From Phoronis australis (taxonomy: Eukaryota > Animalia > Phoronida): a stretch of DNA of 64,000 nt. Below are positions 1-64,000 of this stretch, piece by piece; the first letter of the stretch is position 1; each line of letters opens with the position of its first letter. The stretch spans positions 62,001 to 126,000 of the forward strand of contig NMRA01000222.1 in assembly GCA_002633005.1 (NCBI GenBank), in the 5' to 3' direction. A program made the position numbers and the translations under genes. The notes under the pieces were generated by a model that was given only the letters and a program-made list of their open reading frames with translations, did no database searches and was not told the origin of the DNA.

Positions 1-1170
1 ACTTTTCTTTCTTCCGTTGTTTTCCTATTTTCCATCACATACTCTTCATTGAAAGAAAATCGTTACCAACAAACCCTGGTTGCAACCATTTTCAAGAAAG
101 TCCATCTTACCGGTAACTCCGAATTCGGCCACAACCGCTTAAAACACAGCGTTCAGTATAATACTCCGATGGAGGAGTCAGCAATATTTTGGCCTAAGTT
201 GTGATATGTGTTGCATACAATGTTTAAGTGATTTGAGAGTTGATGGTAAACTAAATGAAAACAAAGGATGTATGTTACAATAAGACCCAGGCATGGCGAT
301 AGTACCTTGCCAGGTGGACGAGACCTGTCATTCTCAGCCATTCGTTTGGCATGTTAGAAGCATAGGCAATATTGCAAAGTGCATGAGCGAATCTTGGGGT
401 GAGAGTCATGCCACGAAGGTTTTCCGTTAGGAGTATGAGCACCCTCTCTTTGCAACATCCTAAATCCCCTCATTGAACGGGTTGTTCGCACTCAGGAGCA
501 GCGAGTACCCAATGCAAACGCCATGTTTTCTTTTGCATGCTATTTGATGATAAATCTATTTTTATTTGTTCTGTTTTTTGTCTTACAGCAGGGTCGACTG
601 GCCGCAGTCAATTTTCTGAAGCTGGGAGTCAAACACTGAGGCTTGAAACAAACGACAGATACACGAACATTGTTCGTCATAAAATTAATTGATACGTTAC
701 ATACATGTGAAACTACTGGAGTTAAAGAAGCATGGAAAGCGAAAGTTCGTCACAGATATATTTCAAACAATTCTTGATTAAAGTACCATATCGCAACGCA
801 CAGTACAAAGTTATTTACTTTCCCCTTTGCTGGAATTTCCAGAAAATTCACAAAATTCCATGACTTTTGAAATACGAACTCAGAAAAAACTCTAGTATCT
901 AATCTCACTTCCACTTAAATGAATGCGCGCATGCTCTCACCTTCATTCTACAACTGCTGAGTTACAAGATGGAAATAAGCGGCAGATTATCTTGTGTGAT
1001 TTCACTCCAAATCTGAGGTCAACAGCACAATACGATGAACAGGTCACATTTTCCACATAAGGGAAATGTGCCAAGTCTATGTCTTTCCATACCAAATAAG
1101 GAGACGTGCTTTGCCTTGAGAGAAAAATTGACGAAGTGACAGCCAGGCAATAGATCGTTTTTTTTTAAGA
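1..1170 (+). repeat. Locally duplicated segment, copy 1 (other copies at ~8916-9570 and ~25370-26090)
   Basis: 1-625 aligns by eye to 25370-26005 (e.g. gaaagaaaatcgttacca..aaaccctggttgcaaccattttcaagaaagt). 565-1170 aligns to 8920-9500 (ccgcagtcaattttctgaag..ggagtcaaacactga). Confidence 0.85.
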
Positions 1171-2594
1171 TTTGAAATTAAAATAAATAAAAATGTTTTG
1201 ACATTCACAGAATTTCAGAATCTTTACGAACAAACCCTAAAAATACTTGGCGAGCAGGTTGAATTCTGTTTCAGTGGTAGAGAACCATTCTGATTAGAGT
1301 ATCTTAGTTTGTTTCTCTTGTTCCAGGTTTCTTAAAATGTAAAAATAGCTATTTTTGCGTCTTAGATTTCTGATAGTATCAGTAAGTATCAACTACAGGT
1401 ACATTTAAGTCACACTGATGGCGCGACGAATAGAAAATGAAACAAAGTTATAAATTTACAACGTCCAGCTTAGTATTTCACATTTAACGAAATGTGTTAA
1501 GTGTGTTGTCAAATAAAGCTATCTACAAAACGTAAAGGTGCTGATAAAATCTCTCACTCTATGTAGGTGAACTGTATTTTTGAAAAAAAGGGTTTTTACT
1601 GCAAGGCTTACTGTGGCAAAACCAACCACAAAATAACCTGTAGAGTGAAAACCGTACTCTTTATTCATTGCACATAAAAACTCCTAGAAACTCATCCTAG
1701 GACTGGAATGCCAACTCCTGCGCGTGGACTAGTGTTTGGGCTTATGACCCCGAGATTTCACGGGAATCAGTACCCGCGAGTGTTTGCACAATGGATTCCG
1801 TGTTGTACGCTCGACTGGGTTTGATTGAGTGTTGTAGTTATCAAATAAAGCCTAATTTCATTCTTTCATTGTTGTTTTGTATTTTTTGGCTGATTGAAGT
1901 TGTCATGTAGACATTGACGCAATTTAGATGCTGAACGAAAATCTGCAGTCACTTTAACAACCTGTCAAGCTGTATGCTAGTAGTTTTTTATTCAACAAAC
2001 GTACTTGTTTCGCACCTTCAAAATAATTAACCAGGACAAAAACACACAAATCCCGGCGACCTTCAAAACAGGAACCCCAGGTATCGGACAGGACACCCAC
2101 CCGGGCACTCAAACACCACTTCCAGTATCTTAGCGCCTTTCAAGTGCTTTAGGTTCGTAAGACATGTATCAATTTCAAATTTTGAGGAAAAATAAATTTT
2201 CTTACTTTAAATAGTTGTTGTGATATGTCGGTTTACTGTATGAGACTACATGTATAAACAACTTATGACCTATTGGCGTTTCCATTGCTAAAGTTGTGCT
2301 GTGATCTTTTGCACTTTCGGCGCCATGAAATATTGTGTCACCTATTGGCCAGTTTATTGTTCTTCTTCTACGAGGTTGCGTACATGTCACAAAAATTGTC
2401 GTAACTGGTTTCATTTCTTTACAAATTTTTAGTACAGAATTTTAATATCAACAGCCCGAATTTCAGAACTAATTTTACAGCACTGATCCCCCGAAAAGAG
2501 TATGAATTCTGATTCCAAATTCCGTTTTAAAGATCAATGAGGAGTTGAAGTAATTTTTTGAGGGCAAGAATGGTGAAATTGGTGACTGTGCAGG

Positions 2595-2735
2595 TCTCGT
2601 GACGGATCTGTCTGAAACTTGATATGTGAGTAGATCTCACAAACGGCTATCATGAACGTGTTTAAACGGTTTGTCACAGCAATTTAAGGGTTTCGAATTA
2701 TTCTAACAGTTGTGGCGGCTGTTCGTTTGTTGACT
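2595..2735 (+). repeat. ~140-bp dispersed repeat, second copy at ~13763-13900
   Basis: gtctcgt.acggatct.tctgaaacttgatatgtga.tagat...ggcggctgttcgtttgttgact occurs at both places. Confidence 0.8.
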
Positions 2736-4639
2736 GATCATTTCCGTCTTTCTTGTAGATGCAACTTGTCTTCGATTGAGCAAATGTGTGATTCCTCTGG
2801 TATTTGATAGGTAGATGTATCACGTCTAGAGCTAATCATCATGGGCGTTTTACCATGAGTTTAAGCGGCGTTACTGTTGTTAGCGTTGTCGGTTTTGGCG
2901 GTGGTTTCCTGTCAGCTACGTCGTCAATATTTTCCTCTTCGTAATTATTTTCAGTGCCTCAATATTTTCTTCAGTGTTGAAGGCGATTTCGTTGTCTTCG
3001 ACTATGTTGTTGAAGAATTTTCTGAGAGTATAGTCTATGATAATCTTTGACAGTGTTGGCGGCGATATCGTGGCCTCCTCTATATTTTTATGTTGACATG
3101 GACGTTGTCATCTACGGAGTCGCTATGTTCGTCATCACACTCTCCTTTTCAGTTGATTTCGTCTAGTGTCACTCCTTAGAGGGCATTCTTTTGGGGGGAG
3201 GGGGTAACATATGCCATCGATTTGTTTCTCCGATTCGCCTATCTCGAGTTATTTGATGCTATCTGATATGTTGACCGTTCGTTTGTTGACAGATTCCTCT
3301 CAGATCTTTTGTTGATATTTCATTTTGCAATTATAATTGCTAACACCCAGTGTTTCATCTTGAGCTCAGAACTTTAATATGTAATGATAGCGAAGAATGT
3401 GGGACTCTTCTTTTATTTTGATCCACTCGAGAATTTTAATTTGGCACGTCTTCGATCCTAACTCCGAGGTAACATCATCATTCGGTTTTAACCCCCCCCC
3501 CTTTTCTCGTACTAATAAGTCATCCGCGGTTTGTCGTCCAGTGTCCAAACACCTCATTTTTGTATTAGGTTATCTATCCTCCATTTTCATTCTTCAGTTG
3601 GCGGTTTTCGCACTGCAGCATTTCCTTTGTTGTTGTTCATCAGTTCCAGGGGCCACACATCTTTTCATGGACGCAAGGCAATACAGTGGCAAAAACCTGT
3701 CAGGGACACGTACGGTGCGACGAAAAAGAATGTTCATTTGTGGTATTAATGGTTAGTTTAGAATGTACTGGGTCCAAATATTGATTTGGTAATTTTTCCT
3801 ACATATGAGCAGGAAGAGACCACCTCTCCTAATACCAATGTAGAGGTCGAAACAAGAAATCAGACATTGACTGCGCGATAGTGGGGAAAATTACAAGGCA
3901 CACTCTCTTTTGAGACGACGCAGGACCGTAAAGTGAAAGATGGGAACACTGGGCACACTGATCGCTTACGTCTAGACACATGCTTGGGAAAAATAGAGCA
4001 CTACATGACTATTCAACTCGTGCAGACTGCACGGGATGTCACGGTGACTCGAAATTCGATTGGCTTACTCTATGACCAATAAAAAGCTCGAATGTATTTC
4101 CCTCTACAGGAAAAATATTATATCGCGTGCAGTGTGCATTATGTTTTTAATACGAACACGATGATTTCAGTTTCGAGATATTGTTCTGCGGAATGAATTT
4201 CCAAACAGATGGATTTCTTCGGACGCACGTTTGTTACATGTACGTGCGACTAAACACGTAATCTTGCGCAACAGAAGTTTCCTTCACTATTATCGATACT
4301 CATAAGCTAGTTACATGCACAACTGGTATTATGCATCAATATGTACATTATGTGCTTATAGGTAGGGCGAGAATGTTGCAGAACTAAGCCTTATAATGTA
4401 CAGATTACGTATATTTTGCCGAACGGGCTGACCAATGTCTTCATTGTATGGTTTACAAAACTTAGGTATGAGGTTGAAGCTTTTTGGCATGGATTGGTGC
4501 TTTGCAAACGTGGTAACAATCTGGTCAAAATCAAATGAGTGGTCATAGTGAATACGGAGCAGAGCCAGTATGTTCAGCCTCCCTTAACACATCGCCACCG
4601 AAAATAATGCACTGGAAATTAAAAAAATGGAGCCCGAGC

Positions 4640-5420
4640 ACGAGTTCAGAATGCGTAGTTTACAGATGGAGGAAAGTGCGGAACAACAAAGACTGGAAGT
4701 TGAGCGTGCCAAGACTGAGCTGCAGAAGCTAAAACAGACGTGAGAAACATTTAACGTTGCTAAAAACATTTCATTAGTAGTGAGATGCGTGATGATAAGT
4801 ATTTCCCTCAGTTTGAAAAGATTGCCATTAGTTTGGGATGGCCTAAAGATAAATGTCCAGTTATGCTACAGAGTGAATTGACGGGCAAGGCAGTTGGGGG
4901 TATTTACTGCTCTTTCGGCTGAAAACTCGGCTGACTATGATATTATAAAATCGCGCGTTTTGCAGGCTTATGAGTTGGTTCCAGAGGCGTACAGGCAGAA
5001 GTTTAGAGATTTGCAAAATTCTAGTAGAATCCCAGACCTTTTTTTAGTTTAGTAGAAAAAAACAAATGGTTAGATTCACTTAATGTGCATGATTTTGAAA
5101 AAATCTGTGACACAATAGTTCTAAAGGAATTCAAAAATTGCATTCCACAAGCTTTGCAAACTCACATTAATGTGCAAGGTATTGTGTCATTGAGTCAAGC
5201 TGCAATTATGGCGGATAATTATGCTCTTGTTCAAAAGAAGAGTTTTTCTCGTTCCCAGACTCTGTACATGGAATAGATGTGTGTTCGAGTGTCAGAGTAC
5301 TGTCCTCAAACTCCCCACTGAACCCTGCAAGTAGTATTCGTAGACTGCCTAGTTGTGCATATTGTAAGAAGCAAGGACGTTTGATTTCCGAGTGTTGGAA
5401 ACTTAAGAAAAAGAACGTGT
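4640..5420 (+). pseudogene. gag remnant (capsid/SCAN-related region plus CCHC-type zinc knuckle)
   Basis: ETFNVAKNISLV, DKYFPQFEKIAISLGWPKDK, AYELVPEAYRQKFR, SQAAIMADNY, CAYCKKQGRLISECWKL; several stops and frameshifts. Confidence 0.85.
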
Positions 5421-6019
5421 TATGTACTGTAACTTCGCGGGAGATTCTTGTGACATATCAACTCACATGAAAACGTTCGCGCATTTTGGGTAATTCCAGA
5501 TCCATCCTGAAACAGTGCATTTTGCCGCTCTCTCGTAAAACTCAGTGTCTAACAGCCCTGTTGGGGGTGATTCACTAAATCATGTACCAGTGACTCTCCC
5601 CAAGATCCATTTAAAATCTGGTTTAGTCACAGGCTCTGTTGTTGTAGCTGTCTGTCCTGCTCTTCCTATGGAGGGTGTGACCTTGTTGCTTTGTTATGAT
5701 TTGGCTGGAAACTGTGTATTTCCCGAGAATGAGAGTTCGGCGATGTTTTTGAGAACTTGTTTTGTGAATAGCCCTTGTTAAATGAGCCTGATTTGGAGAA
5801 TGAGTACATTTTCCCTGCTTGTGCTGTTACTAGGTCCATGACAAAAATTGTGCTACTCTGTTAAAGGATGAAATAGTTGAGTTACCTGGTACAGGTTCCT
5901 TCACAGATTGTCTCAGATGTTGGGACATTAATGGGATAGATATTGGCGCGCATACTTTGGATAGTCAGCGGTTTTTTAGGGAACAGAGCATTGATCCTGA
6001 GTTAATGCAATTTTTTTAA

Positions 6020-7250
6020 CGTGTTTTGCCTAGTGACGAAGCTGAGAAGGTTTCGGAATGTTATTGTTTTGCAAGTAGTGGTGTTCTGATGCGCAAGTGG
6101 CGACCTCTTGATGCTAAACCAGAAGATAAGTGGTGTGTCGCCAACCAGGTTGTAGTTCCTAAGGTTTATAGGTCTGAGGTTATCCGTCTCGCTCATGATG
6201 GCCCTATGGGGGGGGGGGCATTTAGGCGTAAATAAGACTTACAGTAAGATTCGGAAACATTTCTATTGGCCCAACTTGAAGAAGGATGTTTCAATTTTCT
6301 GCAAGACCTGTGACATTTGTCAATGATGTTGGTAAGCCTAATCAGCATGTACCAGTGGGCCCTTTAAAGCCTAATCAGCATGTACCGGCGGCTCCTTTAA
6401 AGCCTATTCAAGCTTTTCAGGAACCATTTATAAGGGTTCTTACAGACTGCGTTGGTCCATTGCCTAGAACCAAAACCGAGAATTCGTATTTACTGACAGT
6501 TATGTGTGCGTCAACACGTTTCGTAGAGGCTATTCCCCTAAGGAATATTAAGGCTAAGACTGTAGTGAAGGCTCTGCTTAAATTCTTCACTTATGTTGGT
6601 TTCTCGGAGTGTACACAATCTGACCAGGGCTCAAATTTTTGTCAAAGTTGCTTCGACAGGTTACCTTGCAGTTGGGTATTACCCACGTGACGTCGTCGGC
6701 TTACCATCCTCAGTCACAAGGGTTACAGGGTTACTGGAGAGGTATCATCAAACTTTGAGGAACATGTTTCGCAGTTACTGTCTTGAAACCAATAGAGATT
6801 GCGATGAAGGTGTACCCTTCCTGCTGTTTGCTAGCCGGAAGGCAGTGCAGGAATCATTAGGGTATAGTCCGTTAGGGGCGCTTTGTAGTTGTTGAAAGAG
6901 AAATGGTTATCAGAGGATAAACCTCTCAATTTATTTGCTCGATTATGTTTCCGGTTTCAAAGAGACACTGTATGCAGCATGCAAGGTTGTGAGAGAGAAT
7001 TTGGTGGTGTCGCAGGGTAAGATAAAATAAGGATGTCAGAGTACGAGAATTTGAGCCCGGTGATCAGGTATTTGTGTTACTACCCGTTGTGGGCAACCCA
7101 CTTCAATCTAGGTATTCCGGGCCTTATGTGATTCAGCGGAAAGTTTCCGATCTAGATTATGTTACTAAAACCCCAGATCGCAAGAGGAATTTGCGTCTGT
7201 GTCATGTAAATACATGTATGTTGAAGCCGTATTTTGTTCGGAGCGGTTCC
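6020..7250 (+). pseudogene. Integrase remnant (HHCC, DDE core, GPY/F module) located upstream of RT
   Basis: VVPKVYRSEVIRLAHD; TDCVGPLPRTKTENSYLLTVMCASTRFVEAIPLRNIKAKTV; SDQGSNF; ERYHQTL; PLQSRYSGPY..CHVN; in-frame 33-bp duplication KPNQHVPVGPL/KPNQHVPAAPL at 6334-6399. Confidence 0.9.
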
Positions 7251-7489
7251 GACAGATCTGTTTCGATTTGTTCTGCTGCCAGTAGCACATACATGTAGTC
7301 AGTCTGCCCATTAAAACCAGCGTATGTACTGAGGATGGTATAGTTGGTTGTAAACCTACAGTAGGTTGAATAATTCTGCCATTCTTTTGACATTGATCTG
7401 AAGCTTAAACATCTGTCACGTGAGTAAAGACAAATCTTGATAGAGATTTTGTTTGAGTTTAAGGGTGTGTTTCCAGTAGTTTGAGTTTA

Positions 7490-8745
7490 GGGGTGTGTTT
7501 CCAGATGTCCCTAACAGAACTAATGCTGCTTGTCACGACGGTGATGTGGGTGGGGCTTCTCCCATTAAACAGTATACCTATAGGGCTAATCCTTTGAAAG
7601 TGAAACACTTGCAATCTGAGATAGATCATATGCTTAACAAAGGGATTATTGAGCCTACTTGCAGTGAGTGGAGTTCCCCACCATATTGGTTCCTAAACCG
7701 GACGGTACTTATAGTTTTGTTCTTGCAGGGTCAACGCTGTTACTAAGTCAGATCTTATCCGATGCCCAGAATCGAAGATTGTATTGTTCGTATTGGTAAT
7801 GCCAATGTCGTTGCTAAATTTGATTTACTCAAGCGTTTTTGGCAAGGTCCTCCGACTGAGAGAGCAAAGATCATTTCTGCTTTTGTCACCCCAGTTCGCT
7901 CTATGCCTACAAGGTCACGCCGTTCGGGATAAAAAATGTCGCCGCTACTTTTCAACGGATGGTTTGTAAAGTTATTGATGGTTTATCTTTTTGTGGGGCG
8001 TATATTGACGATTTGATTGTTTACAGCAAAAGCTGGGATGAACATGTTACACATGTTCGCGAGTTATTAATTAGGTTATCGGAAGCATTGAATTTGGCTA
8101 AAAGTGAGTCTGGTCGGGCCAAGGTATTTGGGTCATGTGGTTGGATGTGGTCAAGTTAGGCCCATTGGTGCTAAGGTTGTTGCCAACTAATCGCAAGAGT
8201 TTGACGAGATATTTGGGAATGATAGGATTCTACAGGAAGTTTTGCCCAAATTTTGCGTCGGTGGTTTGTCCTTTAACTGAGTTGTTAAAGAAGGATGTCG
8301 CTTTTGTTGGTCAGATCGTTGTGAAAGTGCTTTTCAGAACAGTAAAGCCTTGCTTGTGGATAAGCAGATTCTAGCAACACCTGATTTTGAGAAGCCATTC
8401 AACTTGATGGTTGATGCCAGTGATGTAGGGGTTGGTTCAGTGTTACAGCAGTTTTATGCAAGATGGCTTACATTTCAAGGAAGTTCGATAGACATCAAAA
8501 GAAGTATTCAACTATTGAAAATGAGTGCCTGGCTTTACTGATGTCTTTACAACATTTTGATGTGTATTTATCACCAGTAATGTGGCCTATTCGTGTATAC
8601 TCACAATCCTTTGACCTTTTTGCACATGATGAAGAATAAGAATCAGCACTTGGTCAGATGGAGTTTGTTGCTAGAGGAGTTCGATATTGTTATACATAGT
8701 GTTAAGGGCTTTGAGAATGTTTTGGCAGACGGTTTGTCTAAGATG
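7490..8745 (+). pseudogene. Reverse transcriptase and RNase H remnant
   Basis: PIKQYTYRANP..EIDHMLNKGIIEPTCSEWSSP; YPMPRIEDCI; AYIDDLIVYSKSWDEH; LGMIGFYRKFCPNFA; PDFEKPFNLMVDASDVGVGSVL; ENVLADGLS. Confidence 0.9.
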
Positions 8746-8789
8746 TTTTGACTGTGCCCAAATATTGTTTTCTTTGTAAGAAAACTGCT

Positions 8790-8800
8790 AAAGGTGGAGG
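8790..8800 (+). promoter_or_regulatory. Polypurine tract of the LTR element
   Basis: aaaggtggagg just after the end of pol and immediately before TGTTA. Confidence 0.7.
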
Positions 8801-8915
8801 TGTTACTGTTGTGTTACTCTTGTTGTTAAACACTATTTCACGCGAGACGCAACTCGCATCGCGAATTGGCGACAGCTGACTTTTTCTGAGTTCTCGTGAG
8901 CGACAGGGCATAACA
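8801..8915 (+). repeat. Putative 3' LTR, short or internally deleted, TGTTA...TAACA
   Basis: Starts TGTTA directly after the PPT and ends TAACA exactly where similarity to the host repeat (copy of 565-1170) resumes. Confidence 0.55.
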
Positions 8916-9570
8916 GTATATGTTCTGTTTTTATCTTACAGCAAGGTCGGGTCGCCGCAGTCAATTTTCTGAAGTTGGGAGTCAAACACTGATGCTTGAA
9001 CCAAACGACAGATACACGAAAGTTGTTCGTCATGACATTAATTGATACGTTACATACATGTGAAACTACTGGAATTCAAGAGGCATGAAACCCGAAAGCT
9101 TGTCATATGTAACTTTAAAAAAATTCTTGAATAAAGTATCATTTTGCTACGCATAGTACAGAGTTATTCACTTCCCCTTCGATGGAATTTACAGAAAATT
9201 CACAAAACTCCATGATTTTTGAAATATGAATGAAGAAACAGCTCCATTTTCTAATCTCACTGCCACTTAAATGAATGCGCGCATGCGCCCACTTTCATTC
9301 GACAACATCTTAGTGACAGGATGGATATTAACGGCAGATTATAACGTGTGATGTCACTCCGAATCTGAGGTCAACAGCACAATACGATTTTCCACGTAAG
9401 AGATATGTGTTACGTCTTACCATACGAAATAAGGAGACGTGCTTTGCCTTGAGGGATAAAAGTTGACGAAGTGACAACCAGCTAATAGATCACTTTTTAA
9501 AATATGAAAACGTGAAGCCACTTTCAACAACCTGAGTGTCAAGTTGAATGTTAGTAGTTTTTTTATTCAA
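8916..9570 (+). repeat. Locally duplicated segment, copy 2 (of 565-1170 plus 1945-2000)
   Basis: Colinear similarity, e.g. ccacttaaatgaatgcgcgcatg and aataaggagacgtgctttgccttgag. Confidence 0.85.
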
Positions 9571-12002
9571 CAATGCATTTTTTGGGGTTTTAAAATCGTG
9601 TTACAGTGTTTTACAGAAAAAGTGTCAATTGATTTCAAAGTGTTGGTTCTGCAAGTGTAAACGGTGAGTTTATCAACAGATATGTTTACGTAATTTATGA
9701 TAAACTACTGCTGTATCTATTTGGTTAGCTAAGTGTGCATTAATATAACTATATTGTATTTTTCTATAATATTTCGTTTGCGCGAAATTTCCCTGTTGTC
9801 AGGAAATGCTGATCCAGTTTTTGAGTAGTAATGTTATATATTCGTGAAACGAATTTAACAGTAAAAATCTGCCTTGTAAAAGAATCCGGATGATGTTTAA
9901 AGAACCGGTCAATAGATTTGATTGAAACTTGGAACAGAGATATATCGCGAGATTTCGCCGGCACCATTTGATTTTCGGCTATTTTCGACTACTGCAGTGC
10001 TTTCTAGTGGCCCTTTTGTGTGAGAGCGTTTCTGGGTGATATGGTGCAGAGGAATGATTGAAGCATTTCCATGAAATTTGACACAAAGCTATGTGTCGTC
10101 AATGCGCTGGCATCATTGAATTTTAGGGCGGAACCAACCATATTCAGTTATTGAGAAAATCTACCAACGCTTTCCAAGGGATTAGACTTTATTGCTGAAC
10201 ATTTACGAACCAATATTCAATTTTAAACAGCTAGGCGTTCTTTCACATTTTCCCTGGAAATAAAAAAGTATTGACACTGGTGAAATAGATTAAAGTACGA
10301 CAGCATATCGTTTTAGGCATTATACAAAATTATGTGCAACTTCTGCAAGAAAGCAGGGACGTTGGCATGAGATCAAACCTTTTTGATTACTAAGGGAATA
10401 TCCCTATTACATTTCTGGACGCATTATCGCCACTGGCCATAATTAGGCGTATTGACAAGCATAGGCTCACAAGTGTTCTTTTTAGCTTGATGGATGCACA
10501 CATGAGAAAGGCCGATGATCGCAATTATATTGTGTTAAAACACGCATGTTCCCACAAACCTTGTCAGTTGACTACTTCCTGTCATCGATGTCCAGATCGC
10601 CTTTCGCACCAGCACTGATCTGTGAATTCTCATCGCCTATTCCTATTTTCCTTACAACATTTCGCGCCTTCCCTGGTTGGGACCAAGCGTCGACGACACT
10701 GCATCGAAAAAAATGCTTCAATGGTCAGACATGTTTAATTGCTAAATTTAACTTCATTCATTAGGTGCTTGATTACCAAAACACTCTTCGATTATACCGG
10801 GTACAAGGCAGACACTGAAGGCTCGTAGTGAGCTAACATTATGTAAGAGGGACAAAGACATATTCGAGATACTCTATCCCACCCTGGTAGCCAGGGGAAA
10901 TGACACTTTTCTTCGTATGCCAAGATCAGGTTCCAGTTAGGGCTTGTGTTCAGACTGGAAATTCTGGAATCTATTTTACTGTCAAGCAGGAAGAAAAGAA
11001 ACATTTCGGCATCCAAAAACATTCAACTTCCTCTTTTATTAGAGTTCGCTGTATCGTAAGTAGTTCGGACAATAGACCAGGATGTGCAATTGCAAAATTC
11101 GAGTTCACCAACATAAACCATAGTGAGCAGATGTACATATTGGAAGTGAAACTGGTCGTCTCGCCAGACGTCGCTAGTGAATATCTAAAGGCAGAGTCTG
11201 TTTTCGACTCCGGAAAATCTCTTTTACATAGGGATTACTATTTCGATGGCAAACGTCCCTTATATCTAGTACATTGGGCGGTACTCAATATTTTTTTTAC
11301 CCACGGTTGAATTTGCCTGCACTAATTTCATGAAATGTTGGCCTTGGTGGATTGGCTGGCCATTTCAGGTTCTTTGCTGCACGTGAAGGCTTCGAATGGC
11401 ATTTGCTTGTTTTTCAATCATTTTTGAATGAAAGGTTCTTAGCTGTTGGCCCCTCGACCCACTTTTTGCTCAACGGTGACTTTTCTTAAACGATTACCGC
11501 TTGCAAGCACGAAGTTGAAATTTAGCATTAAATTCCAATATCCTTTAGGCTCTTTTGAATGCGAAAACTCTGGCTGATCTACACCCAGTTTTCACCTGAC
11601 TTCTGCACGTTTTCAGAAAATGAGCACTTAAAGAGGGGCGCGTAGTAACCGTTCGTAAAATCGGGGTGACTAAAAATGACAGGTTGTAACAAGTTCCTCT
11701 ACACGGTCTCATCGTAGTATATAATACTCAGTAGACACTCACGTTGCAGTTATGGCAGTCGTGATTAGCAACAGAGCGAAAAAAAGCGCAACGTTCTTCA
11801 TGGTTACCTAGAAAACAAAATAGAAACTACATGATCGAAAAACACAAAAAAATCTTCATGACCTACGCTATAATAATGTACATGTGTTGGTTAAACAAAT
11901 GGTTGTCAGGATATGCTGTATTATACCACAACATTAGCCTCGAATGGCAGATGCAACCGTGTAAGAACCCATTTCGTTATCTCATCAGTGAGATAACATT
12001 TT

Positions 12003-12086
12003 GGCGGGAAACCGAGGCCTGTTTCGAACACGGGCCTCAAGAGTTTCGAGTGGCCGACTTTACCACTACCCCACTCAGCGGCTGAC
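12003..12086 (-). repeat. tRNA-derived Pol III promoter (SINE head or tRNA pseudogene)
   Basis: Minus strand gccgctgagTGGGGTAGTGGtaaagtcggccactcgaaactcttgaggcccgtGTTCGAAACaggcc has A and B boxes at tRNA spacing; the stems are imperfect. Confidence 0.6.
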
Positions 12087-12623
12087 GTCATGGAACATGA
12101 AAATAGACTACTTAAATGAGCACGCGCAACAATCGCATGTTCAGCAAAGGGCATTGTACCGACATCTATATGCTATGAAAAATAAGACGCATAATTTCCA
12201 TAAAAACGATATTTTAATTTACTGAAATTTTCTCTCGTGTTCTTTCACTAAATCACCGATCTCCAATTTGAATGCGGGTATCGTGTCATCGGGATCCTTT
12301 GACTTGAGCATTATAGTCAGTTACTAGTGGTAACTTACTTTAGCAGACGATATTTTTCCGGTCGAAGCTTAGCGTGATAAAATGTGTAGTAAGCTATACT
12401 AGTTACTAAACCTTAATTTATAGATTCACTCTATTTCTGTTTTGTTTAAATTTTCAATTGGTTTTGAATAAAAACATTATTTGACAAAAATAGCTCGGCT
12501 TTTCTTAAAAGGTCACGACCTCCGACCCAGGGTCTCTGACATAGAAAGTAGTTACAAAGCCGAGGCGAGTCGAGAAAGGTAGATCGATTCATTGCAATGT
12601 GTCTCGTTCAGTATGTGGTATAA

Positions 12624-12788
12624 ATAGGTTATTACATGTTCTCAGTCGTTATCCTCAGTTATCTAGAGCCCTCGTGGTTTTTGTAGAATTATCACCCTCG
12701 AGGCTAACGCCCCTCGGGCGATGATTCTCCAAAATCCACTCGGGCTCTAGATAACTGGGGATAACGACTTCGCCATGTAATAATCTAT
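12624..12788. mobile_element. Palindromic (foldback) MITE-like element
   Basis: ttattacatg..agtcgttatcc.cagttatctagagccc... is inverted as ...gggctctagataactggggataacgact..catgtaataa; second copy at 18745-18906. Confidence 0.8.
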
Positions 12789-15249
12789 ATATCTTCGGGA
12801 ATATACGCAGCAAAACCTTTGGATACTCTGTAACCAACAGAAGAATTTCTTTGACGTCTGTCAACTTCAGTTTTTTACATTTCAATGTGGTGATGTGCTG
12901 GATTTTGTTGGTGTTTTGTGTAGACAGATATTAATTACTTGAAGAAATGAAATTTTAAATAAGAGGCATATTGCTCTGTCGTGAAGTGAGTTTGTTTGTT
13001 TGGAGTATACAGGTCGCATTCTTCCTCTTGTGACCGACATGAAATTTACGCAACGTGTAAAGTCCTCGAGGCCTATTGTTTTCTTTCATAATTAGACTCG
13101 TTGAAGCGGACGTTGTGACCATTTTGTTTTCAAAATTGCACTTGAACTTCTAAAGCCCACATTTTTTATTATACTGCGTTCAAAATCACCACGTATATAA
13201 AAGATTTCATGTTGTACTGATAATCGAAATTTCAAACCCTTTCGTTTAAATATGGTGAATACAACGACATTTTTATTGAAATACATTATTTCGTGGCCAA
13301 AACGCGTTTTCTCCAACAGGTATCGTAATATGCATGCAATGGCTGTGTTATACTTTTATGATGACTATACAAATGTGGGGAGTTTCGGGTAAACTTCGTA
13401 TTCAAGATGGTGCCTACAGCCTCAATTTTTAATTTACTTTTGACATACAAATGCCTTCCGAAAGCCTTGAACAACATTACAAAATTTGGTCTATGAATTC
13501 TCTAAGGAATACTTCACTACAATGTAAGAGAACGCTGATAAATTTTCTCCCAATCTTTCGGATTTTGAGATGTTTGAGTTTTATTATGGAAAATAACATG
13601 AAATAGAAAATTGACAAAATTGATCATTACAGATCGCCTTTCTCGTAAGATTGATATGAAGTTTACACACGACGTGTCTCATCCATACCCCAAGGTTGAC
13701 TCTTTTTGCTTGAAATCGGGTGCACGAGGGCGCTTTTTATTTTGCAGAGCTACAGCTCCATTGTCTCGTAACGGATCTTTCTGAAACTTGATATGTGAAT
13801 AGATTTCACCAACGGCTATGATGAACGTGTGCAACGTTTGTCACAGCGATTTAACGATTTCGAATTATTTGAAATGCGGCGGCTGTTCGTTTGTTGACTT
13901 ATTTCTCTTGTCAATAGTGTCAATGGTGCACAGCCTCACAGACTTCACACAAGCAACAAACTTGTTTGAAAAGATTTCCAAGGTTACATGCCACTATACT
14001 GAAGGTTCGTTGCTCCGAATTTTCACTGCTCCAAAGTTTGACCGCCACCTTCGAAAGTGTACTACTTCGAATGTCCATAATTCCAAAACCAGAACACCGA
14101 TAGCACAGCCCGAGAAGTCGCTCTCGCATGATATCCATGTTTCCGTTCACACCGAGCACAGAAGAGGAGGAGACACCTTTGTGTAATGCTCGATTGTCAG
14201 TCAGTAAAGCCAGGATTAAAACCCAGGTCTCCCAAACGGAGGGGTAAACAACATGAATAAAGTATCATATTTGTATCCATTCAGTAACCATCTAAACGGT
14301 GTGCAAAAGTTGAATAGTTCTTAATGAGCAAATGAGCTCAGTTCCAATTACTGCCAATCGTGGTTCTTGAATCTCATCTTCAAGCCGTTTTTGGTCTATC
14401 ACATTCGAACTACGGTTCGCATTTTTCGTCTGATCGGCAAGAAATTTACACAATGTTTACCGCGTTTATCACGTAACACATGTAGATCTCGCCAGAAGCT
14501 CAGTGCATTACTGGTTTCCAGCTACGAGTTACTGTCACGAGTTATTTTCTGAGTGATAACTGCTCTTCTATTGACTGTTTCCTGAATGCACTTTCTATGG
14601 ATTATCATTTATTGTAAGTCAATTGGTGCCATAGGGGTTATCATTTTTGCCTTTGGTGTTCTTGGTTTCGTCATCGACCTCACTTCTAAGTTTTTCACCC
14701 CAATTTCGCTCAGTGTCGCTTCTCAGAGCGTTCTCGTTTCCTCAGTTAACCAGTAATTCAGTGTGCAATTACTTTCGGAAAATAGACGAAAATCTTAATT
14801 CCTCTTTGTAATAATAGATTTACCAAAGGAAATTGCAGATAAAAAATATGGAACACTACGCAATAAATTTGTCATTTACATTGAACACCCGCTTGGATTG
14901 CCTCATTACTCAACGAGACTTGACAGCTCATTTCCATAAGTTTTATGTTCTTATATCACAAGTCTCAAGTCGTTTTTTTTCCCATTAGAGGCGAAACTTT
15001 GCATTTATCGAAGTTTCAGTAAGTGGGAAAGGTTAACTTGGGTAGTTAATCTGCGAGCGAAACTTCGCTGAAAATAGCAGGATTTAAAACTGAAGCTTCG
15101 GTACTCACCAAAACTTCGGTGTAGTGGGAACAGACGAAGAGAAGCCGCGCTGAAGTTATCGGTAGACGTCGCGGCGATCACGCGAGACACGCAAAACGTG
15201 CTTATTGCTATTGTAGCGTAGCTGACGTGCTCTCAGCAGGCGCACGTAA

Positions 15250-15385
15250 ATAAATACACAAAACGTACTGAGAGTAGCGTAGATAAAGTAATAACCCACT
15301 CGACCTTCGGTCTCGGTCGATACGCATGGGATATTACTTTACATGTACATGTATCTACGCCAGTCGAGGTACGTTTTGTATTTAT
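15250..15385. mobile_element. Palindromic (foldback) MITE-like element
   Basis: ataaatac..aaaacgtac..gcgtagat.aaagtaata..tcgacc [ttcggtctc] ggtcga..tattacttt..atctacgc..gtacgttttgtatttat. Confidence 0.7.
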
Positions 15386-16874
15386 CCCATACGCTTCGAA
15401 TTCCTATGTTTCTTTCATTTTTTCGTCAGATGTATAAATATTTCACCCAGTCTGTTCACGTGGCGGATCACATCCTACATATATGTGTATATACTTGCGC
15501 GCTAGGTTGCAAGTTATTTCCGTGAAAGAAGCAATTTTAAATTTAGCTGTCTTACTTGAAAAGAGATAGCAATGATGAAAACAACAGTAATTAAGCATTG
15601 AACTTATAACATCTCCTTAAAATACTTAAATAACAACAGTATTAGATATTGCAGTTACCAAAGGAATCGGCGCCCGAGTTGCAGATGTTATAATATTTAG
15701 CAGTTAAAAAGTAAGACAAAAGTGTATTAGTTTTGTACCAGATGTTACGAGGGCCTGATTGCATGTCGAGTGTTATTTATACTGCTGCAACTGTATTACT
15801 TGAATTCATATTCGAATATTTTGACGATCGAACCAGTGAACGACGTCGAGTCGACATTGACCTACCGTTTGAACTTTCCATGTCAGAGGTCACTGTTGAA
15901 GAAGTGCTGGAGGTGAATGCGGAAAACTTTATTACATGGCCGTATTGCACTCGACTGATTCAACGCGTATAAAAAAGAAAGTAAACCTGATGAAGAATGG
16001 CACTGATCATTTTCACAAACACTCGTAAATGGAAGAAGAACAATTTTCAGTTTACCTCGAACCCACCACTCAATATTCGTTTGAAAGTACGAATGAACTG
16101 TGTCGCCTGGCATCTTAGAGATAACTTCGATATCACTGTCTAGTCGGAAAGGTAAGCAAAGTTTCGACGAAACTTCGGTAAACCCCTAAAGAAAAAGCGC
16201 CTTAAAGGATCTTTCGTATTACAGAGTTGGTGCTTTGGTCTAACCTTCTTTCTCGACTCCAAGAATTTTAGTCCAATGCGAAAGGTGATTAAGAACGCTT
16301 TAAATTTAGTAGGGTACTAAAATTAGTGCGTTCGAAAAGACCGGACTAGCGAGCGTACCATAATCGGTCCGATTTAATAAGCTCAAGGGGAAAGGTTTAG
16401 TCCGAACTACACGTATTTTACTCGACCTTCGTAACTTATCTCTCCCTTTTACGCGAGTGCAGAGTTCTTCCAGCCAGGATATTAGCTAGAATACTGATGT
16501 TGCCCGTCGAAAAGGTGGAGATTTGTCATATGATTTGTGAGGCACGTAGTTCCGAGTGCATGGGGGGGAGGTCAGGAGAGGACACCCCTTTCGCCATGAA
16601 AACTCTTGATTTTTGACCTTGAAAAGAAGCATATTCCTTAATAATAATTTCTGAAGCTTAGAATTTGTTAATTTTGGTTGTTAGTATGTTTTGTTGAACG
16701 TAACATCCTAACTTCGCCCCTTAACTGCGTTTCCAAATTTTTCCATTGCATGCAATGCGCAAGTGGATCGAAAAATAGCAGTTTTCACTACTCTGTTCAG
16801 ATGAAAAGGCAGATCTGGTGCAGGGCTCGACGGTTGCCCGATGGCCCGACACTGAGCAGGTAACTTTCTTATAA

Positions 16875-17020
16875 TGTATAATTTATTTGCATAAATTAAG
16901 CATGTAAAAAATTAACAATGAACACAAAATCAAAACACCTGTTAAAAATACACTCTAGCTCGATGATATACAGCGAATCCCGGCAAAATAAAGATTTTGG
17001 AAAAAGACCTTCCTTCAGGT
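16875..17020 (+). repeat. Old local duplication, copy at ~20812-20965
   Basis: aaaatac.ttctag.tcgatgatat.cagcgaa...gattttggaaaaag.ccttcctt is shared. Confidence 0.7.
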
Positions 17021-17679
17021 AGACTTTAAGAATATTTAGATAAAAGAATCGTGTTCATTTTATACTGAAGCAAAGAAGAAAGATTGAAATCCCTGTTAAC
17101 TTACAATGCAATTAAACAAAACCCGTTTCATTCAAGATTCTGTAAAACGTACATGTACCGAGTTGGAGGCTGACAAAGAATGCAAAAACAAGATATCAGA
17201 ATTATTGATATGGCTTCATTATGCAAAATAGATGCAGATTCGTCGAGTAAGAGTTTTTAAACTGACATCATTAGAAAGTCAAGTTGATTGCGAAATTGAA
17301 TTTATGACTATTCTCGCTTGGTTATTGATTAAGGTTGCATACTTAATAGGCTGTACCTGAAATCAAAGAGAACAGTTCGCAAAATATGAATATGACTTCC
17401 AATGTTTTATTCTGCTCCAAAAAGTTTGTTTGTAAAACATGGCACCCCCTTCTAGACGAAAATTTTATGCTCTGTTTCGGTGCTGATGTTCCTATTTTTG
17501 TTATAATAGGGGGTCAACATTATTTTTTCATTCACTGACAGCTAGCACTGTGGCTCTCAAAAAGCGATGGGCGGTCTCAACTAACACACACCTGTATATC
17601 AACTTTCTCAAAGAAAAAACATGAAGCAGAGATGAAACTATGAGAGCAAGAGGAAACACCAGAACGGGGAAAGTGTAAA

Positions 17680-17980
17680 ATTGGGAAGAAAGAAAGGGAA
17701 GTGAGTCTTCAAATGGAGAAGGAAGAAAAGGAGGGGCGGCTAGCTGTAGAACACGTTAAATCTCATCGCAAAATTGACTAAAGTGAATTGATTGATTTGT
17801 GTTAGATGTTATGAGAATGAAAATGAAAGAAGTTACATTCGCTGAGTGATGTGTAAGTAGTTCGTAAACTAGCGGACATGTACTACGATAAGTGTACACT
17901 CTGAGCTCAGTTATTTGGTTCCCGTTTACTTTTTCTTTCACTTAAAAAATTAGCTATGGCGAAACGTATTTTCTCGCATG
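17680..17980 (+). repeat. Old local duplication, copy at ~20255-20480
   Basis: gaagaaagaaagggaag..tagctgtagaacac.ttaaatctcatcg.aaaatt..gttagatgtt.tgagaatgaaaa is shared. Confidence 0.7.
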
Positions 17981-18032
17981 AACTGGAATGTGTTACAACA
18001 CCACTGGATAATAACACCGAGTCCGTATTTTT

Positions 18033-18906
18033 GTTATACCACAATATTAGCCTCGAATGGCCGAGATACATGTACGACCGTGAAATAACCCATAAAGTTA
18101 TCCCACTAGAGAGACAACATTTTGGCGGGAAACCGAGGCCGGATTCAAACCCGGGCCTCAGGAGCTTCAAGTCGCCGACTTTACCACTACACCACACAGT
18201 GGCTGACGTCATCGAACGTGAAAATAGAATACTTAAATGAGCACGCGCAACAATCGCATGTTCAGCAAAGGTCATTGCACCGACATTTATACGCTATGAA
18301 AAATAAGACGCATAATTTCCATAAAAACGATATTTCAATTTAGCGAAATTTTTCTCTCGTGTACTCTCACTTGTAAATCACCGATCTCCAATTTGAATGC
18401 GGGTATCGTGTCATCGGGATCCTTTGACTTGAGCATTATAGTCAGTTACTGGTGGTAACCTATTTTAGCAGACGATATTTTCCCGGTCGAAGCTTAGTGT
18501 GATAAAATGTGTAGTAAACTATAATAGTTGCTAAACCTTAATTTATACATTCACTTTATTTTTATTTTGTTTTAGTTTTCAATTGGTTTTGAGTAAAAGC
18601 ATTATTTGACAAAAATAGCTCGTCTTTTCTTAAAAGGTCACGACCTCCGACCCCGGGCCTCTGACATAGAAAGTAGTTACAAAGCCAAGGCGAGTCGAGA
18701 AAGGTCGATTCATTGCAATGTTTTTCGTTCAGTATGTGGTATAAATAGATTATTACATGTTCTCAGTCGTTAACCCCCTTATCTAGAGCCCTCGTGGATT
18801 TTGTAGAATTATCACCCTCGGGGCTAACACCCCTCGGGCGATAATTCTCTAAAATCCACTCGGGCTCTAGATAACAAGGGATAACGACTTCGCCATGTAA
18901 TAATCT
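18033..18906 (+). repeat. ~870-bp composite repeat, copy 2 (tRNA-like head on minus strand at 18124-18207; palindrome at 18745-18906)
   Basis: Colinear with 11921-12788; A box TGGTGTAGTGG and B box GGTTTGAATCC on the minus strand. Confidence 0.88.
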
Positions 18907-20105
18907 GCATATATTACATGGGCAAAAGCACGAAGTAGTGTAAAGGTGAAATCCACACGCTTTGCATACATGTATTATCGTCAGCACAACACTAAAACAA
19001 CCAAACGCGCGCCAACCAAACCATGCCGGAATTCCATGAAGATAACAAGGTTTTGATTGACAAATCGGGTGTCGCAACTGTACGTACTCCCAGTCGGAAG
19101 GACACGCAAGCAACGTCTTCAACGACCCATCTCGGCATCAAATTTCATATCGACGTTCGTTCAAATGGGGACGAGCCCCAACTCGAGAAACGCGGCAAGA
19201 CTGTCTAGCTGTGCTGTCTCAAAGTCAATTCAGTGCTCACGCGAGGGGAAGCCTTGCTGAGTGTTATTTATCAATATTTTTTTTAAGTTTTAATGTTACA
19301 TCTTGAAAAACTATTGATTAGATTCTAAGTTGAATACTTGCTACGAAAGCTGAATGCAATTTACAATTGTTGATCTTAAAATAAACCTAACAAAAAGTAA
19401 CTGAATTATTTTACTTTGCGCAAGCGTGTTGTACAAACGTTGCCTCGTGTGGTTGAAAGTTTTAGACACGTCGAGTTTTTCGGCAAAAAGATCGTTTTTA
19501 CGGTTCATGTGAGAAAACAAATCAAGCCTCGTGATTTTGACTTAATTTCCAAGAGGTTTTGCCCATGTCATAAACCTGAGACTCGTGTAGGATTCTCTAT
19601 TTTCTTACTGTATCGTGAATCGGCACGCGTGATAATGTACGCTAACGTCGCTTTGCGCAACTCCTCTATTTTAGAGAGGTGTCGCAAAGCGACGTGAACA
19701 TGAATTAACACGCATATATAATTTCCGCGTCATACATGTCATTGTTGGCTGTGACGTAATCCCGTCAGTATTTGTGTATTTTACGCGATTACATGGAGAT
19801 ATACGTCACTTTAAACGCGAAACCTGTGGCCCCTTTTTAATTATTATTTGGAAAGACATCGAAACGATTTTTTTTGATAGCGTTTTCAATCTTTCTTCTT
19901 TGCTTCATTGTAAAATGAACACGATTTTTGTCTATAAATGTTCTTAAAGTCCAGCTGAAGAAATGCCTTTTTTCCGATACCCTGATGCTGTCGGAGTTAT
20001 CTGGATATCATCGAACTAGAATGGATTTTAGCAGGTATGATTTTTGTTCATTGTTAATTTTCTACATGCTTAATTTACATTTATATATTGTACTGAAATT
20101 ACGCG

Positions 20106-20810
20106 TCATAAGAGATGACCATTTTTCACAGGGGTTTGTAGAAACGACTTTTTCACATTCAACATATATTCCCATATTGCATACCTGTAGCAGAATGGAA
20201 TACAGTAAAATAAAACGTACTGATAATACGAGAGGAATAAATAACACTGGAAGGAGAAAAATTTGAAATCGAGAAGAAAGAAAGGGAAGAGCGGTTAGCT
20301 GTAGAACACATTAAATCTCATCGAAAAATTAACTACAAAATTTGACTAAATTGGATTGACTGATTTGCGTTAGATGTTTTGAGAATGAAAACAAGCGGAC
20401 AATCTGAGCTGAGGTAATCGGTTCCAGTTTACTTTCACGTTCACGTAAAATTTAGCTGTTGCGAAATTCATTTTTTCTTACCGTAACGTGAATCGGTACG
20501 CGCAGTTACATATGCGTGATAGTTCACGTTCGCGTCGCTTTGCGAAACCACTCTGTAGACAAAGCCGGAGATTTGTCACATGATATTTATGGAGAGCGTT
20601 CAATAGGTATCTGTCCCCGAGAAATTCATCCAAAGTCAAGTGGTCCCGTCGAAAACAAGCGGCAGCACAGTCTTCCGAAATTTAGCAAGTCATTAGGGTT
20701 ACTGCGCGCTCTCAAGAATTGAATTCTGCTACATGTATGCAAGATGGGAATATATGTGAAAACATCGTTTCTACAAACTCCTGTGAAAAAATAGTGGTCA
20801 ACTCTAATGA
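20106..20810. repeat. ~77-bp inverted repeat pair (20106-20184 / 20735-20810) enclosing ~550 bp; possible old non-autonomous DNA transposon
   Basis: tcataagagatgaccatttttcacaggggtttgtagaaacga..atatattcccatattgcatac is the reverse complement of gtatgcaagatgggaatatat..cgtttctacaaactcctgtgaaaaa..tggtcaactctaatga. Confidence 0.7.
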
Positions 20811-22433
20811 TGTGTAATTTATTTGCAGTTTATAATAAATAGATGTATGTAAATTATACATGTAAAAATAACAATGAACAAAAAACCATTAAAAATACAT
20901 TCTAGTTCGATGATATCCAGCGAACCCGACAGAAAAAGGATTTTGGAAAAAGGCCTTCCTTTAGCTGGACTGAAGCAAAGGAAAATGATTGGGAACTTTA
21001 TACCAAAATAAAAATCGTTTCGATATCTTGCCAAATAAGAATTAAAATGGGCCACATGTTTCGGGTTTAAAGGGACGCGAATCTCCCTGACGTCAACTAA
21101 TTTTGATGTTCGTAAACCCAGTTAAAGTGAACCGGTTTTTATGATTCGAATACCGATTTCGGTTGCTTATTGTATTTTACCTATATTTGAAATCATTACT
21201 TCTTGAAAAAGTGTATTTTTTCAAAAAGCAATTTTTATACTTTGATAGGCAGAGTTGTTTAATTGCTTTATGACTCTGCTGGCAATGCTCAATTAAATGT
21301 ATAAGGGCCCGTGAACACAGCATGAATGACTACATGTATCTCTTAACGATTTTAAGTCCAGTTGAAACTTACCAACTTGTCGAAACGTGTAGAGTCGATG
21401 TCTTGGTCAGACTGTCTAAGAATATGGTCCTCATTTATAGAATCTGAGGTCAACGGATATCCCGCATCTACCCACTCACGCTTAGCATCAATCAAGTTTA
21501 GCAGCTAATTGCTCGCATCTGCATTAATGACGGAGAAGACAATTTTCACCCGCATCATGTATAGCCATATACTGTCTTATTGTAGGTTTTATGCCAAATC
21601 AACTTGCAAAACACAAACTAGGCATTTTATTGCAAAATCTTACCAGCATTTTCGAGACATTAATGGGTTTAAGTCGTTTAGACAACTCTAAAATATGCAT
21701 TCAAGATATTATTATGTTTTTTAATGAAACGTTGAATACTGTTTGTGTAGTGGTTGTTATTGTCAATTTTATTTACATGTCTTCTGTAGATACGATATCT
21801 GGTGCTAATTGTAACACGCCATGGCGACTCTTGCACCACGGGATCTAGGACTATACTTGTCCTTGAGTTTCAATAAATGACTACAAGCAGACTTATATAT
21901 TTGTTAGCTTTCGTAAGACCATAGATAGGGATAATGGACCAAGCATTCACTGAAATATTCTAAGTTAGTGTAGTGAGTGACGGCTAGCCAGATGAGACCC
22001 AGATCTACTTGCAAATGTATGTTACGCTCCTCAACCCTCGTTTTGAATTTGGAATGTTAACCACGCACAAATTTTGAGAATGGCTTACATTGTGTTTACG
22101 TTGACCTTTACATTTTTGTATCGTCACCTGTTATGCAAAATTGGTTTAATAAATGCTCGACACTTGTCCTTGTTGACTATGTAAATGTATGTACGTATAT
22201 GCACATGCAAAACTTGTTGAAAACACCACACTTGTTGTTGTTGTTGAATACCTTTATTCCATTCCGTTCGTATTGTCGGAACAAAGTTCGACATTCAACA
22301 GAACAATTGGTGAAGCAGCTCACCAAGAGACATGATACATGAATTTCGAAACTTACATGTTTCATTCTCAAGTGGAAATACATGTAAGATGACACAGTAC
22401 TACCACCACAGAGCAATTGAAGGTAGTAACATA

Positions 22434-23371
22434 CATAGATGGATTTAAGGAGGGGTCCAGTGAGTACACCCCCCCCCCCNCCCCCCCCCCCCACCTTGGC
22501 GACCGCAAAAATAAAACAGCAAAAGCTTGAGGAAATAGAAAGTTTATTAATTAACCACGGTAATTAACATTATACGGCTGAAAGAAGATTTGACATTGTG
22601 AGTTTTAGATTGTGTGTGCCTGCGGGGGGTGGGCTGAGACTCTATTTAGAGTGTCCGATTCAGACAACCTCTGCAATCGTAACTCCCGGTCGATATGTGC
22701 GTGATATTCCTGGAGCTGCGCACTACCGTCGTCTGCTCCACTGTGCTATGAAGAAAATTACTTCGGAAGCTGAGTGGCGATGAAGAAACAATTTAAAGCT
22801 GCTGATAAGATGTAAATTTTAATCGAAGCCTTAGTGAATGACTCAGAAACTTATAATTCTCTCTTTATCAAACAATGAAATTCATACGATTTTCAAGCAA
22901 TCGCGTGGTTGATGCCAACACGAAAAATGGATGGGTTTGGTCCTTTTGGGCAACTGGCGACTATTTTAAAAACAACAGCTTTTGCTACGGATCTGGTTGC
23001 ACAAAATATAAAGCGTGTAATAAGCATTACAGAAAGAAGCAGGTTAGTGAAAAAAGCTGTGAACCATAAACAATTTTGTCTCTTATGGCATGCTACTTTA
23101 GTTGGAAGCGTGGTGGCGCAGTGGGAAAAGCAAGCGCTCTGGCTAATAGGTCGTGAGCCCGTGCAGTTTTCGGTTTTCCATTTTACACGTATTCTCAGTG
23201 TTTTTTTCTGTGATAATATTTGAGAAATCAAGGGAAATGATTGTTTTTAGAGGCAAAAACAACTGATTTTCCCCTTGGTGGGAGAGGGGGGTTCCCCCTC
23301 CCGACCTCTCTTCATATTCGACGCTATGCGCCTCAGTACAATTGTACTTTGATATCCTAGATCCCCCACTG
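22434..23371 (+). mobile_element. hAT-like non-autonomous element, same family as 31893-32214
   Basis: Ends catagatggatttaagg / cctagatcccccactg; shared subterminal poly-C and gcaaaa.t.aaacagcaa..aaagc.tgaggaa; no clean TSD. Confidence 0.55.
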
Positions 23372-23680
23372 GACATACCCTCTTCCTTTTTCATTCTTTG
23401 CAGTATTTCACTCCCGCATGTGCCGTGTCCCACTGAGTATGTTACACACTGTCATACGTATTCCACTGTGAACAAACCTGTTAATGAGTTACGACGATTT
23501 CAATGCCTTGGCAGGACTAAAATCAAACCATACGGTTTGCTGGTTTTTTCAAACGCAGTGCTTCACTAATTTTTATATTAGTAAGTAGAATCGGACAGTA
23601 TACGATAAATCGCGATTTTTTGTTGTGTTGTTCACCCACAATGCTCGAGATAGGCTGTTAAGATTATTGTTTGCAAGCTC

Positions 23681-25313
23681 ATGTCGGCGTTTGGCTATAT
23701 GGATCCCAACTACCTAACTGTCGACATCAACGGTGAGGTAGGACTATTATTGGGGGGATTGTTGACATTGTCATTTTGGACTATCAGGACGATTAGTCTA
23801 GTTGCTGTACCTCCTCTCCCCCCTTTGCAACGTCCAAGATCCACCAAAGTATATAATACACAACTAACCAGTTGTCATTATGCATTGAATGGATAAATTC
23901 AACGAAGCAGCTTCTCATGTTCTACATCACTTCGTTCTTGATCAGCTTCTTACAAGAAAACTAGTCTGCGAATGTTCATGGCGATAGGCGTAAAACTGCA
24001 TGGTACACTACTCGGTTTTATCTGTTTAACGGTTGTATCGACCGAACCCTCAGAGCATATACCAGAACCTATCATAACTTTGCTTATGCAGGGAGACCAG
24101 AAATTGAAAGCTGCCTACAAAACAGTGTTTGGAGACAACGCTATACCGGAGAAAATTCTGAAACAAGTGAATGCTGGTGAAGAGGTAGTCTAAGTTACTT
24201 TGATACGTCCACACAGCTTTACTGTTCTTGAGATTGTAGCATTGTAGAAGAGATTTGTGAATCAAAAATAAGCCACACCAAGCGGAAGACCGTCACCAGC
24301 TGACACTGCATGGCAGCACAGCCAAAATAATTTCATACTTGCTTTGAAATCAAGCCACAGTGATTTCATGTGCCAACTCGAGATGTTACTTTTTCGGAAT
24401 TACGAGTTTGTACTTATTTCCAGTCCCAACTGTTCGTTTCCTCCCGTCACAGTAACACTGCATTCCTTTCCAATCCCTCATTGACACAGAGCACTTGTAG
24501 ACGTAGTAGTTTTGAAAACCTATGGTTGCACTTCTGACTTGTCGTTTGTTTTCTTTTAGTTTGATTTCGAAATGTTTGCTAAATACGTGGAGAGTCACAT
24601 TGGCATCTCAATATGTGAGGTCAAGGAAAGCGCCTCTGCCCTACCCGTGTCAGCTTTCACGGTTCATGTCGGCACTCTTGAACACGTGGCAGAACGTAAC
24701 TACGAACAGATTAAGTATACACGATAATTTTTTTCACGATTTCCGTATAATGGTTTAAAAAGTCTGTGAGGATTACGTGCTAAGCAATTTCGAGTCCTGC
24801 TGCGTGAAAAATCTCCATGCCCAACTCACAATTCAGCTACTAGCTACAGTTTGGAGCCCAGCGCACAACAGGGGCCCCGTCGTCCTTGCAGAGCTATTCA
24901 AAGCCTGTTGCAACTGGGGGAATCCCGATGGCTGACCTAAAAAAGCTATGGGTCACAATAATTAGGGACTTTGTCCTTAAATTAGGGGCGTTGCATGAAA
25001 AGATCCCTACTTATTTTGATTAATGATGAAAATCCAACTCTCGATTAATAATTTGATGGCCAACTTATTTCACTCGATATAATTAAGCAGACTGACTGTA
25101 GTCTGACGCCACGTGAACCATTCAAAATTCGCTTAGTGGGATCCAGATATTACCGTACATATTTTCATGTTTTGTCATCTTCACTACGTTCACAATATAG
25201 TTGCTTCATTGATTTAGATGCGTGATCGCGCAAGAACAATAAGCATATACACGGACTACATTGGAACACTGGACATCAACATGGAACAACTTGATCTCGA
25301 ATTCTTGAAACGG
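23681..25313 (+). CDS. Putative 3-exon N-terminal fragment (23681-23732, 24054-24184, 25218-25313), 93 aa, weakly CARD/death-fold-like
   Basis: GT/AG sites in compatible phases (1,0,0) give MSAFGYMDPNYLTVDINEHIPEPIITLLMQGDQKLKAAYKTVFGDNAIPEKILKQVNAGEEMRDRARTISIYTDYIGTLDINMEQLDLEFLKR; the exon 3 donor is CGG|gtaagt; the exon 2 splice sites are weak. Confidence 0.38.
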
Positions 25314-25369
25314 GTAAGTTGACTAGTCTACATTGACGCTCGTCATCGTTCTACTCATTTCCAGTGAGC

Positions 25370-26090
25370 TTCTGTTTTTTTTTTCTATTTTCCCCCGCAT
25401 ATTATTTATGAAAGAAAATCGTTACCATTAAACCCTGGTTGCAACCATTTTCAAGAAAGTCTACTTTAACTCCGAATTCGGCCCCAACCGCTTAAAACAC
25501 ATCATTCCCTATAATAAGCCGACGGAGGAGTCGGCAATATTTTGGTCAACGTTGGAATATCTTTTGTAGTTAATGTTTAAGTGATTTGAGAGTTTATGGT
25601 CAACTAAATGAAAACAAAGAATACAGGTTACAACAAGACCCAGCCTCCTAGTTTATAAAACTCTGAATATGCACATGGCGATAGTACCTTGCGAGTTGGG
25701 CGTTACTGTTTTCCGAGATTCATTTGGCATGCCAAAAGCCAAAGGAATGTCGTAGCATGTATGAGCGAATCATGGGGCGAGGAGGCATGCCGCGAAGATT
25801 TTCCCTTAGGAGTATGAGCCCACCCTCCCAGTCTTTGCATCATCACAAATTCTCTCATGGAACTAATTGTTTTCACTGAGGAGCAACGAGTATTCAATGC
25901 AAACGCCATGTTTTCTTTGCATGTTAATTGATGATGAATCTGAGTATTAGTTCCGTTTTTTATCTTACACCAAGGCTGTGTCGCCGTAGTCAATTTTCTG
26001 AAGCTGGCGGAAACTTCCGGCTGCCTGCTCGATGAGTTTTGCTCGAAAGTTGTAGTTATCAAGTCAAGCCTAGTTTCATTGTTTGCTTTT
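25370..26090 (+). repeat. Locally duplicated segment, copy 3 (of 1-625 joined to 1810-1870)
   Basis: Colinear with the window start, then jumps to gttgtagttatcaa.t.aagccta.tttcatt (1830-1862). Confidence 0.85.
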
Positions 26091-26796
26091 CATTTTGTTA
26101 TTATCGTTCTTCAAGTGAGACTCTTGAGGAACGGCTACATACAATCAGCAATTCTTCTGCAAAATTTGCCAACAAACCTGGAAATTACACAAGTCATTCT
26201 TTATAAGCACCGACCTGAAGCCCTGGGTATATACCGGGAGTAGACAATGAATGGACCGCAGCTTTGGATGGCACACATTGTCTAAATCGATCTTCAATGT
26301 CGCCATCAATGTGAGACCCGGCGAAATACAACTGTTCGCGCACGTTGCTTCATTCTTTGAATTCCAAATGTCCTATACGAAGTAGAGTTCCTTCTCGTTT
26401 CCGACACTTTTAGGTGCATAACGGGTCGTGCTTCGTAGATTTAAAAAACATTTTCAGGTAATAAATATTCACACAACTTTTTGAAGTATTTCATTTCCTT
26501 CGACTCTACCTCTCGGCACATGCAGTGCTGTACGACCGTGACGGAAGCAGTTACGTATTTCCACAAAGTAACAATGCATGTAAAAGTTTTAATTTCGCTT
26601 CTGACATGAATGTGGTGAAAAGTTAACGAGTTTGGTTGGTACATTCAGTGCCTACATTGTACATGGACAGAAACTGCATATGCGTAAATATATTACGTTT
26701 GGGTTTTCAAAAGTTTCAGGGTCTTGTGGTGAGGGCCCTACGACTAACCAACTACAAAGCATGCCTTCAAATTTAAATTAATTTAGCTTACAGCAT

Positions 26797-26921
26797 ACCG
26801 CTTACAGCGTGCGTTCTTAATGAACACGACTATTATTATATCGGTTAATGAAATGTAACCGCTTACAGCGTGCGTTCTCAATGAATACAACTATTATAAT
26901 ATAGGTTATTCAAATGTAACC
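26797..26921 (+). repeat. Tandem duplication, ~61-bp unit x2
   Basis: accgcttacagcgtgcgttct.aatgaa.ac.actattat..tat.ggtta.t.aaatgta occurs twice. Confidence 0.85.
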
Positions 26922-28862
26922 ACCAGCCCATATTAAATTAAAACGTGAGTGTACAATCATTCACATTTATTTTTCTGACGACAGTTTGTTATCCTCCATC
27001 GAGTGCAAAAACTTCGGGGCATAGTATTCCAAGCTTTCATTTTCATGATTTCGGAAAAGAACACGAACTATATCGCAACGGCACTCAGTAAAAATTGTCC
27101 AGATTCTGCAGTTAAAACCCGCTCTCGTTGGCAGAAATAATCACCCTACAATAGATCATAAACAACTTTTATTTGCTCTGAATATGTGCATCTACATGAG
27201 ATTAATAATACAAATTAAGACACTCGACTGAATAACGCGCATCAAACAGCTTCTCAAATTTTTTTTGCAGGTTATAAAGTAATAAACAAATTTAAAGTGT
27301 CCACATTTTGATGCCCGTTATATCCGACTATAGAATAAGCATGGAATAATCGTTAAAATAATCACAAACCTTACCTTTGTATAAGGTCGTGCTTACTTCC
27401 TCTCATAGAAGCACCCTTTTCACGCAATCTCAGATCCAGTTGGCACGGCTGCAAGCCATTTCACCATGTATTTAAAGGGCTCGCGAAATCGAGGCTGTTA
27501 ATCTATCACCACTAGTACACGCGCGCCCTCTAGTTATTGTAGATTTTCCGAATAGCCCCATTGATAAAATTGCGGAAATAACGCTGTTCACAGTAGGTAA
27601 CTCATGTATTTCACGGTGAAACACACCATTGCTTGGTTGTTAAATACGTGGACTGGGATCGGGTTGATTGTGATCACGCCTTTTCCATAAAATTGTACCG
27701 GAAGAGACAGGACATGACTGCACAACTTCAAAAGACGCGTTTTATTCGGTTTGTGAATTATAGCAGCAGTGGCAATTTTCTCGCGCCTATTTTTCAAAAC
27801 GCATCGATCAATTTCAATGACATTACCTAATTTGTAAGCGAGATTGAGTGAATTTCATTTCCATGCCGGAGATTTTCTGTAAGTTTTGGAAGACTTGTTT
27901 GATTTGATCTCGTGTGGGTTATTAACAAGATGGCGCATTTTGTCAAGCTTCAAAAAACGTACGCCAAATTGCAAAGTTTCACGCCTATATTTAACCATTG
28001 ATAACTTAAAAAACTAAACTAATTGTTAAAAGAATTCCTTATTTTGGAAATCCTTTGAGGTTATAATTGATTTTTGTAAAATTTACAGTGAGCTTTAAAT
28101 AATCCGAGATTTCTCAAAACATCTTTCTGCCAAGGGGTGTTCTCTCAAATTTAGGATCCTACCTATGTAGTGGTATAGGTTTTGTTACCCATATCGAAGA
28201 GTGAGATAGCAAACCAAACAGCCTTAACATCTTCTACTTGTGCTTTAAATCTTACGCCTGTCGAACATACAATTTCGAGTTTGAGCAAGCAACCCCTGTG
28301 TCGAAGTCAAGAAATTCGTTCGCAATTTAATAAATGTTTGAGGTTACTAAAATTTCAGCCTTCCACTTACGTCTAATTTGCCTCTTCTGATAGCCCATTT
28401 AATAACTTGACCTAGAATTTAATTCCAAGAACTAGGGTATCTTGTGTTTGATCTTGACACCATATGCTACCTTTAGTAGAAGCGCAACGAAGACTCGGCT
28501 TTTGGGGGAAATTTCCTACATTGTACATGCATGTCTGACCGCGCGTTTAGTCGCGGGAAATCACCCATCGCCAACTGCCGTATTTCGCAGTAGGCCTACG
28601 TTAATTAGTAGCCAGCAACCCGCGGTTATTCGGATATAAACGACATTTTTATAAAAGCTGAAGTTCAACATGTTCAAACTGACACTGACTATGTGGAGGT
28701 CACTCAAAATAACACTCAAGGGCCTCATTCTCGCGGAATTGCTTCGGGTGCGTCCGCGAAAAATCCGGATGTGTACGAGGGTAGTCTGCTATGAAAGTCA
28801 CAAAATAGGCTCCTTCAATTTGTGGTTTTGGTGTTTTTAGACATTTTTGTGGTCGAAAATTC

Positions 28863-30512
28863 ACTGGTTCCGTACCAGTTATTGTCGTACTACGTTATTT
28901 CCCGGCAAACTATGTTTGCTTGCCACCCAAGTGTGATTACTTTTAGCGCCCTCAGATGACGATAACAGAAAACAAGGCGAAGTGTCGAGCAGACTATTCG
29001 GAGAAAAACGGTGAGCATTTTTTCACTTTTTTGACATGTTGGTGTAAGTTTTAGCCCTCCCAAATAATGTGATCAGACGACAACAAGTACAGCAAATGAG
29101 TAAACCGATGTGTCGTCTGGTAGCTCATTCTTAGCTCTTTGTATGGTGTAATTTCTCGTTGCCAAATCCCTTGTATAGGCTGTGTTGTTTTTCTTGCTTT
29201 TTTAGTACGTCGTCGTGGACATCGGCAGATATGCGCAACTGTCTCAAAGCTATGGTTGAGGATGGCATTTAACGCCGTTTCTGAGTTATTTGGTATCCCA
29301 AAGTCAACCATCGCCGTCACCACATGGGTCTGAATAAATACACTAAACATCAGTGATACCAAGTTACGCGGAGGTCCCAGAGTTTTGCATATAGAAGTAA
29401 AAGATCATTTGATGAAACACTGATATAAAAAGTCTTGACAATCTTTTCTTTGGTATCACACCAAAAGATCTTGTGAAATTTGCATATCAATTGGTATCCA
29501 TAAATTTAGCGAAACCAAACAGTCTGGCTAAAAACCTGGTATTACAGCTTTATGAGAGGACATCCAGACTTCATTTTACGAGAAACGTTGATGCTGGCCA
29601 CTACGAAGCTTTAAGAAAGCAGTAACCGTCGCTCCTCGTAAAAATAAACGGATGTCCGACCTTTCTCCGTCCACTGGCTACCAAATGCATTAAATACAAT
29701 GCGTCGCACTCGTCATTCGGCGGCTCAGTCACGAATACTGACCAACAGCCCGTATTAAAGTGAACTGGAAAGACGAGCTGGTGCGCGACGAACGGAACTT
29801 AGTAAAAAAGTGAAGAAAGTTCAGAAAAAGCCCAAAGCCAGGAAAAGAAAACGTCACCAAGATGTCAGTTCGTTAGATAGCCGCGAAGCTGACGACACGT
29901 TTTGTCAAGAACGTTGGACAAAACTAGCAAATCTGGTGAAGAGTGGGTAGAATTTTTTCGTTGCAAAGGATGGGTCCACACGAAATGCACCGAGAACCAG
30001 CGATAATTCTGATTCCGACGGAGACGCTGATAAACCAGTTTGTAACACAAGTATAGTTGACTGATCCATTTTGTTATCTTTGTACTGGTTTGTTGTAACA
30101 AACATAGGTTTGTGGCGGTTTGTTAGCACAGATTTAAGAAGACGGCGGTTCGCATTCGAGTCATATATGGAAATGTTGTTTGTTCTCATATGTTTCTGTA
30201 TGTTGCCAATAAAAGGTTCGACTGTTTGCACTGTTTTCTTTTTCATCTTTGATTAGTAAAATATTCATAGTTAGCAGTATAGTACCACTGGTACGATTCT
30301 TATATCTGATAGGTACGAATTAGAAAACCAATGGTTCTTTTATTGACTTTTCTTCAACTTGTTTTGCATCTAAAGCATTGTCACTGTTCTTCTAAATCAC
30401 ATTGTGCGGTTGTACGTGTGAAGCCACAAACGGCCGTGAGATAGCTCCCGATTCCGTGGCTAGTTCAGCCTGACGTAGAGAGAGGCGCATCCTTAAATGG
30501 TACGAAACCAGT
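28863..30512 (+). mobile_element. Internally deleted pogo/Fot1-like (Tc1/mariner) transposon relic with HTH_psq and PHD remnants
   Basis: Inverted ends actggttccgtacca / tggtacgaaaccagt; psq-like AFNAVSELFGIPKSTI (~29265-29310); PHD-like SGEEWVEFFRCKGWVHTKC (~29930-29990). Confidence 0.6.
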
Positions 30513-30689
30513 AACTTTCCCCCACTCGAATTGACAAGTTGATGTCATCAAGTGAAAGAAGGTGTTCGAAAACTTGTTCAAAGTTGGTTTCGTATGGTAC
30601 GAAACCAGTAACTTTCCCCCACTCGAAGACAAGTTGATGTGATCAAGTGAAAGAAGGTGTTCGAAAACTTGTTCAAAGTTGATTTCGTA
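30498..30689 (+). repeat. Tandem duplication, ~97-bp unit x2, beginning in the transposon end
   Basis: tggtacgaaaccagtaactttcccccactcgaa...gaaggtgttcgaaaacttgttcaaagttg.tttcgta at 30498-30594 and 30595-30689. Confidence 0.9.
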
Positions 30690-31892
30690 GACTTTCATGA
30701 ACATGTGAGTAGAAAATTCTGAGCAAATTGACTTTCAATGCTACATTTTATGAGCAGTGAGTGACTTCAGTGGTGATCAAGGAACAGATAAATTCAGTTG
30801 TAGCCTGTGGCTGTAGTGTGCTGTTTAGAAGGCTGGTATTCTCCGATGGAAATGCCCAGATGAAGAGAGATTTAGTGTTAAGCTGCACAAGAAGTGCAAC
30901 AGAGCATGCACGATCTACCTGTAATGTGAGTGAGCCTGTTTTTGAATACGGACATATCCTGACCAGAGGAGGCGCGTTTGGTACATTTGCTCGATGCACA
31001 GCGGGTGCACAATATTGTCCACTTTCGTGTGATCTAGTGAGGGAAATCGCATTCGATGACATTGCAAGGCAGTGGGAGTCTGCTGCGAATGCATCTGAAG
31101 CATCGGCTTCTTATCATTAGATCGGCCACGGTCCCCTCCCCCATTTGGCGAAGTGGACAAAAAGGTCCGTCTCAGAGAAACAAAAGGCCCGAGAAAACGA
31201 GACCAAAGTTCACTAAAAAGGCACAGACGCACAGTTCACAGTACTGAAGGTAGTACCCGTTATTTTTTAGTCCTCCCGCTTTTTTGTCAGCAAAAGGTCC
31301 ACATCGTCAGAAATTCGAGACCCCCATATCAAAGGCTGGGTGCGCGCACAATAAGTTAGTAGCTGGACAAAGCTGGTGTCAAGTGTACTCCTGCAGTCGT
31401 GGCTAAATAGGGGAGTTTAGCAAGGAATGGCCAGAAAAACTAACGTTTCAAATGGTTAAAGGAAGCCCAGATCCCTGGCTTCTTTTCTCGCATGGCTGCC
31501 TCCTCTAAAGGGGGCTGCGGGATGAAGATCGAACTATTACATGACGTTCTGGGAGATCTGGGTTAATACCTACATGTACCTGTAGTTCGTTCTACTGAGA
31601 AGTTCTGTCGACACCATTTTTTGTTGGTTGATAAATAAATATATGGATGTCCGGCCTTCCTCCGTCCACCAAATTTTAGTAGGCCTACCCAAACTCAAAC
31701 CAAATTATCGTTAATTATATACATGCAGTAAGCTCTAACAAAATGAATCTTGAAATTTGTAGACGATTAATCAAAGTTACAACAGTAATGGTCAAAACTC
31801 TGGTCTTCTTAATTGGTCGCATAGAAATTCAACTGAAAATGAGCTTTTTTGGGGTTTGTTTAAAACCCCCAAGGCCCACAATTTACCCATCA

Positions 31893-32214
31893 CATAGGCG
31901 GATTTAGGTGGGGAGCAGGGAGTCCGCCCCCCCCCTTTTCTGCCGCGAGCAAAATGAAACAGCAACAACGTAAAGCGTGAGGAATTATGGAGTTCAGGAA
32001 CTAGGACCGGTACCGGATGAGGGACCCCAGATGGCGGCGGAATCGCGTTCCCGTTTTTCTTTTTTTTAAGTTTTTTTAGTCGGATTTTCAGAACAGAACG
32101 TCCACATGCCCGGCACCCGCAACTTTCGGGCGCTCTGCACATCCACTCGCGCTTTTCCCAATTCCACGAGGCAACATGTCGGCCCCCCTTTATGGTATCC
32201 TAGATCCGCCACTG
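31893..32214 (+). mobile_element. hAT-like MITE
   Basis: Ends cataggcggatttagg / cctagatccgccactg form an imperfect TIR; G/C-run subtermini. Confidence 0.65.
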
Positions 32215-33680
32215 CCTTGACCCAGTCTACAGAAGCTCGACACGACCTGCCAACGTCACAAATGTCGTTCCCGGCAGAGTGTAATGGTCTTGTCTGCTCT
32301 TCAATGAATGGCATATTCAAGTTTTTTGGGAGAGTGCGAGAAACGCACCGATATGTAATTTCTTCAGTAAATATACAGTTTGAAAAAAACTGTTAACTAA
32401 AAGTATATCAACGTTACACGGAGTATGTTGTAAACGAGTATACATCAGAAAACGTGATAAAATGTGAAATTATGTGCATTCACGTTAACGTACTATCTCC
32501 CAAAGTTAAGTAGAACAGGGCTATTGGTTGTCGCTCGTGGAACTATTTCCGTGACGATAGCAACAAAGCCCACAATCCGCTATTTCAGATCATTTTCTTA
32601 CGCCAGTTTCTGTTTTTAACCACCAGACTTGAGCCATAGTAGATTCACGCGTGGGTAAGTCTTATTGCAAAGTCACTCAACGACGTAATACGATTATGAA
32701 ATGTTTAAAAAGCACAGATACATCTACCTCAGGTTGTGGGGGTCGAGGGGGACGTGGGTCGAGAGGGTCGTGGGAGTTTTAGAACGATTCCGTTTTTGGT
32801 TGTCAAGTGCCAATTTAAATGCTTGTTGTAAGTGCTCAGTAAGTTAAACATGAAATACAAACAGTGACTGAAAGTTTTTGATTGGCAGTAGAAATATTGT
32901 TTAGGGTAAAGAATTATCTCAGTTGTTTACAGTTTCTTTGCTCTCAAGACTGGTTGGTTGTATGTCATCAGACTCTTAGTGCAGACGATAATTTCAGCGA
33001 CACCAGCGCTATAGCAGTAGAACATCCTGTTCATGGAAATATGGCTGTTCTAGTCACAGGCAGACGAATTTCTCGATGAACCACATAAGTTAGACACTAC
33101 AACGTTGTTGAGCATAGGCTACCAGCTTCACCTGTCCCAAATCCAAATAAAATCTGTTTGCACCTCCCTCATACAGGTATAACATAAACCGCAAAACCTT
33201 ATTTTCCCCAAATCCCATCACATTGTCTGTGAGTGGTGAATTGGCGACAGAATTTCTTAAACAATCAACACACTCTGAATTCAAGGAGGCTGATGGCACC
33301 ACCACTAGAAAATGAAAACAAGTAAATATCAACAAAGGTATATTTTGCAATATCCAGCTTTGTATTTCATCTTTAACAAAAACTTTTAGTTTGTTTTCAA
33401 ATAAAAAACATTTCAAATCAGGCATAAAGAATGCACTAGTTACTCTATGTACATGCATTATATTTTTCAAAACAGGACTTACTAAAATCAGTAACAAAGA
33501 AAACCCTAAAGTGAAAGCCTTATTCTTTATCCATTGATGACGTAGTAGGCTTCTGTAAATGTTTATTTTTGTACTAGATAATTTTTACACCATTCCACAT
33601 TTTATGCCATATAGTGTGTGTGCTAAACTGTTGAACTATTGGAGAAGTCAGTAATCGTTTATACGGGAAAAGCACTCTGT

Positions 33681-33898
33681 CTAATACTTTGTGAGGTGAT
33701 TCACCTTTCTCTCGGGTGCATTTTTTTCTTCCCACACCATGTCACCAGCAATATATGTGGCTTGAACATTCAGATCCTCATCAAGCATGATAAAGTCAGC
33801 ATCAGTTGTGTAGTCTAACGTTCCCTTGGAATGGGTGATACCCAGTAACTGAGCAGGATGCAGTGATGCGGCCTCTAGAGCTTCCACAATGGAACAGT
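33681..33898 (-). CDS. AMDHD2: N-acetylglucosamine-6-phosphate deacetylase, coding exon 8 (last)
   Basis: ttgtag|AC TGT: (H)[53 protein letters not shown]; AATAAA on the minus strand at ~33562. Confidence 0.95.
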
Positions 33899-34118
33899 CT
33901 ACAAATAGGGGTGACCAGTTGAAAACTGAACAACTGCACAGCAAACTTAGAGAAAACTTACAAAGTTACACTCGAATCATGTGCTACGATTGGTTAAGTT
34001 GAATTCTAAATTGTGTTTGGAGGTTAAGTCAAGTTGTGCAATATTAGAGCATCCAAAAATAAAAGTCACTTGTTGGTAACACCTAATTTTCAATGCAATC
34101 CAGTTTCTAAGTACTTAC

Positions 34119-34165
34119 GGGCTTGTTTTTTATAATGCCTGACACACGAAATTAATGTTGCAACA
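34119..34165 (-). CDS. AMDHD2: AMDHD2 coding exon 7
   Basis: tttttcag|T GTT GCA..GCC C|gtaagt; (S)VATLISCVRHYKKQA; phases 2/1 match the flanking exons. Confidence 0.88.
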
Positions 34166-35301
34166 CTGAAAAATAAGACATCAAAAATCATTTAAAACTA
34201 ACAGTTCACCAACAAAGCAGAGAATGCTGAACATATCTGAGGCTATAAGCTACAACGTCAAAGGTGAAATCAATGTAACAGTTATTGATGTTAGGTTTAG
34301 TAGAAGTACAAGTCCCCGTTTATCTTGGAGATACACTGCTCCGGGTTAATTACTCTTACCTGGGAAGTACGAAAGGGTAAATCTCCACTTATTTCACACA
34401 TGTATCATAATTGCCAAAGTTGTCATTTTTTCACTTTTCAAAGGCCTATTACGCTACAATGGAGACTCTACCTAATGTTATTTCATGGCATCAACACAGT
34501 ACAGACTGTGTTATTAATGGTCTTATTGTTCATCTTTAGCTTTGTGGACAAACTTGACTGAGTAAAATTTTATCAGTCCACCATCTTGTGTACAAAATAA
34601 GTGAAAAATTAAAAAGCTGCTATTTAGTTGGAGGCGCAACATTGTAATGGACAGCAGCCAATCACATTGCAGGCATCAGTAATACTAAACCTGTTAAAAG
34701 CTGACAGGCGAGCATGTCATAAAAAGACTAGCTCTTGATTTAGATCACTTAGTGTTATTAAAGAGTTCTCAAACTCTTCCTTTCTCAGAATATAAAACAG
34801 CTCATTTAAAATGACGTATTCTTATTAAAATGACATAGGGACAACCTTCATTTTTGAGCTTCAAAAGTGGTGCCTCTTACATCAATATAGGCAGACCTAC
34901 CCAAAGGTGCAAAAAGCAAGGCTCTCTATATCAATGTTGAGGGACCCGCGTTTGGTAGTCTTTCCCCGCTTTATACTCTATTGACATCAGGATCAAAAAT
35001 GAATTTTTGCTGACGTCATTAATAAAAGGTCATTCAAAATGATAACCTGTTAAAAGTGAGTCCAGTGACAACAGTATGTTATTAACACTAGTCTCAAGCT
35101 GTAGCAAAATTCAGTGCTCCCCAAGCCAATAAATCACTTCTTTTCCAATCAAATAATAACTTCAGATTGGCGACATTGATTACAGGAGTCTAAATCAAAA
35201 TTAATTTTTTTTGTAATGGCCTCACAGCAGCTTGAAGTCACATCCTTGAGAGGTCATTCGTTTCTAGCAACAACATTATGACTTCTTGCCTCAGTGCATA
35301 C

Positions 35302-35431
35302 CTTCCACACAACACACTAGTGCCGTGAACAACCGCTTTAAGGCCATTGACCTCCACTAGAGTGTCACCAAGTCTGTGGACACCGTCAGGTAGACCCATT
35401 GCTTGGATGGCGTCAGTGATCAGAACAATAC
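35302..35431 (-). CDS. AMDHD2: AMDHD2 coding exon 6 (catalytic Asp in ITDA)
   Basis: GIVLITDAIQAMGLPDGVHRLGDTLVEVNGLKAVVHGTSVLCG; cag| and |gtatgc. Confidence 0.95.
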
Positions 35432-35686
35432 CTGGTGCGAAACGACACGAAAACAACATCAAGCAACAAATTAATACTTAGTTCAGCTGGAATGTTTACA
35501 AATTTAGCTGTACGCACATCTCACTGTTGGCTCCATTGTCAACAAATATCCAGCATAAGTGTCATGTTTTCATTTTATCAAAACTAAACGAAGAAAATTG
35601 ATTTTAGAAATTTTACTAGTCTAAAACTACTGTGCTAATCAAAAAACAAAATGTCAAAGATAACAAATTTATTATGTACCTGTTAA

Positions 35687-36576
35687 AGGCAAAGCCAACC
35701 TTATTTCAGGTCATTTTTAGCAAAAATTAGGTTCGTTGATTATCCCGGACATATTTTTCATTTAATTACAGCTTTTTGTAATTTAAACAATTACTCGAAC
35801 TTTACTCCGGAAGTGACGTTAAGGGAGGCAAGTATTTCGTGCCAATTTCTTTTCATATAGTCTTACTGTGAGAGCTGCCGAGTCAGTCATTGTTCTACCT
35901 CTGTTGTGATTAGTTTGGTCGTCGTTTGCTTTTGTTTACAAGTCAGTCAACATGCCACACTGTAGCTGCATACCGAAATGTACTCATTATTGTCTCACAG
36001 ACAGAGGAACAATTGTTCCACTTGTCCGAGTGTCCCGCGACACACTCCCATTGGACAGTGACCTAAGCAAACTAACTGCTTACATCCCGCCGTGCGACTC
36101 CCTCGCCACACACCTGGCACCTTCTAAATAGCTCCATTACTTTAGAAAAGTCCTCTACTTATCAAAATTTGGCTCAATGATCTATTCATTAGACGACGAA
36201 GTGTCCTCGTCACTGGGTGTCGAACGGGGCCTGTATTCACTCCCTCTACTCAACATCGCAGCAGGGCTGCTTACAGGCTCTGGGCGATAATGAGTACATC
36301 CCGGTACGCAGCAACAATGTGGCATGTTGACTGACTCGTAAACAAAAGCAAGCGACGACTGAACTTGTCACAGCCAAGGAATAACAATAACTGACACTCA
36401 CACCACATGAAAAGAAATTGGCGCGAAATTCTTGCCTCCCAAAACGTCACTTCTGAAGTAAAGGACGAATAATTAATTAAATTAGGAAAAGCTGCAATCA
36501 AGTGAAAAATATGTCTGGGATAATGAAAGAACCTTATTTTTGCTAGAAATGGCATGAAAAAAGGTTGCCTTTCCCT
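35687..36576. mobile_element. Kolobok-like non-autonomous DNA transposon with ~310-bp TIRs and TTAA TSD, in an AMDHD2 intron
   Basis: ttaa|aggcaaagccaacc..tttagcaaaaat... mirrored by ...atttttgctaga..aggttgcctttccct|ttaa; arms ~35687-35995 and ~36283-36576. Confidence 0.8.
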
Positions 36577-36939
36577 TTAAAGAAATGCATAATAATGTTG
36601 GAAAATAACAGAGAGTATTTGTTATGTATCTTAAAAGAAATTACAAAGTTAGTTGTATATCTTACTCAGTTTAATTTTGTTGTAAGTTGAGCGTGGTTAT
36701 CAATTAAATGTAACTTTTTGATCACATCGTGTGAACTGTAAATGAACTCCAACAAAAGTGACTAATCATCAAGTGATGGCACACGTTTATCACAGTTTAC
36801 AGAAACAACACCAGATATGCAGACACAGCAAAACGACACATCTAAGTATGAAAGGGAACCACCAGTTAGCTGCATGAAGACTAGAAAGTTTTGTACCACT
36901 CTAACAACAATGGAAACGCAATAGATGAGGTGACGTTAC

Positions 36940-37084
36940 CATTGGGGTGTACTCTATGTGCGATACGCAGGGCAGCAGGATGGGTGTGGATTCCGTCAGC
37001 AATCATGCCATAGAAGACAGTGCGGTCCTTGGGGATTCTCTCACTGGTCAGCAAGCCTACTAGGCCGGGATCACGGTGATGGAA
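36940..37084 (-). CDS. AMDHD2: AMDHD2 coding exon 5
   Basis: [48 protein letters not shown]; tag| and |gtaacg; phases 0/1. Confidence 0.96.
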
Positions 37085-37932
37085 CTAAACAGTGTGACAT
37101 AGTCTTAAGTATAGCCAAACTCAGCGTGAATCTTTATCAGTGGTAGGTTACAAAACAGCAAATATTTATCAGAGGTAAACAGTGTAAATAATGCAGCTAC
37201 TCGTGACTCACTGTTCTGAAACACTGGAAGTTTCAACAACTACCCCGCTAAACAATTACTGACTTTCACCAAATTTAATATTTAATTTTTTTTAGACCCA
37301 AAAAATGTGATAATGATCAAGCCGAAAAAATATGATAACAGCATTACCATGCGAGGGATCAATATTCCAATTGATTGACATCCTACTTTACCTGTCCAAG
37401 TCATAGAATAATACAATCTAGCTGAATATAATGAATAATATCTTGTAATCAAAGTATAGGAAACAAACGACTGTGTCTTGATCTGATTGCAACAAATAGG
37501 TCAAACACTAAACATCTACTAGCTGACATTACCCAAAATTAATATCCTTTTCCAACAAGCACACTCTTATTTTCACAAAGAGTGACACAATGAAAAAAAT
37601 ATGAAGAACTTTAAACACATTTCAACACAAAATCCTGGAAGACAAGCAGATTTAAAATGCAACCTAATGTAAAAAAAGATTATGTTAAACATTCTTTTGA
37701 TCAGGAACCTATCGACAAATGATCAAATTAAGGAATTCAAAGGTAATTTTTTCCATGTTGGCATAATGTTCACACCATAATATTTTACTGTGTTTCAAAG
37801 TTACTGATATATGACTCTGGGCCCCGCTTATTAGGAAAATGTTTTGTGTCCCCTCCTTGCCTAGAAAGGAAATTTTTACTGTTATCATCTGGTTTGATAC
37901 TTCAGTTTAAACCCACCACATAACAGTAATAA

Positions 37933-38106
37933 ACAAACATTTTAAAGTCTGGTCAGCATGCCACCTGTTAGCTACATCACATGACCTCAATGAACCTAAG
38001 TCTGAAAAGATTTGTGCCCCCGACTGAATTTTTTTCAGACTTATGTTCATTAGGTCACATGATGTGGCCAACAAGTGATGTTGCAGACCAGACTTAAAAT
38101 GTTTGT
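37933..38106. repeat. ~174-bp intronic hairpin
   Basis: acaaacattttaaagtctggtc..catcacatgacct.aatgaac.taagtctgaaaa pairs with ttttcagactta.gttcattaggtca..tgatg..gaccagacttaaaatgtttgt. Confidence 0.85.
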
Positions 38107-39143
38107 GATCAATATTTACATATTTACAGCAGGATCATTGTTACAGTAATAAAATCATTTGATGCGAGGTACTTCCCCAAACCGCTCATCACACAAGCAC
38201 AAAAGCAACACAGAAACGTCTACTGGACAAATATATTATAACCAATGACAAAACTCTTACGATTTGGGACAGAATGCCAGAAAGTAGACACCAGTAGGGC
38301 CTATAGAGTAAAAATCTCACCCACTTTGGACTAAAATAATTCCCCAAAATTGGCCTTTTTTCATTTTTCAAAGGCTCCGAATGTTGTTGAGAATGTCCAA
38401 GGTTTCCTGAAACATTGTCTGATGGAAGCTATAGTATATGTGTTTTAACTCATAAAAACTGATACAGCCTTATTGTGCTCATTGTTCGTGAAAAAAAATA
38501 AATAAAATTTAGTCACTCCTCCACTATATTGTGTCTTGAATGAGTGAGATGTTGCCATTGGCGATAATGCTATGTTGTTGCACTGACAGTTTGCTTCAAG
38601 TTTGTTAATTTTTTTCATCACCAATTTTACAATTAAAGACCACCTTGAATGGTAACACATTCAAATTTTGTAGCTGCAATAGGCTTTGACTGTCCATCAC
38701 TCTTTGCAATAATGTCCTAAATTGCCAAATTTAATTAACGGTTAGGCTCATTGACTTAGTATACATGCCATGTACATTTGTCTACACCACCGCAAGAATC
38801 CTGACATGGTGTTCTGTTCAAAACCATATTCAATGTAACTACTTTCAGCCTATCTTTTGTTCTGTATTCTAGTTGTGAATACAAAGCTATTCTATGGTGC
38901 CAAATGGATACTTCATTTATCATGAGTGATTAAATATCAGTGACTTGTAGCTAAAGAATTGCTCAGACTATACACAATCATATAGGTGTCCAAATACATC
39001 TAAAATCATAACAAAAATCTGTTCAAGGCGGAGTTTAAAGTGTTGGTGCAGGCAAACACTACCAGAGCCTTGACCTGGGGTTAGTAAAGGTAGTTGGGTA
39101 GCTTACCTCTACCCATATAGTGCAGATAACAAGAAGGACTCAC

Positions 39144-39232
39144 TGGAAGCATAGCGTTAAAGAGATGAGTAATGAAGGTGGCTCCAGCAGAAGCAGCACT
39201 GGTTCCCTGAGTTAAGTTGCCTGTTGAATGCC
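39144..39232 (-). CDS. AMDHD2: AMDHD2 coding exon 4b (alternative; both metal-ligand His)
   Basis: ccaacag|GG CAT..CTT CCA|gtgagt; GHSTGNLTQGTSAASAGATFITHLFNAMLP; 89 nt, phase 1/0. Confidence 0.95.
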
Positions 39233-40151
39233 CTGTTGGAAAAAGAATTACATTGTGTCTAATGGACACACACACACGTTATCAAGATGAGGTCCAAAAT
39301 TGGCCTGGGTAAGACTAGATACTCTTCGTTAACTACATAAAAAATAGCAGTGGAGTTATCCTACATAACATTCAAATAACTTTTCATACACATATCATCT
39401 ATTTTCTGTGATATAAAAAGTGTCTACAGTAATTATTTTGATCTCCAAAAGCCTCGTTCCAAACACATTTTTGACCAACTCTTCTCCAGAAGCTTCCAGA
39501 CAATTAGAGCATACCCGTAGATCATCTTATTTCATAATTAAAGGTGTACCCAAACCAAAAAGAAATTAGTCGGAACTCACATCTTCAAAACAAGAGAATT
39601 TGGAGTTGGGGATCGCATTAAACTATTGACAAAACAATAACTTTTTACATAGTTACCATAAAATATCTCCAATTTAGAACACGCTATGGCCGACAAGTGA
39701 AATTTCATTTACCGGTAATCGTTTTTTTTTTTCATGCAACGTATGTAGCACCTATTAATTACATGCATCTCCATGGTCAAGTTTTGTACCACAGCAACCG
39801 TCAGCCAAAGTTTTAAAAAATTGTGGGCATTCATATTTGAAACATTTGAAAAGTATAAAAGGGTCTATTTTGGCAATTAGTTTTGTCCAAAATTGGTGAG
39901 ATTTTGTTGCATCTGGACATCATTGTTTCTGCCAAATAATCCACTGGAGTTATTAACTTTGAAAGTTATGAAACTTGTTCATGACAATATTTTGATGACA
40001 TTATCGCCGGTAGCACTTCTGGTTGTTAAGAGAGACAGAAAGAAAATAGCGAGGCAAATAATATCCACCGCAGCTTTGAAACAAAAAGCTAAAGCCCACG
40101 CAGCCAGTCATCTTAGCAGCTACAAGCAGTCATTGCACGCCTCTAACTCAC

Positions 40152-40240
40152 AGGTAGCATGGCATTAAACAGGTGAGTGATACTACAAGCTCCACAGTTT
40201 ACAGTTTGTTCGCCTGTGGTCAGGTTGCTCTCGGAATGGC
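40152..40240 (-). CDS. AMDHD2: AMDHD2 coding exon 4a (alternative; both metal-ligand His)
   Basis: ttgtacag|GC CAT..CTA CCT|gtgagt; GHSESNLTTGEQTVNCGACSITHLFNAMLP; 89 nt, phase 1/0. Confidence 0.92.
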
Positions 40241-42187
40241 CTGTACAAATGGATCACAAAATTAAAAAATGTGACTTAATTAGTGGATATTGAATGCATA
40301 CCAATAACGCTTAGTAACTGCTACATGAGTGTTATTCCGTCGGATGTAAATCCAACATGGTGACCTACCACATGTAGAACTAATAATTCAATTTACAGCT
40401 TTGAATAGAATAACAATTAATTTCTATTTTAATGAATTGACCAGCACTTGAATCGACAAAAGCAATTTTATTTGCTGCTTGAAAACAGTTATTGTCATTA
40501 AACATATCACCAAGGGGATAAGCGAACATTGTGTCAATTCAAGACATGGATTGTGATGTGATTCGAAATTTATTTTTCAATAGCACCAGATGATCTCCAA
40601 TCCTGTTACCATAAAACTCCCAAATAATACAAGACAGTAATAATAAAACTGCCACAGTTGTATGCATGAGTAAAACAAAATTACATAACTATTACTAATA
40701 TTTATTGTAAGTATGAACTTGTAATACTTTGAATTGTCAATTTCCACCACTTAATTCAGCTTATAATGACTGCATTCTAACAGTCTGAGACAAGACAGTA
40801 TGAAAAAGAAGGAAACAAAATCACCAACTGAAGACAAGATGAACCTGTGACGAGATGTTGCACACATGTAGATAATGTTAAGTGCACACAATGAAATGTC
40901 ATGCTGGAGAATCCTCAGAAATTATGAGAAAGAACTCAATAGAAATGAAAACAGTCATTGAATAGGGTTATTTTTTATAAAGCACGTCCATAATGATAGG
41001 CCAAAAAGCATTTTGAAGTTGGTTTTGGTCTTTGCCCGACTCACTTTAAGATCTACGCTCACTGACTAAAAATGCCCACAGATATCAACTTTTGTCAAAA
41101 TGTCATATTTTTGGAAAGGCACAAAGTAAGGGCAAGAACGTTTGAAACGCCATGATGTTCTAAACGGTGAATAAAAAAAGAAATCCTACATCAAGTTTGC
41201 TCGTCTCTGGTGAATTTGCTTTTTTTAAATGTGGACAAAACACAGACAAGAACCAACCATGTTTTTGGCCGTGCAGACAAATAATAGTATGAAAAACCAA
41301 AACCTGGCTAAAATTTATGAAAATTAATGGAAGCAGACAAAAAGTGGCTGTTGAGAAGCCGAAAATGCTACACAACATATTCATGGAAGAAATTTTGTGA
41401 CACCAGAATGTTTAGAAAATTGATTTTCATGTTTAGTGATTACAAAGGTGATGCATCAAATTAATGCATTCAATAAGCAAAACATTCACCTGTCCATTAA
41501 ATTGAAAATTCATTGAAAGAAATGTTCGGCAGTACAGATTACTCAGTTCTTGCAGCAGCGACAAGGTATTTGTTGTAAATAAGCCGGACATTCATTGTCT
41601 GGACAGTGAAAATATAACCAGTATATCAAGAATGATTGGTTTTCAAAAACTATATAATGTCACCCAAATTTTGACACTTCATTTCCATATTTGGAATAAT
41701 TTTCAAATTAGAGTAAAATGGTTTACTTCAGGGTTCTTGCCATAAATTTGACATTTAACAGAAAGCAACGAAATCACTCCTTCTTGTTTTTTGACTTATT
41801 TGTTACGTTCACTGCAATTTATAATTATATGTCAAGACATTATATGAAGCCATAAATTATTATTGTGCTCATATTTAGGGAGACTGCATATGACTGAAAA
41901 TGTCCAAAACTATGCAGCAAGATTTTCCTTGGTATTCACAGTTTAGTTCAAACCATGCTGTTAATAGAGACATGAGTTGGGAATTTTGAGCTGTAAGACG
42001 TAAAACTGAGATACCGTGCTTTTGTAAAAGGTGTTTAAATTTTAATGAGGAAAGACATGCACAGATATTTTTTTGTATGAGGGTAAGACATCAGTGTGTA
42101 AGGTTTTGGTAAAAAAGGGCTTTCATGATGAGTCAAAAATTGCATCAAAATAACATCTAATATTAATATTAGTGCCATTATCACCAG

Positions 42188-42335
42188 GGCCCAGTTGCAT
42201 AGAAGTTATGCGCCGTATAGGAATGACGTCGCATTATCACGCGCCACGTTGTTACTGTTGAACAATGCACCTGACGTCATGCAACAATCAAACACTTATC
42301 CGGCAGATAATTTTGAAGCTTTGTGCAATCTAGCC
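42188..42335. mobile_element. Short PIF/Harbinger-like MITE
   Basis: cag|ggcccagttgcata...tgtgcaatctagcc|cag: imperfect TIR with a 3-bp CAG duplication. Confidence 0.45.
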
Positions 42336-42596
42336 CAGATTTAAAACCGTTAGTTTTGCCATCTGCTTCAGCTGGCTATAAAGTGATTTGTATGCCTATA
42401 ATACAGGCTGGGTTCATTGTATTTTTAAAAGTATAACTTGGAATTGCTTATGAACATGTCACTATATAAATATTATGTTCTCACTCTATTTGTGCTGTCA
42501 TTAGAAAACTTGCATGCTATAGTTATCGCCGTGCATCTGAATGCGTGTTACAGTTATCCCCGTGCATCTGTGACTGATGAGATCAGAGAAGCTTAC

Positions 42597-42806
42597 CCAC
42601 AGAAACAATGACTCCTCTCTTGACTAGTTCTTGAGTGACTTCATCAGCATTTTTTAGCTCAGGTGCGAGGGTGACAATAACGACATCTTTTAGCGAGCCA
42701 TAAACATCCACCAAGTCATCGAAGCCATTGTCAAACTTGCGAACAAACTGGGGAGGGTGTGCACCCAGTTTGTCCTTGCTGATGAAAGGCCCCTCTAGGT
42801 GTATAC
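42597..42806 (-). CDS. AMDHD2: AMDHD2 coding exon 3 (HLEGPF metal-ligand Glu)
   Basis: GIHLEGPFISKDKLGAHPPQFVRKFDNGFDDLVDVYGSLKDVVIVTLAPELKNADEVTQELVKRGVIVSV; |gtaagc. Confidence 0.96.
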
Positions 42807-43239
42807 CTTCCCATAGAAAAAAATTATTAGCAAACAGTCATGCAATTTTAAGAAGCAACAATATAGTTTAGCTATAAAACTCCCTTCCATTACAAAAACA
42901 AATTTTAACTTACAGTAGACCACATGCCATATGAAATTGTTCTGTAGTCTAATTGGAGATGATTCCAGGGCTTCTTGACCCTCATTGGTCACCTTTTGAG
43001 AAATTACGATGATTCAAAGCTTTCCATGAGATATTGGATTATCGCATCCAGGTACTCACCTTGAAAAAAATTAGGATTTGACTAATTTTCAGGAGTTGCG
43101 AGATTTCCTCAGTGGATGGTTGGTTACTACAGATACTGGATTATTGCAAACAGTTTGATACAACAACAGAATTGCAAGACTTAGACAGACAGCTGTCACA
43201 AAACACTTCACATTCAAAAAATTGATATTAAAATCCTAC

Positions 43240-43434
43240 CCAACACCTCAGCACCATGTTTTCCACCAGGTCTTTTGTACAACTTGGGAAGAGCCTGTTT
43301 GTAGTATTCACAACAAGACGTAATGACTGTGGGAACGTATGAGGTAACACCATGTGCCAACAGTCCCTTACTGACTAGGTTAACACCTTCAATGAGCTTA
43401 TCTTCAGATGATGAGAAATCTACACCGAACGCAC
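43240..43434 (-). CDS. AMDHD2: AMDHD2 coding exon 2
   Basis: GAFGVDFSSSEDKLIEGVNLVSKGLLAHGVTSYVPTVITS..KRPGGKHGAEVL; phases 1/1. Confidence 0.95.
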
Positions 43435-44379
43435 CTTTAAAGGGATCACATTTCAGTTATTGCATAAGACAGGTACTGGAGACATACTGGGTAGTGACAA
43501 GAAAATGGGAGATATTCGAGGGAAATTTCTTGGAGAATTCAGATTTAATCCACAGCATTACTGCCATTTTTAGATGCATTGTGGGGTAGTTCTTGACTCG
43601 TATACATCACAGATAACATGCAGACGTGTAGCCCGATTCATAATTAATTGACTTCAGGGTGATTGTAGGATGCAAGTCTCAAGAATCTTTTGTGCAAGAC
43701 TTGCTGTTTTATGTAACTATATTTGATGCAGTTTGAGACTCGTTTACACTCTTTCATTGTTCTATGAAGGTTGGTTTGTCGTACTCGTACCATAACACAA
43801 TGCAGTGGTCCTGTGCTTTCAATTATGTGTACACGCAAGTGACAAGCGTTGATTACGTCATACTGTTTTTTACCAAGTTGTCAGTGACGTCACCAGATAT
43901 TTACGAGCCAGCAACCATACACATTGCATTTTAAAAATGTTAACTGTGCTGTACATGAAATCCCTCAAATCCGTACAAGGGATTACAGAAATTGTTGGTG
44001 AAACAGCAGCATGGAAATGTTCAAATCACTACACAATGTACGGTAACCCTGTAGAAAAGTAAAATTACGCAATCCTCAAAGTATTTAAGCAATTCTGAGA
44101 GTGTATTGTCCAACAATCTATGTCTTCAGTGGCTTCACTTTTTGACGATCGCTGTAACTTCAACAGAAACGTTGAATAATGGCTCCTTGAAAGCTATGGT
44201 CTCAGCATGGTACATTTATTTAGGAGGTGATTATTTTGATACCATAATACATGTAGTGCCTATGTGAGACCAATGGGCAAGACCCTTTCCATGTAGGCTA
44301 TATGAAATGAAATAATAATGTGCCTTGATCTTATTCATTACACAACAATTAATAAAACTTATTTTAAAAATTGAATTAC

Positions 44380-44587
44380 CATTTATCTGTGTGTCAATTA
44401 AACCTGGAGCTAAAATTGCATTATTGCAGAATATCTGAACATCTGCTCCCTTTTGTTCATCATAAAATAGCTTTTCAGGATCAATTATTTTTCCATTCTT
44501 CACCCATAAATCCTCTCGGATGATGTTGTGGTCTCTTAGTATACGGCAGTTTTTGTACTGGTAAATGATGTCCCCGGACTTTGGCAT
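44380..44587 (-). CDS. AMDHD2: AMDHD2 coding exon 1 (ATG at 44587; acceptor at 44616); full CDS 1242 nt = 413 aa
   Basis: MPKSGDIIYQYKNCRILRDHNIIREDLWVKNGKIIDPEKLFYDE..ILAPGLIDTQIN|G; has the QxN motif of single-metal NagA enzymes. Confidence 0.95.
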
Positions 44588-45046
44588 CTTAACGCAGAAC
44601 CATTTAAAATGCTGACCTGGAAAATGAAAAAACAAGATGGAACGAAGAATTTTATTGAAAGATATACAAGATTACAAAAAGGTTGATTCAGTTAGTTAAT
44701 TCTTAACATGAATGTGTAGAAAACAGAAAATCTCCCAATTGCCTACAGCTGTCACGCGGGAGGAACTGTAATTACCTTTCAAATGACCCATTAACTTTCA
44801 CAAAGTCTGCACACAACACAAAAAACAAAATCAAGACCTTTAGTGTAATTAGCCGGACAGCTGCATTAAGTCTAACATCAAAATACAGCTAGGATTCCCA
44901 GAGTGACAACTTCACATAGACCTCAAAATTTCACACGTCCTGGGTAGTTATGCTAGTCACATCACCATGAAAGTGGTACCAACATGCCTAAAGCAGTAAG
45001 TGGATGGGCCGGTGAATTCAAAATCTGGGGGTCAGCCAACACTCAC

Positions 45047-45130
45047 CTTGCTCGTTACAGCAGTGAAGAAGAATAAATGTTGTTCTCTCAAGTCTTTATC
45101 CAGCTTTTGTAAAAGTCCATGAATTACTTA
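45047..45130 (-). other. AMDHD2: Putative non-coding 5' exon of AMDHD2 (5' boundary undefined)
   Basis: Strong donor AAG|gtgagt at 45047/45046 lies upstream of the strong acceptor (ttttttcattttccag) of the ATG exon. Confidence 0.4.
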
Positions 45131-45537
45131 CAGTAGGCTCATGATAAACATTAGTTTAATTTTTTGTGACATCTTTCGGGAGATGAGGACAACTACAAAG
45201 CAAAATTTGCTCAGGAATATATGGTTTGTTGGAATAACCTTCATGTGAAATCAATTTTGACAATTAGTTTGTATGCAACCTTGCGGACAAAGAACGGCTG
45301 ATTGAAAAATCAGTAAGAAAAGAAATTGGCCAATAGGTGATGCTCATGACGCTGAAAGTACAGACACAAATTATCCTGCATCAAACTTAGAAGCCGAAAA
45401 ACTGTAGAATGTTAGCACTGGCAACTAATAGGGTTTACTCAAGCAAAAGTGTAGTTAAATTTGTGTCACTTACCATTTCTCCCATTTTTTATACTACCCA
45501 CATTGGTCCAAAGTTGTTTGTTTATCAGTTTATACAG

Positions 45538-45760
45538 CAGGGCTCGACGCTATTAAAATCGCTAGGTCGCATTTTGCGACCTAGCCAAAATCCCAGGTCG
45601 CATTTTCAAAATCCAGCTCGCATTCGTAAATGCCAGGTCGCAAAATTTTCCCGCCATTTTTATGTGTTTTGTGAACTTTTATCACGTGTTAAGCAGTGGC
45701 CCGAAACTTTCTTCGGCGAATCCGGGAATTTACAAAAGTGGCCGAAAGTGTTAGCCAATG
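45538..45760 (+). mobile_element. One end of a hAT-like DNA transposon
   Basis: Begins cagggctcgac with repeated subterminal g(g/c)tcgca motifs (x4, one forming the palindrome ggtcgcattttgcgacc); partner end not found. Confidence 0.45.
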
Positions 45761-46278
45761 AAACGCATCAAAAATCGATTCTGCATATCCCACGCGACTT
45801 GCTTACAAGTCATTGGGAGGGCTGTTCTCGGTACGTGTTCTTTTGAACTTGGATTTGGCAACAACCAAATAACGGTGGGATTTACAAGAGCTGCTTTGTA
45901 TTTGCCAGGTATCTGTTGANATGCTTTAACCAAAATTTTCAACATAAATGTTGAGTTCAGTACTGTGTTTTGCAATAAAAAAACAAGTGAACAATATTTT
46001 GATGACCAAGACGTGGGCCGAAACTGTTAAGCACCCAGCGTGTTCCATTTGTCTGCTGCGTTTTTCCTTTGGCCTAACAGATGTCGGTTAGTGCCTGGGA
46101 CAAATAGATAGATTGCATAAACAATCCCTGGGTTGCTTTTTGTTCCGTCTGAAGAAAATTTAATTTCGAAAATATCTTCTGAAAATGAACAAAAAAGTGC
46201 ATTAGTAAAATCAACAAGTTTTTAAGTGGTCTCAAAAAAACAGTCGGTAAATGCATTAATTTTAGTCTCAGTTCTTCC

Positions 46279-46409
46279 ATGCGTATTTCTCCCGAGAGGT
46301 TAGTACCTAACGTGCAGACGAGCACTCCAAATTGGAACGCTAAGTCCCGCGTGGCAGCGCTGCACGCGAAACAAGATGGCGGACGACCTTTGGAGACTGA
46401 CGACGAGAG
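46279..46409 (+). CDS. Exon 1 of a putative small unassigned protein (ATG 46279; alternative ATG 46376 in another frame)
   Basis: Open frame MRISPERLVPNVQTSTPNWNAKSRVAALHAKQDGGRPLETDDE, donor AG|gtaatc, CpG-rich context containing caagatggcgg. Confidence 0.5.
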
Positions 46410-47478
46410 GTAATCGGACTATATACGTCCAAGTTTTTACCTGACTTTTCCCTTTCTTCTTGTTTACTAACTCAAAGAACGGAAGTCAGCTGAATAATCT
46501 AGGTCACGACGCTATCCAATGTAAGTTCTTTTAAGCGATTTCTGCTGCTCTGTGCCACAAATCCCCGTATATAGGTCAGGTCTGTTGACGTAGGCCTACT
46601 GAGCTGCGTGTTGTTTTCTAAATGATGCCGCAATAAAATGACTATCATGCCATTAAAACGCAAGTATCCTGGAAGATACTCCACGGCACAGCTTCTCCGT
46701 TTTCCCCTCTTGTTTGGGGGTCTTTTGACAATTTATGCTGTGGGATTTCATTACCGGTAAGTTGGGTAGAAATCTAGAAAATAATAAGTGTCTCCAGGGA
46801 CATGATGTACAGATTTTGAAGGTGTGTGGATGTAAATAATACAAGGTTCGGCTGTAATGCTGTTTAATTTTTTAGTAATAATCACATTATGTAGTGGATC
46901 GATGGGAAGTGTCCCAAGACATAATTACTGGGGGTATGCACAATTGAGCTCTCATTGTAGACAACTGTGCTAGTGATAGCCCTTGAAGTGGTATAAGATC
47001 TGTAGTTTATAATTAGGCAACACACTGTTGCATTAGTTTGGCAAATGCCGTTAGTTTAGGCTGAAAGAAAATAATGCTTTGCATCATACTCAATAACTGA
47101 CAGGGAAAAAACTGCTCGATGAGAGGCTGGTAACATATTAGTTGGATGCATGTCCCTCTCAACCCCCAAACCCCTGTGGGTGAGCTACCCCAGGTCAACT
47201 AATTTTTTTAAGAACAAACAGCAATTAATGACTCATAAACTCAACAGATAAGATTCAACCAGTAACAGCTAATAGAACTCGCAAAAGTCGGTTCCAAGCA
47301 GACTGCAGGATTTCATTAGAGTGTGAGGATTGGCAATCCAACTTACTGAAAACATTCGGGTTACCTGAAGAGGTTAACAAAGTATCCACTCAACTTTGTG
47401 GAAGTTAGCAAAAATCCAACTAATGCATGCCCCTATTGTCCAAGTTTTGTTGCCTGCTGTAATAATTTTTCTTTCCAG

Positions 47479-47608
47479 GCATTTGTTTTTCCAAGATGAG
47501 TTGAGTGCAGTACGCGAGAAAAACAGAGAAGAACGTCAAAGGATGGAAAATGTTATGGTTGAAGCAGAAAAGAAACTGGACCCACACAAGATTACCAGGA
47601 TCAAGTGA
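47479..47608 (+). CDS. Exon 2 of the putative small coiled-coil protein
   Basis: Strong acceptor tttttctttccag|G; (R)HLFFQDELSAVREKNREERQRMENVMVEAEKKLDPHKITRIK*; phase 2 matches exon 1. Confidence 0.55.
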
Positions 47609-50600
47609 CCTGACCAGGCATTCAAGCATTGTATTAACATTGCAGCTTTGATGAGTTCATGATACATGGGTAGGACGATGCCAGCTGTTAGGGGGGTTGT
47701 ATCGTGCTAGCTGGACTTGCTAATTTCACATTGTCTGCAATTGTTCCACTTACAGGATTTGTTCATTTTATTTAGGCTAAGTGCAGATCAAGTTAATATT
47801 TTTGTTTGAACTTTTTGATTGAATGTGTAAAGCAGACTGCTTCTTCTGGAGTTGGTCATTTCATTTCAAGATGTGGCACCTAAAAGGAGACCCGCCAGTC
47901 TGATGTCTACTTTGCTGTTAATGGTTGAAATTTCCATTTGGAATTCATATGGTGCTTTGTGAACTGGTCGTTCTCTATTCAGTGACAACATTGATAAGCA
48001 TTGTCTATCCTGATGTCAGGTAGACCAAGAGTTTGGAGAGCTAGTCTTCTGAGATTATGAAAAACTTTTGGCTCTAATGAATGAAAGCTTGGGTCAGTTT
48101 CATGAAAAATGAGACTGCATGAAGTCAGAAATTTGGTTTGTTTGGTTTGAAAAAAAAAATTTAATCTCACTTTAAATTAGCAAAGTACTGTAGTGTCTGA
48201 GAATTATACAGTTTAACTGTTAAGTTAGTTTCAGTAGGTGAATTACTATTTCTAGACGGTAATGCCCTCATGATTATCTCGAATTATGAAGTGGAAGTGC
48301 AACACCAAATTTCTGTCTTGTGAATGGAATCATGAACGTCAGCCATGTACACGTACATTTAACTTAGTTCAACATCTTCAGGATAGATACAATACCATAC
48401 ATGCTATCGTGCTTAGAAGTTTTTGCCCCTCTGATGGAGATTGCATGCCCTTACTTTTGCGTAGAAGTCGTCATTTGGGAAGTAATCGCTCATCACGATC
48501 CAGAAGGCAAATACTTATAAGTGAGGTAGCAAATTTTGTGGCGATTCTTTGCTTATTTAGCTCGCAATATGGCCAACAAGTCAAATTTTCCTTAAAAATA
48601 AAAATAAAAATGTTGTCTATTACGAGGATTTTTGCACCGAGTAGATGCCATAAAACAACATTTTGTAAAAGTTTCCAGTATTTGTAGCAAAGTAAACAGC
48701 ATTCAAAACCCGGCAATTATTTTTGTACGAAATGAGTAGGGAATTAACGGTACAGTGATTGACCATTGTGATAATGGAACATGTACAGTAGATGTTAAAG
48801 ATTTGCATGTGATTTGTGTTTAAGCTTATAGTGGAACCTATGTGCTTGTTGACTGTTCTGCAGTGAATTTAGTAAAGGATTTACTCCAATATGTTTGATA
48901 ACAATAAGTAATATTTTAAATTCTAACACTCGACACATATCCAGTTTTCAAAGATAAAACTTCAATTTATGTACAACTTTGACAAGATTAAGGAAATGAA
49001 GGAAATTAGCGTCAACTGGGCCAGAAAATCATTGTATTAGTTGAAAATTCCTGCTCAATTTTGCCAATTTTCCACAAGATTATGTCTAATTTCTTAAATT
49101 TCCATATAACAATGTCCATCATGGCTTTGTCAAAACTAGAAAGATTTCCCAAGCGCATAGTCACCCAAGAGTTCATTTGTCATTCAAGTCTATAACAGAA
49201 CAATTTGCATGTACTAAAAATACATATGCTACTCAATTAGTTTTGCTAGAAGTGTTCACAAATAAACACTTATCAATCACATTGCCACAGCGATGACCCA
49301 TACTAGCAAGACTTTTCTATCTTGCTAGTGCAGGAAAATCACAATGTGCATGCTGGGCTCACAAGACTTATCACTATATCTGTGCACATTAGCGACCAAA
49401 CTGGGGAGCAAGAACAACTTAATGCACAGGTTTCAGTGCTGTGATACAATATATGCAAACATTGACATAAATCTACTTGGTAAATGTTAGTCTGTTTTTC
49501 TTAAACAGGACCAGCATTTTCCAAAGGCCGGTTTTGCATCTTGTACAGTACAAAACTACCATGCTACCAGTGTTGTAAATAAAAATTCAACTTTATTTTG
49601 TTCATAAAGTCTGCTGATTTGAAGAACATTTTGCTAAGGTGCCATCACATTTTAGAACACTTTGTGAAACTAATTGATTCTTGTTACTGAAGTGGCTGTA
49701 CAATGCTTGTGTGTATTACAAGAAAACAAGACAGAAAATCAGAACATAATGATTTAAACTACTTGTTTATTTTATGAAGTACGTCAGAGTCACGGATTAG
49801 AGTACAACTTTTTACAAAGAGACGGAATAAAAAAATCGCTGAAATTGCAGTAGTTTTTTATAGAAAACCTTAAAATGAAAACTTTGAATCTAATACATCA
49901 TTAACAGCCAGAATTCAAATTTGCAAGACAGTGACAATAGAACAATTTACTAACCTTGAAAATCTTCTAAGTATATGCTTTTTGGGTCATGTAGCAAGAA
50001 AAAAAACAGCCCTCAAAGCAACAGAAGAGCAGATATAAAACTAATGTGCTGTTTCATAAATTTGTTCGACTTTGTAGTTAATGCTGCAGACTACTTCTGA
50101 GGTTAAAACACCTTCGCCGTATCTTTGCCCTTCTAGGCATAATCATTCCCTTGTTTTTTTGATCTCTCAGCAGAATTGTCATCTCCATTTTTTCATCTGC
50201 CATTAGAGTAGCATGAACCTGGACACTGCTACAGGTCCCTCTGTTGCTGCTTTGTGGGAAAGGAGCAGCAGTTCAGATGAATCCAATAAATAAGTACTCT
50301 CTTGTTTCTAGCCCGATCTCCTGCACCTTTACTGTGCATACTCTTCCTAAACTTTTAATAACAACTGCTTCAATAGTGATGTCCACCAATACTTTCAATA
50401 TGATGAAGTTCGGTGTTACAAGAAACAAAATGAATTAAAATGTGGAGAGAGGAATCTGCAAAAAATCAAGGAAGCATGGCCTTTAAGGGTAAATATAAAC
50501 GTCGTTTACTAGTTACAAGATTTAGGACCTTGAAGGCATGATTTTACAAACCAAATTTGAACTCTGCAACAGCTTCATCTTTACAAGATAAAAAATATTT

Positions 50601-50751
50601 CACACACATGATCCAGTCAGTGAGAAAGTAACATGTACAGCAATGCCGACTTCACGACATAAAAAGCATTCAAATTAAAACAAAAATGCCGCGACGAATG
50701 AGTCGCTACAAGTTGGTGCCAAGCTCCTTGTAGCGTTTTCCATCATGAGGG

Positions 50752-50821
50752 TTAAAACTGATAGAGAGCTTGTAACAACTGGTGCTTCTCAGCCTGACAG
50801 GCATCCAAGCGTCCGTGTGGC
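50752..50821 (-). CDS. RANGAP1: Ran GTPase-activating protein 1, last coding exon
   Basis: tttcatttcag|G CCA..: (Q)PHGRLDACQAEKHQLLQALYQF*, resembling the vertebrate C-terminus PNSALESCSFARHSLLQTLYKV (recalled). Confidence 0.88.
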
Positions 50822-51155
50822 CTGAAATGAAATAATCGTCAAATATGAAGTGCACTCAAGTGGCAACACCAAGCTCAGACTGACACTGTAGCAGCGTATA
50901 AGTCGGAACTAAACAAGTTTACCAGAAACAGAAAACAAGAACACTTCGCCTTTTTTCAAGTCCCACACTATCAACTAGAAGCTTCCTCTAATACTTTGTC
51001 AGAGAAGCAAACATTTCTAGAAATTATGCTCCGGGTGATAAAAATGGCGAGACCAAAAACTCACTTGATAGCGCGTTATTATTAAACAGTAATAAAATCA
51101 GAGTAATAAAATCAGAGCGTTTCTTTAGCCCAGACATCCACTTCTAGTAAGAGTA

Positions 51156-52598
51156 ACGTATTCGCCGTAATAACCGTCCATGCCCCTATAAGCGCCCCCC
51201 CACGCGTTTTCAGACTTTGCTGAAATAAGCGCCCAGTGCATGAACGTGTACATGCGAACAATGACCGTACCTACAGTCCTAAAACTCGGCTACAGTAATG
51301 TCTTCAATTTATCAAGAAAATTTTGCACGGGTCTTCTAGACCACCAGCGACACTGCTACGTTTGTATTTAGCCATGACTATGGCACTTCAAAGTAACGCA
51401 ACGCTTCCTAAAAAAACTCAACAGCGTTGCTACTTTCGCGACGACCATGTTCCACTATGGTCTGACCTTTCAGTACAGACACATCGACTGTCTCGTGAAT
51501 AACTCGGTGTTAAACGCACGTGGCCAGGAAGCGCGCGCTACATTATATGAATCTGTCATCAAAGACATTTTGAGTCGGGAACTATCCATTCGTGAAACGG
51601 GTAGCATAGCATCGATAAGAAATGAATATTGGCACTAATTTCCGACAATTTCTAATACTATAAAACACGTTTGCGTTATTTTTGAGATGGATTGTTTGAT
51701 TAACCGTAATTGGGGTTTTTTAAGCCGCATATCCGATAAAATGACAACCGACAGTGAATGCTTACACACCCTTACACCGAAAAATAACTGTCAGATAGTT
51801 ACTTACGCATCCAGCTACACGGAGACTAATATGGGCCTTACCGAGACAAATGTCGAACGTTTTTAGCACATGAGACCGGCAAGTGCTGAATGAAACACGC
51901 TCTGGTTTATGCCTACTGCTTGTGCAAATTTCATTTCTTTAGACACAGTGCACATCTAGCTCGTTATATTGCGTGGCTCTGGCCAAGAGAAAACACGGTC
52001 TCTGCTTTGGCAAATGAACTCTGGTGACACACACGCGCTCGCTTACTCACAAACGCAGACGAACTTCAAAACAAACGTCACGTGACAACAACATGTGTGT
52101 TCGTCCAGACATTTTTCTCGCTGTGTTGCCGATCAAACATGTAGATGGCACGATGTTGCACAGATTTGTACTTAAACCTGCCGTTAATCCACTGAGACTC
52201 CACGGGAACTTAAAAAAATCTTAGGGACGCTACTAATAAAACTTAATGAAGATTTCAGGTAATTTGCTTGAGTCGAAAAAATTTTTATTCAAGCATTGAC
52301 GTCGCCATATCGAAGACGGCGATTTCGAGGCAGTCAGTCGACGAGTTTTCGCCCTGGGATTTCAGCACAATTTCTGTAAAATGATCGTAATTTAGCAGCA
52401 AAGTTTGATAGCAATGCACCAGTTTTGTTGAAAGTCTTTCATAGATTACAGATACGTCACAGAGAGTAAATTTGATGAATCTTAGCTTCCGATTTCACCC
52501 GTTTCGGTGACCGGGTTTCAACCGCCTTGGGTTATAATAAGCGCCCCCCTGAACCGAACTTTTCTAAGCGCCCTGGGCGGTTATTACGGCGAATACGG
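51156..52598. mobile_element. Non-autonomous Tc1/mariner (Tc2/pogo-like) element, TA TSD, in the last RANGAP1 coding intron
   Basis: TA|acgtattcgccgtaataaccgtcca ... tgggcggttattacggcgaatacgg|TA; subterminal taagcgccc repeats at both ends. Confidence 0.85.
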
Positions 52599-52977
52599 TA
52601 ATCAACAAGTTGAGACCAAACAGTTATGGTGTCAACTATGTGTTTTATTTGACGGGAGGCAGGAACGTAGCAGCCTCCACATCCAGTTAGCAGGAAGCTC
52701 GTTTTAACGCCATCTGGATCGGGTATTTCATTCACAATCATTGGCTTGAGCTATTTTTCAAGCAAGAAGTTATGCCTCCAAAAGCCGTCAAAAGTTTTTA
52801 CTTTTTGCTTATTGTTTGTAAAATTTCTTTATATTAAACAATTCTCAAAATTGCAATCGGGAGTGGCCATAACATCAATCAAACAACAAGATGAGATTTG
52901 GTAGTTTTGATTCTAAAACTAAAACCTAACTAACACTGAACGTATCACTATCTCCAAAGAGAATTCCAATCACTTAC

Positions 52978-53099
52978 TGGCTTAAAAATGTCTGCAAGAT
53001 GTCTCTTGCTTTTGGAGGGAAATATTCCTGTTGCACTATGTGCTGTAGTACTCTTAGTGTACCGTTCATGTTGAACACTGGCTTAATTTTATCCTCACT
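52978..53099 (-). CDS. RANGAP1: RANGAP1 C-terminal domain exon (starts with SE of the SUMO motif)
   Basis: tgtttcag|SEDKIKPVFNMNGTLRVLQHIVQQEYFPPKARDILQTFLS|gtaagt. Confidence 0.92.
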
Positions 53100-54210
53100 C
53101 TGAAACACAACGTACAACAAACAATGGACCCATCAATAAAACTCTCCTCTATCATGGAGGTTGCATGTCAGATGTACTTTTCAAAATGTCAGGCACTGAT
53201 CAGTGAATCAACAAGGGAAGGAAAATACTAGTACATTATACCTCCATCACTGATGTTTACCTTTTGGACAAATTCTTGGTGACACCATGATTGCAAATCA
53301 AAATGCACCGTCACAAGTTAGCATTACAAAGATGAATGATATCAGTGGTGAGACAGTGACCAATACACTTGCATGGGAAGAATTGGGACAAGTGCTTGAC
53401 AAAAGTGTTGCATACCTTCTAATGAGAGTGGTGCTGTGCCATTTCAGGACAGGCCTACCACCACAATCCTGCCCAAGTACTGGCAAGAAGGCCAAAAGTA
53501 CACTACGATAAATAATTTTTGTCAAAAGGGAGGATCGCTTTTTGGAAAATCCAAGCTCAAAATCAGAAATAAAGCTTAAGAACAGTTAGAAACAAGGAAC
53601 AATTTTGATTAAAACTCAGACTTGAGTAGCAAAATCTCAGAGGATTTAGAACACACTAAAGTTGCACTTTTGCGATTTTCACAGAAAAACACCAAATACT
53701 TATATTGTCATAAGTGTTGGTCTCCACATCACTGGAAATTTCTCAAAGCACATCCATGCAGAACAGAAGCCCACCCATGTGCACTTTTGGGAAATGGGTC
53801 CTTCAGGACATTAACAGTACAATCAATTTCCAAAAAGCTATGACCCCAAAATAATTCTCAACAAGCTTCATGGGTGCTGTCCCTATGCACGACCAGATCT
53901 TTCTAAACTGCTCAAAGCATTCCTAGTTAATACAACCACTTCAAGTATGATTTTTCCAGAAATGGAAGTTATGGAGCAGGCCACTATAAGGGATTGCCAA
54001 CACCCGCGGCTGTTTCCAAACAAAAAGATGTCAGATATTTTTTTTAAATCATGAAATTTAAAAGCAAAATATTTTTTTTTGGAAGTTCTATGATTTAAAC
54101 TACATCTTTTCTAATATTTCATTCGTAAAACCAACAAAGGTAGACAAACTTCAACGATTTTTTGTGAAAACTGCTGAAGCAGGCTTTGGTGATTTAAGAG
54201 GTGATGCTAC

Positions 54211-54302
54211 CTTGATCAAGCCAAGATGTACAAGAATACTATTAGCCAGCTGCGACCCCAGGTTATCATCATCGCCTCGACACAACTCTGCCAGCAGTAG
54301 AT
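54211..54302 (-). CDS. RANGAP1: RANGAP1 C-terminal domain exon (ends in the SUMO-acceptor Lys)
   Basis: cattgcag|(D)LLLAELCRGDDDNLGSQLANSILVHLGLIK|gtagca; compare vertebrate LLVHMGLLKSE. Confidence 0.92.
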
Positions 54303-54699
54303 CTGCAATGATACAATGTATTGGACAGTCTTGTTATTCAACAAAACAAGATCCAGCAAGTGCATTGGATTCGCTTCAGATAGTATGCACATAATCTTAG
54401 ATACATCGGCGGATCAAAAATGGCTGACGTCAAGGTAAAAAAAAAACAATAATGAAGTAGCCAGTATCACCTCAATAATAAAACAACAGACCCTGGGATA
54501 GCAATATGTTGTTCAAACATCAAGACAATCGCAAAAAATTAGGTGTGTCGTGCCAATGTCAAGAAAGCATTAGACCCCCTGTTGTTCTTGTACCCTGAGA
54601 CAACTTGCAAGCCTGGGACGGTCCAAGTGTCGGACCTTAGTCAACAGAAAATCTTGAATGCTAAGTTGCAGCAAAAACTGAACGACAACTTGTGCATAC

Positions 54700-54805
54700 C
54701 TGAGCAGGAAAAAGCTGCTTCTTGTAATTTGGAGTCATCTGCTGGGATCACATTTAGCACTTTGAACAGAATTCTGCACACTTCCTCAACATTGGTAATG
54801 TTTGT
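54700..54805 (-). CDS. RANGAP1: RANGAP1 C-terminal domain exon
   Basis: tcttgcag|TNITNVEEVCRILFKVLNVIPADDSKLQEAAFSCS G|gtatgc; phases 0/1. Confidence 0.88.
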
Positions 54806-55243
54806 CTGCAAGACCCACAAACAGGACATAAGCAATGAGTTTCAAGACGAAGGTCAAAGTAGAACATTTTAACTGCTACTAAACTATGCAGTCCATAGTC
54901 TATCGAGAGTTGTCATTTTTGGAAAGTGAAATGAAATGCAGAATCTAATCAACACAGATCATTTGCAGCAAAGACTCTCCAGTGTTTGCTAAAGATTCGC
55001 TAAAGGTGATGAAACACGATCATAAGTAGACACCCAAGCCTTAGCGCCTTCGTGCTTTGTCGAGACAGTAGACATTTGACCAAAATCCTACACATACTAT
55101 GTATTACACCCCTTACATGGGTCAACAAAACAGTAAATAAACTTACAAGTCTCTCATAATCAGTGAATTGTATTGCTAATTAAACAACACGAAACGACGT
55201 TTTCCTTTCTCTAATCAATGCCAGCTACCCGCAACGAGCTTAC

Positions 55244-55336
55244 CCCCAGTTCAGACACCAGGCATTTTCCCCTGTCCTTTCCAAGACTCAAGAACCCTGT
55301 CGCTGAAGGATCTTCCAGGAACTCTTCAACCGTGAT
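55244..55336 (-). CDS. RANGAP1: RANGAP1 C-terminal domain, first exon seen
   Basis: tgtcctcag|ITVEEFLEDPSATGFLSLGKDRGKCLVSELG|gtaagc; compare vertebrate DVSTFLAFPSPEKLLRLG. Confidence 0.85.
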
Positions 55337-58300
55337 CTGAGGACAGAACAAGCACTCTAACACTTCAAAGCCTCAAGGTTGTTGTTGACATTAAAAACCA
55401 CATTCAACTTCGAATCAGATGGCTTTCATTTCAGCAAAAAAAAACTTTTGATTGAAACTACTTACCACAAATGCCATAAAATTGATATCATTTGTTCCTC
55501 ACTTGGATAAGAAGTGGTTTCTTGGCTTGAAATGAAAAAATACTTTTAGAGCATGCTTGACACATAAAAGACTTGCTGTGACAAGCCACTTTGTAGAGCC
55601 AGTTCTTTCCGAGCTTAATAATCAACTATAATTTGATTAAAGAACAATATGATATCAAGTTCAGTAATGTAAACGGTCTCAATCAAGTCTGTTCTTGCCA
55701 CGGAAGGGAGGTTTATAGTGGTTTTAAGGTAGAAAAAATTGCACCTTTCATGAGTGGACTTGGTTAAGTCCACAACAAACATTACCAAGTACACAAACTT
55801 ACACTGTACAGCAAACCTCACCCCTTGTAATGGTCAAACAAAATCACTCAGAAGTACAAAATGAGTTACGAAACTTCTTACTAGTGTGGATATCGACCGA
55901 AATTTGGATACTTGTGGATATGGCTGCAATATTTTAGGAAGACCTAGTTTTTTGTTAATGTACAGCGAGTTAACGATCGTGATTCTTACAATATACACTA
56001 CATCGATGATTCTACATGCTGACGAAGAAGGAGGGGTATAAGGAGTCATGACCCCTCGATCATTTGCTGCAGCAATTTGCGAAGCTGGCCTATTTCATCT
56101 TTTCGTCTCCGTGATGGATACCTCCGGCCTAGAGGATAGATCCAACAAATGCAGCTACATCACATCTACCACAGCTACTGTAGCCAATATGGTGCAAGAC
56201 CTTTTGCAAGCGAACTACACTAACAGATTATCTATCATGCGTTTCAAGGTTATGTAAAAGCCTAGAAAAATGTCCAAATTTGGCCCACTTCGGAGCGTCA
56301 TATCTCAAAAATGGCCGACAGTATTCATATCAAACTTCCACATACTATGCTTCACGCACTGTTCGTCAAAACCCCGTCTAGAAGTGTTTTTAAAATGTCC
56401 AACTTTTGCATGAGGGGAAATCAAAAAATTGAAATGACGTTTTTTGCATTCCATTTTGAACATTTACATTATCCAAAATTTTGTCACGTTCTTAATACCA
56501 CTATGATAAATTCTAATATCACTGTATTAATTCCTTTTTTAACTACAAAGACATGGTTACATGAACAAATTAATGTCAGATTGGTGAAAAGTCAAAAGTC
56601 AAATTCTACAGGCTTTTAACTTTCAGAAGATGTATAGTTTACAGCCAGGGTTAAAATCTACACTAATATGACAGTCAAAAAGGTCCTGCATAACCGTTAA
56701 TTATTTATTGAAACCATTATCATACACAGCCACATTACAAAAAATCTGAGCTGGAGAAGCAAACTGTTGCATGCAGCATTGTATTCGGGATATCAAACCT
56801 TCGAGTCTATTCTTACATTTGTATGTTATGCCAAGCCATTGGCACACTATGCACAATTCATACGACGAGTTGATCAATACAAAATGACAATGTGGGTGAA
56901 GCTGAACCTTGTTACAAGGTATATAAAGGGACCTTCGAATATGTGAGTTTATTTTTGCAACCAAGGTAGACTATCAGTTTCATAGATTACGTAAAAATAA
57001 GACAGTATGTAATATCACCGTTGACACTCCTAAGTGAGCTAGACTGTAATGTTTGACTGGAGTTGTTTCCTGTCGCTACACTTTTATGCTCGGCAACAAC
57101 ATCAGGAGTTGTGGTAAACTATTTCAAGGCAATAATGATGTAAAAGGAAAAACTATTTGTTTTTAGCATTCAGTGGTGTTGTATTGTTAAGTTTGTTTCC
57201 GTAAATCCCCAGCTGTCCATTGTTTAATCACATTAGGTGCTACTGTACAAAATAATATGAAGAATATTATTTTGCTAAACGTTCAGAATGTGAAATTCAC
57301 GAGGCAAGATCAACTGTTCAGAGTCATTGTTCACCACCTCGACCAACTGATCAGGAACAACTTTTTACACGGCAAGAAGCAATGGCATTCTTTTAAAGCT
57401 GTACTTTGCATGGCTTAGATGGCTAAAAAGCAAAAACTGAGAATTAAGAGTTTTATTCGGACAAAGACGGTCCCTCAATATTTGTTACCATTAAGATTCT
57501 ATTTCCGTTATGAGCAAGACTATCGAAATCATCAGAGACTTAAGAAAATGCTCCAGAATTTATTAAGGCTAGAATATTTCACAGAAATTTATTAAAAACC
57601 CCAAAACGTTGGTTAAAAACCCCACATTAACAGCTAAACGGTAGTGAAGACGAAAGTGCTCCCACACCAAGCTAGGCACAGAAGAAGCGATGGTCACAGG
57701 TGTAATACACCCAGTCACCACTACCCTGTAAAAGCCCATCCCGTTAATTAACAAACCACAAGGGTGTTCATAAAGCCTAACTTCAATGTAATTTTGTTAC
57801 TTTAGATGTATTGGGCTAATCAGGTAGTCCTAGCAAAGACTTAGTAAAATAAGAAAAGGCAAGTTCAATCACGCAAATGTAAGCCTGTCAAATGATAGGT
57901 GAAGCTGCCCTTTTGTGCCAGCGCAAACAACAAAAGGTTGTATTGAATAGGAGTCTGAACAGAACACCAATGCCTGCGGGGCAGCTGTTTGAATTATAAG
58001 GTGATTCTTGCAGTGATGTAGACAAAAGCAAGCCAATACGCCTAACAGATAATTACATTTGGCAATTTATGGCACTAGTGGGCTCAGAGCGATGCTCTTA
58101 ACATATTGTAGGAACCAAATTTACAGGTGTTAGCGTTGATAGGTTTTAAAGCGGGTGCTCCCGAGCACTTGCTTCATGAACAACATTTAGCAAGGGAGCG
58201 CTCACGATCACTCTCAATAGGCGATTTGCTTAGAAATCCAGGTGGCATCGGACATTTCCATAGAGTTTCTAGGTGATTACCATGATCAAGTATATACAAG

Positions 58301-58685
58301 ATTGGTGGAGGTAATTGAAAATTTGCTACAGAAATAATTTAATGGTGTAAGCTTGTCTTATATTAATTATTAAAAACTTTCTTTGTTTTCTGAAGCGAGT
58401 GGACTCTCATCCTTCAATATCAAGCTCTCACTTAAAAGGGGACTGTAGTCAAAATAATGTTGCAGTTAATCGGTTCTAACATACAAATAAAACTCACATT
58501 TGCCTGACTTGCGTGCCAAACAAAAGCCAATTCGTATTCATGGTCAAAACACTGAATTCTGAAAGCGATCGCTGATTGGCTGATGTGTCAGTGACGTGAA
58601 CGGCGGGGTATCGGCTGCTTTGCACATTCATTGCTTATGTCATATTTGAAGAGTTTACATCGTAATTTATCATTGTATCAATCGT

Positions 58686-59314
58686 NNNNNNNNNNNNNNN
58701 NNNNNNNNNNNNNNNNNNNNNNNNNNNNNNNNNNNNNNNNNNNNNNNNNNNNNNNNNNNNNNNNNNNNNNNNNNNNNNNNNNNNNNNNNNNNNNNNNNNN
58801 NNNNNNNNNNNNNNNNNNNNNNNNNNNNNNNNNNNNNNNNNNNNNNNNNNNNNNNNNNNNNNNNNNNNNNNNNNNNNNNNNNNNNNNNNNNNNNNNNNNN
58901 NNNNNNNNNNNNNNNNNNNNNNNNNNNNNNNNNNNNNNNNNNNNNNNNNNNNNNNNNNNNNNNNNNNNNNNNNNNNNNNNNNNNNNNNNNNNNNNNNNNN
59001 NNNNNNNNNNNNNNNNNNNNNNNNNNNNNNNNNNNNNNNNNNNNNNNNNNNNNNNNNNNNNNNNNNNNNNNNNNNNNNNNNNNNNNNNNNNNNNNNNNNN
59101 NNNNNNNNNNNNNNNNNNNNNNNNNNNNNNNNNNNNNNNNNNNNNNNNNNNNNNNNNNNNNNNNNNNNNNNNNNNNNNNNNNNNNNNNNNNNNNNNNNNN
59201 NNNNNNNNNNNNNNNNNNNNNNNNNNNNNNNNNNNNNNNNNNNNNNNNNNNNNNNNNNNNNNNNNNNNNNNNNNNNNNNNNNNNNNNNNNNNNNNNNNNN
59301 NNNNNNNNNNNNNN
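58686..59314. other. Assembly gap (629 N)
   Basis: Run of n. Confidence 1.
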
Positions 59315-59317
59315 TAC

Positions 59318-59423
59318 CTGAGCAGGAAAAAGCTGCTTCTTGTAATTTGGAGTCATCTGCTGGGATCACATTTAGCACTTTGAACAGAATTCTGCACACT
59401 TCCTCAACATTGGTAATGTTTGT
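59318..59423 (-). CDS. RANGAP1: Duplicate/allelic copy of RANGAP1 exon 54700-54805
   Basis: Same translation and splice sites. Confidence 0.75.
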
Positions 59424-59860
59424 CTGCAAGACCCACAAACAGGACATAAGCAATGAGTTTCAAGACGAAGGTCAAAGTAGAACATTTTAACTGCTACTAA
59501 ACTATGCAATCCGTAGTCTATCGCGAGTTGTCATTTTTGGAAAGTGAAATGAAATGCAGAATCTAATCAACACAGATCATTTGCAGCAAAGACTCTCCAG
59601 TGTTTGCTAAAGATTCGCTAAAGGTGATGAAACACGATCATAAGTAGACACCCAAGCCTTAGCGCCTTCGTGCTTTGTCGAGACAGTAGACATTTGACCA
59701 AAACCCTACACATACACAATGTATTACACCCCTTACATGGGTCAACAAAACAGTAAATAAACTTACAACAAGTCTCTCATAAGTGAATTGTATTGCTAAT
59801 TAAACAACACGAAACGTTTTCCTTTCTCTAATCAATGCCAGCTACCCGCAAAGAGCTTAC

Positions 59861-59953
59861 CCCCAGTTCAGACACCAGGCATTTTCCCCTTTCCTTTCCA
59901 AGACTCAAGAACCCTGTCGCTGAAGGATTTTCCAGGAACTCTTCAACCGTGAT
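59861..59953 (-). CDS. RANGAP1: Duplicate/allelic copy of RANGAP1 exon 55244-55336
   Basis: ITVEEFLENPSATGFLSLGKERGKCLVSELG (D>N and D>E versus the first copy), splice sites intact. Confidence 0.75.
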
Positions 59954-60402
59954 CTGAAGACAGAACAAGCACTCTCACACTTCAAAGCTTCAAGGTTGTT
60001 GTTGACATTAAAAACCACTTCAGATGGCTTTAAATCCATTTCAGCAAAAAAAAACCTTTTGATTGAAACTACTTACCACAAATGCCATAAAATTGATCTC
60101 AATTGTTCCTCACTTGGATAAGAAGTGGTTTCTTGGCTTGAAATGACAAAATACTTTTAGACCATGCTTGACACATAAAAGACTTGCTGTGACAAGCCAC
60201 TTAGTAGAGCCAGTTCTTTCCAAGCTTAATAATCAACTATAATTTGATTAAAGAACAATTTGATACCAAGTTCAGTAATGTAAGTGGTCTCAATCAAGTC
60301 TGTTCTTGCCACGGAAGGAAGGTTTATAGTGGTTTTAAGGTAGAAAAAATTGCACCTTTCATGAGTGGACTTGGTTAAGTCCACAACAAACATTACCAAG
60401 TA

Positions 60403-61570
60403 CGGTAAAGTCGCGTGATTTTCGGACGACCCGCCATTTTCGACCAAGGATAAATATTTCCGAAATGAGTTTTTCATAGTCCACGAAATTCGTACAAGGT
60501 CCAAAAACTGTTTTTCAAAGATCCTCGAATTTCGGACATTGTCATAAACGCCGAATTTTGTCCGCGACTTTCGGACAAGGAAAATTTTAGAAACGCTAAT
60601 TTGGGATCGACGCAACTCCCGTGTCACGAAAGCGTTCAACGGATCTCTACAAGGCTTGAATCCGAGAATCGGCGTAATGGGCTTTGACGGTAATTTTTAC
60701 CTTGTCTTGACGATGTCACAGCCGTTACTCGATTGTCTTGCGTTTAGCTTGTGTTTGGCGCTTTAGCTAGTAAAAAAGAATCACCGAGTCCCGTATGACG
60801 AAAATTTCTGATGAAAATACAAATAGGAAATACACCGAAGGCTGCAACTTTTCGTTGTAGCGTAACATGTGCTCTGGTTTAATTAGACCGTGCTGTTTGA
60901 CCTCCGACTGTGACATTGAACTTGCACGCCTGACATCAACTTGCGTTTTTACGAAACGTTATTATTTTTAAAAGTCCTGCCGTTTGCAAATGCCCTTGTC
61001 AGTGGCTAAAATCTCCCGACGACGTGTCCGGATTTTATCCTTGACGCGATGAGAAATATTTTTTGTTTAGGCCCCCATACAGAATAAGCTACAGGCAAGT
61101 CTGTCCGTGGGATATCGAGCGTTCAAAGTAGTGTAGATAGTGAACAGCAGCAGCCGAATGAGACGGAGCCAAAGTAAAGCTGGTTACAAAACAAACATAA
61201 TTAAGTCGTACACCGCGTGAGCCCAACCGACGGAGGCTGCGTCGTGCACGGAAGGTTTTCATGCTTCCGTTCCTCGATCTTCAGTCGATTAATTATCGTT
61301 GGACAATAAGTTATGCTGCCACTTACCTGCATCCCGGCGAATGATTGAAATTTCGTGCAGCCGCTCTGGGCTTTTAATAATTTTGAATGGGACAGTTAGC
61401 AAGGAAATAATGTACACTCACGAAATTCGGACACTAGCGCGGAAATCCAAATTAGTGGAGGTCCGCCAAATTTGGACACCACAAAAATGGTGTTTCACGA
61501 GATTTGTCCAAGAATGAATTTTTTCTATTGGAATTAATTTTCAGTGTCCGAAAATCACGCGACTTTACCG
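60403..61570. mobile_element. Young non-autonomous Tc1/mariner-type element, 25-bp perfect TIR, TA TSD
   Basis: TA|cggtaaagtcgcgtgattttcggac ... gtccgaaaatcacgcgactttaccg|TA; subterminal ttcggaca-like repeats; empty site at 55790-55791. Confidence 0.93.
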
Positions 61571-64000
61571 TAAACAACTCACACTGTACAGCAAACCTCA
61601 GCCCTTGTAATGGTCAAACAAAATCACTCAGAAGTACAAAATGAGTTACGAAACTTCTTACTAGTGTGGATATTGACCGACTTGTGGATATGGCAATATT
61701 TTAGGAAGACCTAGTTTTTTGTTAATGTACAGCGAGTTAACGATCGTGATTCTTACAATATACACTACATCGATGATTCTACATGCTGACGAAGAAGGAG
61801 GGGTATAAGGAGTCATGACCCCTTGATCACTTGCTGCAGCAATTTGCGAAGCTGGCCTATTTCATCTTTCCGTCTCCGTGATGGATACCTCCGGCCTAGA
61901 GGATTGTTCCAACAAATGCAACTACATCACACCTACCACAGCTACTGTAACCAACATGGTGCAAGACCTTTTGAAAGCGAACTACACTAACAGATTATCT
62001 ATCATGCGTTTCAAAGTTATGTAGAAGCCTAGAAAAATGTCCAAATTTGGCCAACTTCGGAACGTCACATCTCAAAAATGGCCGACAGTATTCATATCAA
62101 ACTTCCATATAACATGCTTCACGCACTGTTCGTCAAAACCCTCTCTAGAAGTGTTTTTAAAATGTCCAACTTTTGCATGGGGGGATATCAAAAAGTTGTA
62201 ATGACGTTTTTAGCATTCCATTTTGAACATTTACATTAACCAATTTTTTGTCACATTGTAATACCGCTATAATAAATTCTACTATCACTGTACTAATTCT
62301 TTTTTTAACTAAAAAGACATGGTTACATGACAAAATTAATGTCAGATTGGTGAAAAGTCAAAAGTCAAACTCTACAGGCTTTTAACTTTCAGAAAATGTA
62401 TAGTTTACAGCCAGGGTTAAAATCTACACTAATATGACAGTCAAAAAGGTCCTGCATAACCGTTAATTATTTATTGAAACCATTATCATACACAGCCACA
62501 TTACAAAAAATCTGAGCTGGAGAAGCAAACTGTTGCATGCAGCATTGTATTCGCGATATCAAACCTTTGAGTCCATTCTTACATTTGTATGTTACGCGGA
62601 GCCATTGGCACACTATGCACAATTCATACGACGGGTTGATCGATACAAAATGACAATGTGGGTGAAGTTGAACCTTGTTACAAGGTATATAAAGGGACCT
62701 TCGAATATGCGAGTTTATTTTTGCAACCAAGGTAGACTTTCAGTTTCATAGATTACGTAAAAACAAGACAGTATGTAATATCACCGTTGACACTCCTAAG
62801 TGAGCTAAACTGTAATGTTTGACTGGAGTTGTTTCCCGTCGCTACACTTTTATGCTCGGCAACAAGATCAGGAGTTGTGGTTAACTATTTCACGGCAATA
62901 ATGACATCAAAGGAAAAACTGTTTGTTTTTAGCATTCAGTGGTGTTGTATTGTTAAGTTTGTTTCCGTAAATCCCCAGCTGTCCATTGTTCAATCACATT
63001 AGGTGCTACTGTACAAAATAATATGAAGAATATTATTTTGCTTAACGTTCAGAATGTGAAATTCACGAGGCAAGATCAACTGTTCAGAGTCATTGTTCAC
63101 CACCTCGACCAACTGATCAGGAACAACTTTGTACATGCCAAGAAGCAATGGCATTCTTTTAAAGCTGTACTTTGCATGGTTTAGATGGCTAAAAAGCAAA
63201 AATTGAGAATTAGGCCTTTCATTCGGACAAAGACGGTCTCTCAATATTTGTTACCATGATAAGATTCTATTTCCGTTATGAGCAAGACTATCAAAACCAT
63301 CAGAGACTTAAGAAAATGCACCAGAATTTATTAAGGTTAGAACATATCACAGAAATTTATTAAAAACCTCAAAACATTGGTTAAAAGCCCACATAAACAG
63401 CTAAACAGTAGTGAAGACGAAAGTAACTCTCCCTCACCAAGCTAGGCATAGAAGAAGCGATGGTCACAGGTGCAATACGCCCAGTCACCACTACCCTGTA
63501 AAAGCCCATCCTGTTAATTAACAAACCACAAGGGTGTTCATAAAGCCAACCTTGAATGTAATTTTGTTACTTTAGATGTATTGGGCTAATCAGGTAGTCC
63601 TAGCAAAGCCTTAGTAAAATAAGAAAACCCAAGTTCAATCATGCAAATGTAAGCCTGTCAAATTATAGGTGAAGCTGCCCTTTTGTGCCAGCGCAAACAA
63701 CAAAAGGTTGTATTGAATAGGAGTCTGAACAGAACACCAATGCCTGTGGGGCAGCTGTTTGAATTATAAGGTGATTCTTGCAGTGATGTAGACAAAAGCA
63801 AGCCAACACGCCTAACAGATCATTACATTTGTCAATTTATGGCACTAGTGGGCTCAGATCGATGCTCTTAACATATTGTAGGAACCAAATTTACAGGTGT
63901 TAGCGTTGATAGGTTTTAAAGCGGGTGCTCCCGAGCACTTGCTTCATGAACAACATTTAGCAAGGAAGCGCTCACGATCACTCTCAACAGGCGGTTTGCT

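What the first reader, a model, noticed from the sequence alone, without database searches (positions are those of the whole stretch)
39144..40240. Tandem mutually exclusive exons swap the metal-binding core of AMDHD2 (GlcNAc-6-P deacetylase)
Seen: two 89-nt exons, 4a (40152-40240, GHSESNLTTGEQTVNCGACSITHLFNAMLP) and 4b (39144-39232, GHSTGNLTQGTSAASAGATFITHLFNAMLP). Both have a cag acceptor, a gtgagt donor and phase 1/0. They share 19/30 residues, and 13 of those 19 use different synonymous codons, which points to an old duplication with both copies under purifying selection. Including both reads GGC ATT CAA CAG GCA ACT TAA (stop); skipping both frameshifts; so exactly one must be used. Established: the His of GHS and the His of THLFNAM are NagA metal ligands (E. 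coli H195/H216), and AMDHD2 opposes the hexosamine pathway. Inference: two isoenzymes from one gene, PKM1/M2-style, tuning GlcNAc salvage. I know of no report of this for AMDHD2 but could not search.
Basis: partly seen in the sequence, partly recalled or inferred. Interest (0 to 1): 0.88.

Follow-up and report, generated by a model that had tools for sequence, protein, structure and literature searches.

The report
Swappable twin exons in sugar-salvage enzyme
An invertebrate gene for the enzyme that strips acetate from GlcNAc-6-phosphate (AMDHD2) carries two old, diverged copies of one 89-base exon, RNA reads show either copy but not both spliced in at ratios that differ between samples, and because the metal-binding residues are identical the two versions are likely both active enzymes that differ only in fine tuning.

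Summary
AMDHD2 (minus strand, 9 exons) has two 89-nt phase-1/0 exons at 40152-40240 (5a) and 39144-39232 (5b). They share 19/30 residues and synonymous sites are saturated. RNA-seq gives junction reads for both isoforms in 3 of 3 raw-read runs (upstream 38 vs 67 reads, downstream 30 vs 73). No both-in or both-out joint is listed. The 5a share runs from 14% to 45-64% between samples. The same exon is single-copy in 7 of 7 other intron-bearing loci that span it, and no such isoform pair appears in 20 protein clusters, so the duplication looks lineage-restricted; no close relative was found. The title overreaches: His211, His232, Asn235, Ala236 and Gly226 (human numbers) are identical in both copies. 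The 11 differences fall in the loop after His211, the following helix and the next strand start. Each copy lost different conserved residues (5a: A222T, F229S; 5b: E220T, V223A). Best reading: two active, differently tuned isoenzymes, with NMD as a likely backstop; the function is untested. This is a new member of a known kind (PKM, KHK, fly CRMP). No report for AMDHD2 turned up in ten literature searches.

The parts
46441..46481 (-). AMDHD2 exon 1 (5' non-coding; start approximate)
   Evidence: joint to exon 2 in 32/27/16 reads; read ends pile at 46462-46481
44380..44616 (-). exon 2, ATG at 44587
   Evidence: joints, translation
43240..43434 (-). exon 3
   Evidence: joints 25/23/26 and 20/23/31 reads
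42597..42806 (-). exon 4, constitutive upstream exon; carries the Glu143-equivalent zinc ligand; phase-1 donor
   Evidence: matches human AMDHD2 140-208, E 9e-16; joints to both 5a and 5b
   Evidence: E4>5a 6/14/18 reads, 5a>E6 6/10/14 reads; maps to human 211-239
39233..40151 (-). 919-nt intron between the twin exons, U2-type ends; long enough to be spliced, never seen spliced out
   Evidence: no 5a>5b joint among all 8 joints listed; site sequences
   Evidence: E4>5b 38/19/10 reads, 5b>E6 37/19/17 reads (36/19/17); maps to human 211-239
36940..37084 (-). exon 6, constitutive downstream exon; His242/Arg243, His272 and Ile280 equivalents
   Evidence: joints from both 5a and 5b; motifs present
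35302..35431 (-). exon 7; catalytic Asp294 equivalent
   Evidence: joint 38/19/36 reads; motif
34119..34165 (-). exon 8 (47 nt)
   Evidence: joints 42/39/36 and 41/42/46 reads
33452..33898 (-). exon 9 with stop codon and 3' UTR (3' end approximate)
   Evidence: Amidohydro_1 E 3.7e-8; read coverage

Best explanation
An old tandem duplication of one ancestral 89-nt exon of AMDHD2 gives two exons that are spliced one-or-the-other into 413-residue proteins with identical metal ligands, which are likely both active GlcNAc-6-phosphate deacetylases whose stability, rate or partner surface is likely tuned by the swapped loop and helix. Shown: both single-exon mRNAs exist, neither aberrant form is listed, ratios differ between samples, both copies keep every invariant residue. 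Inferred: the choice is made by ordinary regulated splice-site competition, and NMD likely removes the frameshifted both-in and both-out messages. Inferred: after duplication each copy drifted or adapted at different conserved positions (5a lost Gln218, Ala222, Phe229; 5b lost Glu220, Val223), which would repack the helix behind the two zinc histidines. Because human AMDHD2 is an obligate dimer with shared active sites, co-expression would give aa, ab and bb dimers, so shifting the exon ratio would adjust how much GlcNAc-6-P is pulled out of the UDP-GlcNAc supply.
For: Junction reads for both forms in 3 of 3 raw-read runs, all on the gene's strand; Logan contigs of a fourth run from another study also hold E4>5a, 5a>E6 and E4>5b. 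No 5a>5b or E4>E6 joint among all 8 joints listed at a threshold of 3 reads, against 105 upstream and 103 downstream productive reads. 5a share 14/42/64% upstream (chi-square p 5e-5) and 14/34/45% downstream (p 0.011). All 11 columns invariant in 77 mostly animal homologs are kept in both copies, against 8 of 19 variable columns identical (Fisher p 0.0016). Flanking introns share no similarity (p 0.30, 0.85). The copies are 63% identical to each other, less than the 70-78% mean of this block among 15 animal lineages, while the rest of the protein is not unusually diverged (0.574 against 0.559-0.617). Differences map to loop 213-214, helix 216-224, position 225 and strand start 228-229 (model of a fish ortholog, pLDDT 95). 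Ligands and obligate dimer: PMC8970586 passages. NMD dependence in 14 of 19 non-3n clusters in C. elegans: PMC4165533 passages.
Against: No activity, stability or proteomic data. No close relative was found (best whole-protein identity about 63%), so conservation of both copies across species is untested. Counted by distinct read starts, the downstream ratio difference is not significant across the three runs (p 0.099; upstream p 3e-4). Sample identity is coded and X4 carries variants absent from X2 and X3, so genotype rather than tissue could explain the ratios. Only 18-19% of each run was read, and up to 2 aberrant reads per run could be hidden by the listing threshold. Burial and contacts of the changed residues were not computed; the model is of a fish ortholog, not of this protein. 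X1 contigs hold no 5b>E6 joint and one contig reads from 5b into the intron.
Confidence: 0.6

Rival explanations
1. Functionally equivalent twins. Both exons are used and both must stay intact because each supplies a large share of the enzyme, but the two proteins behave alike; ratio differences reflect genotype or noise.
For: All catalytic and ligand residues are identical. Most differing positions are variable across the family. Shared use alone explains purifying selection. X4 differs in genotype from X2 and X3.
Against: Retention for long enough to saturate synonymous sites and erase flank similarity is hard to explain if either copy could be lost for free. Changes at positions that are nearly fixed elsewhere: Thr222 0 of 77, Ser229 0 of 77, Thr220 0 of 77, Ala223 2 of 77.
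Confidence: 0.25
2. Dimmer switch. Isoform 5a is a weakened, unstable or non-catalytic form; including it lowers deacetylase activity, possibly by poisoning heterodimers, in the way fly CRMP exon 9b makes a non-enzymatic product.
For: 5a is the more derived copy: mean block identity 0.66, below all 15 lineage representatives; profile score 40.4 bits against 44.0 for 5b and 43-61 for 15 other loci; rank 14 from the bottom of 140. It loses a large hydrophobic residue at 229 (Ser in 2 of 140). The region is mutation-sensitive in the human enzyme (G226E insoluble).
Against: 5a keeps both zinc histidines, both phosphate contacts and all 11 invariant columns, unlike CRMP where the zinc His is replaced by Gly. 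It is the major upstream junction in X4 (18 vs 10 reads).
Confidence: 0.13
3. Artefact: two alleles or two paralogous genes assembled in tandem.
For: The species is polymorphic (many reads at 90-95% identity); no independent genome was available.
Against: The copies are 46% different at DNA level while exonic allele differences are a few single bases. Both copies splice to the same exons 4 and 6 in each run. Sense-strand reads cover the intron bins between 5a and 5b.
Confidence: 0.02

Closest known systems
Homologous mutually exclusive exons from tandem exon duplication in metabolic enzymes (PKM M1/M2, KHK)
   Same: Tandem homologous internal exons of equal length, one used per mRNA, fold preserved, variable residues near a functional site (PMC7954323 abstract and section 9; PMC8373072 abstract).
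   Different: AMDHD2 is not in the human catalogue of 236 events (0 hits; PKM and KHK found as controls). Those events are mostly over 425 million years old and widely shared; this one was seen in one species only. No allosteric or oligomer switch is shown here.
Drosophila CRMP/dihydropyrimidinase exons 9a/9b (a metal-dependent hydrolase; same amidohydrolase superfamily, recalled)
   Same: Mutually exclusive exons that include a zinc-binding histidine position of a metabolic hydrolase (PMC7954323 section 9; PMC8652244 passage).
   Different: In CRMP the zinc His becomes Gly and one product loses pyrimidine catabolism and is neuron-specific. Here both ligand histidines are kept in both copies. 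The primary paper (Morris 2012) was not held, so this is second-hand.
Human AMDHD2 / bacterial NagA (PDB 7NUT, 7NUU)
   Same: Orthologous enzyme; Glu143, His211, His232, Asn235, Ala236, His242/Arg243, His272, Ile280 and Asp294 equivalents are all present.
   Different: Other animals examined have one copy of this exon and annotated isoforms do not differ in this block.
NMD-backed non-3n mutually exclusive exons of C. elegans
   Same: Exon length not a multiple of three, so double inclusion and double skipping frameshift (PMC4165533 passages).
   Different: NMD dependence was tested there with smg-2 mutants; here it is only inferred from stop positions.

Membership tests
Homologous mutually exclusive exons (tandem exon duplication) | Adjacent homologous exons of equal length and phase | tested here: met
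   89 nt each, phase 1/0, 19/30 residues identical, tblastn E 2e-8
Homologous mutually exclusive exons (tandem exon duplication) | Each exon is spliced to both flanking constitutive exons in mRNA | tested here: met
   all four joints in 3 of 3 raw-read runs
Homologous mutually exclusive exons (tandem exon duplication) | Double inclusion and double skipping absent or rare in mature mRNA | tested here: met
   neither joint among all 8 listed; threshold 3 reads per run, so up to 2 per run could be hidden
Homologous mutually exclusive exons (tandem exon duplication) | Both copies conserved in related species | tested here: inconclusive
   no relative above about 63% protein identity was found; distant loci are single-copy
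AMDHD2/NagA GlcNAc-6-P deacetylases | Metal ligands Glu143, His211, His232 and catalytic Asp294 (human numbers) | tested here: met
   present in both isoforms (residues from PMC8970586)
AMDHD2/NagA GlcNAc-6-P deacetylases | Substrate and dimer residues Asn235, Ala236, His242, Arg243, His272, Ile280 | tested here: met
AMDHD2/NagA GlcNAc-6-P deacetylases | Deacetylase activity on GlcNAc-6-P as a dimer | not testable with these tools
   needs purified protein
PKM1/M2-type regulated isoenzyme switch | Isoform ratio differs by tissue or state | tested here: inconclusive
   ratios differ between three samples but tissue, stage and genotype cannot be separated
PKM1/M2-type regulated isoenzyme switch | Isoforms differ in kinetics, allostery or oligomer state | not testable with these tools
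   no biochemical data
CRMP-type ligand-swapping exons | A metal ligand differs between the two exons | tested here: not met
   both histidines identical
Sterically enforced exclusive exons | Intervening intron too short to splice | tested here: not met
   intron is 919 nt
U2/U12-incompatible exclusive exons | A U12-type splice site on one side | tested here: not met
   all 8 donors listed are GT sites of U2 type; none has the U12 consensus (consensus recalled)
Docking-site/selector exclusive exons (Dscam, Ate1 type) | Competing RNA pairings of one site with sequences at each exon, conserved with covariation | tested here: inconclusive
   no shared docking site stood out in 12 flank-by-intron scans; a stem around 5a reaches p about 0.03 but constitutive exons 6 and 8 do likewise (4 of 21 tests at p 0.05 or less); fold z -0.22; no relatives for covariation

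The most novel reading that the evidence does not exclude
A splicing-controlled valve on the hexosamine pathway: this animal lineage switches AMDHD2 between two isoenzymes with clearly different catalytic efficiency, substrate range or assembly (homo- and heterodimers), so that tissues needing UDP-GlcNAc for chitin or glycans pick one exon and salvaging tissues pick the other. It would be the first isoenzyme switch known in the NagA/AMDHD2 family.
Probability: 0.25. Interest if true: 0.72.

Novelty: new member of a known kind. Interest (0 to 1): 0.46.

Why it matters
AMDHD2 is the counter-enzyme that limits UDP-GlcNAc supply in mammalian stem cells (PMC8970586) and its loss darkens fly cuticle (PMC13261557). 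No regulated isoform of its catalytic barrel turned up in the searches made here. This locus gives a natural, RNA-confirmed pair of variants that differ at 11 positions between the two zinc histidines, a ready test of how second-shell residues tune an amidohydrolase and of whether hexosamine flux can be set by splicing. The limits: the class of event is well known, the ligands do not change, and it was seen in one unplaced invertebrate only.

Tried and rejected
No whole genome is held for this window, so paralogs elsewhere in the genome and synteny were not checked. Close relatives: three protein searches and the 50%-cluster search gave nothing above about 63% identity. A quick tree (the careful search did not finish) puts the gene weakly among spiralians on a long branch with no well-supported set around it, so the animal group is not named. 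The run index listed no holder on record as RNA; the RNA evidence comes from laying the added raw-read runs. X1 contig depths are whole-contig means and were not used for ratios. Third copy in the window: none. Duplicates of other exons: none for the 6 coding exons tested; the 47-nt exon 8 was not tested. RNA structure: flank scans, inverted repeats (84 pairs, two touching the acceptors of 5a and 5b but pairing with different places) and shuffles gave nothing beyond chance. Rfam: 0 matches in 33000-47000. Isoform pairs in other animals: 20 clusters, 127 members, 101 with the block, at most 3 differences within a cluster; of 376 stored protein pairs with near-identical flanks, 2 differ at 4 block positions and both are between different fish species; at most 15 members per cluster were listed, so this is a weak negative. 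A weak CSL zinc-finger hit (E 0.085) and ferredoxin-like CxxC hits for 5a (E 1 or more) were rejected as chance. Earlier scan findings: three look-ups, nothing. No complex prediction was run. The spliced proteins themselves were not folded; a fish ortholog was used for secondary structure. Two papers were not held; the full event lists behind PMC7954323 and the fly MXE catalogue were not seen and could bear on the novelty claim for insects.

Full report
1. Observation. The window holds an AMDHD2 gene on the minus strand. Exon 4 matches human AMDHD2 140-208 at E 9e-16. They share 19 of 30 residues, 13 of those 19 codons differ synonymously, nucleotide identity is 54%, pS is 0.95 and pN 0.30. 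Either exon alone gives a 413-residue frame. Both together stop after 240 residues and neither after 208, 390 and 308 nt before the last junction. A scan of the whole minus strand scores the two exons 157 and 148 and the next place 30. No other of the 6 tested coding exons has a twin.

2. RNA. One contig set (X1) and three raw RNA-seq runs with the same species label (X2-X4; one study; 18-19% of each run read) were laid on the gene. They define nine exons, the first non-coding, so the twins are 5a and 5b. Junction reads in X2/X3/X4: E4>5a 6/14/18, 5a>E6 6/10/14, E4>5b 38/19/10, 5b>E6 37/19/17. In the narrower, stricter lay all 8 joints were shown: the four productive ones and four strand-switch joints at intronic repeats. 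No 5a>5b and no E4>E6 joint appeared (a joint needs 3 reads from 2 starts in a run). No variant inside 5a or 5b is among the 40 of 46 rows shown, so mapping bias is unlikely. The 5a share is 14, 42, 64% upstream (chi-square p 5e-5) and 14, 34, 45% downstream (p 0.011); by distinct starts p is 3e-4 and 0.099. Sample labels are coded and X4 carries exonic variants absent from X2 and X3, so tissue, stage and genotype cannot be separated. X1 holds E4>5a, 5a>E6 and E4>5b but no 5b>E6 joint, and one 350-nt contig reads from 5b into the next intron.

3. What is swapped. Both exons align without gaps to human residues 211-239. In the human structure zinc is held by Glu143, His211 and His232, the sugar phosphate by Asn235, Ala236 and His242/Arg243 of the partner subunit, the enzyme is an obligate dimer, and G226E is insoluble (PMC8970586, passages). 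All of these that lie in the exon are identical in 5a and 5b, and those outside it are present. An AlphaFold model of a fish ortholog (75-row alignment, pLDDT 95; TM 0.94 to 7NUT) puts a helix at human 216-224 and a short strand at 229-230. The 11 differences are therefore 2 in the loop after His211, 6 in the helix, 1 just after it and 2 at the next strand start. In Klebsiella NagA the residue eight before the second histidine (human 224) makes a secondary inter-dimer salt bridge (PMC12409433, passages; the mapping is my inference), so the helix end can face partners.

4. Selection. Among 77 mostly animal homologs (P0289-P0365) 11 of the 30 columns are invariant; both copies keep all 11, while only 8 of the 19 variable columns are identical between them (Fisher p 0.0016). 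Each copy breaks different near-fixed positions. 5a has Thr222 (0 of 77; Ala 71) and Ser229 (0 of 77; Phe 64) but keeps Glu220 and Val223. 5b has Thr220 (0 of 77; Glu 74) and Ala223 (2 of 77; Val 62) but keeps Gln218, Ala222 and Phe229. In 140 of 150 diverse representatives with the block, Thr222 and Ala223 never occur. The copies are 63% identical to each other; 15 lineage representatives average 70-78% to one another in this block; 5a averages 66% and 5b 71% to them, while the rest of the protein (57%) lies within their range of 56-62%. The 300-nt flanks of the two exons share no detectable similarity. So the duplication is old, both copies are constrained, and 5a is the more derived.

5. 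Distribution. A metagenome scan with exon 6 gave 80 loci; 72 hold one copy of the block, 8 none, none two; many are intronless and uninformative. Eight have the same 89-nt exon with introns on both sides, so the exon boundaries are ancient. Seven of these span exon 4 to exon 6 and are single-copy under a profile search that finds both copies in the window (18 loci searched, 3 do not cover the exon). Twenty protein clusters from molluscs, arthropods and vertebrates show no isoform pair differing in this block. No relative above about 63% identity was found and the tree is unresolved, weakly spiralian. The duplication looks lineage-restricted but cannot be dated.

6. How exclusivity likely works. 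Steric exclusion is out (919-nt intron). U2/U12 incompatibility is out (all donors U2-type). A stem that would loop out 5a (40296-40323 with 40114-40140) reaches p about 0.03 against shuffles, but constitutive exons do the same and the region folds no better than shuffles (z -0.22). What remains is regulated competition with NMD as a filter. Both wrong products have early stops, and in C. elegans 14 of 19 non-3n clusters depend partly on NMD (PMC4165533, passages). This step is inferred, not shown.

7. Known systems and novelty. The locus meets the tested features of homologous mutually exclusive exons. It works like PKM or KHK in architecture, but a kinetic switch is untested. The nearest mechanistic analogue is fly CRMP, where exclusive exons swap a zinc histidine for glycine (PMC7954323 section 9; PMC8652244 passage); this locus fails that feature because the ligands are unchanged. 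AMDHD2 has 0 hits in the supplement listing 236 human events (controls found), 0 in the held supplements of PMC9741552 (15,271 characters) and PMC7954323 (36,517 characters), both weak tests. The fly gene has three isoforms whose nature the passages read do not describe (PMC13261557, first third and passages). A human retained-intron event is mentioned in PMC8590485 (passage). Ten full-text searches (listings only unless cited above) showed no report of duplicated or exclusive exons in AMDHD2 or NagA. Subscription journals and databases of invertebrate exclusive exons were not searchable.

8. Verdict. Real, expressed and mutually exclusive at the mRNA level (about 0.97). Two active, differently tuned isoenzymes is the best reading (0.6), ahead of equivalent twins (0.25) and a weakened 5a (0.13). 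New member of a known kind; interest 0.46, rising to about 0.72 if a regulated biochemical switch is shown.

Noticed in passing
window 46589-47610 (+): A head-to-head neighbour: opposite-strand transcripts begin at about 46589-46599, some 110 bases from the AMDHD2 start. Two candidate exons (46638-46758, 47479-47608) would give a protein of about 82 residues with a hydrophobic stretch and a charged tail; no Pfam match; the junction was not checked in RNA.
   Followed up: partly
window 38888-39233 (-): An X1 contig reads from exon 5b into the downstream intron; this frame stops 20 codons in. Only 1-3 reads deep in X2-X4. Probably partly spliced RNA.
   Followed up: partly
window 36940-42597: Sense-strand intron coverage is higher downstream of 5a (about 1-8) than in most of the intron upstream of it (about 0-3), as if the upstream intron is removed first.
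   Followed up: no
window 35535-36875, 37990-38100, 39686-39905, 42220-42293, 45369-46400: Intronic stretches with high read depth on both strands and many loose ends: dispersed repeats, some palindromic.
   Followed up: no
window 4500-7300 (+): Broken reading frames that look like Ty3/Gypsy retrotransposon gag and integrase remnants (resemblance recalled, not tested).
   Followed up: no
window 42807-42815 (-): The exon 4 acceptor is an AAG preceded by GGG, an unusual context, yet it is the site used (20/23/31 reads).
   Followed up: partly
proteins P0330, P0374, P0413, P0418: Oyster-cluster AMDHD2 forms of 572-590 residues with a long extra part; P0330 carries Pfam PF04500.
   Followed up: no
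protein P0015: A crow gene model repeats this block with identical sequence 119 residues later, likely an assembly or annotation artefact.
   Followed up: no
window 58686-59314: Assembly gap of 629 N.
   Followed up: no
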